Origin: a virus | Taxonomy: Duplodnaviria > Caudoviricetes | Reading direction: 5' to 3' (one strand) | IMG/VR virus record: IMGVR_UViG_3300038673_000301 | Span: 1 to 46,461 of that record | DNA length: 46,461 bases | Translations under genes and position numbers: made by a program | Notes under the pieces: generated by a model | What the model saw: only the letters and a program-made list of their open reading frames with translations | The model's database searches: none | What the model was told of the DNA's origin: nothing | Part shown: positions 1 through 46,461 of the stretch, one piece after another | Position numbering within the stretch: the stretch's first letter is position 1 | How the letters are laid out: the number at the start of each line of letters is the position of its first letter

Positions 1-55
1 TTGTTGCCGGGTCCACGTCGGCGGCCGCGCGAATATAAAATTTTAAGAAGTCGCT
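1..55 (+). repeat. Terminal direct repeat, left copy (circular overlap)
   Basis: Bases 1-55 are identical to 46353-46407. The 55-bp length matches a common assembler k-mer size. Confidence 0.95.
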
Positions 56-274
56 GTAAACCCGATCGGGCCCGTACCTGCAGCCCAACTCTTTAATCTT
101 CGTAAAAAACTTATCATCTACCGGACCATACCAGCCGTGTGTGTATATGCATACATCATCGTAAATACCATATAACGGCGTCCTTATAAAAATACAAAAA
201 TCGTCAAAACGGCCCCGGCCAAACCAAATACGGGTACCGTTTTTTAAAACAGTTATTTCTTTTTCAGCTTCCAC
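1..274 (-). CDS. N-terminal half of a conserved hypothetical protein (DUF7004-like) spanning the circular junction
   Basis: Manual translation from GTG at 274 gives EAEKEITVLKNGTRIWFGRGRFDDFCIFIRT...YGPDRVYSDFLKFY with no stop, in frame with ORF 46087..46368. The start codon is uncertain. Confidence 0.7.
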   Translation of the reverse strand, partial: MEAEKEITVLKNGTRIWFGRGRFDDFCIFIRTPLYGIYDDVCIYTHGWYGPVDDKFFTKIKELGCRYGPDRVYSDFLKFYIRAAADVDPAT

Positions 275-373
275 GCGGACCACAGCCCCCCGTAGATTAG
301 CCACAACCACACACCCACGGCCAAAACCACGCCAACCAGCGCGACAACAACTTCATAAACCCCTGTCGTTTTA

Positions 374-592
374 TCACTTCCTTATTTTTTCTATAAGTTC
401 CCTCGTGTAGAAACTGTTTGAACCGTTCAACTGGTCGATGCACAAAGAAACATCGGTAACTACACGAAAAATATAATATAGTCCTATGTTGGTTATTAAG
501 AGCATCACGCCAATAAAAAAAAGCGCGGCGGTTGCCGGGTCAATCGTCATCGTCCGGGCCTCCGTCGCGTTCTGCTTGCATATCATGTTCAT
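374..592 (-). CDS. Small membrane protein
   Basis: One hydrophobic segment, AALFFIGVMLLITNIGLYYIF. Confidence 0.55.
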   Translation of the reverse strand: MNMICKQNATEARTMTIDPATAALFFIGVMLLITNIGLYYIFRVVTDVSLCIDQLNGSNSFYTRELIEKIRK

Positions 593-929
593 AATCCTGC
601 TGTACCAGCGCCATAAGTTCGCGGTGTTTCATTTCCCGCCATTCGTCCTCTGTTGGCTTCGGGGTCGGCGGGTATATGGGCCAGCCCTTCCGCAATATAA
701 AATCGGCGTCGGCCAGCACGGGCGCGGCGCGGATTACCGTTTTCTTTCCAATCTTGCGAAATACGGACCCCTGCAATGTCGCGCGGTCGGTGCGATATAG
801 CAATAACTGGCCCGGTATATACTGTACGCGGCCTACGTCGTGGTATGTTGCCCCGTCCACGTTCACAAAAAGCTGCCCGGTGTGTGTAATGACACTTATA
901 AAAATTTCCTTAATGGGCCGGGCGGTCAT
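540..929 (-). CDS. Hypothetical early protein, paralog 3 of a tandem family
   Basis: N-terminus IKEIFI..LFVNVDGATYHDV resembles the two upstream genes; ATGA overlap with the upstream gene. Confidence 0.7.
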   Translation of the reverse strand: MTARPIKEIFISVITHTGQLFVNVDGATYHDVGRVQYIPGQLLLYRTDRATLQGSVFRKIGKKTVIRAAPVLADADFILRKGWPIYPPTPKPTEDEWREMKHRELMALVQQDYEHDMQAERDGGPDDDD

Positions 930-1261
930 TGTTCCCGCCCCCTTATGTGTTTGCCGGCGGTGCTGTTGGAACTTACCGGCATACCGTTTATTAGCACATT
1001 ATAAACCAGCATCGGCGGCACGGGGTACCCGTCCGGGTCCGGGCCGGCCCAACGCATGACAATTTCGGTCCGGGTATAATGCAACTTGCCGCGCGCGATT
1101 CCGGTTATTTTGCCATCGGGCCCGCGCATGAATAGCGCGGCTGTTTGTCCCGGCGTGTATGTCACCGTTTCCACATTGTAAAAGGTCGCCCCGTCGGCCG
1201 TTACTGCAAACAGCCGCGTTTCGGGCACCTGATTTATTTCAAGTTTCTTTATGAAGTCCAT
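926..1261 (-). CDS. Hypothetical early protein, paralog 2
   Basis: IKKLEI..LFAVTADGATFYNV; GGAGG RBS upstream. Confidence 0.75.
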   Translation of the reverse strand: MDFIKKLEINQVPETRLFAVTADGATFYNVETVTYTPGQTAALFMRGPDGKITGIARGKLHYTRTEIVMRWAGPDPDGYPVPPMLVYNVLINGMPVSSNSTAGKHIRGREQ

Positions 1262-1291
1262 ATAAGTTGCCTCCTTATTGCGGGTGGGGCA

Positions 1292-1648
1292 TCAATCCAC
1301 CTGATTTAGTCTGTTTTTTAATCGTTGCATTTTTTCATTCCATACGGCATTAAAAACACCTTCATCGTTGTATACCTCACCGACCGGTACTATCTTCAAA
1401 AACTTGCCGGGTGTGTAAACCGGTTCATCAAAACCACGGCCGACCCACCCGACATATATTATCCGTGTCTTGTCTGTCATAACCGGCTGGGTGTGGAACA
1501 TCAGGTCGCCACCAAACAGCCCGTTTATGTCGCCCTCTCTACATATTACAATTTCAGTCATTCCATAAACCGAAACCCCGTCTGCTTCAAGCGAAAGGTC
1601 TTTCCCGTGATTGGTTATCATTACTTTCTTAATTATCTTGGTCCTCAT
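1292..1648 (-). CDS. Hypothetical early protein, paralog 1
   Basis: IIKKVMI..LSLEADGVSVYGM; GGAGG RBS favours the ATG at 1648 (MRTK). Confidence 0.7.
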   Translation of the reverse strand: MRTKIIKKVMITNHGKDLSLEADGVSVYGMTEIVICREGDINGLFGGDLMFHTQPVMTDKTRIIYVGWVGRGFDEPVYTPGKFLKIVPVGEVYNDEGVFNAVWNEKMQRLKNRLNQVD

Positions 1649-1673
1649 TTTAAATGCCTCCATACACCGAATT

Positions 1674-1763
1674 TAAGGAAAGCGGTATCGGTGAAGGGGC
1701 TTATCCCCCGCCGCTCTGTAATGGGCCGGTCGGGTGCCGCTTCGGCCCTGCCGTCTTTCCTTA
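1674..1763 (-). ncRNA. Candidate structured 5' leader RNA (three-way junction)
   Basis: Closing helix UAAGGAAAG/CUUUCCUUA with inner stems GGGCCG/CGGCCC and GGGG/CCCC; lies between a promoter and an RBS. Confidence 0.45.
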
Positions 1764-1802
1764 GTAGTTAGTATGTACTTAATGTTATATATAACCTTCG
1801 CT
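1761..1802 (-). promoter_or_regulatory. Archaeal promoter, early type
   Basis: Minus strand AGCGAAGG (BRE) + TTATATATAA, then TACTAACTACTAA near the expected start site; near-twin at 3384-3426. Confidence 0.7.
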
Positions 1803-1808
1803 TTGTTA

Positions 1809-2624
1809 TCACGTGGTGTTTTTGCTCTCCAATATTTTTTTAATTTCAATCAACTTCTCTACTTCCAAACTTTCAAAATTAATCTTTTTGATTATATTAA
1901 GCGCGGCTTCCCGCGCCTGTTGCCGCCGGATTATTTCGACGGCTTCCGGGGTCGCGGGTTCCAATACGGCCGATTGCCGGCCCCTGTGAACCGCTGTTCC
2001 GTCGTTATAAAAAAGTTCCATATTCTGTTTAACTTTTATTTTGCCGGCCGGCGTGATGTGGTCCACGGTGCTTAATATTTTTTTGTTGTTGCTTAGTGCA
2101 ATTATCACCGGATCACCCGCGCGTAGTTCTTCCAGCCAGTTTCCCGCCGGGGCCTTCGGCCGCTGTTTTTGTTTATATACATCAATAATACGGTGTGAAA
2201 TCCGTTTCCCTGCACCCACGGGTAAACCGGACAAATAAAAATCTACTTTACAGTTTTGCAGCTTAACGATACCACCGGGCAGAACTTCCGTTGCCGTATC
2301 GGTTATAAACCCCGACGGCCCGCGTATATAAACAGTATCGCCCGCCTTTATGTTGAATGACTTGTTTAACTTTTTCATTTTGAATACCCCACTTATAGCG
2401 AAAGTTTGGCACGTGCGTTTCTTAGCATGACGCAACTCCGATCGGACATATAGAACATTAGACGCACTCGACACATTAAAAGAATAAGAAATGTTAATGC
2501 CCGGCGGCATGTCCGGGCCGCCCGACACTGTAATATATTTATAACCGTGGTCACTGTACGGCATCTTGTGTCCACCATTCCTCCCGCGCGTACGCAATGG
2601 GCCGACCCGCACCGATGATAACAA
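1809..2624 (-). CDS. Hypothetical protein with two tandem SH3/KOW-like repeats (start probably 2378 or 2564)
   Basis: IKAGDTVYI...PGGIVKL...FYLSG versus LRAGDPVII...PAGKIKV...FYNDG. Confidence 0.6.
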   Translation of the reverse strand: MLSSVRVGPLRTRGRNGGHKMPYSDHGYKYITVSGGPDMPPGINISYSFNVSSASNVLYVRSELRHAKKRTCQTFAISGVFKMKKLNKSFNIKAGDTVYIRGPSGFITDTATEVLPGGIVKLQNCKVDFYLSGLPVGAGKRISHRIIDVYKQKQRPKAPAGNWLEELRAGDPVIIALSNNKKILSTVDHITPAGKIKVKQNMELFYNDGTAVHRGRQSAVLEPATPEAVEIIRRQQAREAALNIIKKINFESLEVEKLIEIKKILESKNTT

Positions 2625-2811
2625 TTTCCTTATAGCGCCGGGTTTCTGTGGATAGTTGATAATCTGTTAAAATAAATTCAACTTTGCCGACTACCGGGTG
2701 TTCGTGTGCTTCCCCGGCGGCGTTTATTGCGGCCTGTACTTCCATTTCGGCGGCCCGTGGGTCGTCCTCAATAAGCCCGTTTAAATACATTATAAAAGTT
2801 TTAAGATTCAT
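2551..2811 (-). CDS. Hypothetical protein
   Basis: 86-aa ORF with GGAGG RBS, in the minus-strand operon. Confidence 0.65.
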   Translation of the reverse strand: MNLKTFIMYLNGLIEDDPRAAEMEVQAAINAAGEAHEHPVVGKVEFILTDYQLSTETRRYKEIVIIGAGRPIAYAREEWWTQDAVQ

Positions 2812-2937
2812 TAGAATCTTCCTCCAATCTTTTTAAGCGTTCGAGGTAGTGTACCTGTGTAAGTCCACGGGCAACAACCATTACCCGCGAAACATATTCT
2901 ATTCTTTGTATATCTTTCATATCGTCGTCGAAAGACA

Positions 2938-3183
2938 CTATAAAACCCCCATCTTATACAAGATGTTTCCCAAAGTTACAAACTTCCTAACATCATAAAG
3001 CCCCTGCACGATGTCGGCCTCTTCGCTGATTCTCTTATAATCTTCGGCATAATCGCCGCCGATGTGTATAAGCATGTGATAAACCAGCGCCGGCCGGCTT
3101 ATGTCGTTCGGGTCGGCTATGATTAAGTCGAATACGGGCATATTAAACACCGTCCCACCCGTCGGACACGGGCAAAAATACAA
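2938..3183 (-). CDS. Hypothetical protein (start probably ATG 3141)
   Basis: Minus-strand ORF abutting the upstream gene. Confidence 0.55.
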   Translation of the reverse strand: MYFCPCPTGGTVFNMPVFDLIIADPNDISRPALVYHMLIHIGGDYAEDYKRISEEADIVQGLYDVRKFVTLGNILYKMGVL

Positions 3184-3361
3184 GGTCTTTAACCGCCCAT
3201 GTTAAGAATTTTTCCCAGTCGCCGACAGTGCCGGCCACGTCGCAACACACCGCAAAACCGCCGTCGGCCCGGTCTACAAATGCGTAGCGGTTGTTTATCG
3301 ACACACAAAAACGGTATTTTACACCGTCTACCTCAAAAATTTTATCTGTGTATGGTTTCAT
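3143..3361 (-). CDS. Hypothetical early protein
   Basis: ATG with GGAGG RBS directly behind a promoter. Confidence 0.7.
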   Translation of the reverse strand: MKPYTDKIFEVDGVKYRFCVSINNRYAFVDRADGGFAVCCDVAGTVGDWEKFLTWAVKDLVFLPVSDGWDGV

Positions 3362-3383
3362 GTCTTGTTGCCTCCATGTATCG

Positions 3384-3426
3384 TTAGTGGTTAGTATATA
3401 CTTGTTTATTTATATACCTTTCGGCT
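3384..3426 (-). promoter_or_regulatory. Archaeal promoter, early type (twin of 1761-1802)
   Basis: AGCCGAAAGG + TATATAAA, then TACTAACCACTAA. Confidence 0.7.
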
Positions 3427-3478
3427 CATGGGCCGGACACCATGAAACGACCCGCAAGACCACGGACAATATAAACCA

Positions 3479-3493
3479 GCGAAACATTTATAT
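3479..3493 (+). promoter_or_regulatory. Plus-strand BRE/TATA promoter, divergent
   Basis: GCGAAACATTTATAT, with no convincing plus-strand CDS downstream. Confidence 0.5.
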
Positions 3494-3514
3494 CATAACA
3501 ATTGCATATTTTAA

Positions 3515-3630
3515 CGCGTATAGGTGTTTTCAGTGGGTCCGCCTATACTGCCTCCATTTTGCGCGGCGCCTGATCAGGTAAAATCCGGCCCGGCGTTTGT
3601 CCGTTCCGGTTCTGCATGTCGCGCCGCGCT
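3515..3630 (+). ncRNA. Candidate antisense small RNA with two hairpins and an anti-SD linker
   Basis: Stems GTATAGGTG/CGCCTATAC (3518-3548) and GCGCGGCGC/GCGCCGCGC (3561-3629) flank the linker TGCCTCCATTTT. Confidence 0.4.
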
Positions 3631-3761
3631 TAATAACGTCTATATTTTTTAAGCGTTTCGTCAATGATACGCAACGGCAGCGCGCGGGTATCATCACATT
3701 CCGGGTCGGCTTCCTGCATTTCGGTTAATGTTCTGTGCATCTTCAACTCTAAACGGCGCAT
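3630..3761 (-). CDS. Small hypothetical protein (43 aa)
   Basis: Manual translation MRRLELKMHRTLTEMQEADPECDD...; TAATG overlap with the upstream gene. Confidence 0.5.
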   Translation of the reverse strand: MRRLELKMHRTLTEMQEADPECDDTRALPLRIIDETLKKYRRY

Positions 3762-3997
3762 TACTCTTCGTATAACTTTATGTTGTTGTCGATGTCGGCT
3801 ATTATCCATATATAACGGCCCCCGCCCACATTTTTATATTTCGTGATAAACCCCCTGCCCACGGCCCGGCGCAACATACCAACATCCTGTAAAAACGATG
3901 GCAGTTCGTCGTGTGTAAACGGTTCATCCCGCGTAAACTTGTATAGTTTTTTTAACCAGATGGCAACCGCGCCCTGTGGTCTACGCCGGGCCGCCAT
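3761..3997 (-). CDS. Hypothetical protein, possibly winged-helix DNA binding
   Basis: Basic 78-aa ORF, helix then GFITKY..GGGRYIW beta-hairpin pattern. Confidence 0.55.
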   Translation of the reverse strand: MAARRRPQGAVAIWLKKLYKFTRDEPFTHDELPSFLQDVGMLRRAVGRGFITKYKNVGGGRYIWIIADIDNNIKLYEE

Positions 3998-3999
3998 GT

Positions 4000-4188
4000 T
4001 TACGGCCCCGGTGTTTCAAGTTCTTTTAAAATAACGGCTTGGGCCCCGTTTCCATAATCGATAAATATAAACGTGTGCCCCACCTGCACGCCCGGCAGCC
4101 CGGTTAAAATAACGGACAACTGTTCAAAGTCTATTGTTTCGGTATCAAGCGTTAGCCCACTTTCACCGTTTAAAATATTTATGTTCAT
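4000..4188 (-). CDS. Hypothetical protein
   Basis: 62-aa ORF with GGAGG RBS, tightly packed. Confidence 0.6.
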   Translation of the reverse strand: MNINILNGESGLTLDTETIDFEQLSVILTGLPGVQVGHTFIFIDYGNGAQAVILKELETPGP

Positions 4189-4622
4189 TTAAACTTCCTC
4201 CATTTCTCTATAACCGGCCCCGCGTCCCATGTTATAACAAAAACCGGCTTGCAGAACCAACATTCATCCCGGCGCGACATAAACCAGTCATCCGCGTGTT
4301 GGAAATCCTCGAAACCATCCAGCCGCGCCCATTCGTCGCGCTCTTCCCGCGACATTTTATATATATCAACTTCTTCAATTTTTAGAACTTTAACTGTCCC
4401 AAAATGGTTCGTATGATGTGGACACGGGGCCCCGTCGCTTCCCGCCCTTTCACATTCGGCAATACAGTTATGACAGCCGCGTTTGTGCCGGGGTTTAAAA
4501 TATAAATGAAGTTCAGAACCGGCCCGTATCCGCCGGCGGTTTGAAGAACGGGTCGTTTGGCATTTCGCCCCGGTTTTTATGGGGTCTACGTGCTTCCGTT
4601 CACTAAACATCATCATAACCAC
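4185..4622 (-). CDS. ASCH/PUA-domain protein with Cys-rich insertion
   Basis: IKTGAKCQTTR (GxKxxxxR), G.ELHLY, FGTVKV and ARLDGF motifs. Confidence 0.75.
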   Translation of the reverse strand: MVMMMFSERKHVDPIKTGAKCQTTRSSNRRRIRAGSELHLYFKPRHKRGCHNCIAECERAGSDGAPCPHHTNHFGTVKVLKIEEVDIYKMSREERDEWARLDGFEDFQHADDWFMSRRDECWFCKPVFVITWDAGPVIEKWRKFK

Positions 4623-4852
4623 CGGCAGCCCCCCGTCTGTGTGTGTCCGCCCACGGCCCGGCGTTTGTGAATAACGGTTGTATCACACATAGAACATCTA
4701 TAAGTTTCTACGACCGTGTAATATGCTTCAGTAACGCTGCCCATAATCCGCGCCGGGGCCGGGTCCAGCCCGGTAAAACAGAACGGGCAGCGGTGTTCTT
4801 TTTGTATTGAAATCAGGTTACACGCCCCCCATAATTTCTTCAAACTGTTCAA
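4613..4852 (-). CDS. Zinc-ribbon protein
   Basis: CPFC...CSMC. Confidence 0.6.
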   Translation of the reverse strand: MNSLKKLWGACNLISIQKEHRCPFCFTGLDPAPARIMGSVTEAYYTVVETYRCSMCDTTVIHKRRAVGGHTQTGGCRWL

Positions 4853-5258
4853 CGGCGCCGGGGTGTGATTCCGTTACGTGGCCGGCGACGTCGTCCACCA
4901 CTTTTTTAAGAACGATCGCCGGCAGCAAAAGTTCGTCTTTCCGTAGTTTGGCCGCTTGTGCCGGCTTCTTATGTTCGCGCATTTCATACAATATGAATAT
5001 ATCGCGCGCGGCGTCCGTGACCATTGAAACCAACCGGCCCAACTGTGATTGGTTCGGGTGTTCCGGGGCCCATCTGATAAGAAGTTCGCCGGCTATGTGC
5101 ATGATACGCCCACGGGCCAGCCACTTGCCCCGGCCTTCCTGTCCTGCAGCCAGTTCATATTCTGCTATCAGGTTTTTTAGAATGTTTACAAGGTCATCGT
5201 CGGTATAATCCACTGTTCTAAAATCCTTCTTCTCAAAATTCTCTCCGATGTTGAACAT
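4818..5258 (-). CDS. Hypothetical helical protein
   Basis: 146-aa ATG ORF in the operon. Confidence 0.7.
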   Translation of the reverse strand: MFNIGENFEKKDFRTVDYTDDDLVNILKNLIAEYELAAGQEGRGKWLARGRIMHIAGELLIRWAPEHPNQSQLGRLVSMVTDAARDIFILYEMREHKKPAQAAKLRKDELLLPAIVLKKVVDDVAGHVTESHPGAVEQFEEIMGGV

Positions 5259-5262
5259 ATTA

Positions 5263-5880
5263 TCACTTCACAAAATATTTCCAATACAAGTCAATAAAAT
5301 ATTGGGTTTCAAAACAAACCATTTTTAAATCTTCCTTTTTATATTCAGGGTTGGCCCGGTGAACCTTCCGTATCTTCCGCAGCCGTTCATACCGCGACCG
5401 CCGGACCCCGGACATTAACGCCTTTATTTGTGGGGTCGTGCGTTTATGAACTTGCGGGAATTTTTTAATATCTTTCAACGCGGCCCGGCGGGCCTCTGCT
5501 GCTAAATACCGGCCGTGTTCGTCCCAATATCGCTCGACCATGTATTTAGTTTCCACACAAAAAACCAATAATTCATGTTGCGTCGCGTGTGGGTGTTTCT
5601 TATGGTATTCATGCAGCCGATTTATCCGGGCATCGCGCATAACTTTTTTCACATGTTGTTTATTACAGAACAATTCAAACTGCACATCTTCACGCGATAC
5701 CGGGGCCTTAGATTCCGTTAGTTCAATGTATAACGGCACTTTAAATCGTATTTTGCATCTTTCGCATACCCAATGGCCGGCGCGGGGTCGGCGATATACG
5801 CAACCATAGCGCCCACACATCGGACACGCGGCCCGCTTCCGGGTTATGACGTCGCCAACTTCCGGCATTCCGAATTTCAA
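5263..5880 (-). CDS. Zinc-ribbon protein with two tandem basic helical repeats (possible regulator)
   Basis: CPMC..CERC; repeats RINRL..HP...EL...C.ET.Y.V..YW and RLRKI..NP...DL...C.ET.Y.I..YW; GGAGG RBS before TTG. Confidence 0.7.
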   Translation of the reverse strand: MKFGMPEVGDVITRKRAACPMCGRYGCVYRRPRAGHWVCERCKIRFKVPLYIELTESKAPVSREDVQFELFCNKQHVKKVMRDARINRLHEYHKKHPHATQHELLVFCVETKYMVERYWDEHGRYLAAEARRAALKDIKKFPQVHKRTTPQIKALMSGVRRSRYERLRKIRKVHRANPEYKKEDLKMVCFETQYFIDLYWKYFVK

Positions 5881-5962
5881 ACTTTAAAACGCCTCCTTTA
5901 TCGTTTTTAATATGTATTTATTCCTTTAAATTACTTCCGGCCCGCCTAAAAGGTATAGGTTC

Positions 5963-8785
5963 TTAAATTTTTCCACCGGACGCGATATACAGCGCGCATA
6001 GGTCCGGGCACATTTCTTTAATAGTCTGTGTCCTTATATAGCCCGCCCGCTGTTGAATTATTGAATTAACGTGATACAGCGACTTGGTGAAGTCATAATC
6101 TGTCTGTTTCTCAAATAGTTTAGCCAGTTGTGCCGGGTCGTGTATACCACTGTTATAAAATTCCCGGACTATGAAAATTCTCATCCAGTGTCCTTCCGGG
6201 CCCTCCAAACGCTGATTTATAGCCCAATTAAATATCGGCCGCGCCTGTCCGGGTATGACCGCTTCGACGGGTTCCTGCTCTTCGTCCGGATCCGGTTCAG
6301 GTACGAAACCGGATATATCAACTTCCCAAATAATTAATTTTTCAAAGTTTTCTACAAACTCACCATCGATAAAAATTTTGCTTTTGTTCCCGGTCTTGCG
6401 GTGTGTCGCGAACGGCAGCTTAACCAAATTACCGTATCCTTTGCGGCTTAGTTTCGTCTGCTTCGGGTAAACCTCACATTTAACACCGGCCGCCTTTATA
6501 ACCGCCCGGCCCCACGCGCGCGCCGTTTTCGCGTCTATCTTTTTCAGAATAACCCATATATGATAACTGTGGGGCGTGCCGGACGCTTCAAGGATATATG
6601 GAACATCGGCTTTATCCAGCGTGCCGCGCAACTTTGTTAAATCGTTTTCGGCCCGTGTAACTGTTTTTTTATAGTCGGCCTCGGTGTCCTCTTCCTTCCG
6701 GTGTGCATCAATGTCAAAACACACCCAACGCACCATGTTTTTATTATCAAGTGTGTACGCACCTATTGTTATTTTGCCGGCTATATGGTTATCTATCAAA
6801 GTTTCGGTTATTGGTGCCGACACTTTAAAAAAACTTCCATTGATGCCCTGCTCTGCATAAACATCAGTACGCGAAAGTAACACGAATAGCAGTTCTCTTG
6901 GTAAATATATTTCATCTGAAATTTTTAAATTTATCCCTATAGAATAATATATAGGGACGTTTTTTAAAATTTCAGATGAACTATATTTATTCTGTTTGTG
7001 TTTGACTGCCTTTTCAACCATATCATTAAAGCCGGCGCATCTTGATATTTGCGGCTTTGTAATTTCTTTTGAAGTGTTCACCGCCGAACACCGCCGGAAA
7101 TCGCCTTCCGTGTTAGAAATATCACACATTCTCCCAAAGCCCCACGTTACAAAATTAACGCATTTTTCATACGTGCAGCCAAAAGCAAATACAAGCGACG
7201 GTTCCACGCCGGCCGGGTCCTTAACCCGCGACCACGCCTGCCAAGTATCACTATGCACAGCCTCTTCTCTGAGAATCAAGGCTTCGTCGTGTGTTTCACA
7301 CAACACATCGAAAGCATTGGACGGTTTTTCGGCCGCGCCCACGGCAATCATAACCCTGCAATTCGACGCGACGCCCATTGTTTCAGGTGCTTTATAGTAC
7401 GTGACCGCGTGCGGGTGCCCACAATTTTTAAGCCCTTCCTGCAACAGCCGGGCCTCTTTTATGGACATTGTAATTATAATACAGTCGTCGTCGCCGTACA
7501 TTTCCAAAACCCTTATGATTTTGTCCATCACTTCGGTACTCTTTTTGTAAAGTGAGTTGCGGCCAATCGTGCCAAAGTTCTTTGTGTCGGCCAATATCAA
7601 CATTTTTCTATTTGTCTGCATCGGGTCGCCCTGATACCCGAACATAATATCTTTAATCTGTGTGCCCGGCATGAAATAAAGATTTTTATAATCGTGGCTG
7701 CAGATGGTCGCCGACGTTAAAATAATCCGCTTATCTTTATTTTGTATGGAATATATAAAAGATTGAATAGAATCTTGGAACATTTTATCGACGGCGGTTA
7801 GCATCGCCTTTATTTCGCCGCCTTCCCGGATAGCGTTTATTTGTATTTGTTCACTTGCCAGAATGTTCATCATTTTATATATTTGTAGTATGTCGTCCAT
7901 TGACAGTCCATACTTTCTTCTGTTCTCCGTTAAAGTTATTATTTCGTTATAACACGCAACAATTTCTTTTTCTGTCAGGTCACTGTATGAATTTTTAAAG
8001 GTTTTTGATAGTTTCCGTTTAAAAAATTCCGGGTCTATTGAATCCATATAAACTAACATTATACCGTTTTTTATAGTGTCGTCCTGCACCAACAGATAAA
8101 AATTACTAACTACCTTCCGTATTTCTTTAAAATCGTCGGCCGCCGGCACGAACTTTTCGAGTTTAAGCCACTTATCCACGTTCTTTTCATTGTCGTAAAC
8201 ACATATCGATTCGGTCCGCCCATATTGAATTTCGTGTATCTCATCGAAAACCACGTTCCGGGCCGTTGATATTTTTTCGATTATGCGTTCTGCTGTGGTG
8301 TTCGGCCGGCTTCCGCTTGCTATCATCAAAGCAACCAGCTTTTGATAGGTTAGGGCCACGCCCTGAAATTTTGCATTGTGTAAAATACTTGTTACCGGGC
8401 ACGAATAATAATATTCACAATCTGCACATTTTTCGGCCAAAGGCAAAATAGGCAACCGTTTAAGGTCCGGGCACACCATACACCTTTCTTCGTTTTTTAG
8501 ACAGTTGTGATTAGATGGTATGTGTATAACATTCTCGTGCTTGCCGGCCATATCTGAAAACTTAACGGCGTCTTTTATAACCGTGTCGTCTGCAATCCTG
8601 TTTGTGGGTACAAGAACTAAAAAACTTTCGTTTCTATTGATACTTTCGGCTATTAGCGCCGTTGTGGCCCCGGCCCGCGTGGTCTTATAGGTTATCAGCA
8701 CGCCGGTTTCATAGGTTTCATAAATCCCGTGCGCCGTCAGTAAACGCGGGTCCGTGTTTATAACTTTTTCAATTGTTAAAACCAG
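5963..8785 (-). CDS. Replication protein: SF2 helicase-like domain + archaeo-eukaryotic primase (AEP) + PriL/PriX-like C-terminus
   Basis: VVFDEIH (DExH), ILTSAT, QAWSRV; AEP motifs WVCFDID, EASG..SYHIWV, EVYPKQ, GNLVKLPF; C-terminal GHWMR..DYD. The frame is open upstream of the GTG at 8701 to a CTG at 8785 preceded by an RBS. Confidence 0.85.
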   Translation of the reverse strand: MVLTIEKVINTDPRLLTAHGIYETYETGVLITYKTTRAGATTALIAESINRNESFLVLVPTNRIADDTVIKDAVKFSDMAGKHENVIHIPSNHNCLKNEERCMVCPDLKRLPILPLAEKCADCEYYYSCPVTSILHNAKFQGVALTYQKLVALMIASGSRPNTTAERIIEKISTARNVVFDEIHEIQYGRTESICVYDNEKNVDKWLKLEKFVPAADDFKEIRKVVSNFYLLVQDDTIKNGIMLVYMDSIDPEFFKRKLSKTFKNSYSDLTEKEIVACYNEIITLTENRRKYGLSMDDILQIYKMMNILASEQIQINAIREGGEIKAMLTAVDKMFQDSIQSFIYSIQNKDKRIILTSATICSHDYKNLYFMPGTQIKDIMFGYQGDPMQTNRKMLILADTKNFGTIGRNSLYKKSTEVMDKIIRVLEMYGDDDCIIITMSIKEARLLQEGLKNCGHPHAVTYYKAPETMGVASNCRVMIAVGAAEKPSNAFDVLCETHDEALILREEAVHSDTWQAWSRVKDPAGVEPSLVFAFGCTYEKCVNFVTWGFGRMCDISNTEGDFRRCSAVNTSKEITKPQISRCAGFNDMVEKAVKHKQNKYSSSEILKNVPIYYSIGINLKISDEIYLPRELLFVLLSRTDVYAEQGINGSFFKVSAPITETLIDNHIAGKITIGAYTLDNKNMVRWVCFDIDAHRKEEDTEADYKKTVTRAENDLTKLRGTLDKADVPYILEASGTPHSYHIWVILKKIDAKTARAWGRAVIKAAGVKCEVYPKQTKLSRKGYGNLVKLPFATHRKTGNKSKIFIDGEFVENFEKLIIWEVDISGFVPEPDPDEEQEPVEAVIPGQARPIFNWAINQRLEGPEGHWMRIFIVREFYNSGIHDPAQLAKLFEKQTDYDFTKSLYHVNSIIQQRAGYIRTQTIKEMCPDLCALYIASGGKI
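6911..6980. repeat. 70-bp imperfect palindrome, copy A (inside the helicase-primase gene); candidate origin or recombination site
   Basis: TTCATCTGAAATTTT...AAAATTTCAGATGAA with core TCCCTATA-N8-TATAGGGA; 67/70 identical to the reverse complement of 15111-15180. Confidence 0.9.
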
Positions 8786-8823
8786 TTTAAAACGCCCCCG
8801 TTGTTCTAAGATACGCCACGTTC

Positions 8824-8840
8824 TTATTTAACGGTTTGCT
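8824..8840 (-). promoter_or_regulatory. Putative promoter of the replication operon
   Basis: Minus strand AGCAAACCGTTAAATAA, about 40 bp upstream of the CTG start. Confidence 0.45.
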
Positions 8841-8990
8841 GTGTACGTTTTTGTTTGTTCCGGTTTAAAATTCTAATACCTTTATAGAAATGCAGCAACC
8901 ACGATCGGGAAACTTCTTTACGTGGCCTGCCTTTAAAATTTAGGCTATAAAACCGCTTTTTAATGGTCCTGTACTTATTCAATCTTGTTA

Positions 8991-9206
8991 TTATATCACC
9001 CTGTAATAATCCTTTAAATCACGATAAAAAACATAGCATGTCGCACACTGTCCCATAGCACCGGGCATTGGGCAGCATGTTACCGTTGCTTTTTTTACAA
9101 TGTTGTGGACCGGGCACCATATATAACCTTTTTCATAAAGTTTAAAAACATCATAGAATTTTATCAGTCCGCCGTCCATGCATTTTTCAAACTTCCTTAT
9201 GTTCAA
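8991..9206 (-). CDS. Small Cys-rich hypothetical protein
   Basis: WCPVH...CC...CATC. Confidence 0.55.
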   Translation of the reverse strand: MNIRKFEKCMDGGLIKFYDVFKLYEKGYIWCPVHNIVKKATVTCCPMPGAMGQCATCYVFYRDLKDYYRVI

Positions 9207-9229
9207 ACGAATCTTTCATGCCCCCGCTA

Positions 9230-9297
9230 TCATTTCGTTTCTAAGGCACTTTTTAAGCCCGACACGGCATTTTACCCCCGGTTAATAGAAATATACC
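9230..9297 (+). repeat. Intergenic repeat family, copy R1
   Basis: TCATTTCGTTT..TTTTAAGCCCrACACGGCATTTTrCCCCC..AATAGAAAyATA shared with 44304-44370; TAAGGCACTTTTTA shared with 14853. Confidence 0.75.
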
Positions 9298-9302
9298 GAC
9301 CC

Positions 9303-9467
9303 TCATTTGTCCGGCTCTCTCCGTGGTTCTGTATGCTTTGTCGGGCCTAATCTATAAGGATATAGCAAGCACTTTTCCGACGTACACCGTTCAACTTCCG
9401 CGTAACTCCCCACACAATTTTTACAATGTCGGTGAATCACCTTTAACAACGAATTAACAGTTATCAT
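9303..9467 (-). CDS. Small Cys-rich phage protein (54 aa)
   Basis: Manual translation ...IHRHCKNCVGSYAEVERCTSEKCLLYPYRLG..., a CxxC...EVxxC...CxLYPYRxG pattern common in viruses. Confidence 0.7.
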   Translation of the reverse strand: MITVNSLLKVIHRHCKNCVGSYAEVERCTSEKCLLYPYRLGPTKHTEPRREPDK

Positions 9468-9480
9468 TTTTTAATATACC

Positions 9481-9585
9481 CCCCGTTTTTTAGCCCCGTA
9501 AACCACACAAAAAGCCGGGCAATACTAACACACCACCCCGGCCATAAAAACGCCGTGTTGGGCCTCTGGCTCAATCGTCGGGCCC
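9481..9585 (+). repeat. Intergenic repeat family, copy R2 (degenerate)
   Basis: TTTTTAGCCC..AATACTAACACACC..ATAAAA.C.CCGT..GGCTCAATC..GGCCC, collinear with 14853-14959. Confidence 0.55.
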
Positions 9586-9784
9586 GTTTGGCTCATCGTA
9601 ATAGTACGGGCTTTCGTCGTTTGTCTGTGTACTGTCAAACAATATTTGGTTATATGCTTCAAAGGTCCCCGGCTCTTCGGTCCGGCCAAAAATCAGATTG
9701 TGCAGCCATTTAAAAAAACCCATGTTCATAAACTCCTATTCTTTTTTTCGCTATTTCTAAATATTCTTTTTCAATACGGTCATT

Positions 9785-10429
9785 TTACAACATCCCGAAC
9801 GGCTCGTTTAAAAGATTGCAGTCAAAGAAAACTTCTTTATAATGATAACGTAACCATTGCCGGTTGGCCCATTCCATTTTTTTTACAGCCCCGGCCCGGT
9901 CGCCGCACCACATTATAAAAACCTTATAATCATATCGCGGCCCGATGCTATTTGCCAACGCATACCGCGACGCCAACGACGCGCCCCGCTGGCCCGCCGG
10001 TTTATAGTTTAAAAATTTATCTACAGTACATTCCGCCCCGATTACCATATAAGAACACCGGGGGTCGTCGATGGCCCGCTGACATTCGTTTTTGAATCGG
10101 TCCATATCATAAATAAGCGTGTTGTATAAATCGCTTTTTTCTTTGCGTTCCCAAAAAACACCCGTCTGCAACGGTTTAAGCGTTTTTTTATTCATGTAAT
10201 ACGGCAAAAAACAATGATAGTCGCCCGTTTGTTCAAACCCGGTCGCGTCCTTCCTCTGCATTTTGCGCATCTGCTGGCCGGTTTCCTCTTCGGTATACGG
10301 GTATTTTTCGTTGGCCGCGTATTCGTAATAAATGGGCACCGACCGCGCCCATTCTCTTAAATGTGTTACTGGCTCGAAGCCTATTGATTCCCTTATAAGT
10401 TCGTCGCGGTCGCGCCAACCATACGCCAT
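9785..10429 (-). CDS. ERCC4/XPF-like structure-specific nuclease
   Basis: NEKYP, TGDY, WERKEKSDL (ERKxxxD), RFKNECQR. Confidence 0.75.
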   Translation of the reverse strand: MAYGWRDRDELIRESIGFEPVTHLREWARSVPIYYEYAANEKYPYTEEETGQQMRKMQRKDATGFEQTGDYHCFLPYYMNKKTLKPLQTGVFWERKEKSDLYNTLIYDMDRFKNECQRAIDDPRCSYMVIGAECTVDKFLNYKPAGQRGASLASRYALANSIGPRYDYKVFIMWCGDRAGAVKKMEWANRQWLRYHYKEVFFDCNLLNEPFGML

Positions 10430-10572
10430 TATAATTCCCGCCGGATAATGATATAAACCCGGTCCATACGGTCTTCGATTTTTGTGACCCGCGCCAGAAT
10501 TTCCTCAAGAAGTTCTTTTTCTGTCGGTTCCGGTTTGGGTCGCGGCATTCCAATTGTTGCTTCTTCGGTCAC
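10429..10572 (-). CDS. Small coiled-coil protein (47 aa)
   Basis: Manual translation ..TEKELLEEILARVTKIEDRMDRV..; TAATG overlap with the nuclease gene. Confidence 0.45.
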   Translation of the reverse strand: MTEEATIGMPRPKPEPTEKELLEEILARVTKIEDRMDRVYIIIRREL

Positions 10573-10724
10573 TTTTTCACTTCCTCACAAAATGTTCTTA
10601 TTGCTGTAAAAATCTTCCACGTTTCATATCTTAATTTCCGTGGTTTCTCCATGTAAATTTCTGTTATTTCCTTCGCTGCTTCCTCTGAAACTTCTATAAA
10701 AAGTTTTATTTCCTTCGCCCCCTC

Positions 10725-11066
10725 TCACCTTCCGCCTGCAGCCGCTTCTTTATACCGTCTGAACTTTCCGGTTTCCCGATCGTATATTATAAGTTCCGCG
10801 CCCCACTGCCACACATTGTCGGTATATTTCGGCCACGGCAGCAATGATGATTCCCATTTGCCCCCGTGCCGGCCGACCGCTGTTATAACTTCGTTAAGTT
10901 CTTCTAAGTCTACAACGTCGGTTGTTAGCGCCTGCAACTCTGTTAAAAAAACGTCCCGTGTTAAAAGGTAGTTTTCTTTTTCCCGCGCCAAGATTTCTTC
11001 AATTTCCGCTATCCGCTGTTTTATGTCGCCCTTTGCGTTTTCCATTTCTACCACTTCCCGGCCCAA
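10725..11066 (-). CDS. Hypothetical protein with N-terminal coiled coil
   Basis: 113-aa ORF; probable ATG at 11045 after GGAAGTGG. Confidence 0.65.
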   Translation of the reverse strand: MGREVVEMENAKGDIKQRIAEIEEILAREKENYLLTRDVFLTELQALTTDVVDLEELNEVITAVGRHGGKWESSLLPWPKYTDNVWQWGAELIIYDRETGKFRRYKEAAAGGR

Positions 11067-11243
11067 ATTCTTTTGAAAAGTCTGCTCGCTTAACTTTTTG
11101 CATTCGTTTAATCTACCCCCGTGTATAAATAATCTTCCTCTGTTGGTGTCGGCCGTGTTTCCCGTGCTTTCCTTTCCAAAACATCAACGCGTTTCCGCAA
11201 CGCGGATAACTCGGCCGTTATATAGTCCAGCCTATCAAGTCTA

Positions 11244-11477
11244 TTAACCTGTGTCAATATCAGCACCCCCGTACAACTCTACGTCGTCGTTTACCCCCGC
11301 GCCGAGTTTTTTTAGTATGTATTCCATAGCCGCCTTCGGTTCACATGGGCCGCTCGTGTCCTGTGCATGTTCACATATAGCACATTCCCGGCACGCACAG
11401 CCGGCCGCCAGTATTCCGAGTACGCGGTGTTTTTCACGCCGCCCCATTTCGTCTATTTGCTCTTTCGTCGGTATCAT
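11244..11477 (-). CDS. Cys-rich hypothetical protein
   Basis: CACRECAIC...C; ATGA overlap. Confidence 0.6.
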   Translation of the reverse strand: MIPTKEQIDEMGRREKHRVLGILAAGCACRECAICEHAQDTSGPCEPKAAMEYILKKLGAGVNDDVELYGGADIDTG

Positions 11478-11749
11478 TCCACATCGTCACCTTCCACACT
11501 TAGTTCAAGTGTTTTATACGCAAGCACTTTATAAAAAGTTTCGTATCGTGGTATCCAGCCATGTGCCCGGTCGTCGTCCCGGCCGTTCTCATAAAAAACA
11601 AATGCGAATTTCCCGGCCCCGCGTTCCTCTATGTGCCCCACTTCGGCCACGCGGCGGCCCATCAATATTTTATCGCCTTCCTGCAACTTAAACGCCGGTA
11701 TTACTGCAACGTGCGCGAATATAACCGGCTCATCTATTATCTGTTTCAT
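11474..11749 (-). CDS. Hypothetical protein (SH3-like beta barrel possible)
   Basis: PAFKLQEGDKILM..VAEV pattern; RBS GGGGG. Confidence 0.65.
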   Translation of the reverse strand: MKQIIDEPVIFAHVAVIPAFKLQEGDKILMGRRVAEVGHIEERGAGKFAFVFYENGRDDDRAHGWIPRYETFYKVLAYKTLELSVEGDDVE

Positions 11750-11870
11750 TGTGCCCCCGTTCCAACGCGCGCCGTATCTTGATTAATTCGCGCAGCGTGA
11801 TCACACATGTAAAAAAAATCGCGCAAAACGCGAACAAACCAACGGCAGACAATTCTATATAAAGTGTCAT
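11730..11870 (-). CDS. Small membrane protein (46 aa)
   Basis: Manual translation MTLYIELSAVGLFAFCAIFFTCVITLRELIKIRR; GGAGG RBS. Confidence 0.55.
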   Translation of the reverse strand: MTLYIELSAVGLFAFCAIFFTCVITLRELIKIRRALERGHNETDNR

Positions 11871-11873
11871 GGT

Positions 11874-12068
11874 TCAACACCTCCACAAAAACTCTAAATC
11901 GTCGTCTATAATGGCCGTTACAGTGTTGTCTAATACAAGCATAACGGCGTCGGGCGGCACGAACCACGATGTAAAATCTATTTCACGGCCCGCCGCCGTA
12001 AGCCCGCGCCCGGTTTCATCGTCTTTTGTGGCTATCCAGTAGTGCCCGGTTCGCTCAATCGTCGTCAT
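11874..12068 (-). CDS. Hypothetical protein
   Basis: ATG at 12068 (MTTIERTGHYW) after GAGGTG. Confidence 0.6.
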   Translation of the reverse strand: MTTIERTGHYWIATKDDETGRGLTAAGREIDFTSWFVPPDAVMLVLDNTVTAIIDDDLEFLWRC

Positions 12069-12276
12069 TGTCAAACACCTCATCCAAACATTTTTGACAC
12101 ATTCCCGAAATAGTGTATTCCTTTTTGTCTTGTTCGGTCCTGAAGTCACTTTCTACAATTCTTTTTCTACACGTTGGACAAAAACCAGCTTTTATGTCAT
12201 CAACGCAATTTGGATATATAAGCCGGGCAAACTCCCATCGGTCGGGGCATTTGTCAAAATCGGGTTTTATAAGCAT
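12055..12276 (-). CDS. Zinc-finger hypothetical protein
   Basis: CPTC...EYTISGMCQKC. Confidence 0.7.
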   Translation of the reverse strand: MLIKPDFDKCPDRWEFARLIYPNCVDDIKAGFCPTCRKRIVESDFRTEQDKKEYTISGMCQKCLDEVFDNDDD

Positions 12277-12485
12277 TATTCCACCCCCGCCGCCGCAAGC
12301 CTTATAAGCGCGCTGTCTATGTCACCTATCAACATTTCGGCCATTTCGCTTTCGGCCCCGTTGGAAACACCCACGCTTAAACATTTCCGTAGCTGTGTAA
12401 GCGCCCGGACAACTTCTTCCCGGTCAATGTTGAAAACAACCTCGAACCGTATTCCATCAATACTCATGCGTGCGCCGCCTCCCAT
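12276..12485 (-). CDS. Hypothetical protein
   Basis: Probable start MSIDG after GGAGG; TAATG coupling. Confidence 0.6.
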   Translation of the reverse strand: MGGGARMSIDGIRFEVVFNIDREEVVRALTQLRKCLSVGVSNGAESEMAEMLIGDIDSALIRLAAAGVE

Positions 12486-12627
12486 GCTTTTTTAGCTGTG
12501 TTATAACATTGCCGGCACAAATACTTACCCGGCCCACACGGGTTTCTGTAATAATCGTGTTCTCTGTCACATCTGGCACATTGCCAAACCGGTTTGTTTC
12601 CGTTCATACCGGGTTCGTTCTCATCGT

Positions 12628-12837
12628 TCATTCAAAATGCCTCCTTATACTAATATCCTCTATGTGCTGCATGTATTCGACAAAATCCAACAGCGACATA
12701 CTACTATAAAATAAATTAAATTCGTAGTATATCCGGGCCCGTTCTGCAAGACCCGCCGCGTCATACGGCTTTATATATTGCCTTATTAAAGTGGGTTCAA
12801 TCAAAGCCATTAAGGCTTCTTGCGTGTATTCCGGCAC
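12628..12837 (-). CDS. Hypothetical protein
   Basis: GTG start after GGAGG. Confidence 0.6.
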   Translation of the reverse strand: MPEYTQEALMALIEPTLIRQYIKPYDAAGLAERARIYYEFNLFYSSMSLLDFVEYMQHIEDISIRRHFE

Positions 12838-12879
12838 TGTATCGCCTCCGGTTTTTACTAGCTTGTTATCTCTGAATCC

Positions 12880-13212
12880 TCATGTGTAACCCTCGATCGG
12901 TTCGTATGGTATCGCCTTTATATCGTCGGTCCCGTCGTCGTCCGGGTCGTCGGTGTTTTCCATTAACATTTCAATCATAACCACGCCGCAAATAACAGCA
13001 TAAGCAAATGCCATCGCCTTCTTTCCGAATTTATCATATACCCGGCACAACATCGTAAATTTATCATCTTCTATGGTGTACTGTTCCATTAAAAATTCAA
13101 TAATTTCGTCGGTGTTGTCGGGTGCCAGCCCCTCACACACAAATTTATTATCAGATGTGACATATAACCGCTTGCCCGGACTTATTTTTAACTGTTTTAT
13201 AATCGTGGACAT
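12880..13212 (-). CDS. Hypothetical protein; N-terminus weakly similar to the 540-1648 paralogs
   Basis: IIKQLKI...LYVTSD. Confidence 0.65.
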   Translation of the reverse strand: MSTIIKQLKISPGKRLYVTSDNKFVCEGLAPDNTDEIIEFLMEQYTIEDDKFTMLCRVYDKFGKKAMAFAYAVICGVVMIEMLMENTDDPDDDGTDDIKAIPYEPIEGYT

Positions 13213-13227
13213 TGTAAACCCCTTTGA

Positions 13228-13260
13228 TAAAAAAACAGCCGGGTTATATTAAACCCGGCC
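13228..13260 (-). terminator. Hairpin plus oligo-T terminator-like element
   Basis: Minus strand GCCGGGTT-TAATAT-AACCCGGC-TGTTTTTTT at the end of the 13244 gene. Confidence 0.5.
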
Positions 13261-13534
13261 GAGCCATTTTAATCATGTCGTACATAGCCTCTGCTATCGC
13301 AATGCCGGCCAAAACGCCTTCTACATACTCTATATACACATCACCATATTTTTTATGTACATCTGATAAAGTATCAATTTTTGTGCGTGGTTCGTTGCCG
13401 GTCAAATCTGAAAAAACAAGCATGTCTATAGAATCACGGGCCGCCGCGTCTTTTTCACTTAGTCCCCACACAATAACATCGTTTATGGTTGTTATTACGC
13501 GCCCGTTATCAAGTTTAAGCGTCTGTTCTGTCAT
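13244..13534 (-). CDS. Hypothetical protein
   Basis: 96-aa ATG ORF in the operon. Confidence 0.65.
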   Translation of the reverse strand: MTEQTLKLDNGRVITTINDVIVWGLSEKDAAARDSIDMLVFSDLTGNEPRTKIDTLSDVHKKYGDVYIEYVEGVLAGIAIAEAMYDMIKMARPGLI

Positions 13535-13892
13535 CGTTTCTTGTCCCCGTTCCTTTTATAACTACCTTCTTTTCTGGCATCTCGGTTGATATCGAATTTA
13601 TGATGGCATCCAGCCGCCCGGCGTCGGATATTACCGCCAGTTTCATTTTTTTAGTTTCGTCGTCGAACTTTTTAAGATGTGTTTTAATGTAACTTTCTTT
13701 ATCAAGTCCACCGATGCTTTCCAGAAGGTCGCGTATGGTTAAACACATTAAAAAAAGTTCGCTTGTGGTGCTGTTATATTCTGCACCCAACGAACTTTTA
13801 AAAACTTTACGCTGTGCCGACCGGGCTGCTGATACGGTTTTTATGGCGTCCTGCACCGCCGGGCTAAACGCCGTATTATTCGCCCCCGGCAA
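13515..13892 (-). CDS. Hypothetical helical protein
   Basis: 125-aa ORF overlapping both neighbours. Confidence 0.6.
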   Translation of the reverse strand: MPGANNTAFSPAVQDAIKTVSAARSAQRKVFKSSLGAEYNSTTSELFLMCLTIRDLLESIGGLDKESYIKTHLKKFDDETKKMKLAVISDAGRLDAIINSISTEMPEKKVVIKGTGTRNDDRTDA

Positions 13893-14187
13893 TTCTTTTT
13901 ATAAATTCTTCCATTGTCTGACTAAAGAACTGCATCCCTAAAAAGAACCACACGGCCCGCTCGGTTATTTCGTCGCCGAGTTTTTCCTGTACCCGCAACA
14001 ATATGTCAATGGTTGCTTCATGCGCCCGCAGCCCCCCGGCGATAATTTCCGCCGTCGCCCGGTGGGTTTCTGGTGGCACCACGGCTTCGTAGTCCACGCC
14101 GCGTTCGGTTGCTTCTATCGTCCGGCCGTCTTTAAATATAACCTTTTTGCCTAATATGGCTTTTGTCCGTTCATCTATCTCTTCCAT
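13876..14187 (-). CDS. Hypothetical protein (start MEEID at 14187)
   Basis: GGAGG upstream of ATG 14187; the upstream part of the ORF-track call overlaps another gene. Confidence 0.6.
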   Translation of the reverse strand: MEEIDERTKAILGKKVIFKDGRTIEATERGVDYEAVVPPETHRATAEIIAGGLRAHEATIDILLRVQEKLGDEITERAVWFFLGMQFFSQTMEEFIKRIAGGE

Positions 14188-14422
14188 TACTTTCTGCCTC
14201 CATTTGCTGAATTTTATACACTGCACCCCGAAAACTTTGTATAGAACTTCCGGGCCATCTTCCCAAAGATTCGTCGATATCATCAAAACCCATCCGCAAA
14301 ACTTCGCGCGCATAATAAATAACTGCCTGTTGTATAGACAATTGATACTTTTCAAACATTGTTTTGATGTAGTCCGACGAAACATTAAAAAAAGTTTCGT
14401 TTTTCTCAATCATTGTTATCAC
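14171..14422 (-). CDS. Probable helix-turn-helix protein
   Basis: LSIQQAVIYYAREVLRMGFDDIDESLG..SIQSFRGAVYKI resembles a sigma region 4/LuxR-type HTH. Confidence 0.5.
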   Translation of the reverse strand: MITMIEKNETFFNVSSDYIKTMFEKYQLSIQQAVIYYAREVLRMGFDDIDESLGRWPGSSIQSFRGAVYKIQQMEAESNGRDR

Positions 14423-14745
14423 GTCCTGAAAACAAGCCGCTTTCCGGTCCAGCCGTCCTTCTCCATGTGGTCGTGTATCCTCTTCAGCCTGTCGCCGGCG
14501 CGTTCAATTATCGCAAGCATGGGCGGGATTTCGTCGGGGCCAAGTGTTTCTCCCTTCTTAATATAGAACTGTACGCCGTCCCGGCCCGTGATGGCCAGCC
14601 CGGTTCCGTCCTCGGTTGCGTAAACATTCGGCCGCCCCAATAGATACTCGGCCGGCAATTCGGACCGGTTAAGGGCCTTAATGGTTTCTACTCTGTACAT
14701 TCGTTTGTTGTTGTCGTATACCGACACAAAACCAACTTTCAACAT
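14419..14745 (-). CDS. Hypothetical protein, first gene of the operon
   Basis: ATG with AGGAGG RBS and a promoter upstream. Confidence 0.75.
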   Translation of the reverse strand: MLKVGFVSVYDNNKRMYRVETIKALNRSELPAEYLLGRPNVYATEDGTGLAITGRDGVQFYIKKGETLGPDEIPPMLAIIERAGDRLKRIHDHMEKDGWTGKRLVFRT

Positions 14746-14789
14746 ACTGTGCCTCCTTTTAGTAATACACTTTAAACTATAACAACATT

Positions 14790-14806
14790 GTATTTAAATG
14801 TTTGTG
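14790..14806 (-). promoter_or_regulatory. Archaeal promoter
   Basis: Minus strand CACAAACATTTAAATAC, about 45 bp upstream of ATG 14745. Confidence 0.55.
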
Positions 14807-14852
14807 TAATAGTCACAACATTTCACCGCGTCGCCCGCTTACATTTTAATTT

Positions 14853-14959
14853 TAAGGCACTTTTTATGCTCGTGGCTGCGTTCTACCCCCTTAGTAATAC
14901 AAACATACCAGCCACAAATAAAATCCCCGTACAAGTCGCCCGGCTCAATCCTACGGCCC
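14853..14959 (+). repeat. Intergenic repeat family, copy R3
   Basis: Left half matches R1 (TAAGGCACTTTTTA..TACCCCC..TAATAsAAAyATACC); right half matches R2 and R4. Confidence 0.7.
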
Positions 14960-15110
14960 ATATAACCCCCGGCACTAACGCCCCACACAGCCACAAAACG
15001 GCCGGGGTTTCCAGTGGAAACAAAGGTACTATATAAACTTTTTATAAAACCACAATTATAATTACATGCAACCAAACACGGGTGGGTTTTTTATTACATC
15101 ATAATTTTAA

Positions 15111-15180
15111 TTCATCTGAAATTTGAAAAAAAGTCCCTATATATTATACTATAGGGATAAATTTAAAAATTTCAGATGAA
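15111..15180. repeat. 70-bp imperfect palindrome, copy B (intergenic, AT-rich flanks); candidate replication origin
   Basis: Its reverse complement differs from 6911-6980 at only 3 positions. Confidence 0.9.
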
Positions 15181-15269
15181 CAATATTTATACGGTTATAA
15201 TAACGCCAGCCGGTCTTGATATGCTTTTTAATATATTAAGCGGGATATAATTTTTTATATACTTGGCCG

Positions 15270-16388
15270 CTACTGTACAAAATTGTGTCTGATTGTGCCG
15301 GCTAAGTTTACAAGGTATGCAATTATTTCCGCGTGGCCCGGCCGATAGTTTCCCAACTGTAGGACCGTGTGTGCGTTGTCTTTTTCGATAACATGCTGCA
15401 CCCGGTTTACTCTGATATTATCCATAACGCGCCGGCCGTTTACTATCTGAGAAGGTACATTAACCTGTACTAAATCGCCGGGTTCCGCCGCCGGTTTCAA
15501 ATACAAGGTTGCGTTGCCTGTAACTTCCGGTTCCTGTCCCAATAAAAAAAGCGCGCGCGCAAGTTCCCGGCACATTTCGTTAGTTTCAATGCTCGTGTCG
15601 GTTTCTAAAATGTCCCGGTCGCCCACACCGCCGCCAATAAACGCGCTTCTCTGCACCGTGCCTTCGGCGCCGTAAACTGTAACAGAATGTACCATGTCGG
15701 TTAAACTTGTTATAAAGTCGCTTGTGACGTAGTCCCGGCTGCCCTCTGCAACACGATATTTTTCCGTTGGTTCAGTTGGTATTGGTTGCCAACTTGCGTA
15801 TAAATTTTTTAATGTGTTGGTTTCGTCATAATATGGAATAACATCGAATTTATATTGTAACAGTTCGGCCTTTTCCATAAAGTTTAGAACATCCTTAAAA
15901 TATGTTGCATCGGCCTTTACATTGTAATTTTGTAAAACGGTTCCTTCATAATTTATATATGTTGCCCCGGCCCGGTCGGCAATGGTCGTTAGTTCGGGCA
16001 AAACCGTTTTTATTATGGTCCCGGTATCAACATTAACAAAATTATAATTATTCCGTATAAGTCTATTTACAAGTTCCAGCCCATGCCCGTACGCCGTTAT
16101 ATCGTATTCGATGCTTGTTGCCCCCGTCCGGCCCGCAATTTCTTTTATCCGGCCGCTAAATAGTTCTTTCCACACGCCGCCGGGTTCCATCACCTGCAGC
16201 CGGATAATATCATTTCCGCGCGCTGTTGGTACCGATGTGTATTGAAACCCGGCGCCCATGACCGCCAATTTTATGTTAGCCGTCGGGCAAACCCACGGGT
16301 GCGTTTTTGTTATTGTTGCGCTTAATAGTTCGGGATAATACATATCATAAGGATATGTCGGCCGCTGTATAATGGTTCTGAATTTCAT
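15270..16388 (-). CDS. Baseplate hub / tail-tip protein
   Basis: LFSGRI, ITAYG, EPGDLVQV, RVNRVQHVI..TVLQLG motifs typical of hub proteins; last gene of the tail operon; start MKFRT. Confidence 0.7.
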   Translation of the reverse strand: MKFRTIIQRPTYPYDMYYPELLSATITKTHPWVCPTANIKLAVMGAGFQYTSVPTARGNDIIRLQVMEPGGVWKELFSGRIKEIAGRTGATSIEYDITAYGHGLELVNRLIRNNYNFVNVDTGTIIKTVLPELTTIADRAGATYINYEGTVLQNYNVKADATYFKDVLNFMEKAELLQYKFDVIPYYDETNTLKNLYASWQPIPTEPTEKYRVAEGSRDYVTSDFITSLTDMVHSVTVYGAEGTVQRSAFIGGGVGDRDILETDTSIETNEMCRELARALFLLGQEPEVTGNATLYLKPAAEPGDLVQVNVPSQIVNGRRVMDNIRVNRVQHVIEKDNAHTVLQLGNYRPGHAEIIAYLVNLAGTIRHNFVQ

Positions 16389-16392
16389 GCGT

Positions 16393-19137
16393 TTAGCCCA
16401 ACTTTCGTTCTCTGAACTGTAAATCGATACGCGCCGCCGCGTAAACGCCGCTTTGCTGTTCCAATACAAGCGTATTGCTGCCTTGTGTAAGGCTTATTAG
16501 CTGTGCGTCGTTGGTGTCCAGAACGGCGCTTATCTGAAGGTCGTTTATATATACGGCCGACATCATATCAGAATATATTTTTATCCAGATAACCGTTTCG
16601 CCGTCAAAATAGACGCCGCCGGCCGCCGATTTTAGTTCGTATGTGGTGTCGGTGTTTTCTATAAGTTCGTCGTCAATGTCCCAAAATTTCGTGGGTGTTT
16701 CGCCGGTCGTGGTGTCCTTTGCTACCATGACCCGGCCGCCGCCGCCGTAATTCGTGTCCTGTTCAAAATCCAGCCTTATCGTTGGGGTTCCAACAATTGG
16801 ATATAACACCGGAATTTTATATATAACGTAGCCGCCCGGCATCATTGCCAGCCAATTGTGCGCGCTCTGAACCACGACCAAAGAAGCATTATAAGAATCT
16901 GCTTTATATTTATAGGTTGTATAATTATCTCTGTATGTATAGCTACCGGTTCCATCTGCATTAATAACCACAACGGCGCCCACGGGTAAACACGATGCAA
17001 GGTTTTCTTTAATGTTCGGTTCTACGTCATTATATAACGCGGCGTTTGAAACGTGCCCATATCCCTCGAAAACCATGTGTGGCGCGGTCGCGTAAATTTC
17101 GTACCCGTTCCTGACGGCATAAACATATTCGTTTAGCGCGTCGCACATCGAAAAAGACACATTGCCGCTGCCCGTACGTGTTATTTCGATATAATAATAT
17201 TGCAGTGGATGCAACTTTATGTGTGGTGTGGCCGGAACTTCGTTTGCGCTCATGGTAAAAACAACGTCGCCTGCCGCTGATATTGTCGCGCTGCCCTGTC
17301 CCAATAACGTCGTTTTTTCTACACTGTCGTATACACTACATAAGAAAGTTCCGGCGGTTGTTACTTCCCTAACATGTGTTTTTATGGTGTCTACGGCCAC
17401 GGGCAACGGGCAATCGATTATAAATTTGTATCCAATGTTATATGTCCCGTCTACTTGTCCGAGTTCCTTTGTAAGTGGACCCGGTGTTGCTGTTGCCGCA
17501 AGACCCGCACCACTCTTTGCAACTATTTGTGATGTCGGCACATCTGTATCATATAATAAAAGTTTTACACGTCCGCCCCCGCCGGCACCCGCGTATTTTA
17601 CCAGCGCGCCGTATGCGTAAGCCGTGCCGGCGCCGCCGACCGCGTATATCGTGGACCCGGCCGACATTTCAAGTTCTTTTGTTATTAAAAGTATGCCGCC
17701 GCCACTACCGGACCCGCCGCGCCATGAACTGTATATTTCGCCGCGCGTGCCGTTGGCGGTTATGCTTCCGATACCTACCAACCTTATAAACTCGGCCCTT
17801 AGAATAATGCATCCGCCGCCACTTCCGCCGTTACCGGTCGCGCCCACGGTGCCGGGCCCCGCTGCACCGCCGCCACTTCCGAAAGTTATATCTGTATAAA
17901 CATTTGTGCCGTATACGGTCCCGCCGCTGTCCGGCGATGTTGCGTAGCTTCCGGGTTCACCTATCCAGCCATATCCCCCACCGCCGCCGTATCCGTTTGT
18001 AACGCCTTTACCACCGCCGGGCCCGTTACCATTTGTTAAGCCGGCGCGGCCGCCGATGTATCCTTTGCCCGTGGCTGTTAGGTTTCCGCCTATTTCAATA
18101 GTCCGCGCCCGTATTTCCAGCGCCGTTCCTTCGCTTGCTGTCATATCTGATTGACTAACAGTTGCGCCCGATGCTATGACAAAGTGCCTTATATTGTAGT
18201 GTAAGCCGTTTATAATCGTGCTGTCTGTAATATACCAATCTTCGCCGCCGTGGTCGCCGCCGCCTTCGTTGGTCCACTGTTCTATATATTCGACGGGTAC
18301 TGTTCCGGTTCCTGTCTGTTTGTAATATGCATATATCTTTATCCGGCCTGCTGCACCGCCGCCGCCGGTGTAATTGTAGGTCGCCATCCCCGTATTAAAT
18401 GGAAATGTCACCGGGTCGCCGCCGGTTGCTTCAATTACCGAACCGCTATCAACCGTTAGTCTTACGGCAACTATGAGTATACCGCCGCCGCTACCGGACG
18501 CCCCGCGCCATGTTGCTGTTGCCTGTCCCGTAACGGTTCCGGGGTCGCCGGACGGTATAAGCGCGCCCGGACCGCCGTTGGCCTGTATAATTCCGGTGCT
18601 TCCTATTGTGATGTTGTCGCCCCTTAGAATAATGCACCCGCCGCCCCGGCCGCCTTTGCCGACCTGTGCATCTGTGCCTAAATCATAATTTCCGATAGCA
18701 CCGCCGCCGCTGCCGTGTGAAATGTCGTCGCTTCCATACGTACCATAAGGCAAACCAGCATAGCCGGTATACGGCCCGCCGGGTTCCTGTCCCGCCGTTG
18801 AATAGCCTGCACCGCCACCGGTGCCCCACGTCCGATGGCCTTTACCGCCGCCGGGCCCGTCGCCGCGTCCATCCACCGACCCGCGCCGGCCGCCGTGATA
18901 TCCGGTTTCGTTTCCGTTAAGCGTGCCTTCTATAAGAATATTTTTTGCGCGGATATCAATTTTTGTAAGCATTTGGATAGCGGATTCGGCTTCGGTGTTG
19001 TCCCTGAGATATACGCTTATATTTCTTTGAATGTGGAATGTTCCAATATTATAATGATACCCGGATATTATCGTATTGTGTGCCGGCGACCAGTCGTCGC
19101 CCCCATGGTCCCCGCCGCCAATGTCCGTCCATGCCAT
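16393..19137 (-). CDS. Glycine-rich minor tail / receptor-binding protein with a duplicated Gly-rich domain
   Basis: Two homologous units (WTDIGGGDHGGDDW.. and WTNEGGGDHGGEDW..) rich in GGGG motifs; downstream of the tape measure. Confidence 0.75.
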   Translation of the reverse strand: MAWTDIGGGDHGGDDWSPAHNTIISGYHYNIGTFHIQRNISVYLRDNTEAESAIQMLTKIDIRAKNILIEGTLNGNETGYHGGRRGSVDGRGDGPGGGKGHRTWGTGGGAGYSTAGQEPGGPYTGYAGLPYGTYGSDDISHGSGGGAIGNYDLGTDAQVGKGGRGGGCIILRGDNITIGSTGIIQANGGPGALIPSGDPGTVTGQATATWRGASGSGGGILIVAVRLTVDSGSVIEATGGDPVTFPFNTGMATYNYTGGGGAAGRIKIYAYYKQTGTGTVPVEYIEQWTNEGGGDHGGEDWYITDSTIINGLHYNIRHFVIASGATVSQSDMTASEGTALEIRARTIEIGGNLTATGKGYIGGRAGLTNGNGPGGGKGVTNGYGGGGGYGWIGEPGSYATSPDSGGTVYGTNVYTDITFGSGGGAAGPGTVGATGNGGSGGGCIILRAEFIRLVGIGSITANGTRGEIYSSWRGGSGSGGGILLITKELEMSAGSTIYAVGGAGTAYAYGALVKYAGAGGGGRVKLLLYDTDVPTSQIVAKSGAGLAATATPGPLTKELGQVDGTYNIGYKFIIDCPLPVAVDTIKTHVREVTTAGTFLCSVYDSVEKTTLLGQGSATISAAGDVVFTMSANEVPATPHIKLHPLQYYYIEITRTGSGNVSFSMCDALNEYVYAVRNGYEIYATAPHMVFEGYGHVSNAALYNDVEPNIKENLASCLPVGAVVVINADGTGSYTYRDNYTTYKYKADSYNASLVVVQSAHNWLAMMPGGYVIYKIPVLYPIVGTPTIRLDFEQDTNYGGGGRVMVAKDTTTGETPTKFWDIDDELIENTDTTYELKSAAGGVYFDGETVIWIKIYSDMMSAVYINDLQISAVLDTNDAQLISLTQGSNTLVLEQQSGVYAAARIDLQFRERKLG

Positions 19138-19138
19138 A

Positions 19139-19795
19139 TTAAGTCCACCTGTCGCCCGATGTGTAAAAAGCGTGTTTTTCGCTGCTTGCTGTTATAGTTA
19201 TGTCCATAATTGCGCCGGCGCTTTCCGTTGCTGCTATTAACCTTTCGTCGTCGTCCTGTGAAAACACCGCTGGGTTATCTTCGATCAGTTTTGTAAAAAG
19301 TGAAACGCTCGTCGCGTATCTATACGGCCCTTCCGTTATTGCTTTAACGTGCCACGGGTAAGAAGTAGCAAAACCGATTGCCTCTTCCTTTGTAACTTCC
19401 TCAACCTTTATGTAATACATCCAGCCGGTGTTGAATATAAGCAAATTGAAACCGTCTTTTGAAAATTCTTTTATAACTCTTTCGCGTGTGGCGTCTGTCA
19501 TTTCGTCGCCGCGAATCTCAATTGTTAGCCCGTCCCAGCCCATGTCTTTTATTGGGTTTATGTTGCCCCCCGGTACTTTTTGCCGGCTTCTTATGTGTGT
19601 AAGCACAACATTAAACGCCGTCACGGTGCATTCAATACCGTTAATAGTTACGGCCGGCGGCACCGCGTAAGTACCAACAACAACGGCCGGCGCCCCGGTT
19701 TCGTCTAATGGTGTAAATCCACGGGTAACAACCAAAACTCTTAAAATTTCTGAACTTTCTATTCCACCCGTGGATATTGCAAATATGTTTACCAT
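19139..19795 (-). CDS. Distal tail-like protein
   Basis: Position directly after the tape measure; KVPGGN..DMGWDGLTIEIRG, EGPYRY. Confidence 0.6.
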   Translation of the reverse strand: MVNIFAISTGGIESSEILRVLVVTRGFTPLDETGAPAVVVGTYAVPPAVTINGIECTVTAFNVVLTHIRSRQKVPGGNINPIKDMGWDGLTIEIRGDEMTDATRERVIKEFSKDGFNLLIFNTGWMYYIKVEEVTKEEAIGFATSYPWHVKAITEGPYRYATSVSLFTKLIEDNPAVFSQDDDERLIAATESAGAIMDITITASSEKHAFYTSGDRWT

Positions 19796-19796
19796 G

Positions 19797-21989
19797 TTAT
19801 CGAACCGTCGCGCTTGTTTTTGCCCCTATTGCGGTTATAACCTGTTTCGAGAAGTCATAAGATACGCGTTTCAGGTCGCCGCTGTTGTTAATGTCGCCCG
19901 TTGTTATGTTCTGTGTAACTGTTATGGTTTGTGGCTGTGATGTCCGCCCCGCGTAAACCGTGCCGGTGTAATCGGGATTATATGAGCCGCTTTTAATTAA
20001 ATCCTGTTCCAGTTTCATTTCTTCCAATGTTTGCCGGCGCGCGGCGGTGTTTGCTGCTGTTGCCGCCGTTGATTGGCCCAACGCGGCCGCGTATGCCTGC
20101 TCGGCTTCTGCAGCCCATTGTGCCGTTAAACCCGCCTCGGACCACGCCTCCGCAGCCGACGCCGCCGCGACGGGTATTGCTACCCCTTCTTTTTTGCTTT
20201 CGGTTGTAAGGTATTTTAGAAAGCTGCTTACCTGTGCCTTTGCTTGTGTTACGTCCGCCCGCACGCGATAATCGACACTAAAACCCAACACACCGCCGAT
20301 TCTGTCCAACAACGACAAAACCCGGTCGACGCTGTCTATTGCTGTGTTTATCATGTTGTAGAAATATGTAGACACTGCATAATAAACATATTTTGCCATG
20401 TCTACAATTTCGTCCAAATGTCGCCACGCAATGATAACAGCACCGATGGGCCCGGTTAAAGCCAATGTGGTATCTGATAACCCATTAATCCAACGCGACG
20501 CGGTATCTATTGCTTCCGGTACTTTTATTTTTAGCCAGTTATATAAGTTACCGCCGACCAATAGTAAAAAGTCCATAGCTTCGGACACAACACCATATCT
20601 TTTTTCAAGAAGATATAAAATACCAATGACGGCTGCAATGGGCGCGATAATAGCAAGATACGGCGCCACGGCTGCCCACGACGACGCCGCAAATATTTTT
20701 TGTATAGCCGCCAATGATTTTAAGCCCGTGGCCATCGGGCCAACCATCATAAGCACCGGGCCAATGGCCGCCGCAAACCCTAACAGCCCAATTATACCCA
20801 ACTGAACCGGGCCCGGCAATTCTCCAAACGCCGTTCCGATGCTCTTTACAGTCGGCGTTACCACGTTTTGAATTAATGGAACAATTGTATCTTTTAACAA
20901 CGGAACCATAACATCTTTCAATGTCGGCAAAAACGCCCCGCCAATTTCAATCGTGGTCGCCGCAAACGCCGCTTTTATTTCGTCCATTGAACGGCTGGCG
21001 GTTTCCTGCATCTGTTCATAAGCTGTTTTTGTTGCGCCGGTCGCGTTTGCTGTATCATCCAAAATATCTATGAATTGTTCATGCATGGAACCTGTTAGCG
21101 CCATTGCGGCCTTTCCGGCTTCAATAGACCCAAAATAAGACTCGATACCCGTTCCGGCCTCTTCGGCGCTCTTTTTCATAAGCATTAAGGCTTCGTCTAC
21201 CGTTCCGCCGGCCGCTATAAAATCCTTAAAAGACTTGCCGGTCAATTCTTTAAACATCTTCCCGGCTTCGCCGCTTTCCTTCGCAAGTTCACTAAAAACC
21301 TGCCCCAATTGTGTACCGGCGACCGCCGTTGGTACCCCGCCCAAAGTTATCGCAGCCATTGCGGCCGACACTTCTTCAAATGAAACACCCAACGCCGCCG
21401 CTATCGGGTTCACATGATAAAGGCTTTGTGACAGTTCGGGTATGGTTGTTTGGCCCCGGCGCATAGCGGTAAACATTAAATCGCTTGCTTTGCCTACGTC
21501 CATAACGTCGGCGCCGTATGCGTTCACGATAGAGGATAGACCATAGACGGCCGTGTTTAGGTCCGTGGCACCGCCTATTGCGTTTTGTGATGCTGTTCTT
21601 AAAAAATCAAACACGTTTTCTGGCGGTATACCCGACGAAATGGCACTGTATAAAGCCGGCACAATTTCTTCTGGCAAAATACCCATTTCTTGAGAGAGTT
21701 CTAATACATCGCCCTGCATTTGGCCCATAGCTTCTTTTGAAATTCCCGGCAGAAGTGTGTAAACTTCAGCCATCTGTTTTTCAAAACCGGCGGCCTTGTT
21801 GGTCATTAGACCAATTGCACCAACGCCCGCCATTATGGGCGCCGTGACGCCAACCGTTAGCCCCTGCCCGATAGTCGAAACTCTGCTGCTAAAAGAATCT
21901 ATTTTTCGCCATTCGGCGTTTATGTCGTCGGACACCGTCGATTGTAAACCAAACAGCACCGCCACTTCGCCTAAAATACCAACGGCCAT
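19797..21989 (-). CDS. Tail tape measure protein
   Basis: LTVGVTAPI, FEKQMAEV, RGQTTIPEL, GVSFEEV; Ala-rich helical with hydrophobic C-terminal stretches (TP901-type). Confidence 0.95.
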   Translation of the reverse strand: MAVGILGEVAVLFGLQSTVSDDINAEWRKIDSFSSRVSTIGQGLTVGVTAPIMAGVGAIGLMTNKAAGFEKQMAEVYTLLPGISKEAMGQMQGDVLELSQEMGILPEEIVPALYSAISSGIPPENVFDFLRTASQNAIGGATDLNTAVYGLSSIVNAYGADVMDVGKASDLMFTAMRRGQTTIPELSQSLYHVNPIAAALGVSFEEVSAAMAAITLGGVPTAVAGTQLGQVFSELAKESGEAGKMFKELTGKSFKDFIAAGGTVDEALMLMKKSAEEAGTGIESYFGSIEAGKAAMALTGSMHEQFIDILDDTANATGATKTAYEQMQETASRSMDEIKAAFAATTIEIGGAFLPTLKDVMVPLLKDTIVPLIQNVVTPTVKSIGTAFGELPGPVQLGIIGLLGFAAAIGPVLMMVGPMATGLKSLAAIQKIFAASSWAAVAPYLAIIAPIAAVIGILYLLEKRYGVVSEAMDFLLLVGGNLYNWLKIKVPEAIDTASRWINGLSDTTLALTGPIGAVIIAWRHLDEIVDMAKYVYYAVSTYFYNMINTAIDSVDRVLSLLDRIGGVLGFSVDYRVRADVTQAKAQVSSFLKYLTTESKKEGVAIPVAAASAAEAWSEAGLTAQWAAEAEQAYAAALGQSTAATAANTAARRQTLEEMKLEQDLIKSGSYNPDYTGTVYAGRTSQPQTITVTQNITTGDINNSGDLKRVSYDFSKQVITAIGAKTSATVR

Positions 21990-22161
21990 TTAAATTTCTC
22001 TCATCTTTTTCTTATACAGTTCTTCTTCCCGCCTGCATTTTTCAAGATACGCCGCCAAACAAAACACCCGGTCGGGTTCCGGCATGTTCCTATATTGTTC
22101 CGGCGTTAATTTCAGATGTCCCAACAACGCAAAGAAATTTTGACCGATGTTACTTTTTGCG
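21990..22161 (-). CDS. Tail assembly chaperone C-terminal extension (GT-like, +1 frame)
   Basis: LGHLKLTPEQYRNMPEPDR motif; overlaps the end of the chaperone gene and lacks a good independent start. Confidence 0.7.
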
Positions 22162-22584
22162 AAACGATGCAGCATCGGCGGCCTGTGCAGCGTTTTCGAT
22201 AGCAAGCGCCTTAATCAATACGACAAAATCCGCTATACTAAAAAGCCCGCTTTTGAAAAAATCAACATCGAGCGACGCATCCATGCAAACGTCTGCAAGT
22301 ATTGTGTATAGTTCCATTTCGTCGTTTTCGGCCGCCTGCCCGGCCATCATCTTTCCGGTTATCTTTTGCAGCGTTTCAAGCTCGGCGACAAAGGGTATCC
22401 GCATAACGATTTCTATTTCGCCAACTGAAGATTTAAACGCGGTCGTGGTTGTTTGTTCCCAGCCGCGCATCATCAGCTTTTCAGCGGTCGTTAAATCTTT
22501 TATATCCTTTTGTCTTATAGCATCCATCCGCTGCTTTATTTTTGCAGTGATACCGGTGTTTTCTAAATGTTGTTTATTGCTCAT
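22150..22584 (-). CDS. Tail assembly chaperone (G-like)
   Basis: Between tail tube and tape measure; ends TCG TTT CGC AAA AAG TAA. Confidence 0.8.
   Translation of the reverse strand: MSNKQHLENTGITAKIKQRMDAIRQKDIKDLTTAEKLMMRGWEQTTTTAFKSSVGEIEIVMRIPFVAELETLQKITGKMMAGQAAENDEMELYTILADVCMDASLDVDFFKSGLFSIADFVVLIKALAIENAAQAADAASFRKK
22159..22164 (-). other. Programmed +1 ribosomal frameshift site TTT-CGC
   Basis: In-frame TTT CGC two codons before the stop; the downstream ORF is in the +1 frame. Confidence 0.7.
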
Positions 22585-22593
22585 TTAAGCCCC

Positions 22594-23343
22594 TCATGCG
22601 GTCGGGAATTTGGTTAATATAACGCTGTCCACGGCGAATTCAAGGGCCTCTGTGTAGAAGTCATCCACCGGCTGGTTAAGTGTTATATTGTTCGCGGTTG
22701 CGTTGTATGCAAACCATTTCCTTTTTAGCACGCCGGCGGCGTCTATCTCTTCGCCCATGATACAGCCGATCGTATTAAATGCATGATAAGCATTGGTCCA
22801 TTTTATTAGACTGTCCTCATCTGTTCCGCCGTCGCCACACGCAAGCGTTATAAGGGTTAAATCATACTGCACCGCGTCAAGTGTCATTGTGGTTTTAATT
22901 GCGCCGACCTTCTGCAATTGTGTAGACTGTCCCTGTACACTTGTTCCTTTTGTTTCCGCCGACATTGGGATATTAACATCTTTACACGTCGCGATATGAA
23001 CAAACGGGGTTGCCTCTGTTTCAACATCTATGTACTGTATTACCAGCACGTCGTTTTCTGCAATTATGCCAGTTTCGAACAAAAGTTTGGGTGTGTCCGT
23101 GGTGTTCGTTGCCGCTGTTGAACCATCGCTCTGCACCTCACGAAACGCGACGTAAGTTCCGTTTTTAGTTGCGACCACGCTTCCATATTCTGCATCTTTC
23201 GCTAACTCGATAACCTTTGCCGCCGCTTCGCCGCTCGTAACCGTCCGGGTTTCTGCAGCCGGGGTTCCGCCCGCGTACCACTTCACATCGGCCGAATACG
23301 GCGCAAGACTACCGACCGCCACACTCGAAGATTTTATTGACAT
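22594..23343 (-). CDS. Major tail tube protein
   Basis: Position between terminator and chaperone; beta-rich, ends YTEALEFAVD; GAGG RBS before ATG 23343. Confidence 0.75.
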   Translation of the reverse strand: MSIKSSSVAVGSLAPYSADVKWYAGGTPAAETRTVTSGEAAAKVIELAKDAEYGSVVATKNGTYVAFREVQSDGSTAATNTTDTPKLLFETGIIAENDVLVIQYIDVETEATPFVHIATCKDVNIPMSAETKGTSVQGQSTQLQKVGAIKTTMTLDAVQYDLTLITLACGDGGTDEDSLIKWTNAYHAFNTIGCIMGEEIDAAGVLKRKWFAYNATANNITLNQPVDDFYTEALEFAVDSVILTKFPTA

Positions 23344-23383
23344 TCTATTGGTCCTCCTCTTTCTCAATATTTATTAATTACTG

Positions 23384-23767
23384 TTATATATCTTTTTTGA
23401 TGTAAAAATTACATGATAGCATTGGGCGGCCTTTTTCGTCGGTGCCCATATTCATTACACTGCCGGCGGCGTCTATCGATTTATATTTATTGGCCCCGAC
23501 GGTAAACGAATTTTTACCATGCAACAGTTTAAAAATGTTATATATCTTTGTTTCTGCAGCCGCGTATCCGTCGGTTGCCCCTCTCACGCGTACCTGTAAT
23601 CCGGGCGTTTCCATGCGCGGGTTTCGCCCCGCCGGCCGGCCCTGATATTGATATAAACATGTGCATAGGTCCGGGTTATCTGGCATATTGCTATAAAATA
23701 AATCCGTGCCGGCCGTTCCATAGCCCCCGGTTTGAATTATACTTACAATATCCGCCAACATTCCCAT
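23384..23767 (-). CDS. Tail terminator (minor capsid-type family)
   Basis: GTDLFYSNMPDNPD, PGLQVRVRG, MGTDEKGRP...NF. Confidence 0.85.
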   Translation of the reverse strand: MGMLADIVSIIQTGGYGTAGTDLFYSNMPDNPDLCTCLYQYQGRPAGRNPRMETPGLQVRVRGATDGYAAAETKIYNIFKLLHGKNSFTVGANKYKSIDAAGSVMNMGTDEKGRPMLSCNFYIKKDI

Positions 23768-24139
23768 TTAACCAACCCTGTTTATAATGTTCTGTATTAA
23801 CCGGTCCCGGCGTTCGTTCACCGGGTCTTCTAAAAACTTAGCTTTTCCGACGGGGTGCGCCACTTCCAGCCGTTCGTGGACATAGATAGCATATTCGGCA
23901 CCGTAGCCCAGCCGGGCCTTTAATACACCGGGCGCCTTGTTTATTTCAAGGCTGGCCGACCCCCTTAAATTACCGGTTTTTACGGGCGCCTGTTCAACGG
24001 ACACGCTTAACAAATCTTCAAGTTCATTTGTAAACGCCTGTTTTGTTTCGTCAAACCTTTCGTTACAATACTGGCTAAGTTTTCTTTTAACTGTATCGAG
24101 CCCAACAATCTGAACTTTTTTAACTTTCCATGCTTTCAT
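23768..24139 (-). CDS. HK97 gp10-like tail completion protein
   Basis: APVKTGNLRGS, YAIYVHE, GKAKFLEDP. Confidence 0.9.
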   Translation of the reverse strand: MKAWKVKKVQIVGLDTVKRKLSQYCNERFDETKQAFTNELEDLLSVSVEQAPVKTGNLRGSASLEINKAPGVLKARLGYGAEYAIYVHERLEVAHPVGKAKFLEDPVNERRDRLIQNIINRVG

Positions 24140-24444
24140 GTATAAACCACCGTGTAAAATACTTTGCCTGCCCCGTCGCGAACTTTCCCAACGTCTTTAA
24201 TAAATGCATACGTGCTATCGGGCATTAAGATTTTTGAACGGTTGTCTATTGTTATATCACCGTCAATATATAATTGGGAATTTGAAACTATTATTTGGTT
24301 GTTGGCATCTCTTATATAATGTCTTTTAGAAGATAACCTACAAAAATATTTTACGGCAGAACCATAACTAAAACTGCCATCGGCGGCGGTTGCTGAGTAT
24401 GGATAGATAGAAATTTCAGTGTGTGTTAAATGTCCAATTCCCAT
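24136..24444 (-). CDS. Head closure (stopper) protein
   Basis: Beta-rich, YIRDANNQIIVSNSQLYI; neck-gene position. Confidence 0.7.
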   Translation of the reverse strand: MGIGHLTHTEISIYPYSATAADGSFSYGSAVKYFCRLSSKRHYIRDANNQIIVSNSQLYIDGDITIDNRSKILMPDSTYAFIKDVGKVRDGAGKVFYTVVYT

Positions 24445-24457
24445 AATATAAAGCCGC

Positions 24458-24709
24458 CTACATAGCATTTTGTATAACCGTGTATAATATCGTAATAACC
24501 CACGCAATTATGAGATATACAACTTTATCATGTTTTGCATCAATCTTCTCAATAATTGTGTTTTGCTGTCGCCCGATTGTTTTTATTTCTTCGCGAAATT
24601 CCTTTGCGAAACATTCAAAGTTTTTGTGCATTTCGTCTTTTAAGTCCATTTCAAGTTCGGCGCGATACATTCCGCACCTGTCACCCGTGACCGGGTCGCC
24701 GTTGCTCAT
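24458..24709 (-). CDS. Coiled-coil protein with C-terminal TM helix (holin-like)
   Basis: Charged heptad region followed by VVYLIIAWVITILYTVI. Confidence 0.55.
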   Translation of the reverse strand: MSNGDPVTGDRCGMYRAELEMDLKDEMHKNFECFAKEFREEIKTIGRQQNTIIEKIDAKHDKVVYLIIAWVITILYTVIQNAM

Positions 24710-25107
24710 ATCATACCCCCGATGCTGTTTCTATCCAATGGGAAACCGCCCGTATCCGTTCTCTCAACTCCCGCGCTTGCCTGCACGTCGCCGCCCAAAC
24801 CCTGTAACATTCCTTCGAACATAACACGATAAGAAGAGGTTGCGCCGGGCGCGCGTGTATATGAATAATCGCCTATATGTTCGCTCTGCATTTCGTATTT
24901 TTGTTTTTTAACCTCGAAAACATCCAAAATTAATAGAGCATGTAACATGTCCTTAACTTCCGAAGAAATGTTGGCCGGTACCCGGCGGTCCACTTCGTCG
25001 GCCGTTAGCGCCGCGTATGCGCTGAATTCGGCTTCTGTCATATCGCCGCCTTCGTCGGCCACGGTATATTCTGAAAAAAGTTCTATTGTGTCGCCCGATA
25101 CCGTCAT
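24706..25107 (-). CDS. Head-tail adaptor
   Basis: QSEHIGDYSYTR motif typical of SPP1 gp15-like adaptors. Confidence 0.8.
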   Translation of the reverse strand: MTVSGDTIELFSEYTVADEGGDMTEAEFSAYAALTADEVDRRVPANISSEVKDMLHALLILDVFEVKKQKYEMQSEHIGDYSYTRAPGATSSYRVMFEGMLQGLGGDVQASAGVERTDTGGFPLDRNSIGGMI

Positions 25108-25112
25108 ATAAA

Positions 25113-25439
25113 TTATTCCTCCGGCTGTTCCACACGTGGCAGGTTTGCGTTCAGGTTCCCAACTGCACTAACCATTTTAGACAGTCCACCATTTACACCC
25201 ACACCGAACATAAAAGCCCTAAACAGCGTCCACAATGTTACAGCCGCTTCTGCATCGTTTTCATACACTGCAGCCGCCGTGGACATTGTAAGAAGGGTTA
25301 AAAGAATATAACCGGTCTTTATTTCGGTCGTCTTTGCTTTCGCTGCATCAATGGCCCGTTGGTTGATATAACCCAACGCCATAAAAAACGCGGCGCCCGC
25401 CATCGCAACCAGCGCTAAAACGACATTAGCTTCAATCAT
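25113..25439 (-). CDS. Putative holin (three TM segments)
   Basis: Three hydrophobic stretches in 108 aa; GAGGTG RBS before ATG 25439. Confidence 0.6.
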   Translation of the reverse strand: MIEANVVLALVAMAGAAFFMALGYINQRAIDAAKAKTTEIKTGYILLTLLTMSTAAAVYENDAEAAVTLWTLFRAFMFGVGVNGGLSKMVSAVGNLNANLPRVEQPEE

Positions 25440-25446
25440 TTCTCTT

Positions 25447-27627
25447 TCACCTCTTTTTCTTGCTCTTCCGTATCTTGTTGAAATAAGATGCAACCACGGC
25501 CGACGCGGCCACGAATGAAGCAACCACGAAACTTTCAACGACCCATATCAATTCTTCAATTTTTTCAACTGTTGTTATTATCCACGTTTTATCATCCGTG
25601 CCAATATCAACTGTTAAATTAAAGTCTGTAAGTCCACTTTCGTTAAAAATGTATTCTGCATACGTGGTCGTGTTGTTATACTGTACCGGGGTACTGTTCA
25701 ACAACCAAACAAAATTTACCGGTCCGTCTGCCGTTGCTGTAAATTCTTTGTTTGTGCTGTTCTTAACGGTTTGTGTTAAATCCGTCGGCGTCCACTGTGT
25801 TAAAGTGTTCGGGGTAACTGTGATAAACCACATTTCCGAATCGTTATAAGTAGACGCTGTTAAAGCAAATTCGCCAAGTTCCGTTCCTTCAAAAACATAT
25901 CCGGCTGCCGTGGTGTTTAAATCGGTTTCCACTTCACCGTCGCCGATACTCCAAATAACATCGGCCAAAGCACCGGTCGTAACATTAAAATTATATTCTG
26001 TTCCTAATGGAATTGATATGTTTTGTGTGGCCGGCGACGTGGTTATAAATTCGGTTGGCTCATCATACAACATTGTAACATTGTAATAATATGTTGTATC
26101 TTCTTCAAGTTCGCCGGTCGTTATGTGCAAGTTGTCGCCTATTAACAACACGCTGGCGCCGGGGTCTGTGCTTTCGATGGACGGTGTTTGTAGGTGGTCG
26201 CCCGATACCATTTCATATAGTAAATCGGCTTCGGTAACATTGTTTTGTGGGGTATATTCCATATACAGTTTGTAATCTACTGTGTAATTAATATCCTCCA
26301 GTGTCTTGGTGTAATCGTTTGTAAACAGCCCGATTAATCTTACGCTGTCCGTTCTGGCCACGTTGGATTCTATCAAAACCCCGGTCGTATTTGCCGGGGC
26401 CGTTACGCTCTGGTTTGTACTCAAAACCGGTGTCGGTGTACCGCCCGGAAGTGCTGTTAGTTTTATACCGTTGTACCCGTGTGTAAATACGCGGACGTCG
26501 TCGGCTGTCAGCAATCCTTCATACAGTCCGGCCATGTCCAAAACACCGTTTAGATAATAATACGTGGTTGCGTAACGCCGCCCAACTCTGAACACATTTG
26601 TTTGTACTGTTTCGTTCATCGGGTACGCGGCGACCGACCAATTATTTAATGAAGCATACCACGATTGGTCGGCGGTGCTGTCGTTGTTTATATAGTGCTT
26701 GGTTTCATGTGTATATGTAGACGTGTGCCCGCCGCCGGTTGCGTTTCTATAGTCGGTTGTACAATACTGTGTGGCCGATTCAAGATAATAAATCCAAACG
26801 GCCGTTGCGGTGTCCAATGCTGTGTCTGTGTTATCCACATATACATAATCGCCGTCGCCGTCGAAATCCAATGCACCCAAAGCCTGCCCGTTCCGGTCGT
26901 TCACGTAAACCCCGCTGCCGGCCACGGTTCCATGAAAACCGTTTCCGGTTATATCATTGGAATTATTATTAAAAGTCCACACAATAAACCAGTCGTCCGG
27001 GGTGCCGGGGTATGTCGAAATATTGCTTTCGTCCCATTCCATATATGCCGGCGGGGTTTCGATTAAACCATAAATTAAACTGCTGCCCGTTATCGAAAAT
27101 GGAATTTCCGTGCTTCTATAATCGATGTTCTGAACGGTTTTATCATAATACCCGGTCGCGCCGCCAATGATGACTTCTGAAACATCTGTTTCAAGTTCAA
27201 TGTATCCGGTCTTGCTGTCTACAACGTCGGCAGTTTTGATAATTTTTACACTGTCGATAATCCCGGCGTTCGTTACGTGGACATAAGAAAATTCTTTACC
27301 ATTGTAACCGGGTAACTTTTTTAATACGTTTTCATGGAATTTAAGTTTCACCCGTTTATCTACTTTCTCTTTATCATATATTATAAGAAGTTCATCGGTT
27401 TTTTCTATCCTGAATTTACTGGCGTCTTTTGTGGTTATTTGAATTTGCCCGACAAACGCGGCCGGCGCGTCGTTAATAGTTTTATACTGTTCTCCGGTGT
27501 CGTCTTGCCGGCGGTCGTCGGTGCCTGTGATCAGACCCGGACCGGCCGCCCCGGCTAATGAACTTAAAACAATAACAAAAGTTAAGAACAACGCGGCGGC
27601 GCGTTTAATCCGGTCGAACATCTCCAT
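25447..27627 (-). CDS. Exported, membrane-anchored surface glycoprotein (LamG-like plus Ig-like repeats)
   Basis: Signal peptide RIKRAAALFLTFVIVLSSLAGA; LamG signature WTFNNNSNDITGNGFHG..DRNG..ALDFDGDGDY; many NxS/T sequons; C-terminal TM followed by KIRKSKKKR. Confidence 0.8.
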   Translation of the reverse strand: MEMFDRIKRAAALFLTFVIVLSSLAGAAGPGLITGTDDRRQDDTGEQYKTINDAPAAFVGQIQITTKDASKFRIEKTDELLIIYDKEKVDKRVKLKFHENVLKKLPGYNGKEFSYVHVTNAGIIDSVKIIKTADVVDSKTGYIELETDVSEVIIGGATGYYDKTVQNIDYRSTEIPFSITGSSLIYGLIETPPAYMEWDESNISTYPGTPDDWFIVWTFNNNSNDITGNGFHGTVAGSGVYVNDRNGQALGALDFDGDGDYVYVDNTDTALDTATAVWIYYLESATQYCTTDYRNATGGGHTSTYTHETKHYINNDSTADQSWYASLNNWSVAAYPMNETVQTNVFRVGRRYATTYYYLNGVLDMAGLYEGLLTADDVRVFTHGYNGIKLTALPGGTPTPVLSTNQSVTAPANTTGVLIESNVARTDSVRLIGLFTNDYTKTLEDINYTVDYKLYMEYTPQNNVTEADLLYEMVSGDHLQTPSIESTDPGASVLLIGDNLHITTGELEEDTTYYYNVTMLYDEPTEFITTSPATQNISIPLGTEYNFNVTTGALADVIWSIGDGEVETDLNTTAAGYVFEGTELGEFALTASTYNDSEMWFITVTPNTLTQWTPTDLTQTVKNSTNKEFTATADGPVNFVWLLNSTPVQYNNTTTYAEYIFNESGLTDFNLTVDIGTDDKTWIITTVEKIEELIWVVESFVVASFVAASAVVASYFNKIRKSKKKR

Positions 27628-28211
27628 TATGCCTCCTGCAAGCCCTGTATATATGCATTCCCGGCGGCACCCAACTTTAAAACAACGCGTGTCGGTGTGT
27701 TTGTAACCGGAATCATCATTGCTATGGGGTTCCATTTCGCGGCCATTGTTGCATCTAAGTCCAGCCGTTCGTCTGTCGCGTATGAATACGCAAGCCCGCC
27801 GGACACCCAATCGGCCAACGGTTTAAACTCTACCTGAACTTTTAGTGTGTCGGCGCAATCTGTCATAACGGCAAACTGAACTAAATAAAAACTTTTTGAA
27901 CCGTCTGTGTCGATATAAAATTCGGCGTCGCCCGCCTCTGCAAGTTCGACGGTGTAGATTCCGCGCCCGGACACGTCCACTTCGCCGATTTCTTCTACAA
28001 GTGTGCATGTTACGTTGTCGCCGTCGTCATCCGTAAAAACGATCGGGGTATATGCGTATTTCGGTTTGTACCACACTAAAAATTTAGCAAGTAAACCGTC
28101 TTTGTATGCTGTCACATGCACTTCATTTGAATTTGATAACAGCGCGACGGCGTCGCTTGCTTCTTTTAATGTGCTGTACGTTTCTACTATGTAACCCGTC
28201 ATTATATCCAC
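27627..28211 (-). CDS. Hypothetical virion-associated protein
   Basis: 194-aa beta-rich ORF in the head module. Confidence 0.7.
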   Translation of the reverse strand: MDIMTGYIVETYSTLKEASDAVALLSNSNEVHVTAYKDGLLAKFLVWYKPKYAYTPIVFTDDDGDNVTCTLVEEIGEVDVSGRGIYTVELAEAGDAEFYIDTDGSKSFYLVQFAVMTDCADTLKVQVEFKPLADWVSGGLAYSYATDERLDLDATMAAKWNPIAMMIPVTNTPTRVVLKLGAAGNAYIQGLQEA

Positions 28212-28223
28212 CGCCCGTCGCTA

Positions 28224-28739
28224 TCAGTCGGCCATCTGATACAATAACATTACATCATAGTGCCCGGTCCCGCTGCTGCTTCCGGTTGCTGTGATTTTAA
28301 GGTTTAGCGGGGTGCCTGCAGCCAACGCGCTCTGTCCGGTTTCAACTGCTGTGCTGTGGACCGCCTTTGCGCTTTCGCCGGCGGCAGTCAGCGTCCGGCC
28401 GAACCTCTTGACAGGGCTGGTCGCGTTGTCGTATAGTTCAATTTTGCCGTCTGTGGTGTCCTTTACATACGCCTCGTTGGCTATATCATACATGGATAAT
28501 AGTGTTATATCATCCGGCGCTACAAACACATTGTATATGGTATAACCGGACCCGTCGGCCACGTCCGCGCCCGTTGTTGCCAGCGCGGTCCGGGTGCCCA
28601 GCCCGATAGTCAGATGTGCGATTTTGACTTTGTGCAAGTCGATTTCTGCATCTATCAAAGAAAATTCTGTATATAATTTCTTGGACAGTGTCCCGCTTTT
28701 CATTGCAAACTGTCTTGTACTTTTTGCTGTGTATGTCAT
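28224..28739 (-). CDS. Putative capsid decoration / head fibre protein
   Basis: Follows the MCP; Thr/Ala/Gly-rich, jelly-roll-like ending ALAAGTPLNLKITATG. Confidence 0.6.
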   Translation of the reverse strand: MTYTAKSTRQFAMKSGTLSKKLYTEFSLIDAEIDLHKVKIAHLTIGLGTRTALATTGADVADGSGYTIYNVFVAPDDITLLSMYDIANEAYVKDTTDGKIELYDNATSPVKRFGRTLTAAGESAKAVHSTAVETGQSALAAGTPLNLKITATGSSSGTGHYDVMLLYQMAD

Positions 28740-28787
28740 AAATATAACTCCTGATGTTTTTCAAGGTACTTGGAAAGTCCCATACAA

Positions 28788-28818
28788 ATTAAAACAGGTG
28801 AAGAAAATTAAACCTGTT
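28788..28818 (-). terminator. Terminator-like hairpin after the MCP gene
   Basis: AACAGGT/ACCTGTT inverted repeat (28793-28799, 28812-28818) followed by TTAATTT on the minus strand. Confidence 0.45.
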
Positions 28819-29786
28819 CATACTCCACTTGATGCATATAGCAAGCCGTAGCTTTCCGCGACGCTGAATTTGCCCTCAAACCAAAACTGCATGACGGTGT
28901 CGTGGGATTTATCTTCCTCGTAAACATTGTAATGCATACCGTAGTTTGGCGCGGTCACTATCTGTTTTGCGCCGCCGACAATGGTTTCATATTTCACTTC
29001 CGGGATGCTGAATTTGGGGTCGTTGTAATAGTGGAGTTCCACGGCCGGGTTATTCCGGTCCATGCCCAATATTGCTCCCTCGTCCAGCCCACTTATAACC
29101 GCGTGAACTTCGCCAACGGTCGGCACAAAAATATTATCTTGGTCTACCGTTGGAACACCCATAAGGTTTTGCATCTTCAAGAATTCCACATCAACTCCCA
29201 AAAGATATTGGCGCAGTTCATAGAAGTTAGTATCTTCCAAAAACACATCGGTCAGCCTGTATGGATAACCGGCTCGGCGCATGTCTTTTTGAAATGCCAC
29301 AAGGTCTTTTATGGGCGTTGCTTCGTCGCTACTCCATACGGCGGACGGGCTAAACGTGCTTGTGCTTCCGGCGCCGGCCTTTGCAGCAACCAGCCATTCG
29401 TTGTTGATTATGTACGCCATCCAATACCCGGCGGTATTGAATGCTCTCATAATTTCGCTTAGTCCGGTCGGCTCTTCCCTGATAATATCGTGTGGTATCC
29501 TTATAGAAAAACCACGCTTCAAGGTCACGTCGGCCCCGTAGCTTCCGCGCCCGATATTGATTTCGGGCAGGTCAGAACCAATAATCGCCAGCGGCAGCCC
29601 GGTTGGCTTATTTGCGTCGCTTGATGCCCCGGTGCCGTCGTACCTGTACAAAAACGCCTTTCCTTTTTCGGGCACCGGCACCGCGTATTGCATAAAACGC
29701 AGATGTGTTTCCGCTATCTTATACGTAAGACCAAGCGCGGTTCCCGCTTTTAAAAACCTGTCGTAAGTTCCGTGTACTTCACCCAT
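28818..29786 (-). CDS. Major capsid protein (HK97 fold)
   Basis: 322 aa after protease and cement genes; GSDLPEI, WSSDEATPIKDL patterns. Confidence 0.85.
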   Translation of the reverse strand: MGEVHGTYDRFLKAGTALGLTYKIAETHLRFMQYAVPVPEKGKAFLYRYDGTGASSDANKPTGLPLAIIGSDLPEINIGRGSYGADVTLKRGFSIRIPHDIIREEPTGLSEIMRAFNTAGYWMAYIINNEWLVAAKAGAGSTSTFSPSAVWSSDEATPIKDLVAFQKDMRRAGYPYRLTDVFLEDTNFYELRQYLLGVDVEFLKMQNLMGVPTVDQDNIFVPTVGEVHAVISGLDEGAILGMDRNNPAVELHYYNDPKFSIPEVKYETIVGGAKQIVTAPNYGMHYNVYEEDKSHDTVMQFWFEGKFSVAESYGLLYASSGV

Positions 29787-29789
29787 TGT

Positions 29790-30413
29790 TTAAGCCCCCG
29801 TTGCGGCTATTAACAGCCCGGTTATGCCTACCAGCGCGTTGTATTCGTCGCCGTCGGTTCCGGCCGCCACGTAATGCAACGGGACAACACCGACGCCGCC
29901 GCTTGCTTCTGAATCGAAACATAGCTTGTGGTCGGCCAGCATACTTGTTATATTAAGTTTCAAAGTTGTTCCCACGCCCGGCACACATGCATTTGAGCCA
30001 TTGCACATTATAGTAGCTTCCTGCACGGTGTTAAACGCCCACAATTCAACTTCTGCAATTCTGAAATATTTGCCTGCAAGCCTTTCGGCCAGTGTGTCGG
30101 CTGCGGCGCTTGTTGCGGGTTTGTTTAGAAACTGTGGTGTACTGATCACGCGCCCGATAACCAGCGTTTCGGCGTTCACGGGCCGTTCAACCAGAATATT
30201 TCCACCGGTTGCGCTGTACGTGTTGGCCGTGTCGTTTGATATTGCCACTATATCGCCTTCAGCAATTGCGGCAGCGAACGTGTACACCGGCTGCGATTCT
30301 CCCAATGCATCATAGCCGGTTGCCACGGTTATGGCGCCTTCGTCTAATATGGCCGTAAGTCTTGGGCCGCGCGGTCCGTATTCGCCGGGAATGGCTACTC
30401 TTCCATCTGTCAT
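29790..30413 (-). CDS. Capsid cement / decoration protein
   Basis: Between scaffold and MCP; AAIAEGDIVAI..VIGRVI. Confidence 0.7.
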   Translation of the reverse strand: MTDGRVAIPGEYGPRGPRLTAILDEGAITVATGYDALGESQPVYTFAAAIAEGDIVAISNDTANTYSATGGNILVERPVNAETLVIGRVISTPQFLNKPATSAAADTLAERLAGKYFRIAEVELWAFNTVQEATIMCNGSNACVPGVGTTLKLNITSMLADHKLCFDSEASGGVGVVPLHYVAAGTDGDEYNALVGITGLLIAATGA

Positions 30414-30416
30414 TTA

Positions 30417-31397
30417 TTACACACTCCTTATGAATAGTTTTTGAAGTTCGCGCTGGCTTTTGATAGTGTCATCGACCGGCTGACCGTTCAAAAATTCTTC
30501 GCCTTCCTCTTCCTTTTTCGGCGCTTCCTTCATGTTTTTAAACATCTTTAAACTGAATCCGGCGGGGTCGTCTGTCCATTCCTTTTTCAACTGTTCCTCG
30601 GCGCCTTCCGGTTTCAGCATTCCGATAGGCAGCGCGGTTTTGATTTCCTGCCATTTTGCGTTTAGCTTCTCAACTTTTGCTTCGTCCTCTGCTTTGCGAT
30701 ATTCTGCAATAACGCCGTCTGCCTCCTGCAGCCGGGCCTTCAAAGTGTCTATTTCTTTTTTAAGTTCTTCTAACTGTCCGTCGGGTTTGACTTCCGGCGG
30801 CTTTCCTTCCTCTCCCATGTGTTCGCCCTCCGCTTCTTTAAAAATTTCTGGTTGTTTAGCACCGTTAAAAATTGTACGTATGCCCTCCAAAAGTTCATCG
30901 AGTTTGTGTTTTGCATTAAGAAAACCGGACCCCCGGTCCACCGGGACGGCCAGCCCCTCTTCCACAAAAACCAGTAAATGTTGGGGTTTAATATTTTTTA
31001 CCTGTCCGTCCACAACACTTCCGAAAAAACCTGTTGATAAAGACAATTTCCCACTGTTGATAAATTCGTTTAATTCCTGTTGTTTTTTCGTGAATGTTGG
31101 TTTCGCAAGTAATTTGGGGTGTCCAGTTACTTCAATTCGTGGAGATGTTACGTATCCAACAATTTCTCCATTTATTTCAGCCAGTGCATCATCAACATTC
31201 TCTTCAAACTTCTTTGGGTTGGGGTGCCTCTGTGCATAAATAATTGGAATGTTGTTCCAACCGTCTAAATTTTCCTCAAAAGAATCAACTGGGTAAAAAT
31301 CACCACCAATATTTGCATTTAATGTTTGAAGTATAGCATCATGCGACTCTGTAAAGTTCCCTTTACCTTCAAACATTTTATCGTCAGTAGTTACCAT
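30417..31397 (-). CDS. Prohead protease fused to scaffold
   Basis: WNNIPII...HP, IVGYV, LSLSTGF, PQHLLVF (herpes/HK97-type protease pattern); acidic coiled-coil C-terminus. Confidence 0.8.
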   Translation of the reverse strand: MVTTDDKMFEGKGNFTESHDAILQTLNANIGGDFYPVDSFEENLDGWNNIPIIYAQRHPNPKKFEENVDDALAEINGEIVGYVTSPRIEVTGHPKLLAKPTFTKKQQELNEFINSGKLSLSTGFFGSVVDGQVKNIKPQHLLVFVEEGLAVPVDRGSGFLNAKHKLDELLEGIRTIFNGAKQPEIFKEAEGEHMGEEGKPPEVKPDGQLEELKKEIDTLKARLQEADGVIAEYRKAEDEAKVEKLNAKWQEIKTALPIGMLKPEGAEEQLKKEWTDDPAGFSLKMFKNMKEAPKKEEEGEEFLNGQPVDDTIKSQRELQKLFIRSV

Positions 31398-31447
31398 AAC
31401 ATCACTGTAAGAATATTAACATCAACAACTATATAAATATTGTGCGA
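31398..31447 (-). promoter_or_regulatory. Late-type promoter of the capsid/tail operon
   Basis: TCGCACAATATTTATATAGTTG..GTTAA..TACAGTGATGTT; twin at 43219-43269. Confidence 0.7.
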
Positions 31448-31879
31448 AAAAACAGATAAGTTTGGAGTTGTTGTGTAAAGCACCACGGCACACCGTTTTT
31501 AGAAACCACTATCAAGCGGCGTATGCCCTTTAAAGCCAATTTAAAGCGATTTGAGAGGGGGGTTTATATACCCCCTTATATTAGTATGGGAAACTTTTTT
31601 TCGTCGATTCGGGCGCACTGCTATCGATTATGTTCTCAAAAAAGTTTAAAGGTGAGGACATTGTAAACTTGCTCTGGTTTTTTATGTCGGAAATACTGTT
31701 GCATACTTCTTAATACAGTTGTTTTATCCACAACGCTTGATATAAAAACAGCAGGTGTTGTGGTGTATAAGTTTGTAGCATTGTTTATAGTGTTTATAAG
31801 GTTACGCGCTTAATTACAATCGTAAATATTTCAAAACATGTTTTAATAAAACGCATTGGTATAAAAAATGGGAAGTGTT

Positions 31880-32137
31880 TTAATAAACAACCATCAAATT
31901 ATCTTTATCACTTTTTACATATTCGTCGGTTTTTTCAACTGTTATTTTTTTTATGTGCCCGCCCAATTCTTTTATGGCTTTCCGGGCCATTGCTTCAACC
32001 GGGGCGGGTGTGTATCCTTTTATGCTGCCCGGCCCGGCGAGCCCGGTTAATAATGCTGTCAGCGCCGGGTTGTCCGATGACCAACCGGCGCTTGATATTG
32101 TGGCTTCTGTGCCTAACAACTCTATAATTATAATCAT
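31880..32137 (-). CDS. Hypothetical protein downstream of MuF (candidate immunity or partner protein)
   Basis: 85 aa, with its own TATA box and GGGGG RBS. Confidence 0.65.
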   Translation of the reverse strand: MIIIIELLGTEATISSAGWSSDNPALTALLTGLAGPGSIKGYTPAPVEAMARKAIKELGGHIKKITVEKTDEYVKSDKDNLMVVY

Positions 32138-32150
32138 GCTGTGGCCCCCA

Positions 32151-32193
32151 TTAATAGTTAGTTGTTATGTAACTGTTGGTATATATAACTATC
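32151..32193 (-). promoter_or_regulatory. Internal promoter resembling the early type
   Basis: TTATATATA, then AACTAACTATTAA, compared with ACTAACYACTAA at 1761 and 3384. Confidence 0.55.
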
Positions 32194-33921
32194 TCAATTC
32201 ATTGTTCTTATCAACCATTTAAAAAATTTATTGTGCTGTACAATTAATGTTTCTGGTTCGTCGTATAGCATCTCCATGCCGTAGCTTATCACTTCGGTAC
32301 TGCCCGGTTTCGTCGGGTCGCGGTCGCCGGGCGTGTTGTAAAATTTGCCCATATAAGAATGTGGATAATTACCAACGTAAGCAACTTCCGAAGCATCGTA
32401 ACTATTTATACCCGTTATGCTCGATAGTTTCTTCAGTCCCGCTTCGGTGGCTTCTTGTTCCCGATATGCACTGGCGGCGTGGAATATATCAATATTGTTA
32501 TATTCTATGTGGTGACTTATTTCATGTACAAAAATACGCGCTTCCGCCGTCGCTTCCATATTTACCCGCGTATACGGCACCGGACCGACGCTTGCCGATG
32601 ACCGATATGTCCCAATTTTAACATTTACTTCAACTTCGCCGCTTTTTATACCGTTTTTGAGTTTGTGCGGCGCCACCATGTGCCCCAAAAATTCGTCGGC
32701 CCGGCGTTCGCGTTCAATCATTGCAGCCGAGGCTTCGCGCGGCACAACTTTATATTTTGTATACGGGGTTTGTTCTGTTATATCGACGTGCTTAAATCCG
32801 TGTTTCGGTGCTGTGTCGTATATGTATAACTTGGGGTGTACTCTATCAAGATATTCATTTCGCAGCCGACGCTGTTCTGCCAGCGCGCCGTTAAATTTGT
32901 CTACCGCGTCCCATTGGGACGCATAAGACTTCTCAAAGATATCCGACCAATCGTTTATTTTTTTCATGCTTTCGCGCATCTGTTCTTCGACCATTGGTAC
33001 AAGTTCCGGCGCGGTTTTTGACCACTCTTCCTTCATTTCTAATAAACTTTGATAGTTTTGTTTTTCTTTTTCTATCATGTCCGGGTATTTATTAACTATT
33101 TCTATGTGTTTCCGTGCTTCGTCGCGGGTTTCGTTTACCAATCGGTCGACCGGCTCTGATTCTTTTCTGAATACTGCATATTCCTGCAATATTTCGTCGC
33201 TTGCGTTGTTCAGCCGTTCGTCGCTCAATCTTTCGGCCACGCTTCCCGGTTCGTATTCGGGGCCGGGTTCCGGTTCAAGTTCCGCGCCGGGTTTCGATAT
33301 TACCGGCACGTAAACACAACGGCAATTGGGCTCGCCCAACGGCGGCGCCTCATCAATGTTATACTCTTTACGGTGCCGGGCCAAATGGTCCGGCCGGGCG
33401 TTCGGCAGCGTGCTGTGTAACCAGCGGATCCGCTCAACATTGTTCTCTTTAAACCGTGCAAACGTCCCCTCGTATTGAATTTTGCGGGTTTCCGTGCGCG
33501 CTACCATCGACGCATGGGACCGCCGGCCGTTGAAATATTCGTGGAGTTCGGCAGCAATTGAATTTTTCGGATATCCGCCGCGCTTGCCCTGTTTAACGCC
33601 GGGGTTTTTTCCTTCCTTTATTCCCTTCGTGATAATTTCCGAAACCCGCTTGCGCTGGTCTTTCGACGATTCGATAAACCACGGTTTAAAAATCTTTCTG
33701 TCGTCCTCAACTACCCAACTGCCGCCTTTTTGTATAAGGTCTTTTTTATATTTGGCCGTGTATTTCTTAGCGTGGCTCTGTACCTGCTTCATAGAAATAC
33801 TTAAATTGAGCAACTTGTCGGCGTTAATTTCGCCGGCAGCATACGATTTCCCGGCCCCGTCTACAAGTATTTTTGCATACTGTTTGTCGTGGTCGTCAAA
33901 AGCATCATCCAACTCACTCAT
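32194..33921 (-). CDS. MuF (SPP1 gp7-like) minor head protein with C-terminal zincin metallopeptidase-like domain
   Basis: ASMVARTET, RPDH, PNCRC; then coiled coil; then FVHEISHHIE (HExxH) and TEVISYGME. Confidence 0.85.
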   Translation of the reverse strand: MSELDDAFDDHDKQYAKILVDGAGKSYAAGEINADKLLNLSISMKQVQSHAKKYTAKYKKDLIQKGGSWVVEDDRKIFKPWFIESSKDQRKRVSEIITKGIKEGKNPGVKQGKRGGYPKNSIAAELHEYFNGRRSHASMVARTETRKIQYEGTFARFKENNVERIRWLHSTLPNARPDHLARHRKEYNIDEAPPLGEPNCRCVYVPVISKPGAELEPEPGPEYEPGSVAERLSDERLNNASDEILQEYAVFRKESEPVDRLVNETRDEARKHIEIVNKYPDMIEKEKQNYQSLLEMKEEWSKTAPELVPMVEEQMRESMKKINDWSDIFEKSYASQWDAVDKFNGALAEQRRLRNEYLDRVHPKLYIYDTAPKHGFKHVDITEQTPYTKYKVVPREASAAMIERERRADEFLGHMVAPHKLKNGIKSGEVEVNVKIGTYRSSASVGPVPYTRVNMEATAEARIFVHEISHHIEYNNIDIFHAASAYREQEATEAGLKKLSSITGINSYDASEVAYVGNYPHSYMGKFYNTPGDRDPTKPGSTEVISYGMEMLYDEPETLIVQHNKFFKWLIRTMN

Positions 33922-35275
33922 ACTTTTTAGCCAGTGTTTCCATAACTCTCTGTTCGAGTTTGTTTACATTGTCGATTAGCTTCTTTTCCACGCCCGCCGC
34001 GACCCGGTCCACTATTGCAGCGTTCTGGCCGATATATTCAGCGCCGGTCGGGGCCCGGTTGTTTACATATTCGGCCAGTTCCTGTTCTTCCTCTTCCGTT
34101 AGCGGTTCCATATCAAGCAATTCCAAAATACGCGACGGCGGCGCTATCCGGTTGTTGATAAGTAGTTCAGCCTTTTTGATATTGCTGTCTGTCTTATCGA
34201 CACGCGGCGACGGTATGGAAATAAAAACTTTCCAGCCCGGCGGGTATTGGTTGTATATAAAGAACCTCTGCAATATTTGTTCGAACTGTTCTTCCAGCCA
34301 ACTGTGTATAGAACTTATAACCTGTGATAAAAGTTTTTCCCTTTCTTTTTCACCGCCGGCCAGCCCGTTCTCCCCCTGTCTTGCTATAAAACCGGCCGGG
34401 CTAATATAATCTACAACCGTGTTGTATAGCGCCGATATAACTTCAAGGTTATTACTGTTATCTGTTATGTTAAGGTCTATTAGTTCCATGTTTTCGCGTA
34501 ACTGGAAAGCCGTATCTTTGCCCCAATTTTGCAAAATGGTGTTTGCATATTCCACGTCGCCAACATTGCCGTTTTGCGTGCTTGGGCCGCGCGGATTCGT
34601 AACTTTTATAAACAGTATCTTAGCGCCGACCCGGTTTACCTGTTGCATTTGGCTATTCCATGTATATTTTAACATGTCGATAATAGGTATTAGCGGCAAC
34701 ATGACCGGGTCGCCGTCTATGAAACGGCTGGACGGGTCAATTATACCGATAGCGTTTTTTATATGAATGACGCTGCCCCGGCTGTTTGTTTGCCAATACT
34801 CAACCTCGCCAGCCTTGTTTAGAACTATACCGGCCAGCCGCAACGCGTATGTTTCCGGTATTCCGGGCGGTGCGTTTACAAAACTTTCAGCCGGCAAATG
34901 TCTTAATTTTTTTATGGTTATTGCGTTCGTTTCCGGGTCGCGGTCCCACACATCGTTAAAAACCGATATGCCGTGCCATAATATATCATCATACGCCTTT
35001 TGCATGTTGGCCCATAGTCGGCACTCCGTACACATTTTGTCGATGATGTTTGCGGTTTCCGGGTCCGGGTTTCCGTCTGCATCTTCCACAATAATTGTGT
35101 ACTCTTCCGGGAATATAAGCGATTGTAGCCGGCGGCTTATCCCCTTTCCGTATATGTTCAGCCGGGCGGCCTCTACCGTTTCCGGTGTCACATCATCACT
35201 GGCATACGGCGTCCCGCCGGTCGATGCTATATATACTTCGCCAATTTCGTTATTAAGTTTTGCTTTCTCCGTCAT
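33914..35275 (-). CDS. Portal protein
   Basis: 453 aa between TerL and MuF; DILWHGISVF, KLRHLPAESF. Confidence 0.85.
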   Translation of the reverse strand: MTEKAKLNNEIGEVYIASTGGTPYASDDVTPETVEAARLNIYGKGISRRLQSLIFPEEYTIIVEDADGNPDPETANIIDKMCTECRLWANMQKAYDDILWHGISVFNDVWDRDPETNAITIKKLRHLPAESFVNAPPGIPETYALRLAGIVLNKAGEVEYWQTNSRGSVIHIKNAIGIIDPSSRFIDGDPVMLPLIPIIDMLKYTWNSQMQQVNRVGAKILFIKVTNPRGPSTQNGNVGDVEYANTILQNWGKDTAFQLRENMELIDLNITDNSNNLEVISALYNTVVDYISPAGFIARQGENGLAGGEKEREKLLSQVISSIHSWLEEQFEQILQRFFIYNQYPPGWKVFISIPSPRVDKTDSNIKKAELLINNRIAPPSRILELLDMEPLTEEEEQELAEYVNNRAPTGAEYIGQNAAIVDRVAAGVEKKLIDNVNKLEQRVMETLAKKYE

Positions 35276-36615
35276 AAAGTCGGCCTCCGGTCGTTCCTCT
35301 GTATAAACATTTGTTGGGCCATATTCTGCCGCCCGGTCGCCTGTTCGGGTGTCGGCAGCGCGCCAGCGGATTCTGATAAATTAAATAACTGTACAACATA
35401 TCTTAAAGCGTCGAGCCTGTGGAATTTTTCTTTATCTTTTATTTTTTCGGTTGGTTGTGCTTTTTCGTCTAATACCCGGCTGTATGTCCCCAATTCGTCA
35501 AACAGCCCCTTGTTATCGTCGGTATCAAAAATAAAAAGCCGGTTTTCTTTAAATAACCGCGTTACCCGGTCGATTCCGATTTCCACATCTGAGAATTTCG
35601 GCTCTTCAACACGTATCCCGGCCTGTTCCCAATCAAGCCGGAATTGCTTTTCCGACGCCGAACCGCCTATCCAACGCAAAACATAATTACTATCTGCATA
35701 CTGTTTCGCCAATCTCACATGTTCGGCCGTTGTCTTGTTTCCCTGCAACGATGACCGGTAAACATAAAACCTTCCGGCCCGTTCGTCGGCCGCTACCCAT
35801 ACAAGCGCAGTATGTATCGCGCCGGGGTCTATACCGACATATCTTGTCATACTTGCGGGTATTGATACGGGTTTTATTTTATGTACGTCGGTGTTAAAGT
35901 CGCTGTATATCATACCCGCCGGCCGCGCATATTCGCCCATATAGAACATTTTGAATTTCCAATCGGGCAGCGCGGCCTTCCTTTTTTCAAACTCCGCCGC
36001 CGGGAAATTCGGGTTTGCTGTGGATGGGAATTGTATTATCTCTATGTCCGGGTCGCCTGCTACCCATTTGTCGTATATTTCGTTTTTCATCCAACCCAAA
36101 TTATATATTGTTGTTGTTACAAGTGCCCGGCCTTCGTGGATAGACAAACGCCTCAACAACGCTTCCCACGCTTCCAGCCTGAAACTGTCTTGGCCCGCTT
36201 CGTCTATATGCACCGCCTTAATGGTCGCGCTTTCCAAACTGTCGGGGTTATCCGCACTTGCAAAATAAATGTTATATTCGGACCCGTCCACGTCCTTAAT
36301 TTTCATAGTACGTTCTGCTTTATAATACTTTCCAATCTTTTTCGTGCGCTCAAAGAATAATTGGTACTCTGGCAGAAGTTTACGCTGTTGTAGTGGATAG
36401 GACGGCGACACGGCCATATAGTCGCCCGGTCCTTTTTCTACCATTTCGTTATATAACCACACGGGCGCAATGGCGGTTTTGCCGCTCTGTGTTCCCGCAA
36501 GCGCAAAAATAAACCGCTTTTTCGTCGTTAGCGCCTTCCCCTGTCCTTCGTGTGGGTGTACATATACATTGTTATCCGGGCCAAGTTCATATAACGTCGG
36601 CTTCTTTTTCGCCAT
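35272..36615 (-). CDS. terL: Terminase large subunit
   Basis: Walker A AGTQSGKT, Walker B VHIDEAG, nuclease motifs YVGIDPG and HRLDALRY. Confidence 0.95.
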   Translation of the reverse strand: MAKKKPTLYELGPDNNVYVHPHEGQGKALTTKKRFIFALAGTQSGKTAIAPVWLYNEMVEKGPGDYMAVSPSYPLQQRKLLPEYQLFFERTKKIGKYYKAERTMKIKDVDGSEYNIYFASADNPDSLESATIKAVHIDEAGQDSFRLEAWEALLRRLSIHEGRALVTTTIYNLGWMKNEIYDKWVAGDPDIEIIQFPSTANPNFPAAEFEKRKAALPDWKFKMFYMGEYARPAGMIYSDFNTDVHKIKPVSIPASMTRYVGIDPGAIHTALVWVAADERAGRFYVYRSSLQGNKTTAEHVRLAKQYADSNYVLRWIGGSASEKQFRLDWEQAGIRVEEPKFSDVEIGIDRVTRLFKENRLFIFDTDDNKGLFDELGTYSRVLDEKAQPTEKIKDKEKFHRLDALRYVVQLFNLSESAGALPTPEQATGRQNMAQQMFIQRNDRRPTL

Positions 36616-37189
36616 CGTCGCCCCCCTGTGCGCTTGTGTCGGGCATTATGATTATAACCCGCTGTGCCGGCGCGGCGTTGGTCCGGGTGTTCTCTGTCGG
36701 TTCGTCCAATATCAGCCTTTCCAATTTCACGGCTTCCGATATTAATTTGCTAAGTGACAGCATATCGATTTCGGGCGCGTGCCCCGTCCGTTCTATTTCC
36801 TCTTTAATGTCATGCAGCCGTTTCATTCCAACTTCCTGAACATCCTGTGCAAGTTTCAAATGGCGCAGTCTGGCACGCTTTCGCATTTGTGTGTCGGCTT
36901 CCATAATTTTTTTAGTGCGCCATTCCTCTAATACTTCCGTGCGCCGGGTCCAATAATACCGCGACGACCAGTCCTGAACCGTTCGGGGTGCTTTGTGGCC
37001 CAAAATCCTCATAACATTTCGCCGGCTTCTATAATTGGGATCGTCGCGCGGAACATCGGTTCTTAAACGAATAAAAATACAGAATGCTTCGTATGCTTTC
37101 AGCGGTTCCCGTGGCAATTTCTCCCACGGGTAAAACTCATCCGGGGGTATTTCCCTAACATGCTCTTTAATTTCCTTTCGGGTCGCCAT
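36587..37189 (-). CDS. terS: Terminase small subunit
   Basis: PWEKLPREPLKAYEAFCIF..RS..WSSRYYW pattern; immediately upstream of terL. Confidence 0.75.
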   Translation of the reverse strand: MATRKEIKEHVREIPPDEFYPWEKLPREPLKAYEAFCIFIRLRTDVPRDDPNYRSRRNVMRILGHKAPRTVQDWSSRYYWTRRTEVLEEWRTKKIMEADTQMRKRARLRHLKLAQDVQEVGMKRLHDIKEEIERTGHAPEIDMLSLSKLISEAVKLERLILDEPTENTRTNAAPAQRVIIIMPDTSAQGGDDGEKEADVI

Positions 37190-37192
37190 TTA

Positions 37193-37711
37193 TTACGCCG
37201 TCCGCGTCTTAGTAACAGAAGTTCCGGTGTCCTGTAATGTGTGGCTTGCAACAATAGTTGCGCCGTCGGTGTCGTAAGTTGTCATTCCGGTTTCGGTCAC
37301 AACTTGTTTATTAAGTAGTAATGCGTGTATCTCTCTTAACATTTTTCCCACAGTTTCGCTTTCAATGTGGTTGCTGCTATTGATAACCTCGTCCAACACG
37401 CTGTCGGCGGTCGGTTCTACAATTGCAATTGTCCGGGTTTCCGGGTCCACACCGTCGGCTGATATTGTTAAACACAATTCCCCGGCAGCCGCGACCATGT
37501 TTTCTGAATTAATCGCAACTTTGTAAACACCCGGCATATACGCCGCGCTAACTTCCACAATTTGTACAAGAACTTCAGTTGCCGCACCACCATTTAAACT
37601 ATAATAAGAATCTACGTTTGTTAAGGTTCCCGTCATACGGCTTATGTGGTCGGTGCTTTGTGTAAGAACAAAATAAACATATTTTGTCGTATCACCTACA
37701 TTTATCATCAT
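37193..37711 (-). CDS. Hypothetical structural protein
   Basis: Ig-like N-terminus (VEVSAAYMPGVYKV); follows the spike gene. Confidence 0.65.
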   Translation of the reverse strand: MMINVGDTTKYVYFVLTQSTDHISRMTGTLTNVDSYYSLNGGAATEVLVQIVEVSAAYMPGVYKVAINSENMVAAAGELCLTISADGVDPETRTIAIVEPTADSVLDEVINSSNHIESETVGKMLREIHALLLNKQVVTETGMTTYDTDGATIVASHTLQDTGTSVTKTRTA

Positions 37712-37872
37712 AGTTTATTCATACCCCCGTGTAAATTTCTGTTCACTGTCATACGCTTATTAATTGGAAATTTCCGGGTACGTACCCGGACACGGGCGCC
37801 CGGCGGCAGTGTTATATCGCTTGGATAAAGGGTATCACTTGGATATAAAGTTTCGCTTGGATATAAAGTCAT
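37708..37872 (-). CDS. Micro-protein with (TLYPS[ED])x3 repeat, 54 aa
   Basis: Manual translation MTLYPSETLYPSDTLYPSDITLPPG...; GGGGGAG RBS; ATGA overlap with the next gene. Confidence 0.65.
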   Translation of the reverse strand: MTLYPSETLYPSDTLYPSDITLPPGARVRVRTRKFPINKRMTVNRNLHGGMNKL

Positions 37873-37873
37873 T

Positions 37874-39544
37874 TTAAAACTCCCCCACGTACCACGCCGG
37901 GGCGCTGCTGTATGTTATACTGATCATACTACCCGGCTGCAGCCTGAAATGACCCGATGTTAGCCCGGTTGCGGCCGGGGTTCCGCCCGTCTTTGCTATG
38001 TTTATTGCGCTTACAACACCGCCGGAAATGAATATATCCAACGGCACCCCGTAGGTATTTGTCCACGAAACACCACTGGCCGGCAATGTCGGCTGCGAAC
38101 TTAGCGGCCCAACGGGGTTATATCCTTCGTTGTCGGTTGCGTAGCTGTTAGCACCGACCAGCAAAACGGCCGCCGTTGTAAATTCTTTACATAAATTATA
38201 TGCAAATTTTGTTTTGTTAGATGTCCCGGTTTCCTGCACACAATAAGTATGGGCTGTTAATATCTTGTTCCCGATAATGGTTGTTTCGTTCGCGTTTTCG
38301 ATGTAAAACCCGGCGCCGGAGTTGTTGTGGCATATACCGCCTATAAAACTGTTCTGGTTTGCGCTTGTTAGATGCACCGCGTTTCCCGCGATGTTCTTAA
38401 CTATCAAGCCATTAAAACAGTTGCCCGAACAGTACGTGTTAAAATCGATACCAACCGGGGTTGTTACCGACACACCGCCCAAAATATACACGTTTATAAA
38501 CATGTTTCTAAAGAAACTTTCGGCCGCGTATATTCCAGCGCCTTTTGTGTACTGAACCAAAACATTTGAAAAAAGATTACTGTCGGCAGTATTTGTGAAA
38601 TTGATTCCGGCCGCGTTCGATGCGCCGTTCCCGCTGTCCTGCACAATCTTTACAAAATTGAATAGATTGTTTGAACTGCTTGTTGCCAGTATTCCTTCGT
38701 TCCATTCGTTAGTTACTGCAAGCCCGTTAAATTCGTTGCCCCCCACTGCACTAAGATAAACGCCGGGCCCGTGTATGTCGTCAATGGTCACGCTGTTAAA
38801 ACGGTTTCCTGATATTGAAACCGTAGTCGGCGACCGCAGCCTTATTCCAGCGGTGTTAAAACCGTATGAACTGTCAAATTCTCCCTGTATAAGCACGTTG
38901 TTAAAAGTGTTATAGAGTATTGCCGCGCTGCTGATAGTGTCGATTCCCGTATCTATACCATAGCGGATTGTCACGTTTAACAATTTGTTATACGGTCCGT
39001 TCAACTGCACCGCTGTATATAGCCATTCAAAAACGCAGTTTTCGACAGTGTTTCCCGTTCCCGTTTTCATACCTATTATAGTATTCGTCGAACCGTGGCT
39101 GCTAAGCGTGAAAACCGCGTTTTTGATGACAAAATTGGTAGCGGCCGACGCATCTATGCCGACGGTGCGCCCGTCCAATGTTATTTGGGCACCGTGGAAA
39201 TCTATTATACAGTTGCTCTGGCCGGTTAAATCTGCACCCAGAGCCCGGTTTCCGCCCACATAATGAATTGTTTTATATGGGTTTGCTGTCATTGCGGCCG
39301 TTAGTGCTGCAGCCAAATTGTCGTATTCGGCCGCGTCGTATGTACATAAATTATTATATCCGACCGTAACCGCCCCGGCCGCCGCGAACAGCCCGCCCGG
39401 CGTTAATCCCTGCAACAATTCAACATCGGCCCCGCCGCCGTCGCCTTCGTAACAGCCTTTTAAAGCGTCCATAATGTCGTTTAAGTTTGTGGCGTTTATC
39501 GCCGGCGCTTGGTCGTTTACCCAAACAATTTCATCCCATGTCAT
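37874..39544 (-). CDS. Right-handed beta-helix spike / polysaccharide depolymerase-like protein
   Basis: Virion-anchor-like N-terminus WVNDQAPAINATNLNDI; many PbH1-like Asn-ladder repeats; no signal peptide. Confidence 0.8.
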   Translation of the reverse strand: MTWDEIVWVNDQAPAINATNLNDIMDALKGCYEGDGGGADVELLQGLTPGGLFAAAGAVTVGYNNLCTYDAAEYDNLAAALTAAMTANPYKTIHYVGGNRALGADLTGQSNCIIDFHGAQITLDGRTVGIDASAATNFVIKNAVFTLSSHGSTNTIIGMKTGTGNTVENCVFEWLYTAVQLNGPYNKLLNVTIRYGIDTGIDTISSAAILYNTFNNVLIQGEFDSSYGFNTAGIRLRSPTTVSISGNRFNSVTIDDIHGPGVYLSAVGGNEFNGLAVTNEWNEGILATSSSNNLFNFVKIVQDSGNGASNAAGINFTNTADSNLFSNVLVQYTKGAGIYAAESFFRNMFINVYILGGVSVTTPVGIDFNTYCSGNCFNGLIVKNIAGNAVHLTSANQNSFIGGICHNNSGAGFYIENANETTIIGNKILTAHTYCVQETGTSNKTKFAYNLCKEFTTAAVLLVGANSYATDNEGYNPVGPLSSQPTLPASGVSWTNTYGVPLDIFISGGVVSAINIAKTGGTPAATGLTSGHFRLQPGSMISITYSSAPAWYVGEF

Positions 39545-42500
39545 TTATACCACGTCCGCAAATAATGAAAACTGTGTGTCCTCTGCACCGTATAGCCCGG
39601 CCCACGCCCACAAGGTCACGTTTTCGCCCGGCTGCAGTTCAGTCCCGACGGTTTGCGGCGTTGCTGTTAGCTGTATACTGTCGCCGTTCTTTATCGGGTC
39701 GTTGTCTACCCATATTTTTATAGTGCTTGTTGTGTTCCTGTCCAAATATACCACGGGGTCGCCGGCGGCTTCGCCTACATTCGTTATTTTTAGCGTCGGC
39801 TGGTAGTATGTCTGTGCGTAGTTCGGTACAAGATTAGCCCACCAAAACGCATCGAAAAATAAATAATCCAACGCTTCGCCGGTGTACCACATTTCGCCGT
39901 CCCAATACTCGAAACCAGCAAGCGGCGGTATACTGAATCCGACATCGTAATATTTTTCGTCATCGGTTGCCTGTGGTCCGGTGACAATGGTTATTAGTCC
40001 GTTGCTGTCTTTTGAAATTTCGGCGTTTATATTATCAGTATCAAAATATTCAATAGTTACATTATTGTACCTATCGTCGTTTATCTGATAAAATATCGTG
40101 CCGTTGTCACTGTCCAATAAAACTTCCTGTGTTATGGACACGTTCAACTGTCCGCTGGCCCTTGTTTCCTCGGTTGTTAAGTTCGTTTCTGTGAAAACGA
40201 TATCAATAGACGGTGTGAAATTGGACAGATTAAACGCCGTGAATTCTATTTGTGATAAGTTGCCTTCACCGTATGGAACCGGCAGCGGGTTATCAAATAA
40301 ACTGTTCCACTGTTGCGACCACGGACCGAGCCCGCGCGCCCTCATATATTTGTTGTCTGTGCTGTCGATATTAACTTCCACGCTGCTAAGATATACACTT
40401 GAGTAATTTTGCGACAGTGTAAACGGTGTGGTGTAGTTCATCGGGGCCCCGGCGTCGGTATATGTCCCGATGTAGCCCGTCAAAACCGGCTGGTATTCGC
40501 CGGCTTCCGGTTCGGGTGTTTCGCTTATTATCTGAACGTGCCATATATACTCATCATATTCGCCGCCGGCCTCTACTGCAACCATAACATTATAAAACCC
40601 GGTCGCCTGTCCGACGCCCCACGTATAACTATCCGATAAAGTTTCGTTTGTTGTTTTGCCTTCAATACCGTTATATGTCCATGTATAATTGGCTGCCGTG
40701 CTTGTTTCAGCCGTAAATGTCATCGGGTCGTCTACTATCAGGTTTATGTAGTCGTACGGGCTCGTTGCGATAATGGTCAAACTCACCGGCTCTTCTGCTG
40801 TGTATAACCACGTTATTTCGTCGTCGGCTGTCACCGCTTCGATTCCGTATACGTCCGCTTCCGTCGGTGTGAATGTATAGTTTGCAGTGAAAACGGGCGA
40901 TTCCACATAATCAATTTCTGCTACAAGTCCGTTTTTATACCAAGTTACGGTACCGTTTGCCGTTGTTTCCACCGAAAACGCGGCCGGGTACCCGACATAA
41001 CCTTCCGGCGTTGTGTCTATGGGTGTAAAATTCGCTATCATTACGGGTTCGGCGGCCTCGGCTGATATTGTCAGCAACGGCACGCGATCGGGGTTCCCGT
41101 TGTCCATTGAATAAAACCCTATGTAATTATCACTTTCAGTCCGCGCTTTTAACAAATATCCACGGTTATTATCTTCCGCAAGTTCTTTTGTAAGATTCGT
41201 AACGTCTATTAAAATATATGCGTTGCTTGCTTCCTGTTCTGCCTGTATAGTGTACGACGCATACGGATTTGTGCCCATTGGTGTATTATCAGCATCAAAC
41301 CACGTTCCGCCGGCTATGGCCCACGCCGACCCGGTTTCCCGCGAATTCCATGTAACCTCGTCCTCTTTCCAAACCCCCGAAACTTTATAAACATCTATAA
41401 TGGTGTCGTTGTTCCGGGTCGTCGGCGGGTATGGATAATACCAATATAATTTTAAATACGCCTGTCCGATGTCATCCGGTTCGTATTCGCTAAGATTAAA
41501 CCATATCAGATGGCGGTATACCGTGCTGGCGCTGGCTATTTCTCCAATGTCCAAAAAGCCCAAACTTCCGAAATTATCATCCGGGGTGCTGCTTTTTATA
41601 CGGGCGTCATATTGTATAAATATTTCCGGCTCTTCGGGTATAACCCCGCCCGGCGTCTTGCTTGCTTCTATTGTGTTACCATACCGGCCAATATTAATCC
41701 GGCCGCCGTTCGGTGCCGGTTCTAAACTGTAAGAACTGCTTGCATATCCGGCGTCGATACATGGGCTGCTTACGCTATCCAATACCCACCCGGCACCGGT
41801 CCACCGGCCCGCCGTGCTTCTTAAATGGTAATCACGGGCGCCCCAATCGCCGGACACTACCGCGCAACGTGGGTCGGCCTCAATGTTGTTTGTCATTGTA
41901 AATCCGCCGGTTCCGGTCGCGCCGTATGTAAGCCCCACGTTGTTATAAAAACAGTTGTTCTCAACTATGAAACGGTTATTAGTCCAACGGTTTTCGATAC
42001 CATAACCCCAATTCACCGGTGAACTTTCCGGCGCGGTGTTTGCACAATTCATTATAATATTATTTCGGACGTAGGTTGTAAACTGCACGGCCGTTTGTAT
42101 GCTGTCGGCTGTGCGCCCGGCCCACAAAACCGCGCCATAACCGCAATCGTCAAAAACATTATTCTCTATGCGCGTGCCCTGTGCGTTCGATACATCTATT
42201 CCGGCGTTCGAATATCCCGTATAAGGATAATGGCCCAAATATGAAAATGTGTTGTGGTGTATGTAAATATTTGTCATACGTGGCGTACTGTCGCCGGGGT
42301 TTCCGTGTCCAATCCACATCCCGGCCCCACGGTTATTATAAAATTTGTTATTATATACTTCTATTGTATTAAAATATGGGCTGCCAGCCGTGGTGTGTAT
42401 TTCCATTAACGGGCCGGTATACCCCGATGCAATGACACTATAAAAAACATTATCATGCACATAAGCGCGCTGTATCCCGTCCGATAGCCGCACCGCTGAA

Positions 42501-43216
42501 TTTGTACGCGTTCTTATAGTGTTGTCCCAAACATAAATATCAGTACAAGTTAAGAAATAAAAAACGTCGTGCCCCAACTCATAGCCGGTACAGCCGGATA
42601 CGTAAATGTGATCGCTGTTCCTGATATTCGCGCCGTCCAAGTCGCCGTATCTTAATGTTAAATCAGTTAAGTATAGATAAGAAACATCATTAAACTGCAT
42701 CAAAATGTCGGGGTGCGAACCCGTGGTGCCGCCCAAATAAGACATAGAGGGGTGCGCACCGTCTAAAGTTATTTTTGATATTGTTATGTGGTTCGCGCTG
42801 TCTACTGCATCTATAAGATTAACGCCGCCGGCGGCCTCTGCAGCCGTGGTGTATGTCAAAACTGCTGTACTGTCGCCCGTTAGCGTTATACCGGTGTTGG
42901 GGCCAACAATGTCAGCCGCCACATAATATGTGTGTGGCCCTTTTAGGTATACCGTAGTATACCCGGCCCCCTTGTTCGCGTATACATAGGCCAGCGCGTT
43001 TGTTATTACCGTGTTGTCGGTGCTGCTGCTTGCGGTTCCTGTACAAGTATACGTTGTGGTGCCGGCCGTGTCGCCCGGATTACCAACATAACCAACATAC
43101 AAAACCGGCGGCGACGCCGGACCCGCTGTAATAAAACTCGCTGTTAAAGCACCAACTGTTAAAACAATTAAAAGAGAATAGATAATTTTTGAAACGCCGT
43201 CTAATCTGTCATACAT
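39545..43216 (-). CDS. Secreted disaggregatase-like protein (beta-helix + DNRLRE repeat + Ig-like domains)
   Basis: Signal peptide; YTTVYLKGPHTY, YIHHNTF, DYHLRSTAGRW..SPCIDAG..EPAPNGGRINIGRYGNT..ASK; YDARIKSSTPD..LDIG..YRHLIWFNLSEY..LYWYYP..VTWN..GGTWFD..LLKARTESDNYIGFYS. Confidence 0.85.
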   Translation of the reverse strand: MYDRLDGVSKIIYSLLIVLTVGALTASFITAGPASPPVLYVGYVGNPGDTAGTTTYTCTGTASSSTDNTVITNALAYVYANKGAGYTTVYLKGPHTYYVAADIVGPNTGITLTGDSTAVLTYTTAAEAAGGVNLIDAVDSANHITISKITLDGAHPSMSYLGGTTGSHPDILMQFNDVSYLYLTDLTLRYGDLDGANIRNSDHIYVSGCTGYELGHDVFYFLTCTDIYVWDNTIRTRTNSAVRLSDGIQRAYVHDNVFYSVIASGYTGPLMEIHTTAGSPYFNTIEVYNNKFYNNRGAGMWIGHGNPGDSTPRMTNIYIHHNTFSYLGHYPYTGYSNAGIDVSNAQGTRIENNVFDDCGYGAVLWAGRTADSIQTAVQFTTYVRNNIIMNCANTAPESSPVNWGYGIENRWTNNRFIVENNCFYNNVGLTYGATGTGGFTMTNNIEADPRCAVVSGDWGARDYHLRSTAGRWTGAGWVLDSVSSPCIDAGYASSSYSLEPAPNGGRINIGRYGNTIEASKTPGGVIPEEPEIFIQYDARIKSSTPDDNFGSLGFLDIGEIASASTVYRHLIWFNLSEYEPDDIGQAYLKLYWYYPYPPTTRNNDTIIDVYKVSGVWKEDEVTWNSRETGSAWAIAGGTWFDADNTPMGTNPYASYTIQAEQEASNAYILIDVTNLTKELAEDNNRGYLLKARTESDNYIGFYSMDNGNPDRVPLLTISAEAAEPVMIANFTPIDTTPEGYVGYPAAFSVETTANGTVTWYKNGLVAEIDYVESPVFTANYTFTPTEADVYGIEAVTADDEITWLYTAEEPVSLTIIATSPYDYINLIVDDPMTFTAETSTAANYTWTYNGIEGKTTNETLSDSYTWGVGQATGFYNVMVAVEAGGEYDEYIWHVQIISETPEPEAGEYQPVLTGYIGTYTDAGAPMNYTTPFTLSQNYSSVYLSSVEVNIDSTDNKYMRARGLGPWSQQWNSLFDNPLPVPYGEGNLSQIEFTAFNLSNFTPSIDIVFTETNLTTEETRASGQLNVSITQEVLLDSDNGTIFYQINDDRYNNVTIEYFDTDNINAEISKDSNGLITIVTGPQATDDEKYYDVGFSIPPLAGFEYWDGEMWYTGEALDYLFFDAFWWANLVPNYAQTYYQPTLKITNVGEAAGDPVVYLDRNTTSTIKIWVDNDPIKNGDSIQLTATPQTVGTELQPGENVTLWAWAGLYGAEDTQFSLFADVV

Positions 43217-43218
43217 GA

Positions 43219-43269
43219 AACACCACTGTATAAAATTTAACGTGCTTCAAGTATATAAATTATTTGCGA
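43219..43269 (-). promoter_or_regulatory. Late-type promoter of the disaggregatase-spike-terminase operon
   Basis: TCGCAAATAATTTATATACTTG..GTTAA..TACAGTGGTGTT; twin of 31398-31447. Confidence 0.7.
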
Positions 43270-43538
43270 TATGGACAATTTGTCCATGTTTTACCCGCTT
43301 TAATAGTTTCTTCGGGAATGATAGTTTCGTTTACATTTAAAAAATTGTTGTGTTTGCAGTAATAAACCACGCCGGCCCGGTGCCGGCTGTTCCCTGCACA
43401 TTCATATATAGGCAATTGGCCCAAATCTATACAACGACAACACGGCACCAAAAACGATTCTATGGCACCGACGGGCTCATATACGGCCCGGTTTTTTGCT
43501 TCCCTGTATGTTTGTATTAGCCGGCGTGTTTCGTTCAT
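43260..43538 (-). CDS. Cys-rich hypothetical protein
   Basis: Start MNETRR; PCCRC..YYCKH..NCPY. Confidence 0.6.
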   Translation of the reverse strand: MNETRRLIQTYREAKNRAVYEPVGAIESFLVPCCRCIDLGQLPIYECAGNSRHRAGVVYYCKHNNFLNVNETIIPEETIKAGKTWTNCPYRK

Positions 43539-43573
43539 TGTGTGGCCCCTGTGAAACTGTACAACATTATAAA

Positions 43574-43861
43574 TTAAAAATCTTTCTGTGTTTGCCAAAC
43601 ATAGCCGCACACCGAACACTTCGCATAAAATGTTATTGTGTTCGGTTCGCTGGCGTGTTTGCCCGGCGGTCCGAACTTAACATGCACCGAATACTTAACC
43701 GATACGGGGTTCCGTTCCTTTTCAAGTTGCAGCAAAGCGGCTTTTATTTCGGCCAATGTCATTTCGTTTTTAGCGGCTTCAAGTTCCTTATACCGGTCGG
43801 GCCGTATACCGTCGCATATTGGACACGGCGCGTTGTTCCGGTCGTCTGTTTCTGATATCAT
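43574..43861 (-). CDS. Zinc-ribbon protein with coiled insertion
   Basis: CPIC...CSVCG; GGAGG RBS. Confidence 0.7.
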   Translation of the reverse strand: MISETDDRNNAPCPICDGIRPDRYKELEAAKNEMTLAEIKAALLQLEKERNPVSVKYSVHVKFGPPGKHASEPNTITFYAKCSVCGYVWQTQKDF

Positions 43862-43863
43862 TT

Positions 43864-44088
43864 TTAAACCTCCCTCTCAACAACTTCGAATGTTCGGTTT
43901 CCCACTTTGAAAAAAACACGGTCCACGTCCTGCACAATTTCAACACGCTCTGGCACGAACGTAAACGTAACTTTTGAAAAATCATCAACGGGCACATCTA
44001 TATGAATGTTCTGTACATAGTCCAGCCGCTGCCCGTTTAATTCGATCACGTTATCCAGCCAGTCTGTGCCACATAGCTTAAAACTCAT
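43864..44088 (-). CDS. Hypothetical protein
   Basis: IELNGQRLDYVQNIHID..KVTFTF, a small beta protein pattern common in phages. Confidence 0.65.
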   Translation of the reverse strand: MSFKLCGTDWLDNVIELNGQRLDYVQNIHIDVPVDDFSKVTFTFVPERVEIVQDVDRVFFKVGNRTFEVVEREV

Positions 44089-44098
44089 GGGTTTCGTT

Positions 44099-44254
44099 TC
44101 ACAGCCCCCTTGATTCTATAAGCGCGTAGTTGTTCACTATCCGATATAAAGACTTTTTAATTTCCTTTATATCTTCGCTGTGCCCGTCTGTCCAAATTTC
44201 GTCCAGCCGTCCTTCTATCTTCTCCACTTCTTTTAATATATCGAACTGTTCCAT
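44099..44254 (-). CDS. Small helical protein (51 aa)
   Basis: Manual translation MEQFDILKEVEKIEGRLDEIW...; GGGGG RBS. Confidence 0.5.
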   Translation of the reverse strand: MEQFDILKEVEKIEGRLDEIWTDGHSEDIKEIKKSLYRIVNNYALIESRGL

Positions 44255-44303
44255 ATCAAAACCCCCGTTTATAGGCAGCGCATATCGATTGTGCTTCCCG
44301 ATT

Positions 44304-44410
44304 TCATTTCGTTTTAAAGACCGTTTTTAAGCCCAACACGGCATTTTGCCCCCACCCCAATAGAAACATATTAACCGGGTTCTAAAATCACCGTGGCGGC
44401 CCACTGGCGC
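44304..44410 (+). repeat. Intergenic repeat family, copy R4
   Basis: About 66 bp of strong similarity to 9230-9295; right arm TAAAATCACCGT similar to R3. Confidence 0.75.
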
Positions 44411-44417
44411 GTTCCTA

Positions 44418-44873
44418 TCATATCCTGCACGCCGTACCTTTACACACGGCCTTTTCTTCCGCCCCCAACTTCATGTCCATAACTTCTTTCGATAGTTTCT
44501 CAACGGTCCGTTCCAAACCCTGCAACTTTACAAGAATCTGCCGGCGGTCGTCCTCTTCGTTTAATAGGTCTTGGTAGCATTCCCGATGATACACTTTTAA
44601 GCCGACCGATACTCTTTCGCTTCGGTCGTATATCGGGCTGCGGCAGCGCGAGCATGTTTCCGGCGTTTCCACTGCACACCGACAATTCGGCCCGGTGTCC
44701 GGGGCCGCGACCGTTTCCAATTCTTTTATAAGATGTTCTGCAACCGCCACAAGTCCGCCCGGCCCCAAACGCCCGGAGTTATAATCATATACGGCCTGCT
44801 GTAAGTCCTGTGTAAACAGTATAATTTTATCTGCGGTGTATCCAAAGTCGCCGTAAAAGTCGCTGTCGTTCAT
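44418..44873 (-). CDS. Protein with LIM-like zinc finger and coiled coil
   Basis: CSRC..GLKVYHREC; start MNDSD after AGGTG. Confidence 0.65.
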   Translation of the reverse strand: MNDSDFYGDFGYTADKIILFTQDLQQAVYDYNSGRLGPGGLVAVAEHLIKELETVAAPDTGPNCRCAVETPETCSRCRSPIYDRSERVSVGLKVYHRECYQDLLNEEDDRRQILVKLQGLERTVEKLSKEVMDMKLGAEEKAVCKGTACRI

Positions 44874-45094
44874 GTTATCACCTTTAACAACATATACAAA
44901 ATTATTGCAGCCTGCATCAAAATAATAAACAGCATCAACGATGCCTCTTTTGCTATACTTACGCAACGGTGATGATATAAATCTTTTCCAATCCAGCGGC
45001 CTGTATTATTCGACACCGGCTGCATACACACCGGGCACACTTTCACACCACACGTCCAAAAAACTTTTTTACCGTTGTTTTCTAATTCGTTCAC
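44870..45094 (-). CDS. LIM-like zinc finger protein with C-terminal TM helix
   Basis: CPVC..GKDLYHHRC then LMLFIILMQAAIILYMLL; start uncertain. Confidence 0.55.
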   Translation of the reverse strand: MNELENNGKKVFWTCGVKVCPVCMQPVSNNTGRWIGKDLYHHRCVSIAKEASLMLFIILMQAAIILYMLLKVIT

Positions 45095-45251
45095 TTTCCT
45101 GCCCCCATAACAGTTTATAAACTTGATGCATTCGCGGATAATGCACCAAACGCGATTCCCCGACCTCGTCGGTAATTTCTGCAAGAAGTTCTCCCGCCTC
45201 TGCATCGGTCAAGATAATGTTTATTAGTCCACCGTCTTTATAATGTATCAT
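45069..45251 (-). CDS. Hypothetical protein
   Basis: 60-aa ATG ORF in the operon. Confidence 0.5.
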   Translation of the reverse strand: MIHYKDGGLINIILTDAEAGELLAEITDEVGESRLVHYPRMHQVYKLLWGQESERIRKQR

Positions 45252-45381
45252 TGTTTACCGTCCTTGTATAAGCGTTCCCGGCGCTTTCGTGTAGTCAATT
45301 CAAACGCGGCGGCCCACGGGTCGCCGTCATCTGCATGTTTTTTATACCGTTTCATTCTACCAACCGCACCCGGCGCGCGTG

Positions 45382-45630
45382 TTAGTGTTCCTCTATACAG
45401 AACTGTTCCAGCGCGTCGCTTAACGATGTTCTTTTAACTGTTGCCCGGCCTATTTCCCGGTTCAGTTTTTCAACTGCAGCCGATACTTTGCCGGCGTAGG
45501 TCCGGCCCAATAACCGCCCGATCATTCCCGGCGGCCTTATATACCGTTCCCTGTAAACGTGGCCGGTCGTGTCGTCCTGTATATAGACGTAAGTAAAGCC
45601 GGCCGATGCTTTCGTTTTAACTGTCATCAT
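45382..45630 (-). CDS. Hypothetical protein
   Basis: 82 aa with GGGGG RBS. Confidence 0.6.
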   Translation of the reverse strand: MMTVKTKASAGFTYVYIQDDTTGHVYRERYIRPPGMIGRLLGRTYAGKVSAAVEKLNREIGRATVKRTSLSDALEQFCIEEH

Positions 45631-45740
45631 TTATTTATACCCCCATGTTTTTAATACCGGTCGCTTCCATAATTGCCCCCAAAAAACTGCTCGTCGCACG
45701 TAACCCGCACGTTTAATTTTACCTGTGCGTCTATTTCCAT

Positions 45741-46112
45741 TTAATCAGCCTTCCCGTATAGCCGGCCCAGCCGTTCCGGGTGTTCAGCCATGTGACACAC
45801 CACACACAAAATTTCGATGTTGTCCGACCGGGCGTTCTTTATGTTCCGGTCTTTGTGGTGCCTGTGGTGCTTCTTTCCGGTTTCGTCGTAAGCGCCGCAC
45901 CGTTCGCAATGGTGTGTATCCCGGCCGCTTGCCCTCACGACCGCTTCGGCCCTGTAAAACATTGCCCGGCGGCTCGATGGCACATAATCGCTTATAACCT
46001 CATAAACACCGGGTTCAACTTCGTAAATTTCATTGTTTCCACACATAATGGTTGCCTCCATTCGATATTTACCATTATGTACATTATTAGATATAAAGAT
46101 TTCGTTGTGCAA
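45741..46112 (-). CDS. HNH endonuclease
   Basis: CERCG..HRHHKDRN..N..DNIEILCVVCH..EH; start may be ATG 46046. Confidence 0.85.
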   Translation of the reverse strand: MHNEIFISNNVHNGKYRMEATIMCGNNEIYEVEPGVYEVISDYVPSSRRAMFYRAEAVVRASGRDTHHCERCGAYDETGKKHHRHHKDRNIKNARSDNIEILCVVCHMAEHPERLGRLYGKAD

Positions 46113-46407
46113 TGGCCGGCACTATTTCGCCCGCCCGTTTGTGTTTTGAAAAATTCGCCACTTCGCGCGGTGATTTGGGCGGGTTATCTTTTAACAGTTG
46201 ATACATGGCCAGCCGCTTCAGTTTTTTTCTAAATGGCATACGCGGCGGCCGGTTCTCTTCGGCTATCAGCATAGCATATAACAGTATAAACATTATTTCT
46301 ACATAGTCCCGGTCCCGGCCGTAGCCGTCGGCCGTATCCGATATTAGCTGAATTGTTGCCGGGTCCACGTCGGCGGCCGCGCGAATATAAAATTTTAAGA
46401 AGTCGCT
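46087..46407 (-). CDS. C-terminal half of the DUF7004-like protein (continues from 1..274)
   Basis: LYAMLIAEEN..KKLKRLAMYQLL..EVANFSK motif; in frame across the junction. Confidence 0.7.
   Translation of the reverse strand, partial: SDFLKFYIRAAADVDPATIQLISDTADGYGRDRDYVEIMFILLYAMLIAEENRPPRMPFRKKLKRLAMYQLLKDNPPKSPREVANFSKHKRAGEIVPAIAQRNLYI
46353..46407 (+). repeat. Terminal direct repeat, right copy
   Basis: Identical to 1-55. Confidence 0.95.
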
Positions 46408-46461
46408 CTGACATACTCCACACGCTAAAGCTGTGTGGGTTCTACGGTTATTTTTCTGTTT
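46408..46461 (-). mobile_element. Right end of an IS200/IS605-family element (partial; alternative allele)
   Basis: Minus strand AGAACCCACACAGCTTTAGCGTGTGGAGTATGTCAG: a subterminal hairpin with CTTTAG loop ending GTCAG. The empty allele has TTTAC immediately 5' of the junction. Confidence 0.65.

Follow-up and report, generated by a model that had tools for sequence, protein, structure and literature searches.

The two matching palindromes present in the window, i.e. the whole 46,461-nucleotide stretch of viral DNA analysed (46,352 bp as a circle), are probably both binding sites for the viral Rep protein and origins of replication, judging from sequence comparison; copy B, which is shared with a sister virus, may account for most of the initiation. 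In the best reading, copy A, located inside the rep gene, would be the ancestral Rep origin and copy B a second, possibly the main, origin.

Copy A is an imperfect dyad of about 90 bp (6901..6990, strand not assigned), identified by its symmetry, DNA fold and conservation in the Rep family. Its outer boxes lie at 6911-6924 and 6967-6980 and its core arms at 6934-6941 and 6950-6957, separated by an A/T-rich 8-nt centre (6942-6949). Copy B (15111..15180, also strandless) is a non-coding dyad, identified by its match to A, its DNA fold and its counterpart in the relative G001, with outer boxes at 15111-15124 and 15167-15180 and core arms at 15134-15141 and 15150-15157. The inverted 70-bp pair reported in the preliminary description was confirmed: 6911-6980 and the reverse complement of 15111-15180 agree at 67/70 positions, with differences at positions 33, 49 and 56 and none in the initial 32 nt, and at 81/90 when 10-nt flanks are added; the chance level for copy A in 100 locally shuffled genomes is 40/70 at best and 36 on average. 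The copies also agree at 54/70 in direct orientation and, because each is itself a dyad (self-symmetry 56/70 for A and 52/70 for B), the label "inverted" rests on the asymmetric positions only and does not carry over to G001. The symmetry of copy A extends to about 45 bp from the centre (72/90). The core pattern occurs in the window as two exact matches and one with 3 mismatches, 0.05 being expected at up to 3 mismatches, and the 8-nt centre between the core arms is asymmetric and almost entirely A/T. Folding of the DNA gives z values from -5.4 to -10.2 across both strands of the two copies (-8.6 and -10.2 for copy A). The copies are 8-11 kb apart, corresponding to 18% and 20% of the circle in the window virus and in G001, respectively.

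The rep gene (5963..8701, minus strand) is a 912-aa ORF coding for an SF2-type helicase (about residues 1-550), a linker and an AEP-TOTE primase (629-783); its reading frame remains open for 42 codons beyond, to 8827, and both in the window virus and in G001 it lacks a standard start codon at the position where relatives carry one. The minus-strand translation of copy A, SSEILKNVPIYYSIGINLKISDE, starts at residue 575, downstream of the helicase motifs and upstream of the AEP-TOTE match, so that its in-frame location between the two domains, as first described, holds. The N-terminal domain is a ResIII/DEAD-type SF2 helicase and the primase domain matches PF22548 (E 5e-25); the protein also matches PDB 7nqd (E 2e-31), presumably the Marinitoga CRISPR-associated primase-polymerase. 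A resemblance of the C-terminal helices to PriCT/PriL-CTD/PriX can be considered only as a lead. No DNA-binding domain was located in Rep, which counts against the binding proposed here.

The conservation of the palindrome in homologous rep genes, put forward earlier as a check, was found across the family. A dyad of about 90 bp occupies the same linker in 40 non-redundant SF2-helicase/AEP-primase loci, a set that excludes 10 loci below 35% identity; its letters vary while the symmetry is kept. In L073, and in the majority of the 10 excluded loci, no clear dyad is seen. At positions 17-45 from the centre, which played no part in choosing the centre, 697 of 1160 cells pair in the 40 loci, versus a mean of 408 and a maximum of 484 in row shuffles, and the count drops to 271-418 when the arms are slid by 1-3 bases. 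Moreover, among 19 disjoint pairs of loci, left-arm changes are compensated in 101 of 171 cases, versus 12-25% when slid. G·T pairs are no commoner than A·C pairs (6 vs 9; 49 vs 73) and the outer-arm offset is zero in 35 of the 40 loci; a duplex dyad or a cruciform thus fits better than an mRNA stem. Two measures count against this picture. Judged by its inner-arm score alone, the dyad outranks all other gene windows at just 29 of 50 loci, and at 27 of 40 loci the strongest fold of the gene falls in the linker. Altogether, a constraint at the DNA level is found at one fixed place within the initiator ORF, as expected for an origin embedded in a gene. A purely protein-level constraint at copy A was rejected, since residues change as the symmetry of the DNA dictates. 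Rep and dyad are found together in tailed viruses and in integrated elements whose neighbouring genes differ, and no comparable dyad was found in two proviruses that have a related tail module and lack this Rep nearby (best 24-26 vs 27-34). A packaging signal was also discarded: the dyad is present in the integrase-flanked loci L022 and L023, where no terminase was found among the ORFs scanned.

Copy B has a more restricted distribution. As already proposed, it lies at the boundary of the late and early regions, in the gap between the last tail-module gene (15270..16469, minus strand, weak match to a PHROG tail protein), ending at 15270, and the first early-region gene (14419..14745, minus strand), starting at 14745; read in the rep frame, it contains a TGA stop. 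G001 is the one syntenic relative, with a Rep 59% identical, a gene 47% identical to the tail-module gene in the equivalent position, and an ORF starting at 10216 that is equivalent to the early gene. Its counterpart of copy B is found in the corresponding gap, at about G001:10657-10738, and the distance from copy B to a promoter-like repeat shared by the two viruses is 305 and 343 bp. No second copy was found in any of the 17 other long regions, and on a FastTree tree its presence in two sister viruses amounts to one evolutionary event. No third virus with two copies was found among viral contigs, in which the exact core pattern occurs in 13 stretches, only G001 being related; queries with tail proteins returned no match or G001 alone, the capsid query one 21-kb fragment ending short of copy B, and the shared-repeat pattern one unrelated contig. 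The core of copy B is perfect in the window virus and degraded in G001; such decay is easier to reconcile with a site that is only bound than with an origin in full activity.

Comparison of the half-sites in the two viruses separates the parts of the dyad. Identity of the outer boxes is 0.91 within a virus and 0.52 between the window virus and G001, whereas that of the core is 0.94 in both comparisons and that of the spacer 0.48 and 0.49. All four boxes are thus alike within a virus and unlike between viruses, suggesting that they are bound by a virus-encoded protein, likely Rep; the match of B to A also indicates more than a hairpin, which by itself would not need it. In the proposed mechanism, Rep would recognise the outer boxes, the A/T centre of the dyad would melt, the SF2 helicase domains would be loaded in a back-to-back arrangement, and priming of both strands from one dyad would fall to the AEP domain, a single element thereby doing the job of an ssiA/ssiB pair. 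Copy B probably has a single origin that predates the split of the window virus from G001, and a second copy outside the gene would release the origin from coding constraint. The two copies may be held in step by selection for the same Rep and by occasional gene conversion, which would explain the 67/70 identity in the window virus. Thus, of the link to Rep-driven initiation originally drawn, the general idea gains indirect support from the palindrome travelling with the Rep family and from the virus-specific boxes; its paired, inverted, strand-specific form does not.

Strand composition gives weak evidence for an origin near copy B. The G/C skew at fourfold sites turns at 14.4 kb in the window virus (copy B at 15.1; bootstrap interval 7.9-18.4 kb) and at 12.8 kb in G001 (copy B at 10.7), with gene-order permutation p values of 0.034 and 0.0075; the local contrast at copy B is weak (z 2.5 and 1.2) and the skew reverses again near 34 kb, within late genes. 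Skew is confounded by gene class, because copy B coincides with the late/early boundary. In the GC skew, proposed earlier as a check, a turn is therefore seen, weakly, near B in both genomes and not at A in either.

Among the alternatives, the most substantial, although distinctly less probable, is that A is the sole origin and B a non-firing Rep-binding control site, acting by titration or handcuffing, as known for P1 incA and F incC, or as a roadblock or operator at the late-to-early boundary. The conservation of the outer boxes despite the decayed core in G001 points in this direction, as does the position of B, some 300 bp upstream of the first promoter-like repeat of the early region. Both two-copy viruses also lack the standard rep start codon of their relatives and encode no tyrosine integrase, features that might be expected of a prophage kept like a plasmid under tight control. 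Conversely, copy B of the window virus keeps its perfect core, the turn of the skew falls at B and not at A, the link with lifestyle is a single event, and an identical Rep is also carried by contigs of 121,425 and 54,921 nt, the longer of which might represent an integrated state. A further arrangement, which appears doubtful, is that in this lineage without integrase the origin is on its way out of the gene, with B as the working origin and A as a Rep-bound brake, pairing with B or halting transcription of rep between its helicase and primase parts. In combination with the non-standard rep start, this would determine how many copies of a plasmid-like prophage are maintained in the archaeal host. 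It is improbable that A and B cooperate in asynchronous strand displacement, one opening and the other priming the displaced strand 8-11 kb away. Stable DNA hairpins on both strands of A and B, their similar spacing in the two circles and the presence of primase and SF2-type helicase in one Rep are compatible with such a pair; the single copy in all 17 other long regions, the lack of an iteron array near either copy, the symmetry that makes neither strand-specific and the orientation of A and B in G001, which agree at 49/70 either way, speak against it. The paired ssiA/ssiB-like sites suggested in the preliminary description are accordingly not supported.

Recombination between A and B, with an inversion that splits rep as a switch or for double-rolling-circle amplification, is very unlikely. 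It would be favoured by the inverted identity of the window virus, with its 32 identical bases, by the 8.2-kb segment left without orientation in the contig graph in X1 and X2, and by run X5, in which copy A seems to carry the centre letter of B (68/70, deduced from contig breaks and difference counts), as expected for exchange between copies. Yet most family members have one copy only; in G001 the longest run of bases common to both copies is 18, and the two centres agree at 6/8 positions in direct versus 3/8 in inverted orientation. No match to PF00589 was found in either virus (G000 or G001), nor any recombinase or protelomerase among the 62 window ORFs scanned, so that the absence of a recognisable recombinase stands while the inversion switch proposed with it is poorly supported. 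Hybrid or fold-back joints were not listed in the contigs, which are blind to a crossover within the 32 identical bases, so that an inverted isomer of the window virus might exist; these data are read-derived contigs only, with flat depth per contig, without cover at B in X4 and without cover of the dyads in X6, X10 and X11. An equally slight chance is left for a role in transcription or RNA instead of replication, as terminator, processing stem or target of a host factor or of a small regulator made by the virus. On the minus strand the core of copy B does score as a stem followed by a T-run (1 found, 0.6 expected) and the centre is TATA-like, but G·T bias and bulge offsets are both absent, the transcribed strand of the window virus meets A and B in opposite senses, no Rfam match was found, and neighbouring genes change across the family with Rep constant; the virus-specific boxes also speak against a host factor.

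The preferred reading, Rep-bound origins, would supply a precise candidate origin, together with its initiator, for a family of replicons that is widespread among viruses and integrated elements of the Methanosarcinales and so far uncharacterised. The host is likely a methane-producing archaeon, an assignment based only on the names of Rep homologs and on disaggregatase-type domains. Rep matches occur in 27 of 284 genomes; at the DNA level, positions 1-20000 of the window matched the same 284 genomes only in the rep gene (two candidates scored per genome). No full-length relative of Rep was found among annotated plasmids and phages, and matches to the terminase were all about 23-25%. No description of the dyad or of the Rep family was found in the open-access papers searched. 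A precedent for methanogen vectors is described for the rolling-circle plasmid pC2A (PMC9569500); since the outer boxes differ from virus to virus, compatible replicons are predicted, a possible source of further vectors. Moreover, the two-copy lineage offers a natural test of origin/initiator co-evolution and of the reasons to keep a second origin.

Several known systems share single features with this one, and two of them, lambda ori and the stem-loop origin of pRN1, serve as precedents for the preferred reading. The HSV-1 origins oriS and oriL are bound by the SF2 helicase UL9, have inverted boxes flanking an A/T-rich centre and equip a single genome with several palindromic origins; in these respects they resemble the dyads as interpreted here, a likeness by description only, and differently from HSV-1 the primase is here fused to the helicase. 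Lambda ori falls in an inter-domain part of gene O, and repA of phage N15 contains an internal origin; we know of no second, non-coding palindromic copy for either phage. As in the window virus, the lambda site is thus embedded in its initiator gene (PMC6022878), but it consists of direct-repeat iterons and relies on host helicase and primase, as described in PMC5043065. N15 repA is reported as an SF2 helicase-DnaG fusion (PMC4889955), with the DnaG primase N-terminal to the helicase, whereas the viral Rep has the helicase first and an AEP primase. The dif site, like the dyad, is an imperfect inverted repeat about a short spacer, defined in PMC2958812 as 11-6-11 bp and conserved among related hosts; judged against that definition the dyads, of 70-90 bp with an 8-9-nt centre and arms up to 35-45 bp that vary from virus to virus, are not 11-6-11 dif sites. 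Nor do they correspond to the telRL sites of protelomerases: the 8-nt centre is asymmetric, no protelomerase was found among the ORFs scanned and no fold-back joints in the contigs.

In RSF1010, an AEP-type primase reads the stem-loops ssiA and ssiB once a helicase has opened them, as could be the case here, and these two priming sites, on opposite strands, are both needed; according to PMC4234260, three separate proteins (RepC, RepA and RepB') and iterons are involved, while the virus has one fused protein, no array of direct repeats close to either copy among the repeat families shown, and symmetric dyads that are 8-11 kb apart and single in most relatives. In the Sulfolobus plasmid pRN1 a stem-loop origin works with the AEP-helicase Rep ORF904, in which the AEP domain precedes an SF3 helicase, and the single stem-loop lies 3' of the gene (PMC4234260; PMC3869888). 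The viral Rep shares the AEP domain, but an SF2-type helicase comes first, no SF3 domain follows the primase, and the dyad lies inside the gene rather than 3' of it, with a second copy elsewhere. Nevertheless, in the accounts given by these sources, pRN1 and the BIP-1 phage stem-loop combine, as here, one AEP-plus-helicase Rep with a palindromic element of about 100 nt and no iterons (PMC4234260; PMC3869888).

The 70-bp palindrome and its inverted repetition, as reported in the preliminary description, are real: copy A (6911-6980) and copy B (15111-15180) match at 67/70 positions in inverted versus 54/70 in direct orientation, and the best match to copy A in 100 locally shuffled genomes is 40/70. 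Copy A is indeed encoded in rep, at residues 575-597 of the 912-aa ORF 5963-8701 (minus strand); copy B, when read in the rep frame, contains a stop. The genome is that of a tailed virus and forms a circle of 46,352 bp (repeat D6), the same length to which the contigs of sequencing runs X1 and X2 add up; a 55-nt repeat at the window ends closes it, and in 46353-46461 the last 54 bases do not continue the circle and resemble an assembly tail. The minus strand carries all annotated genes, among them those for terminase, head and tail proteins. Judging from how Rep homologs are named and from disaggregatase-type domains, the host probably belongs to the Methanosarcinales; a protein of 1223 aa (39545-43216), in which disaggregatase-related and CBM96 domains are recognised, likely serves host recognition or acts on the cell envelope.

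The C-terminal half of Rep is an AEP-TOTE primase, while the N-terminal half shows SF2-type motifs; of the 21 homologs scanned, 11 matched ResIII or DEAD (E up to 0.05), four of them, including that of the syntenic relative G001, above the Pfam cut-off. A resemblance of the final 120 residues to PriCT-1, PriL-CTD or PriX is no more than a lead. The order helicase before primase is unusual, since excerpts of PMC4889955 place the primase N-terminally in 94% of fusions; the same excerpts name SF2 the rarest class among replicative helicases. The rep frame is open for 42 codons above the GTG (8702-8827, minus strand); the conserved N-terminal motif of the family is encoded there, and this extension has no ATG, GTG or TTG. 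No standard start precedes the motif in G001 rep either (upstream of 1807), and in 32/36 homologs one lies 30 or more codons upstream of the KTT motif, the exceptions being the window virus, G001 and loci L049 and L056. A non-standard start is likely in the window, where a G-run is followed 9 nt on by a CTG (8785). Two recorded contigs, of 121,425 and 54,921 nt (clusters P0001 and P0121), carry an identical Rep and exceed the circle; their length may reflect integration, concatemer formation or a duplicated segment. Three elements with Rep of this family (L012, L015, L016) lie together on a single Methanolobus MAG contig, with nearly equal inner arms in two and different ones in the third; they offer a natural test case for incompatibility.

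Copy A is a family trait. Linker residues co-vary as a DNA palindrome would dictate (P/G, L/R or S, S/D; at least 120 homologs, among the rows listed). At the DNA level 94 rep loci span the linker, 50 of them non-redundant; dyad symmetry is kept across the 40 used for statistics (at least 35% identity; 10 dropped). Outer arms pair in 697/1160 cells, versus a shuffle mean of 408 (maximum 484) and 271-418 when slid; inner arms pair in 409/480, a count inflated, unlike the outer one, by choosing centres on the inner arms. Compensated changes amount to 101/171 in 19 disjoint pairs of loci, and to 12-25% when slid. G·T mismatches are no more frequent than A·C ones, and the two outer arms are not offset in 35/40 loci; the sequences thus point to a dyad in duplex DNA or a cruciform, and away from an mRNA stem. 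Three points weaken this reading: in only 27/40 loci does the linker fold better than every other window of its gene, synonymous shuffles all fall short of its fold in 28/40, and locus L073 has no clear dyad. In G001 and a second assembly (L059, L063) the sequence is broken exactly within copy A, leaving rep in apparent halves.

By sequence comparison, copy B is conserved in the lineage of the window virus and G001 only. The latter (52,295 bp, complete, syntenic; Rep 59% and terminase 65% identical) has its second dyad at ~10657-10738, again in the gap that follows the last tail gene and borders on the first early one (z 9.4, and 11.5 in the window). No second copy was detected in 75 other loci, many short (best 45/84), nor in 17 regions spanning 23-80 kb (z no higher than 4.9), several of them redundant and G002-G005 being incomplete records. 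Since the two Reps are sisters (support 0.998) yet 0.83 substitutions per site apart, copy B probably had a single origin followed by long retention. Two proviruses with a related tail module, in which 80 kb were covered and Rep of this family is absent, show no comparable dyad. A provirus with the related tail module and an ERCC4-type nuclease carries a DnaG-D5 primase-helicase and an integrase instead (L177:15005-18055), which shows exchange of the replication module. The window virus and G001 both encode DUF7004, which spans the window ends (2-310 and 46087-46368), and an ArdC-like gene in the G001 early region (L088:6825-7730) has no window match. They also share a ~35-57-nt repeat, three copies each in corresponding positions upstream of early gene blocks (window 9223-9279, 14834-14890, 44297-44353; G001 2644, 10354, 39908); it is preceded in G001 by a TATA-like box and may be an early promoter/operator or leader motif.

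Comparison of the four half-sites per virus gave identities within and between viruses of 0.94 and 0.94 for the core (5-12 bp from the centre), 0.48 and 0.49 for the spacer, and 0.91 and 0.52 for the outer box (22-35 bp). A hairpin requires symmetry within one copy only; the boxes of A and B match while the spacers are free, which implies either sequence-specific recognition by a protein of the virus or gene conversion in patches. In X5, a run from another study, both native flanks of A are present and B has its early-side flank; from contig ends and difference counts, copy A there would carry B's central letter, which fits conversion or plain polymorphism. Across the family the dyad is always accompanied by rep, with neighbours that differ, and Rep is the predicted binder. 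It would bind the outer boxes, the A/T centre would then open, and the helicase domains would travel apart with the primase starting one strand per direction; copy B would repeat this scheme outside coding sequence.

The main rival is that copy B binds Rep but serves regulation only. In the window, codon-adjusted G-versus-C skew at fourfold sites reverses at 14.4 kb (B at 15.1, A at 6.9; gene-order permutation p 0.034), and in G001 it does so at 12.8 kb (B at 10.7, A at 0.03; p 0.0075); it reverts near 34 kb within the late genes, and neither virus shows a turn at A. Leading strands are generally expected to be G-rich, which is not established for these hosts; if they are, the polarity weakly suggests a bidirectional origin at B. 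The signal is weak because the late/early boundary coincides with B and because the contrasts measured locally are small, at z 2.5 and 1.2. Neither reading offered in the preliminary description fits well. Paired strand-specific ssi sites are disfavoured by most relatives being single-copy, by the symmetry of each copy and by G001, where A and B match at 49/70 in either orientation (over 90 positions, 65 direct and 60 inverted). An inversion switch is not general: PF00589 is unmatched in both viruses, no identical stretch between the G001 copies exceeds 18 bases, and the dyad lacks the 11-6-11 dif layout that excerpts of PMC2958812 give for a host Xer-type site. In runs X1 and X2, possibly the source of the window, the contigs (38,142, 8,266 and 32 nt) contain no hybrid or fold-back joints, and are compatible with both orientations of the segment and so blind to inversion.

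The dyad/Rep system falls outside the pRN1, RSF1010, dif and telRL kinds, and searches of a set of open-access papers brought up none on this dyad or Rep family; excerpts of PMC9796341 mention no palindrome or origin. The dyad would work in the manner of the pRN1 stem-loop origin (PMC4234260, PMC3869888). Initiation by Rep at its dyads would be ordinary in kind and unusual in its form. Copy A, within rep, has a counterpart in lambda, whose origin sits inside the initiator gene.

Follow-up and report, generated by a model that had tools for sequence, protein, structure and literature searches.

A disaggregatase-family protein with a predicted export signal, encoded at the head of a morphogenesis operon in a tailed virus

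Results

The window, a stretch of 46,461 nt from an IMG/VR record of a tailed virus, carries on its minus strand, as do all features described here, a gene for a disaggregatase-family, predicted exported protein of 1223 aa (P0001, nt 39,545–43,216), defined by translation and by Pfam, NCBIfam and homologue searches. Its reading frame runs from nt 43,216 to 39,545 with no internal stop codon, and the product begins with a hydrophobic signal, after which come a Disaggr_assoc beta-helix, a single DNRLRE/CBM96 module and an Ig stalk. Upstream lies an archaeal BRE/TATA-like promoter element (nt 43,252–43,268), recognised from the sequence and the upstream regions of the window and of a related virus, G001. 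In both complete viruses the element is common to P0001 and the capsid scaffold genes, and it ranks 3 or 11 of 92,884 depending on the matrix (11 with a scaffold-only matrix). In line with the sequence-only reading, P0001 is the first gene behind this element; the sharing with the scaffold gene suggests late expression, and P0001 heads the head-morphogenesis operon.

The P0001 stop codon abuts, with no gap, the start codon of a second beta-helix protein, the tailspike-like and signal-less P0121 (556 aa, nt 37,874–39,544). This protein matches Pfam Beta_helix (E = 1.1e-9) and, at its C-terminus, phrog_31370, and is conserved in three viruses; its N-terminal motif is presumably tail-fibre-like. 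It is followed by a conserved 172-aa cassette gene (nt 37,193–37,711; 57% identity in L122, also present in L001), whose product gave no Pfam or PHROG match, and, directly downstream, by the small and large terminase subunits (nt 35,272–37,189; PHROG 6299 and PHROG 2). Elsewhere in the window are a second predicted Sec-exported glycoprotein (724 aa, nt 25,447–27,621), which has a C-terminal membrane anchor and a G001 orthologue and shares Ig modules with P0001 (its longer, 787-aa ORF has 21 sequons against 8.7 expected), and, about 14 kb from P0001, a small protein with several hydrophobic segments (nt 25,113–25,436). The latter has a similar ORF in G001, gave no significant Pfam match, and may be holin-like, judging by position and size. 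Neither G000 nor G001 yielded a tyrosine integrase, as might be expected of lytic viruses, for which exit from the cell is required.

Synteny, viral codon usage and recurrence in four other studies indicate that P0001 is a viral gene, long resident and not chimeric. The cassette formed by P0001 and its neighbours lies ahead of the terminase in two further viruses, G001 (complete, with terminal repeats) and L122, and is thereby retained in three divergent viruses; the terminase search yielded three loci, G001, L006 (an unrelated-looking phage) and L007. P0001 codon usage correlates with that of viral core genes (r = 0.86) and not with that of host homologues (r about 0), and its best cellular matches are only 42–46% identical. 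P0001 together with the packaging genes is present in the four other studies, where one contig bridges the junction at nt 39,545, and nt 1–55 of the window recur exactly at nt 46,353–46,407, consistent with a circular assembly. The host-chimeric segment that had been considered earlier was not seen. In the third virus (L122, locus L014) the P0001 gene has an in-frame TAA, which is either an error or a loss; a frameshift was rejected, as was pyrrolysine read-through, because the codon is TAA. In viral contigs L003, L016 and L019, family helices lacking a signal adjoin tail genes or form fusions with them, which suggests that viruses repeatedly use this domain on host glycan.

The predicted Sec signal peptide spans about residues 1–33 (nt 43,118–43,216), with a hydrophobic core at 11–29 that was identified by hydropathy and a cleavage site that is approximate. 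This core is the only strongly hydrophobic segment of the protein (Kyte-Doolittle 19-mer score of 2.28, against 1.14 for the runner-up), as had been noted from the sequence, and the G001 orthologue keeps a signal-like segment despite an identity of 29% in that part. The hydrophobic N-terminus is therefore probably a Sec export signal. N-X-S/T sequons are not enriched over the whole protein (19 against 15.0 expected, p = 0.16), but residues 725–1223 hold 16 against 5.8 expected, a number reached in 0 of 2000 shuffles. From the signal and the sequon-rich stalk we infer that P0001 is Sec-exported and N-glycosylated.

The putative catalytic domain is a right-handed beta-helix (residues 37–521, nt 41,654–43,108), supported by Pfam, AF2 modelling, Foldseek and conservation, and placed correctly in the sequence-only reading. 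Disaggr_assoc matches residues 283–490 (E = 1.6e-38, 133 bits against a cut-off of 22.6), Beta_helix is also above its curated cut-off (E = 1.3e-11), and the AF2 model is a right-handed beta-helix with pLDDT 87.6 and pTM 0.92. The four best Foldseek matches were polyuronate-active AlgE A-modules (AlgE6/AlgE4), followed closely by GH110, GH28 and tailspikes. Rank 5 was PfbA, a non-catalytic adhesin, so the fold is not proof of catalysis. Sequence searches of the PDB with P0001 and P0121 gave no useful match, and a P0001 family profile returned PKD matches due to other rows and one weak alpha-galactosidase. A conserved polar cluster (D194, H216, D217, R237, N239, S240 and R243; nt 42,637–42,488) pairs one-to-one with D154, H176, D177, R197, N199, S200 and R203 of the Methanosarcina mazei disaggregatase, Dag. 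H216 and R243 are nearly invariant (fraction 1.00) among the 94 core rows of the conservation count, from which 14 divergent rows were excluded. A loss of catalytic residues had been envisaged as evidence against activity; the family-conserved D194, H216, D217, N239, S240 and R243 are all retained. Near the N-terminus P0001 departs from the family at four positions that are conserved elsewhere (Dag W90, Y129, Y130 and N131), where the loop alignment is uncertain. To our knowledge, the catalytic residues of Dag have not been mapped experimentally. Identity to G001 in the helix is 62%, near the 65% of the major capsid protein, and all three variants in the P0001 helix among the 40 of 113 variants listed are synonymous.

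The helix is followed by a single DNRLRE/Disaggr_repeat/CBM96-like module (residues 537–717, nt 41,066–41,608). Pfam Disaggr_repeat covers it at E = 1.5e-48 (165 bits, cut-off 33.9), so that both disaggregatase families exceed their curated cut-offs; NCBIfam DNRLRE_dom (NF033679) matches at E = 2.9e-34 (118.5 bits, cut-off 34), and CBM96 at E = 1.2e-12, also above the curated cut-off. The extent proposed earlier for a DNRLRE-type repeat holds, with the qualification that there is one module and that its name motif is degenerate. A connection between CBM96 and DNRLRE is drawn in a part of PMC9971899, and the module likely binds glycan.

Residues 723–1100 form an N-X-S/T-rich Ig-like stalk (nt 39,917–41,050), proposed from sequon counts, BLASTP and a weak structural match. 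Homology to the membrane-anchored viral glycoprotein covers the first two modules of the stalk (E = 1e-11 against the G001 glycoprotein), and residues 1022–1100 match an Ig fold weakly (VIA Z 5–6); the Ig-like modules of the sequence-only reading are supported to this extent, and not by Pfam. The terminal domain (residues 1101–1223, nt 39,548–39,916) is predicted, from conservation and distribution, to serve in docking or sorting. It has no Pfam family and no transmembrane segment, and is 74% identical to its G001 counterpart (helix 62%), and this conservation points to a binding partner. The domain is also C-terminal in 29 other proteins, most of them exported; LamG lectin domains occur in 13 of these, and another relative, P0178, has a chondroitinase B domain. 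It was found in 0 of the 177 Methanosarcinaceae genomes searched, no stand-alone form (72–231 aa) was found, and neither the window nor G001 holds a second copy. The A4 scan of viral contigs returned nothing for the domain, so the 29 relatives were not traced to viruses, and atlas matches, at most 0.84, serve as leads only. The domain is a new family that deserves description, whichever function proves right. The sequon-rich stalk, the 74%-conserved terminal domain, the tailspike-like neighbour and the second, membrane-anchored glycoprotein were all absent from the earlier reading.

By its domains P0001 belongs to the disaggregatase-related family (PF08480 and PF06848). It shares 35% identity over 710 aa (E = 2e-99) with P0124, a protein of 1077 aa that clusters with BAB59139.1 and which we take to be Dag. 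For phylogeny, dereplication of 277 helix domains left 108 rows for a fast tree, and 41 were hand-picked for IQ-TREE; L021 (E = 4e-5) failed the helix HMM filter and was excluded. In the IQ-TREE reconstruction P0001 falls in a clade (support 100/100) with paralogues from Methanomethylovorans and Methanosarcina sp. KYL-1, while Dag lies in a separate 100/100 clade. Grouping P0001 with Dag was rejected by the AU test (p = 4e-5), for which the groups were defined after inspection of the tree. The fast tree paired P0001 with L015, but IQ-TREE did not recover this pairing. The description of P0001 as a disaggregatase homolog therefore stands as regards family domains and conserved residues, but does not extend to orthology with M. 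mazei Dag. Because its clade is one of Methanomethylovorans paralogues, we infer the host and substrate rather than take them over from Dag. The four host genomes checked carry 3–8 family copies each, host paralogues are mostly named merely as surface proteins, and no experimentally tested member of the P0001 clade was found.

The virus likely infects methane-making archaea. Relatives of its major capsid protein occur in 2 of 177 genomes, as weak host evidence: G081 is an all-viral-looking 46.7-kb contig, with no P0001 homologue in the 40 kb of its sequence that were inspected, and G045 is a decayed remnant. Viral codon usage is unlike that of Methanosarcina and Methanomethylovorans homologues (r about 0; GC3 0.50 against 0.39). 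When nt 27,000–46,461 (19.5 of 46.5 kb) were searched against the 177 Methanosarcinaceae genomes, no perfect match of at least 30 bases resembling a spacer was seen; sensitivity was low, as only two candidates were scored per genome.

Discussion

The M. mazei enzyme is described in a review as the only characterised disaggregatase family member, an extracellular hydrolase of methanochondroitin that disperses cells and does not lyse them (PMC12369344, review text). It shares with P0001 the order of Disaggr_assoc beta-helix and DNRLRE and the D/H/D/R/N/S/R cluster, and P0001 is predicted to be extracellular as well. Dag, however, has three C-terminal DNRLRE modules where P0001 has one, whereas P0001 is viral, lies in a separate clade and has about 500 extra residues of stalk and terminal domain. 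The Methanomethylovorans and KYL-1 paralogues, the nearest cellular helix relatives (40–45%, same clade), have PKD or additional DNRLRE modules and lack the terminal domain; no characterised example was found among them.

There is about an even chance that P0001 is an exported matrix depolymerase aiding virus release and spread. Under this proposal the host Sec system would export the N-glycosylated protein late in infection, the DNRLRE/CBM96 module would hold it on a uronic-acid glycan, and the groove with D194, H216, D217 and R243 would cleave that glycan, an acidic polysaccharide belonging either to the envelope of the host or to the matrix of its aggregates. Cutting the matrix would free progeny from the clump and give access to neighbouring cells. 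The terminal domain would tether the enzyme near the infected cell, the holin-like protein rather than P0001 would break the membrane, and the adjacent signal-less helix of P0121 would handle entry. Methanochondroitin as the specific substrate is a more tentative suggestion; a literature search found no statement that Methanomethylovorans makes this polymer. The earlier term 'endolysin analog' is overstated, and 'matrix depolymerase' is more suitable, because disaggregatase disperses cells and does not lyse them. A stalk of some 500 residues and a strongly conserved tail would exceed the needs of a freely diffusing enzyme, which counts against the proposal in that form. A fuller version, in which tailed viruses of methanogens enter by means of a tailspike on the virion and leave with the help of a glycosylated depolymerase that is exported and clipped by its C-terminal docking domain onto the infected-cell surface or released virions, is speculative and rather doubtful. 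If true, it would give viruses of matrix-encased methanogens their first egress mechanism, and the terminal domain would represent a wider sorting system by which archaeal mobile elements display interchangeable glycanase or lectin heads.

P0001 could instead be a non-catalytic or weakly catalytic adhesin, a cell-surface-tethered glycoprotein that binds host glycan and pulls neighbours close for cell-to-cell spread. The long Ig stalk, the membrane-anchored glycoprotein with the same modules, the LamG domains of the terminal-domain proteins, the high rank of PfbA and the naming of host paralogues just as surface proteins all agree with such a role. It is unlikely, however, given the retained acidic/His/Arg cluster, the enzymatic nature of the only tested family member and the chondroitinase B domain of P0178.

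With the same chemistry but another purpose, P0001 might strip the glycan that the tailspike-like P0121 would bind, which would keep progeny from adhering to the dying host and deny competing viruses an attachment site. The two genes abut and travel together in three viruses, and export would bring P0001 to the face of the membrane where the receptor lies. This receptor-destroying or superinfection-excluding role is nevertheless improbable: a promoter in common with capsid genes is, on its presumed timing, late for exclusion, and no lysogenic stage is evident as no integrase was found.

The earlier argument that Sec export bars incorporation into virions is valid for cytoplasmic assembly, but does not extend to docking on the surface or the virion after export. 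With its terminal domain as the attachment point, glycosylated P0001 might thus bind to virions after their release and drill a way into the next aggregate. Between the viruses that domain is as conserved as the major tail protein (74%) and a 207-aa capsid-associated protein (75%), none of the searched host genomes yielded the domain, and the gene heads the head operon. The domain model also resembles the pilin subunits CS17 and CooA (Z 4.9–5.1, rmsd 3.3–4.0, 88–108 aligned), but this likeness is within the search background and the model is of low confidence (pLDDT 49.5). A tailspike-like helix that lacks a signal is already present in the virus, and we know of no precedent for an exported enzyme docking on released virions, so this role is quite improbable. 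Finally, misassembly of host DNA or the recent capture of a passenger gene, for which the classification of the record as linear and 89% complete and an identical protein on a 121-kb contig might speak, is largely refuted by the synteny in G001 and L122, codon usage, distant cellular matches, bridging contig and exact repeat described above.

Literature searches found no characterised viral egress enzyme of the disaggregatase family, in agreement with the sequence-only reading. Exported phage lysis enzymes do exist: Lys44 of Oenococcus phage fOg44 and SAR endolysins are described in part of PMC6116005 as signal-exported, envelope-degrading viral proteins with a separate holin, and P0001 is predicted to be alike in this. 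They cut peptidoglycan and cause lysis, whereas P0001 has a glycanase-like beta-helix whose tested relative disperses cells. The pseudomurein endoisopeptidases of psiM1, psiM100 and phi-mru are the only archaeal viral wall-degrading egress enzymes met in the consulted text of PMC10791045, which presents egress from hosts without pseudomurein as largely open; these Methanobacteriales virus enzymes are peptidases acting on pseudomurein, unrelated to P0001 in fold and host order. Phage tailspike depolymerases such as that of HK620 have the same right-handed, glycan-active beta-helix, but are virion-bound and signal-less, a type that P0121 fits and P0001, with its hydrophobic signal, does not.

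P0001 is a concrete, expressible candidate for an egress enzyme, with a direct assay. Methanosarcina is reportedly protected from virus by aggregation, cells within the clumps being said to resist MetSV (PMC12369344, review text); a term search of the paper cited there gave no such statement. If P0001 is active, aggregation of methanogens in digesters would be under viral control, the enzyme could serve as a dispersal tool, and a large clade of disaggregatase paralogues would gain its first functional handle. A family member on another mobile element is the plasmid-encoded, disaggregatase-related protein of Methanosarcina, proposed as an aggregation modifier in the portion seen of bioRxiv 10.64898/2026.10.06.756670; it is 60% identical to a chromosomal copy and, unlike P0001, lies outside a viral morphogenesis operon.

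Domain structure and fold of P0001

We regard the viral protein P0001 as real, conserved and testable; it is a candidate member of the viral enzymes that degrade host envelopes, and its terminal domain is undescribed. Its ORF (43216-39545, minus strand) translates to 1223 residues, of which only residues 11-29 form a strongly hydrophobic segment (hydropathy). Pfam searches returned Disaggr_assoc (residues 283-490, E 1.6e-38), a single Disaggr_repeat (residues 537-717, E 1.5e-48), CBM96 and Beta_helix, and NCBIfam returned DNRLRE. Residues 36-525 were modelled (AlphaFold2, 54-row alignment) as a confident beta-helix (pLDDT 87.6). The anatomy and coordinates given in the sequence-only reading are correct, and both disaggregatase domains that it expected are present. 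The top Foldseek matches of the helix were the A-modules of the alginate epimerases AlgE6 and AlgE4, followed by the adhesin PfbA, GH110, the HK620 tailspike and GH28 enzymes. It is fairly unlikely that P0001 is itself an adhesin like PfbA.

Relationship to disaggregatases and proposed function

P0124, which we take to be the Methanosarcina mazei disaggregatase, Dag (1077 aa, in a cluster including BAB59139.1), carries three DNRLRE repeats and shares 35% identity with P0001 over 710 residues. P0001 departs from the family at four conserved N-terminal positions, and seven of its residues (D194, H216, D217, R237, N239, S240 and R243) match the family's conserved cluster (94 core rows); the loss of catalytic residues that might have spoken against the assignment was not seen. 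Because these residues are conserved and lie on adjacent coils, they may form the active site. The disaggregatase-related family is large: the four host genomes checked carry 3, 3, 8 and 8 members. The closest cellular helices are those of Methanomethylovorans (42-45% identity), and P0001 groups with full support with paralogues from Methanomethylovorans and Methanosarcina sp. KYL-1, separately from Dag (FastTree, 108 rows; IQ-TREE, 41 rows); it was flagged in tree inference for its long branch and unusual letter composition. Joining P0001 with Dag was rejected (AU test, p 4e-5). The proposed disaggregatase homology stands for the family domains and conserved cluster, but P0001 is not Dag and would at best be disaggregatase-like in action.

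In the account that we favour, P0001 would be made together with the head genes, then Sec-exported and glycosylated, its DNRLRE/CBM96 module would keep it on acidic glycan (PMC9971899), and it would cut the matrix surrounding the infected cell, letting progeny escape and exposing neighbours. Taken whole, this account of an exported matrix depolymerase is evenly balanced between right and wrong. Dag is described (PMC12369344) as dispersing cells and not lysing them, and membrane rupture would therefore need a protein other than P0001. A role as a receptor-destroying or exclusion enzyme is rather improbable. In the available text of the literature on disaggregatase, DNRLRE and methanogen viruses (including PMC12369344, PMC9971899, PMC10791045, PMC9796341, PMC9694453, PMC13260240, PMC11362671 and PMC6116005) no viral disaggregatase was found; subscription papers, among them a 2023 compendium of methanogen viruses, or supplementary annotation tables could mention one. 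A disaggregatase-related copy on a plasmid is reported in a preprint (bioRxiv 10.64898/2026.10.06.756670).

Sequons and the terminal domain

N-glycosylation sequons number 16 in residues 725-1223, where 5.8 are expected; 0 of 2000 shuffles reached 16. The orthologue in a second complete virus, G001, shows 14 where 7.7 are expected (p 0.007), and over the whole protein nine sequons keep their position between the two. The N-terminal 724 residues of P0001 are depleted in sequons, and the protein taken as a whole shows no enrichment. The terminal domain (last 123 residues) is 74% identical between the orthologues, against 62% for the helix. With residues 905-1223 as query, 31 matches were detected among 1.84 billion representatives. 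Once the matches from this cassette and an Ig false positive are set aside and one protein from a separate search is added, 29 proteins bear the terminal domain at or near the C-terminus. An N-terminal hydrophobic segment occurs in 24 of them and a C-terminal one in none, sequons exceed the shuffled mean in all 29, and the head types include 9 beta-helices (one a chondroitinase B), 13 LamG and 3 DNRLRE. A search of 177 Methanosarcinaceae genomes did not detect the terminal region, and a profile matched 8 of 284 Methanosarcinales genomes, in each case only outside the terminal domain. Five of ten terminal-domain clusters checked sit on 42-66 kb contigs, which may be viral. The domain, poorly modelled (pLDDT 49.5) and with weak Ig and pilin likenesses, is undescribed, and we read it as a predicted docking or sorting domain. 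That P0001 is a virion accessory docked after export is quite improbable.

Genomic context

P0001 is a viral gene. The window is a virus record of 46,461 bases in which genes for terminase, head morphogenesis, a connector and a tape measure lie downstream of P0001. The G001 genome (52.3 kb, terminal repeats) carries an orthologue (1307 aa, 52% identity) followed in the same order by a 556-aa beta-helix, a 172-aa gene, terminase and portal. The order is also kept in a third virus, on contig L122 (43% identity), where the gene copy has one in-frame TAA and a 5' end beyond the contig edge. Codon usage of P0001 follows the viral core genes (r 0.86, versus about 0 for host homologues), and short contig pieces from four other studies cover it and the packaging genes, one spanning its junction with the next gene. 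Synteny, codon usage and this bridging contig counter a host-chimeric segment, and an artefactual locus is highly improbable. No tyrosine integrase was found in either complete genome.

In each of the complete viruses, a TATA/BRE-like element 5' of the P0001 gene resembles the one preceding the capsid scaffold gene; the suggested late promoter is borne out as a promoter-like element, and expression may be late.

Bases 1-55 of the window recur exactly at 46353-46407, which suggests that the record is probably a circular assembly. The last 54 bases look like an IS200/IS605 end and may be why it was classed as linear.

Host and substrate

Family membership of P0001 points to a Methanosarcinaceae host; of 177 genomes from that family, 2 contain capsid relatives, and viral codon usage differs from homologous genes of such hosts. 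A partial, low-sensitivity CRISPR search gave no spacer match. We infer the host, and hence also the substrate of P0001; no statement of methanochondroitin in Methanomethylovorans was found in the literature searched. One Methanosarcinaceae genome (G045, contig C4, L117/L118) holds decayed capsid genes related to those of the window virus among chromosomal-looking genes.

Related helices in other viral contigs

Family-like helices were detected on at least 11 other viral contigs in two scans, one covering 31 of 64 parts. In L002/L003, L016 and L019, the copies have no signal and are located next to tail genes or inside them. Those of L016 (three in tandem, 5875-10986), L003 (fused to a distal-tail-like protein, 3864-8744 and 9974-11470) and L019 (550-5753) are candidate virion-borne matrix depolymerases. 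The L003 and L016 copies branch away from P0001 (IQ-TREE), which suggests repeated recruitment of the helix domain by viruses. Signal-bearing helices occur in G001, L015, L018 and L020. That of L015, a 183-kb contig, is P0072 (5929-9951), with DNRLRE and without the terminal domain. Those of L018 (5905-12884) and L020 (5437-12634) also have an anchor and adjoin 867-875-aa and membrane proteins; these surroundings look like a conjugation module rather than a tailed virus, and the records may not be tailed viruses.

Other genome features

P0121, directly after P0001, is a beta-helix without a signal and of tailspike-like layout. A predicted exported glycoprotein (724 aa, 25447-27621, minus strand) with a C-terminal membrane anchor is kept in G001 (35%); in both complete viruses it shares Ig modules with P0001 and a holin-like gene follows it. 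Its place inside the head-tail module is unusual for a tailed virus. P0089 and P0090, which combine a family helix with LamG and Ig plus an anchor at the C-terminus, resemble a hybrid of the window virus's two exported proteins.

A 912-aa protein (5963-8701, minus strand) has a PrimPol_Msp-like AEP primase domain scoring under that model's cut-off, and a 914-aa tail-region protein (16393-19137, minus strand) has two glycine-rich repeats and a weak N-terminal AgmC match. Two related AT-rich palindromes of ~90 bases (89% complementary), one within the primase-like gene (6902-6995) and the other after the last tail gene (15096-15212), could be origins or sites where proteins bind. A 57-base element occurs three times (9223-9279, 14834-14890 and 44297-44353; 75-84% identity), and its copies could be early promoters. 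Short direct repeats at 37814-37859 separate the tailspike-like gene from the 172-aa gene and might code for a short peptide that is not among the listed genes.

Follow-up and report, generated by a model that had tools for sequence, protein, structure and literature searches.

The interrupted gene and the virus that carries it

The window, meaning the whole stretch of 46,461 nt analysed here (IMG/VR record IMGVR_UViG_3300038673_000301), is a circular tailed virus followed by a 55-nt assembly overlap and a 54-nt tip. Positions 1-55 recur at 46353-46407 with 100% identity, both on the plus strand (repeat family D6). The left copy continues into GTAAA, and the right copy, which forms the right flank of the inserted element, continues into 54 different bases (46408-46461) that run up to the contig end; exact repeat and letters alike bear out an earlier note on this DNA, which had described a shared 55-mer that diverges in this way. 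Once the overlap is removed the circle measures 46,352 bp, and it is the 54-nt tip that makes a complete circular virus appear linear and 89% complete.

The window encodes tailed-virus families including a terminase, a Mu F-like head protein, a tail tape-measure protein and a primase, and a 1,223-aa protein of the virus carries disaggregatase-related domains, a family typical of Methanosarcina. The virus is probably a methanogen virus, with a host among the Methanosarcinaceae. Neither protein comparison nor the empty-site motif retrieved a close viral relative from IMG/VR, a search to whose scope near-identical records possibly did not belong. Two repeats of the genome may be recorded in passing. 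One is an AT-rich palindrome of about 90 nt with 40-bp arms and an 8-nt loop, in two copies (6902-6996 and 15102-15196), the first of which sits within a 912-codon primase-like ORF; the other is a dispersed 57-nt sequence whose three copies (9223-9279, 14834-14890 and 44297-44353) are 75-84% alike and lie in ORF-poor stretches.

The window origin splits a single DUF7004 gene of 191 codons, whose halves are found at both window ends (PF22539 positions 2-70 and 56-153). Codons 1-85, upstream of the insertion point, occupy 56..310 on the minus strand, and codons 86-191 with the stop codon, downstream of it, occupy 46087..46407, likewise on the minus strand; the tip joins the gene after codon 85. 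In the inserted allele the DUF7004 protein is predicted to be cut after codon 85 and to continue for about 13 further residues before a stop. The intact 191-aa product (P0138) is present in the protein collection, and the DUF7004 cluster (P0136) has six members, four of which are complete. Two of these four lie on contigs of 46,407 nt, which comprise the circle and the overlap with no tip. The remaining two members consist of just the C-terminal part and come from contigs that reach 121,425 and 54,921 nt; they may mark integrated or interrupted copies of the virus. The protein has no PHROG, PADLOC or PDB match and 242 relatives at E<=0.001, some of which carry a fused DNA polymerase III alpha or adenine methyltransferase domain. 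An assignment as AcrVA2-like was rejected, the Atlas language-model likeness of 0.87 lying under the 0.9 bar and coming without Pfam support. A small HNH endonuclease-like gene (45741-46112, minus strand) overlaps the end of the DUF7004 gene.

The tip as a right end of the IS605 group

An exact scan with parts of the tip returned 14 loci (3 viral, 1 genome and 10 metagenome), and 12 of them, all except L002 and L003, match the whole 54 nt (46408..46461, minus strand) with 1-3 mismatches, which supports the earlier reading of the tip as an IS200/IS605 right end. The tip sequence occurs once in the window and spans, in terms of the full copies, the position directly after the tnpB stop codon to the right terminus. 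On the minus strand its 3' end reads ...GGAGTATGTCAG and the empty site TTTAC|AGCGAC. The right subterminal hairpin (46418..46438, minus strand) has a predicted DNA-fold energy of -6.6 kcal/mol (z -2.6; 4 of 200 shuffles were equally good), and across 19 relatives compensatory changes affect 4 of its 10 helix pairs.

The element ends in the right cleavage motif TCAG (46408..46411, minus strand), after which conservation stops. Because the flanks vary from the first base onward (A15, T12, C8 and G4 among 39 distinct right flanks), the right terminus is fixed at TCAG. The AG with which the flanks of L004 and the window begin had raised a shifted boundary, target TTACAG and end TCAGAG, which is ruled out by the other flanks beginning with T, C or G. 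The fourth base of a guide pairs with the last base of the cleavage motif. The predicted right guide, GAAC (46439..46442, minus strand), lies 5' of the hairpin foot, placed like the right guide GR described for IS608 (PMC5934647), and is found in 37 of 51 right-end matches. The IS607 family, whose members are described as having a serine recombinase TnpA and GG ends (PMC13565253), was considered and discarded, as the element has an HUH/Y1 TnpA and the terminus TCAG; the IS607_TnpB model scores 39.4 bits, far under its cut-off of 350.

Full elements of about 1,584 nt are present at 5 of the 14 loci. Two further loci, which represent one and the same contig, run past the contig end, and the remainder are contig-end fragments or short right-end remnants, the latter including right-end-only remnants in the virus-like contigs L005 (54 nt), L011 (133 nt) and L012 (96 nt). 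At L002 (2976-3023, element strand) and L003 a gene-less 48-nt fusion joins the left and right hairpins, with TTAC before it and TCAG at its end. The full-length relatives encode an HUH TnpA (NF033573, 147.5 bits against a cut-off of 55) and, downstream of it in the gene order read in L004, a TnpB of 328 aa (NF040570, 180.1 bits against a cut-off of 100). Both genes are present in the full-length relatives and, by ungapped coverage, in the copy in sequencing runs X1 and X2; the window itself contains neither. The element does carry tnpB, which the earlier note had put as an 'if': NF040570 scores above cut-off and the RuvC triad is intact.

The left subterminal hairpin is found in 5 of 5 full-length loci, and in a search for the hairpin only the left guide AAAG appeared in all five. 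A separate search for left ends, which required the guide AAAG, located them for 14 of 41 right-end sites; TTAC stands 13-15 nt before the guide in 13 of these 14, and TTAT takes its place in the fourteenth. With its HUH/Y1 tnpA, downstream tnpB, two subterminal hairpins and insertion at TTAC with no duplication, the element belongs to the IS605 group of the IS200/IS605 family, which does not require terminal inverted repeats.

Relatives and distribution

Among the matches listed (120 of 2,103), the named relatives of the TnpB are Methanosarcina sp. (82%), Methanohalophilus profundi (75%) and Methanosarcina sp. UBA289 (75%). By contrast, the closest named records bear Bacteroidales and Clostridia MAG labels, and L004, the sole contig matched by an exact 23-mer genome scan, is located in a Proteiniphilum MAG. 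We take these labels, that of L004 included, for probable mis-binning, given that the flank of L004 shares 96% identity with L012, a contig with an HK97-gp10-like viral gene. The two related virus-like contigs share one insertion site, at which L004 has the whole element and L012 its last 96 nt only. The L004 flank has no match in IMG/VR.

When the right-end motif is relaxed, IMG/VR yields 35 occurrences spread over 31 contigs; 12 of these are accompanied by matches to tnpA and tnpB, 8 by matches to tnpB only and 15 by neither. Three right-end-like motifs (L040, L052 and L053) lie on one 183-kb viral contig, with no tnpA or tnpB match within 2.2 kb. The ten distinct genome and metagenome sites divide into three with viral hallmark genes in the flank or at a near-identical locus, one with cellular-type genes and six unclassified, and a viral preference is therefore neither demonstrated nor excluded. 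PHROGs families exist for both TnpA and TnpB, and insertions of this element type are common in viruses. A search of annotated phages gave no DNA match to the element and seven records with distant TnpBs (31-41% identity). High recent mobility of TnpB has been described in Methanosarcina (PMC10691335), and virus-encoded TnpBs have been reported from landfills (PMC12607003).

Insertion 3' of TTAC

In the empty allele the target motif TTAC, which is also the predicted TAM of the element's TnpB, lies at 56..59 on the minus strand. TTAC precedes 322 of 92,704 possible junction positions on both strands (0.35%), and because the break in addition falls exactly at the element terminus, a chance junction is very unlikely. 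The same geometry recurs in a second, terminase-carrying virus, where L005 (252-305) reads TCAG|CATTCC and the empty allele reads TTAC|CATTCC in L017 (2001) and L018 (280). Insertion 3' of TTAC, as the earlier note had it, is thus borne out by the empty site of the window, by 13 of the 14 left ends and by the empty allele in L017 and L018. In IS608 the left guide AAAG serves TTAC and the right guide GAAT serves TCAA (PMC5934647, PMC3201880). L005 has a further peculiarity, in that its right-end stretch, also exactly 54 nt, immediately abuts viral DNA that lies some 0.8 kb upstream of the TTAC site; this is either the same kind of k=55 junction edge added by the assembler or a deletion.

Empty allele, donor-like copy and junction in the sequencing runs

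Nine sequencing runs were listed as matches. Four of them (X1-X4) were compared with the window end, and X1, X2, X4 and X5 with the element of L010; X6 and X7, with a small share of words, were left out. X1 and X2 are possibly the source of the window and do not count as independent of it. In both, a 38,142-nt contig passes straight through the empty site. A related virus in X4, a run of a different study, has an empty site too, beside which the sequence already differs. Two other assemblies each yield a clean contig of 46,407 nt in which the gene is uninterrupted. The empty allele, in short, dominates.

The complete element is present as well, on a separate contig (23,629 nt in X1) that covers it with no gaps and with 82 differences from L010. 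In X1 this donor-like contig matches window positions 46407-46461 at 55 of 55 bases, that is, 54 element bases and one shared flank base, and it still aligns where L010 has its TTAC, although the single letters there are not displayed. X2 also covers the complete element, the right end of the locus being split into two pieces. The donor flank has no match in IMG/VR, which is weak evidence.

X1-X4 contribute 12 contig pieces, none of which spans the filled junction, and the loose ends listed include no left junction of the insertion with the virus. Contigs drop rare variants, so that absence from them bounds the inserted allele as uncommon, not absent; since no piece bridges, no left junction is seen and two clean 46,407-nt contigs exist, the inserted allele is likely a minority. 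The earlier note had claimed that both alleles are present, had inferred that a subpopulation carries the IS inside the DUF7004-like gene and had asked for the full element with its left junction. The empty allele is secure from X1, X2, X4 and the two 46,407-nt contigs, and the filled one has the window assembly as its sole source; the junction does lie within the gene, after codon 85, but a sizeable IS-bearing subpopulation is so far not supported, the site being empty in these contigs; and a complete ungapped copy was recovered from X1/X2, with no left junction among the loose ends listed.

Origin of the 54-nt tip

The length of the tip was reproduced in a simulated k=55 graph whose input was the viral circle together with a donor copy and reads across the junction. 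The simulated tip is 55, 54, 53 or 52 nt long when donor and virus flanks share 0, 1, 2 or 3 bases, and because the one base shared here predicts the observed 54, the tip is the junction edge into a donor copy and not a truncated element or a dead end. The simulation suggests that the assembler would have circled the empty genome once and then taken the short junction edge. That edge would run as far as the point at which it joins the donor copy, and 55 less the one shared base gives 54 nt. The simulated tip is identical with or without a left junction, and the window alone therefore does not prove a whole insertion.

The best explanation, to which we assign a probability of about 0.82, is that the window records the right end of an IS605-group insertion sequence at TTAC in the DUF7004 gene, likely through a real, rare transposition from a complete copy on another replicon of the same community. 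By analogy with IS608, TnpA would have excised the element as a single-stranded circle, and insertion would have followed 3' of a TTAC chosen by pairing with the left guide AAAG, with no target duplication. The identity of the tip with the complete X1/X2 element indicates that the event was recent.

Could the junction instead derive from a close relative, a provirus or a strain, which carries the element or a right-end remnant, and not from the assembled virus? Such remnants are known from L005, L011 and L012, and the two C-terminal DUF7004 pieces described above would suit such a source. We nevertheless consider it quite unlikely, given that the 55 flank bases are identical to the virus, while the relative in X4 differs beside the site, and that a tip identical to the complete X1/X2 element points to a recent event. 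An artefact, either a library chimera or a mis-assembly of virus and donor contig, would account for a junction that appears in no independent contig and for a tip that is an assembly-graph edge. A random chimera, however, would have had to land precisely at the terminus and next to a motif with a frequency of 0.35%, on the correct strand; the single base shared at the join is too little for a repeat mis-join, and the same precise geometry recurs in L005 against L017/L018, all of which makes an artefact very improbable indeed. A real and ordinary new insertion, an IS605-group right-end junction at a canonical TTAC that reflects a recent minority event, is thus the most likely reading, and assembly tips of this sort could be mined for fresh insertions.

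TnpB, its guide and the question of homing

The RuvC residues D134/E219/D298 and the zinc-finger residues C273/C276/C289/C291 are invariant in 8 of 8 aligned TnpBs. The last ~165 nt of 19 relatives adopt a covarying fold with two-sided changes in 17 of 36 pairs; in an evaluation whose structure derives from the same alignment, 95% of cells are paired against 77% in shuffled and 34-38% in slid controls. This predicted 3'-end fold overlaps the 3' end of tnpB and ends at the right terminus, as expected of an omega-RNA-like element, and Rfam returned no match for it at four loci. If it behaves like the ISDra2 and ISGst systems, the element would use TTAC as its TAM and roughly the first 16 flank bases as its guide. 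The predicted 16-nt target in the empty allele lies within the first overlap copy (40-55, minus strand), and TTAC plus these 16 nt occurs nowhere else in the virus; the runner-up site has three mismatches and lacks TTAC.

An inserted copy is accordingly predicted to give TnpB a guide that matches the empty site beside its TTAC TAM. The default role of such a guide would be to restore the element after excision, and cutting of sibling genomes would require both alleles within one cell. The earlier note had gone further and proposed that the guide targets IS-free sibling viruses in a homing or interference system; the reading of the guide and the unique, perfect, TTAC-flanked site stand, whereas an operating system is so far not supported, the empty allele being dominant. 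Active homing or interference, in which viruses with the IS would cleave the genomes of empty siblings during co-infection and the element would spread through the virus population, is compatible with the best explanation but is an additional claim. The invariant RuvC triad, the covarying omega-RNA-like fold, the unique target and the drive demonstrated in plasmids (PMC11870625) are in its favour, as are pairs of viral contigs that share exactly one insertion site, although such duplicates are possibly one virus assembled twice. Against these weigh the empty allele that dominates every independent assembly, the disruption of a conserved gene, the lack of any nearby tnpA or tnpB match at 15 of the 35 viral right ends, and the reported inactivity in an interference assay of the TnpB of IS608, likewise a TTAC element (10.1101/2023.03.14.532601). 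On balance we regard active homing as unlikely: it is plausible in principle, and a rise of the inserted allele is not seen. Equally speculative, and rather improbable, is the wider proposition that methanogen viruses are a recurring niche in which each insertion reprograms TnpB against IS-free siblings; the window would then capture the opening step, in which donor, target and the empty majority can all be seen.

The idea of homing is not new in kind, having been shown for plasmids, where drive of IS-bearing over IS-free copies is demonstrated (PMC11870625), and proposed for co-infecting phages, which a review names as a theoretical target of TnpB drive (PMC13565253). The literature searched, to which subscription papers mostly did not belong, contains no demonstration of TnpB homing between archaeal viruses; were it true of co-infecting viruses, TnpB drive would extend from plasmids to viruses and archaea. 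The compact, 328-aa archaeal TnpB, with its well-supported predicted TTAC TAM and omega-RNA fold, is directly testable.

Comparison with known systems

The closest model is IS608 (ISHp608) of Helicobacter pylori, which shares with the element the order tnpA then tnpB, subterminal hairpins, the TTAC target, the left guide AAAG and insertion with no duplication (PMC3201880, PMC5934647). The two differ in right guide and cleavage motif (GAAC/TCAG here, GAAT/TCAA in IS608) and in TnpB, which here has 328 aa and archaeal nearest named relatives; IS608 TnpB is reported inactive in an E. coli assay (10.1101/2023.03.14.532601). As described for ISDra2 and ISGst, the guide would come from the right flank, the TAM would equal the TnpA target and the empty donor joint would be the cut site (PMC8612924, 10.1101/2023.03.14.532601); unlike these, the element has a predicted TAM of TTAC in place of TTGAT or TTTAT, and it sits in a virus.

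In the TnpB gene drive of Mears et al. (preprint, PMC11870625), as would be the case here, the IS-bearing copy of a multi-copy replicon targets IS-free copies. That work concerns plasmids in E. coli, and its main text contains neither 'virus' nor 'archae'; in contrast to it, no rise of the inserted allele is seen in our case. The exchange of TnpB between Methanoperedens and its viruses (10.1101/2023.08.02.551345) likewise has TnpB moving between a Methanosarcinales host and viruses. Whereas the evidence there is phylogenetic, the window offers a nucleotide-precise junction together with a matching donor-like copy, and thus a record, to the base, of an IS605/TnpB element entering an archaeal virus.
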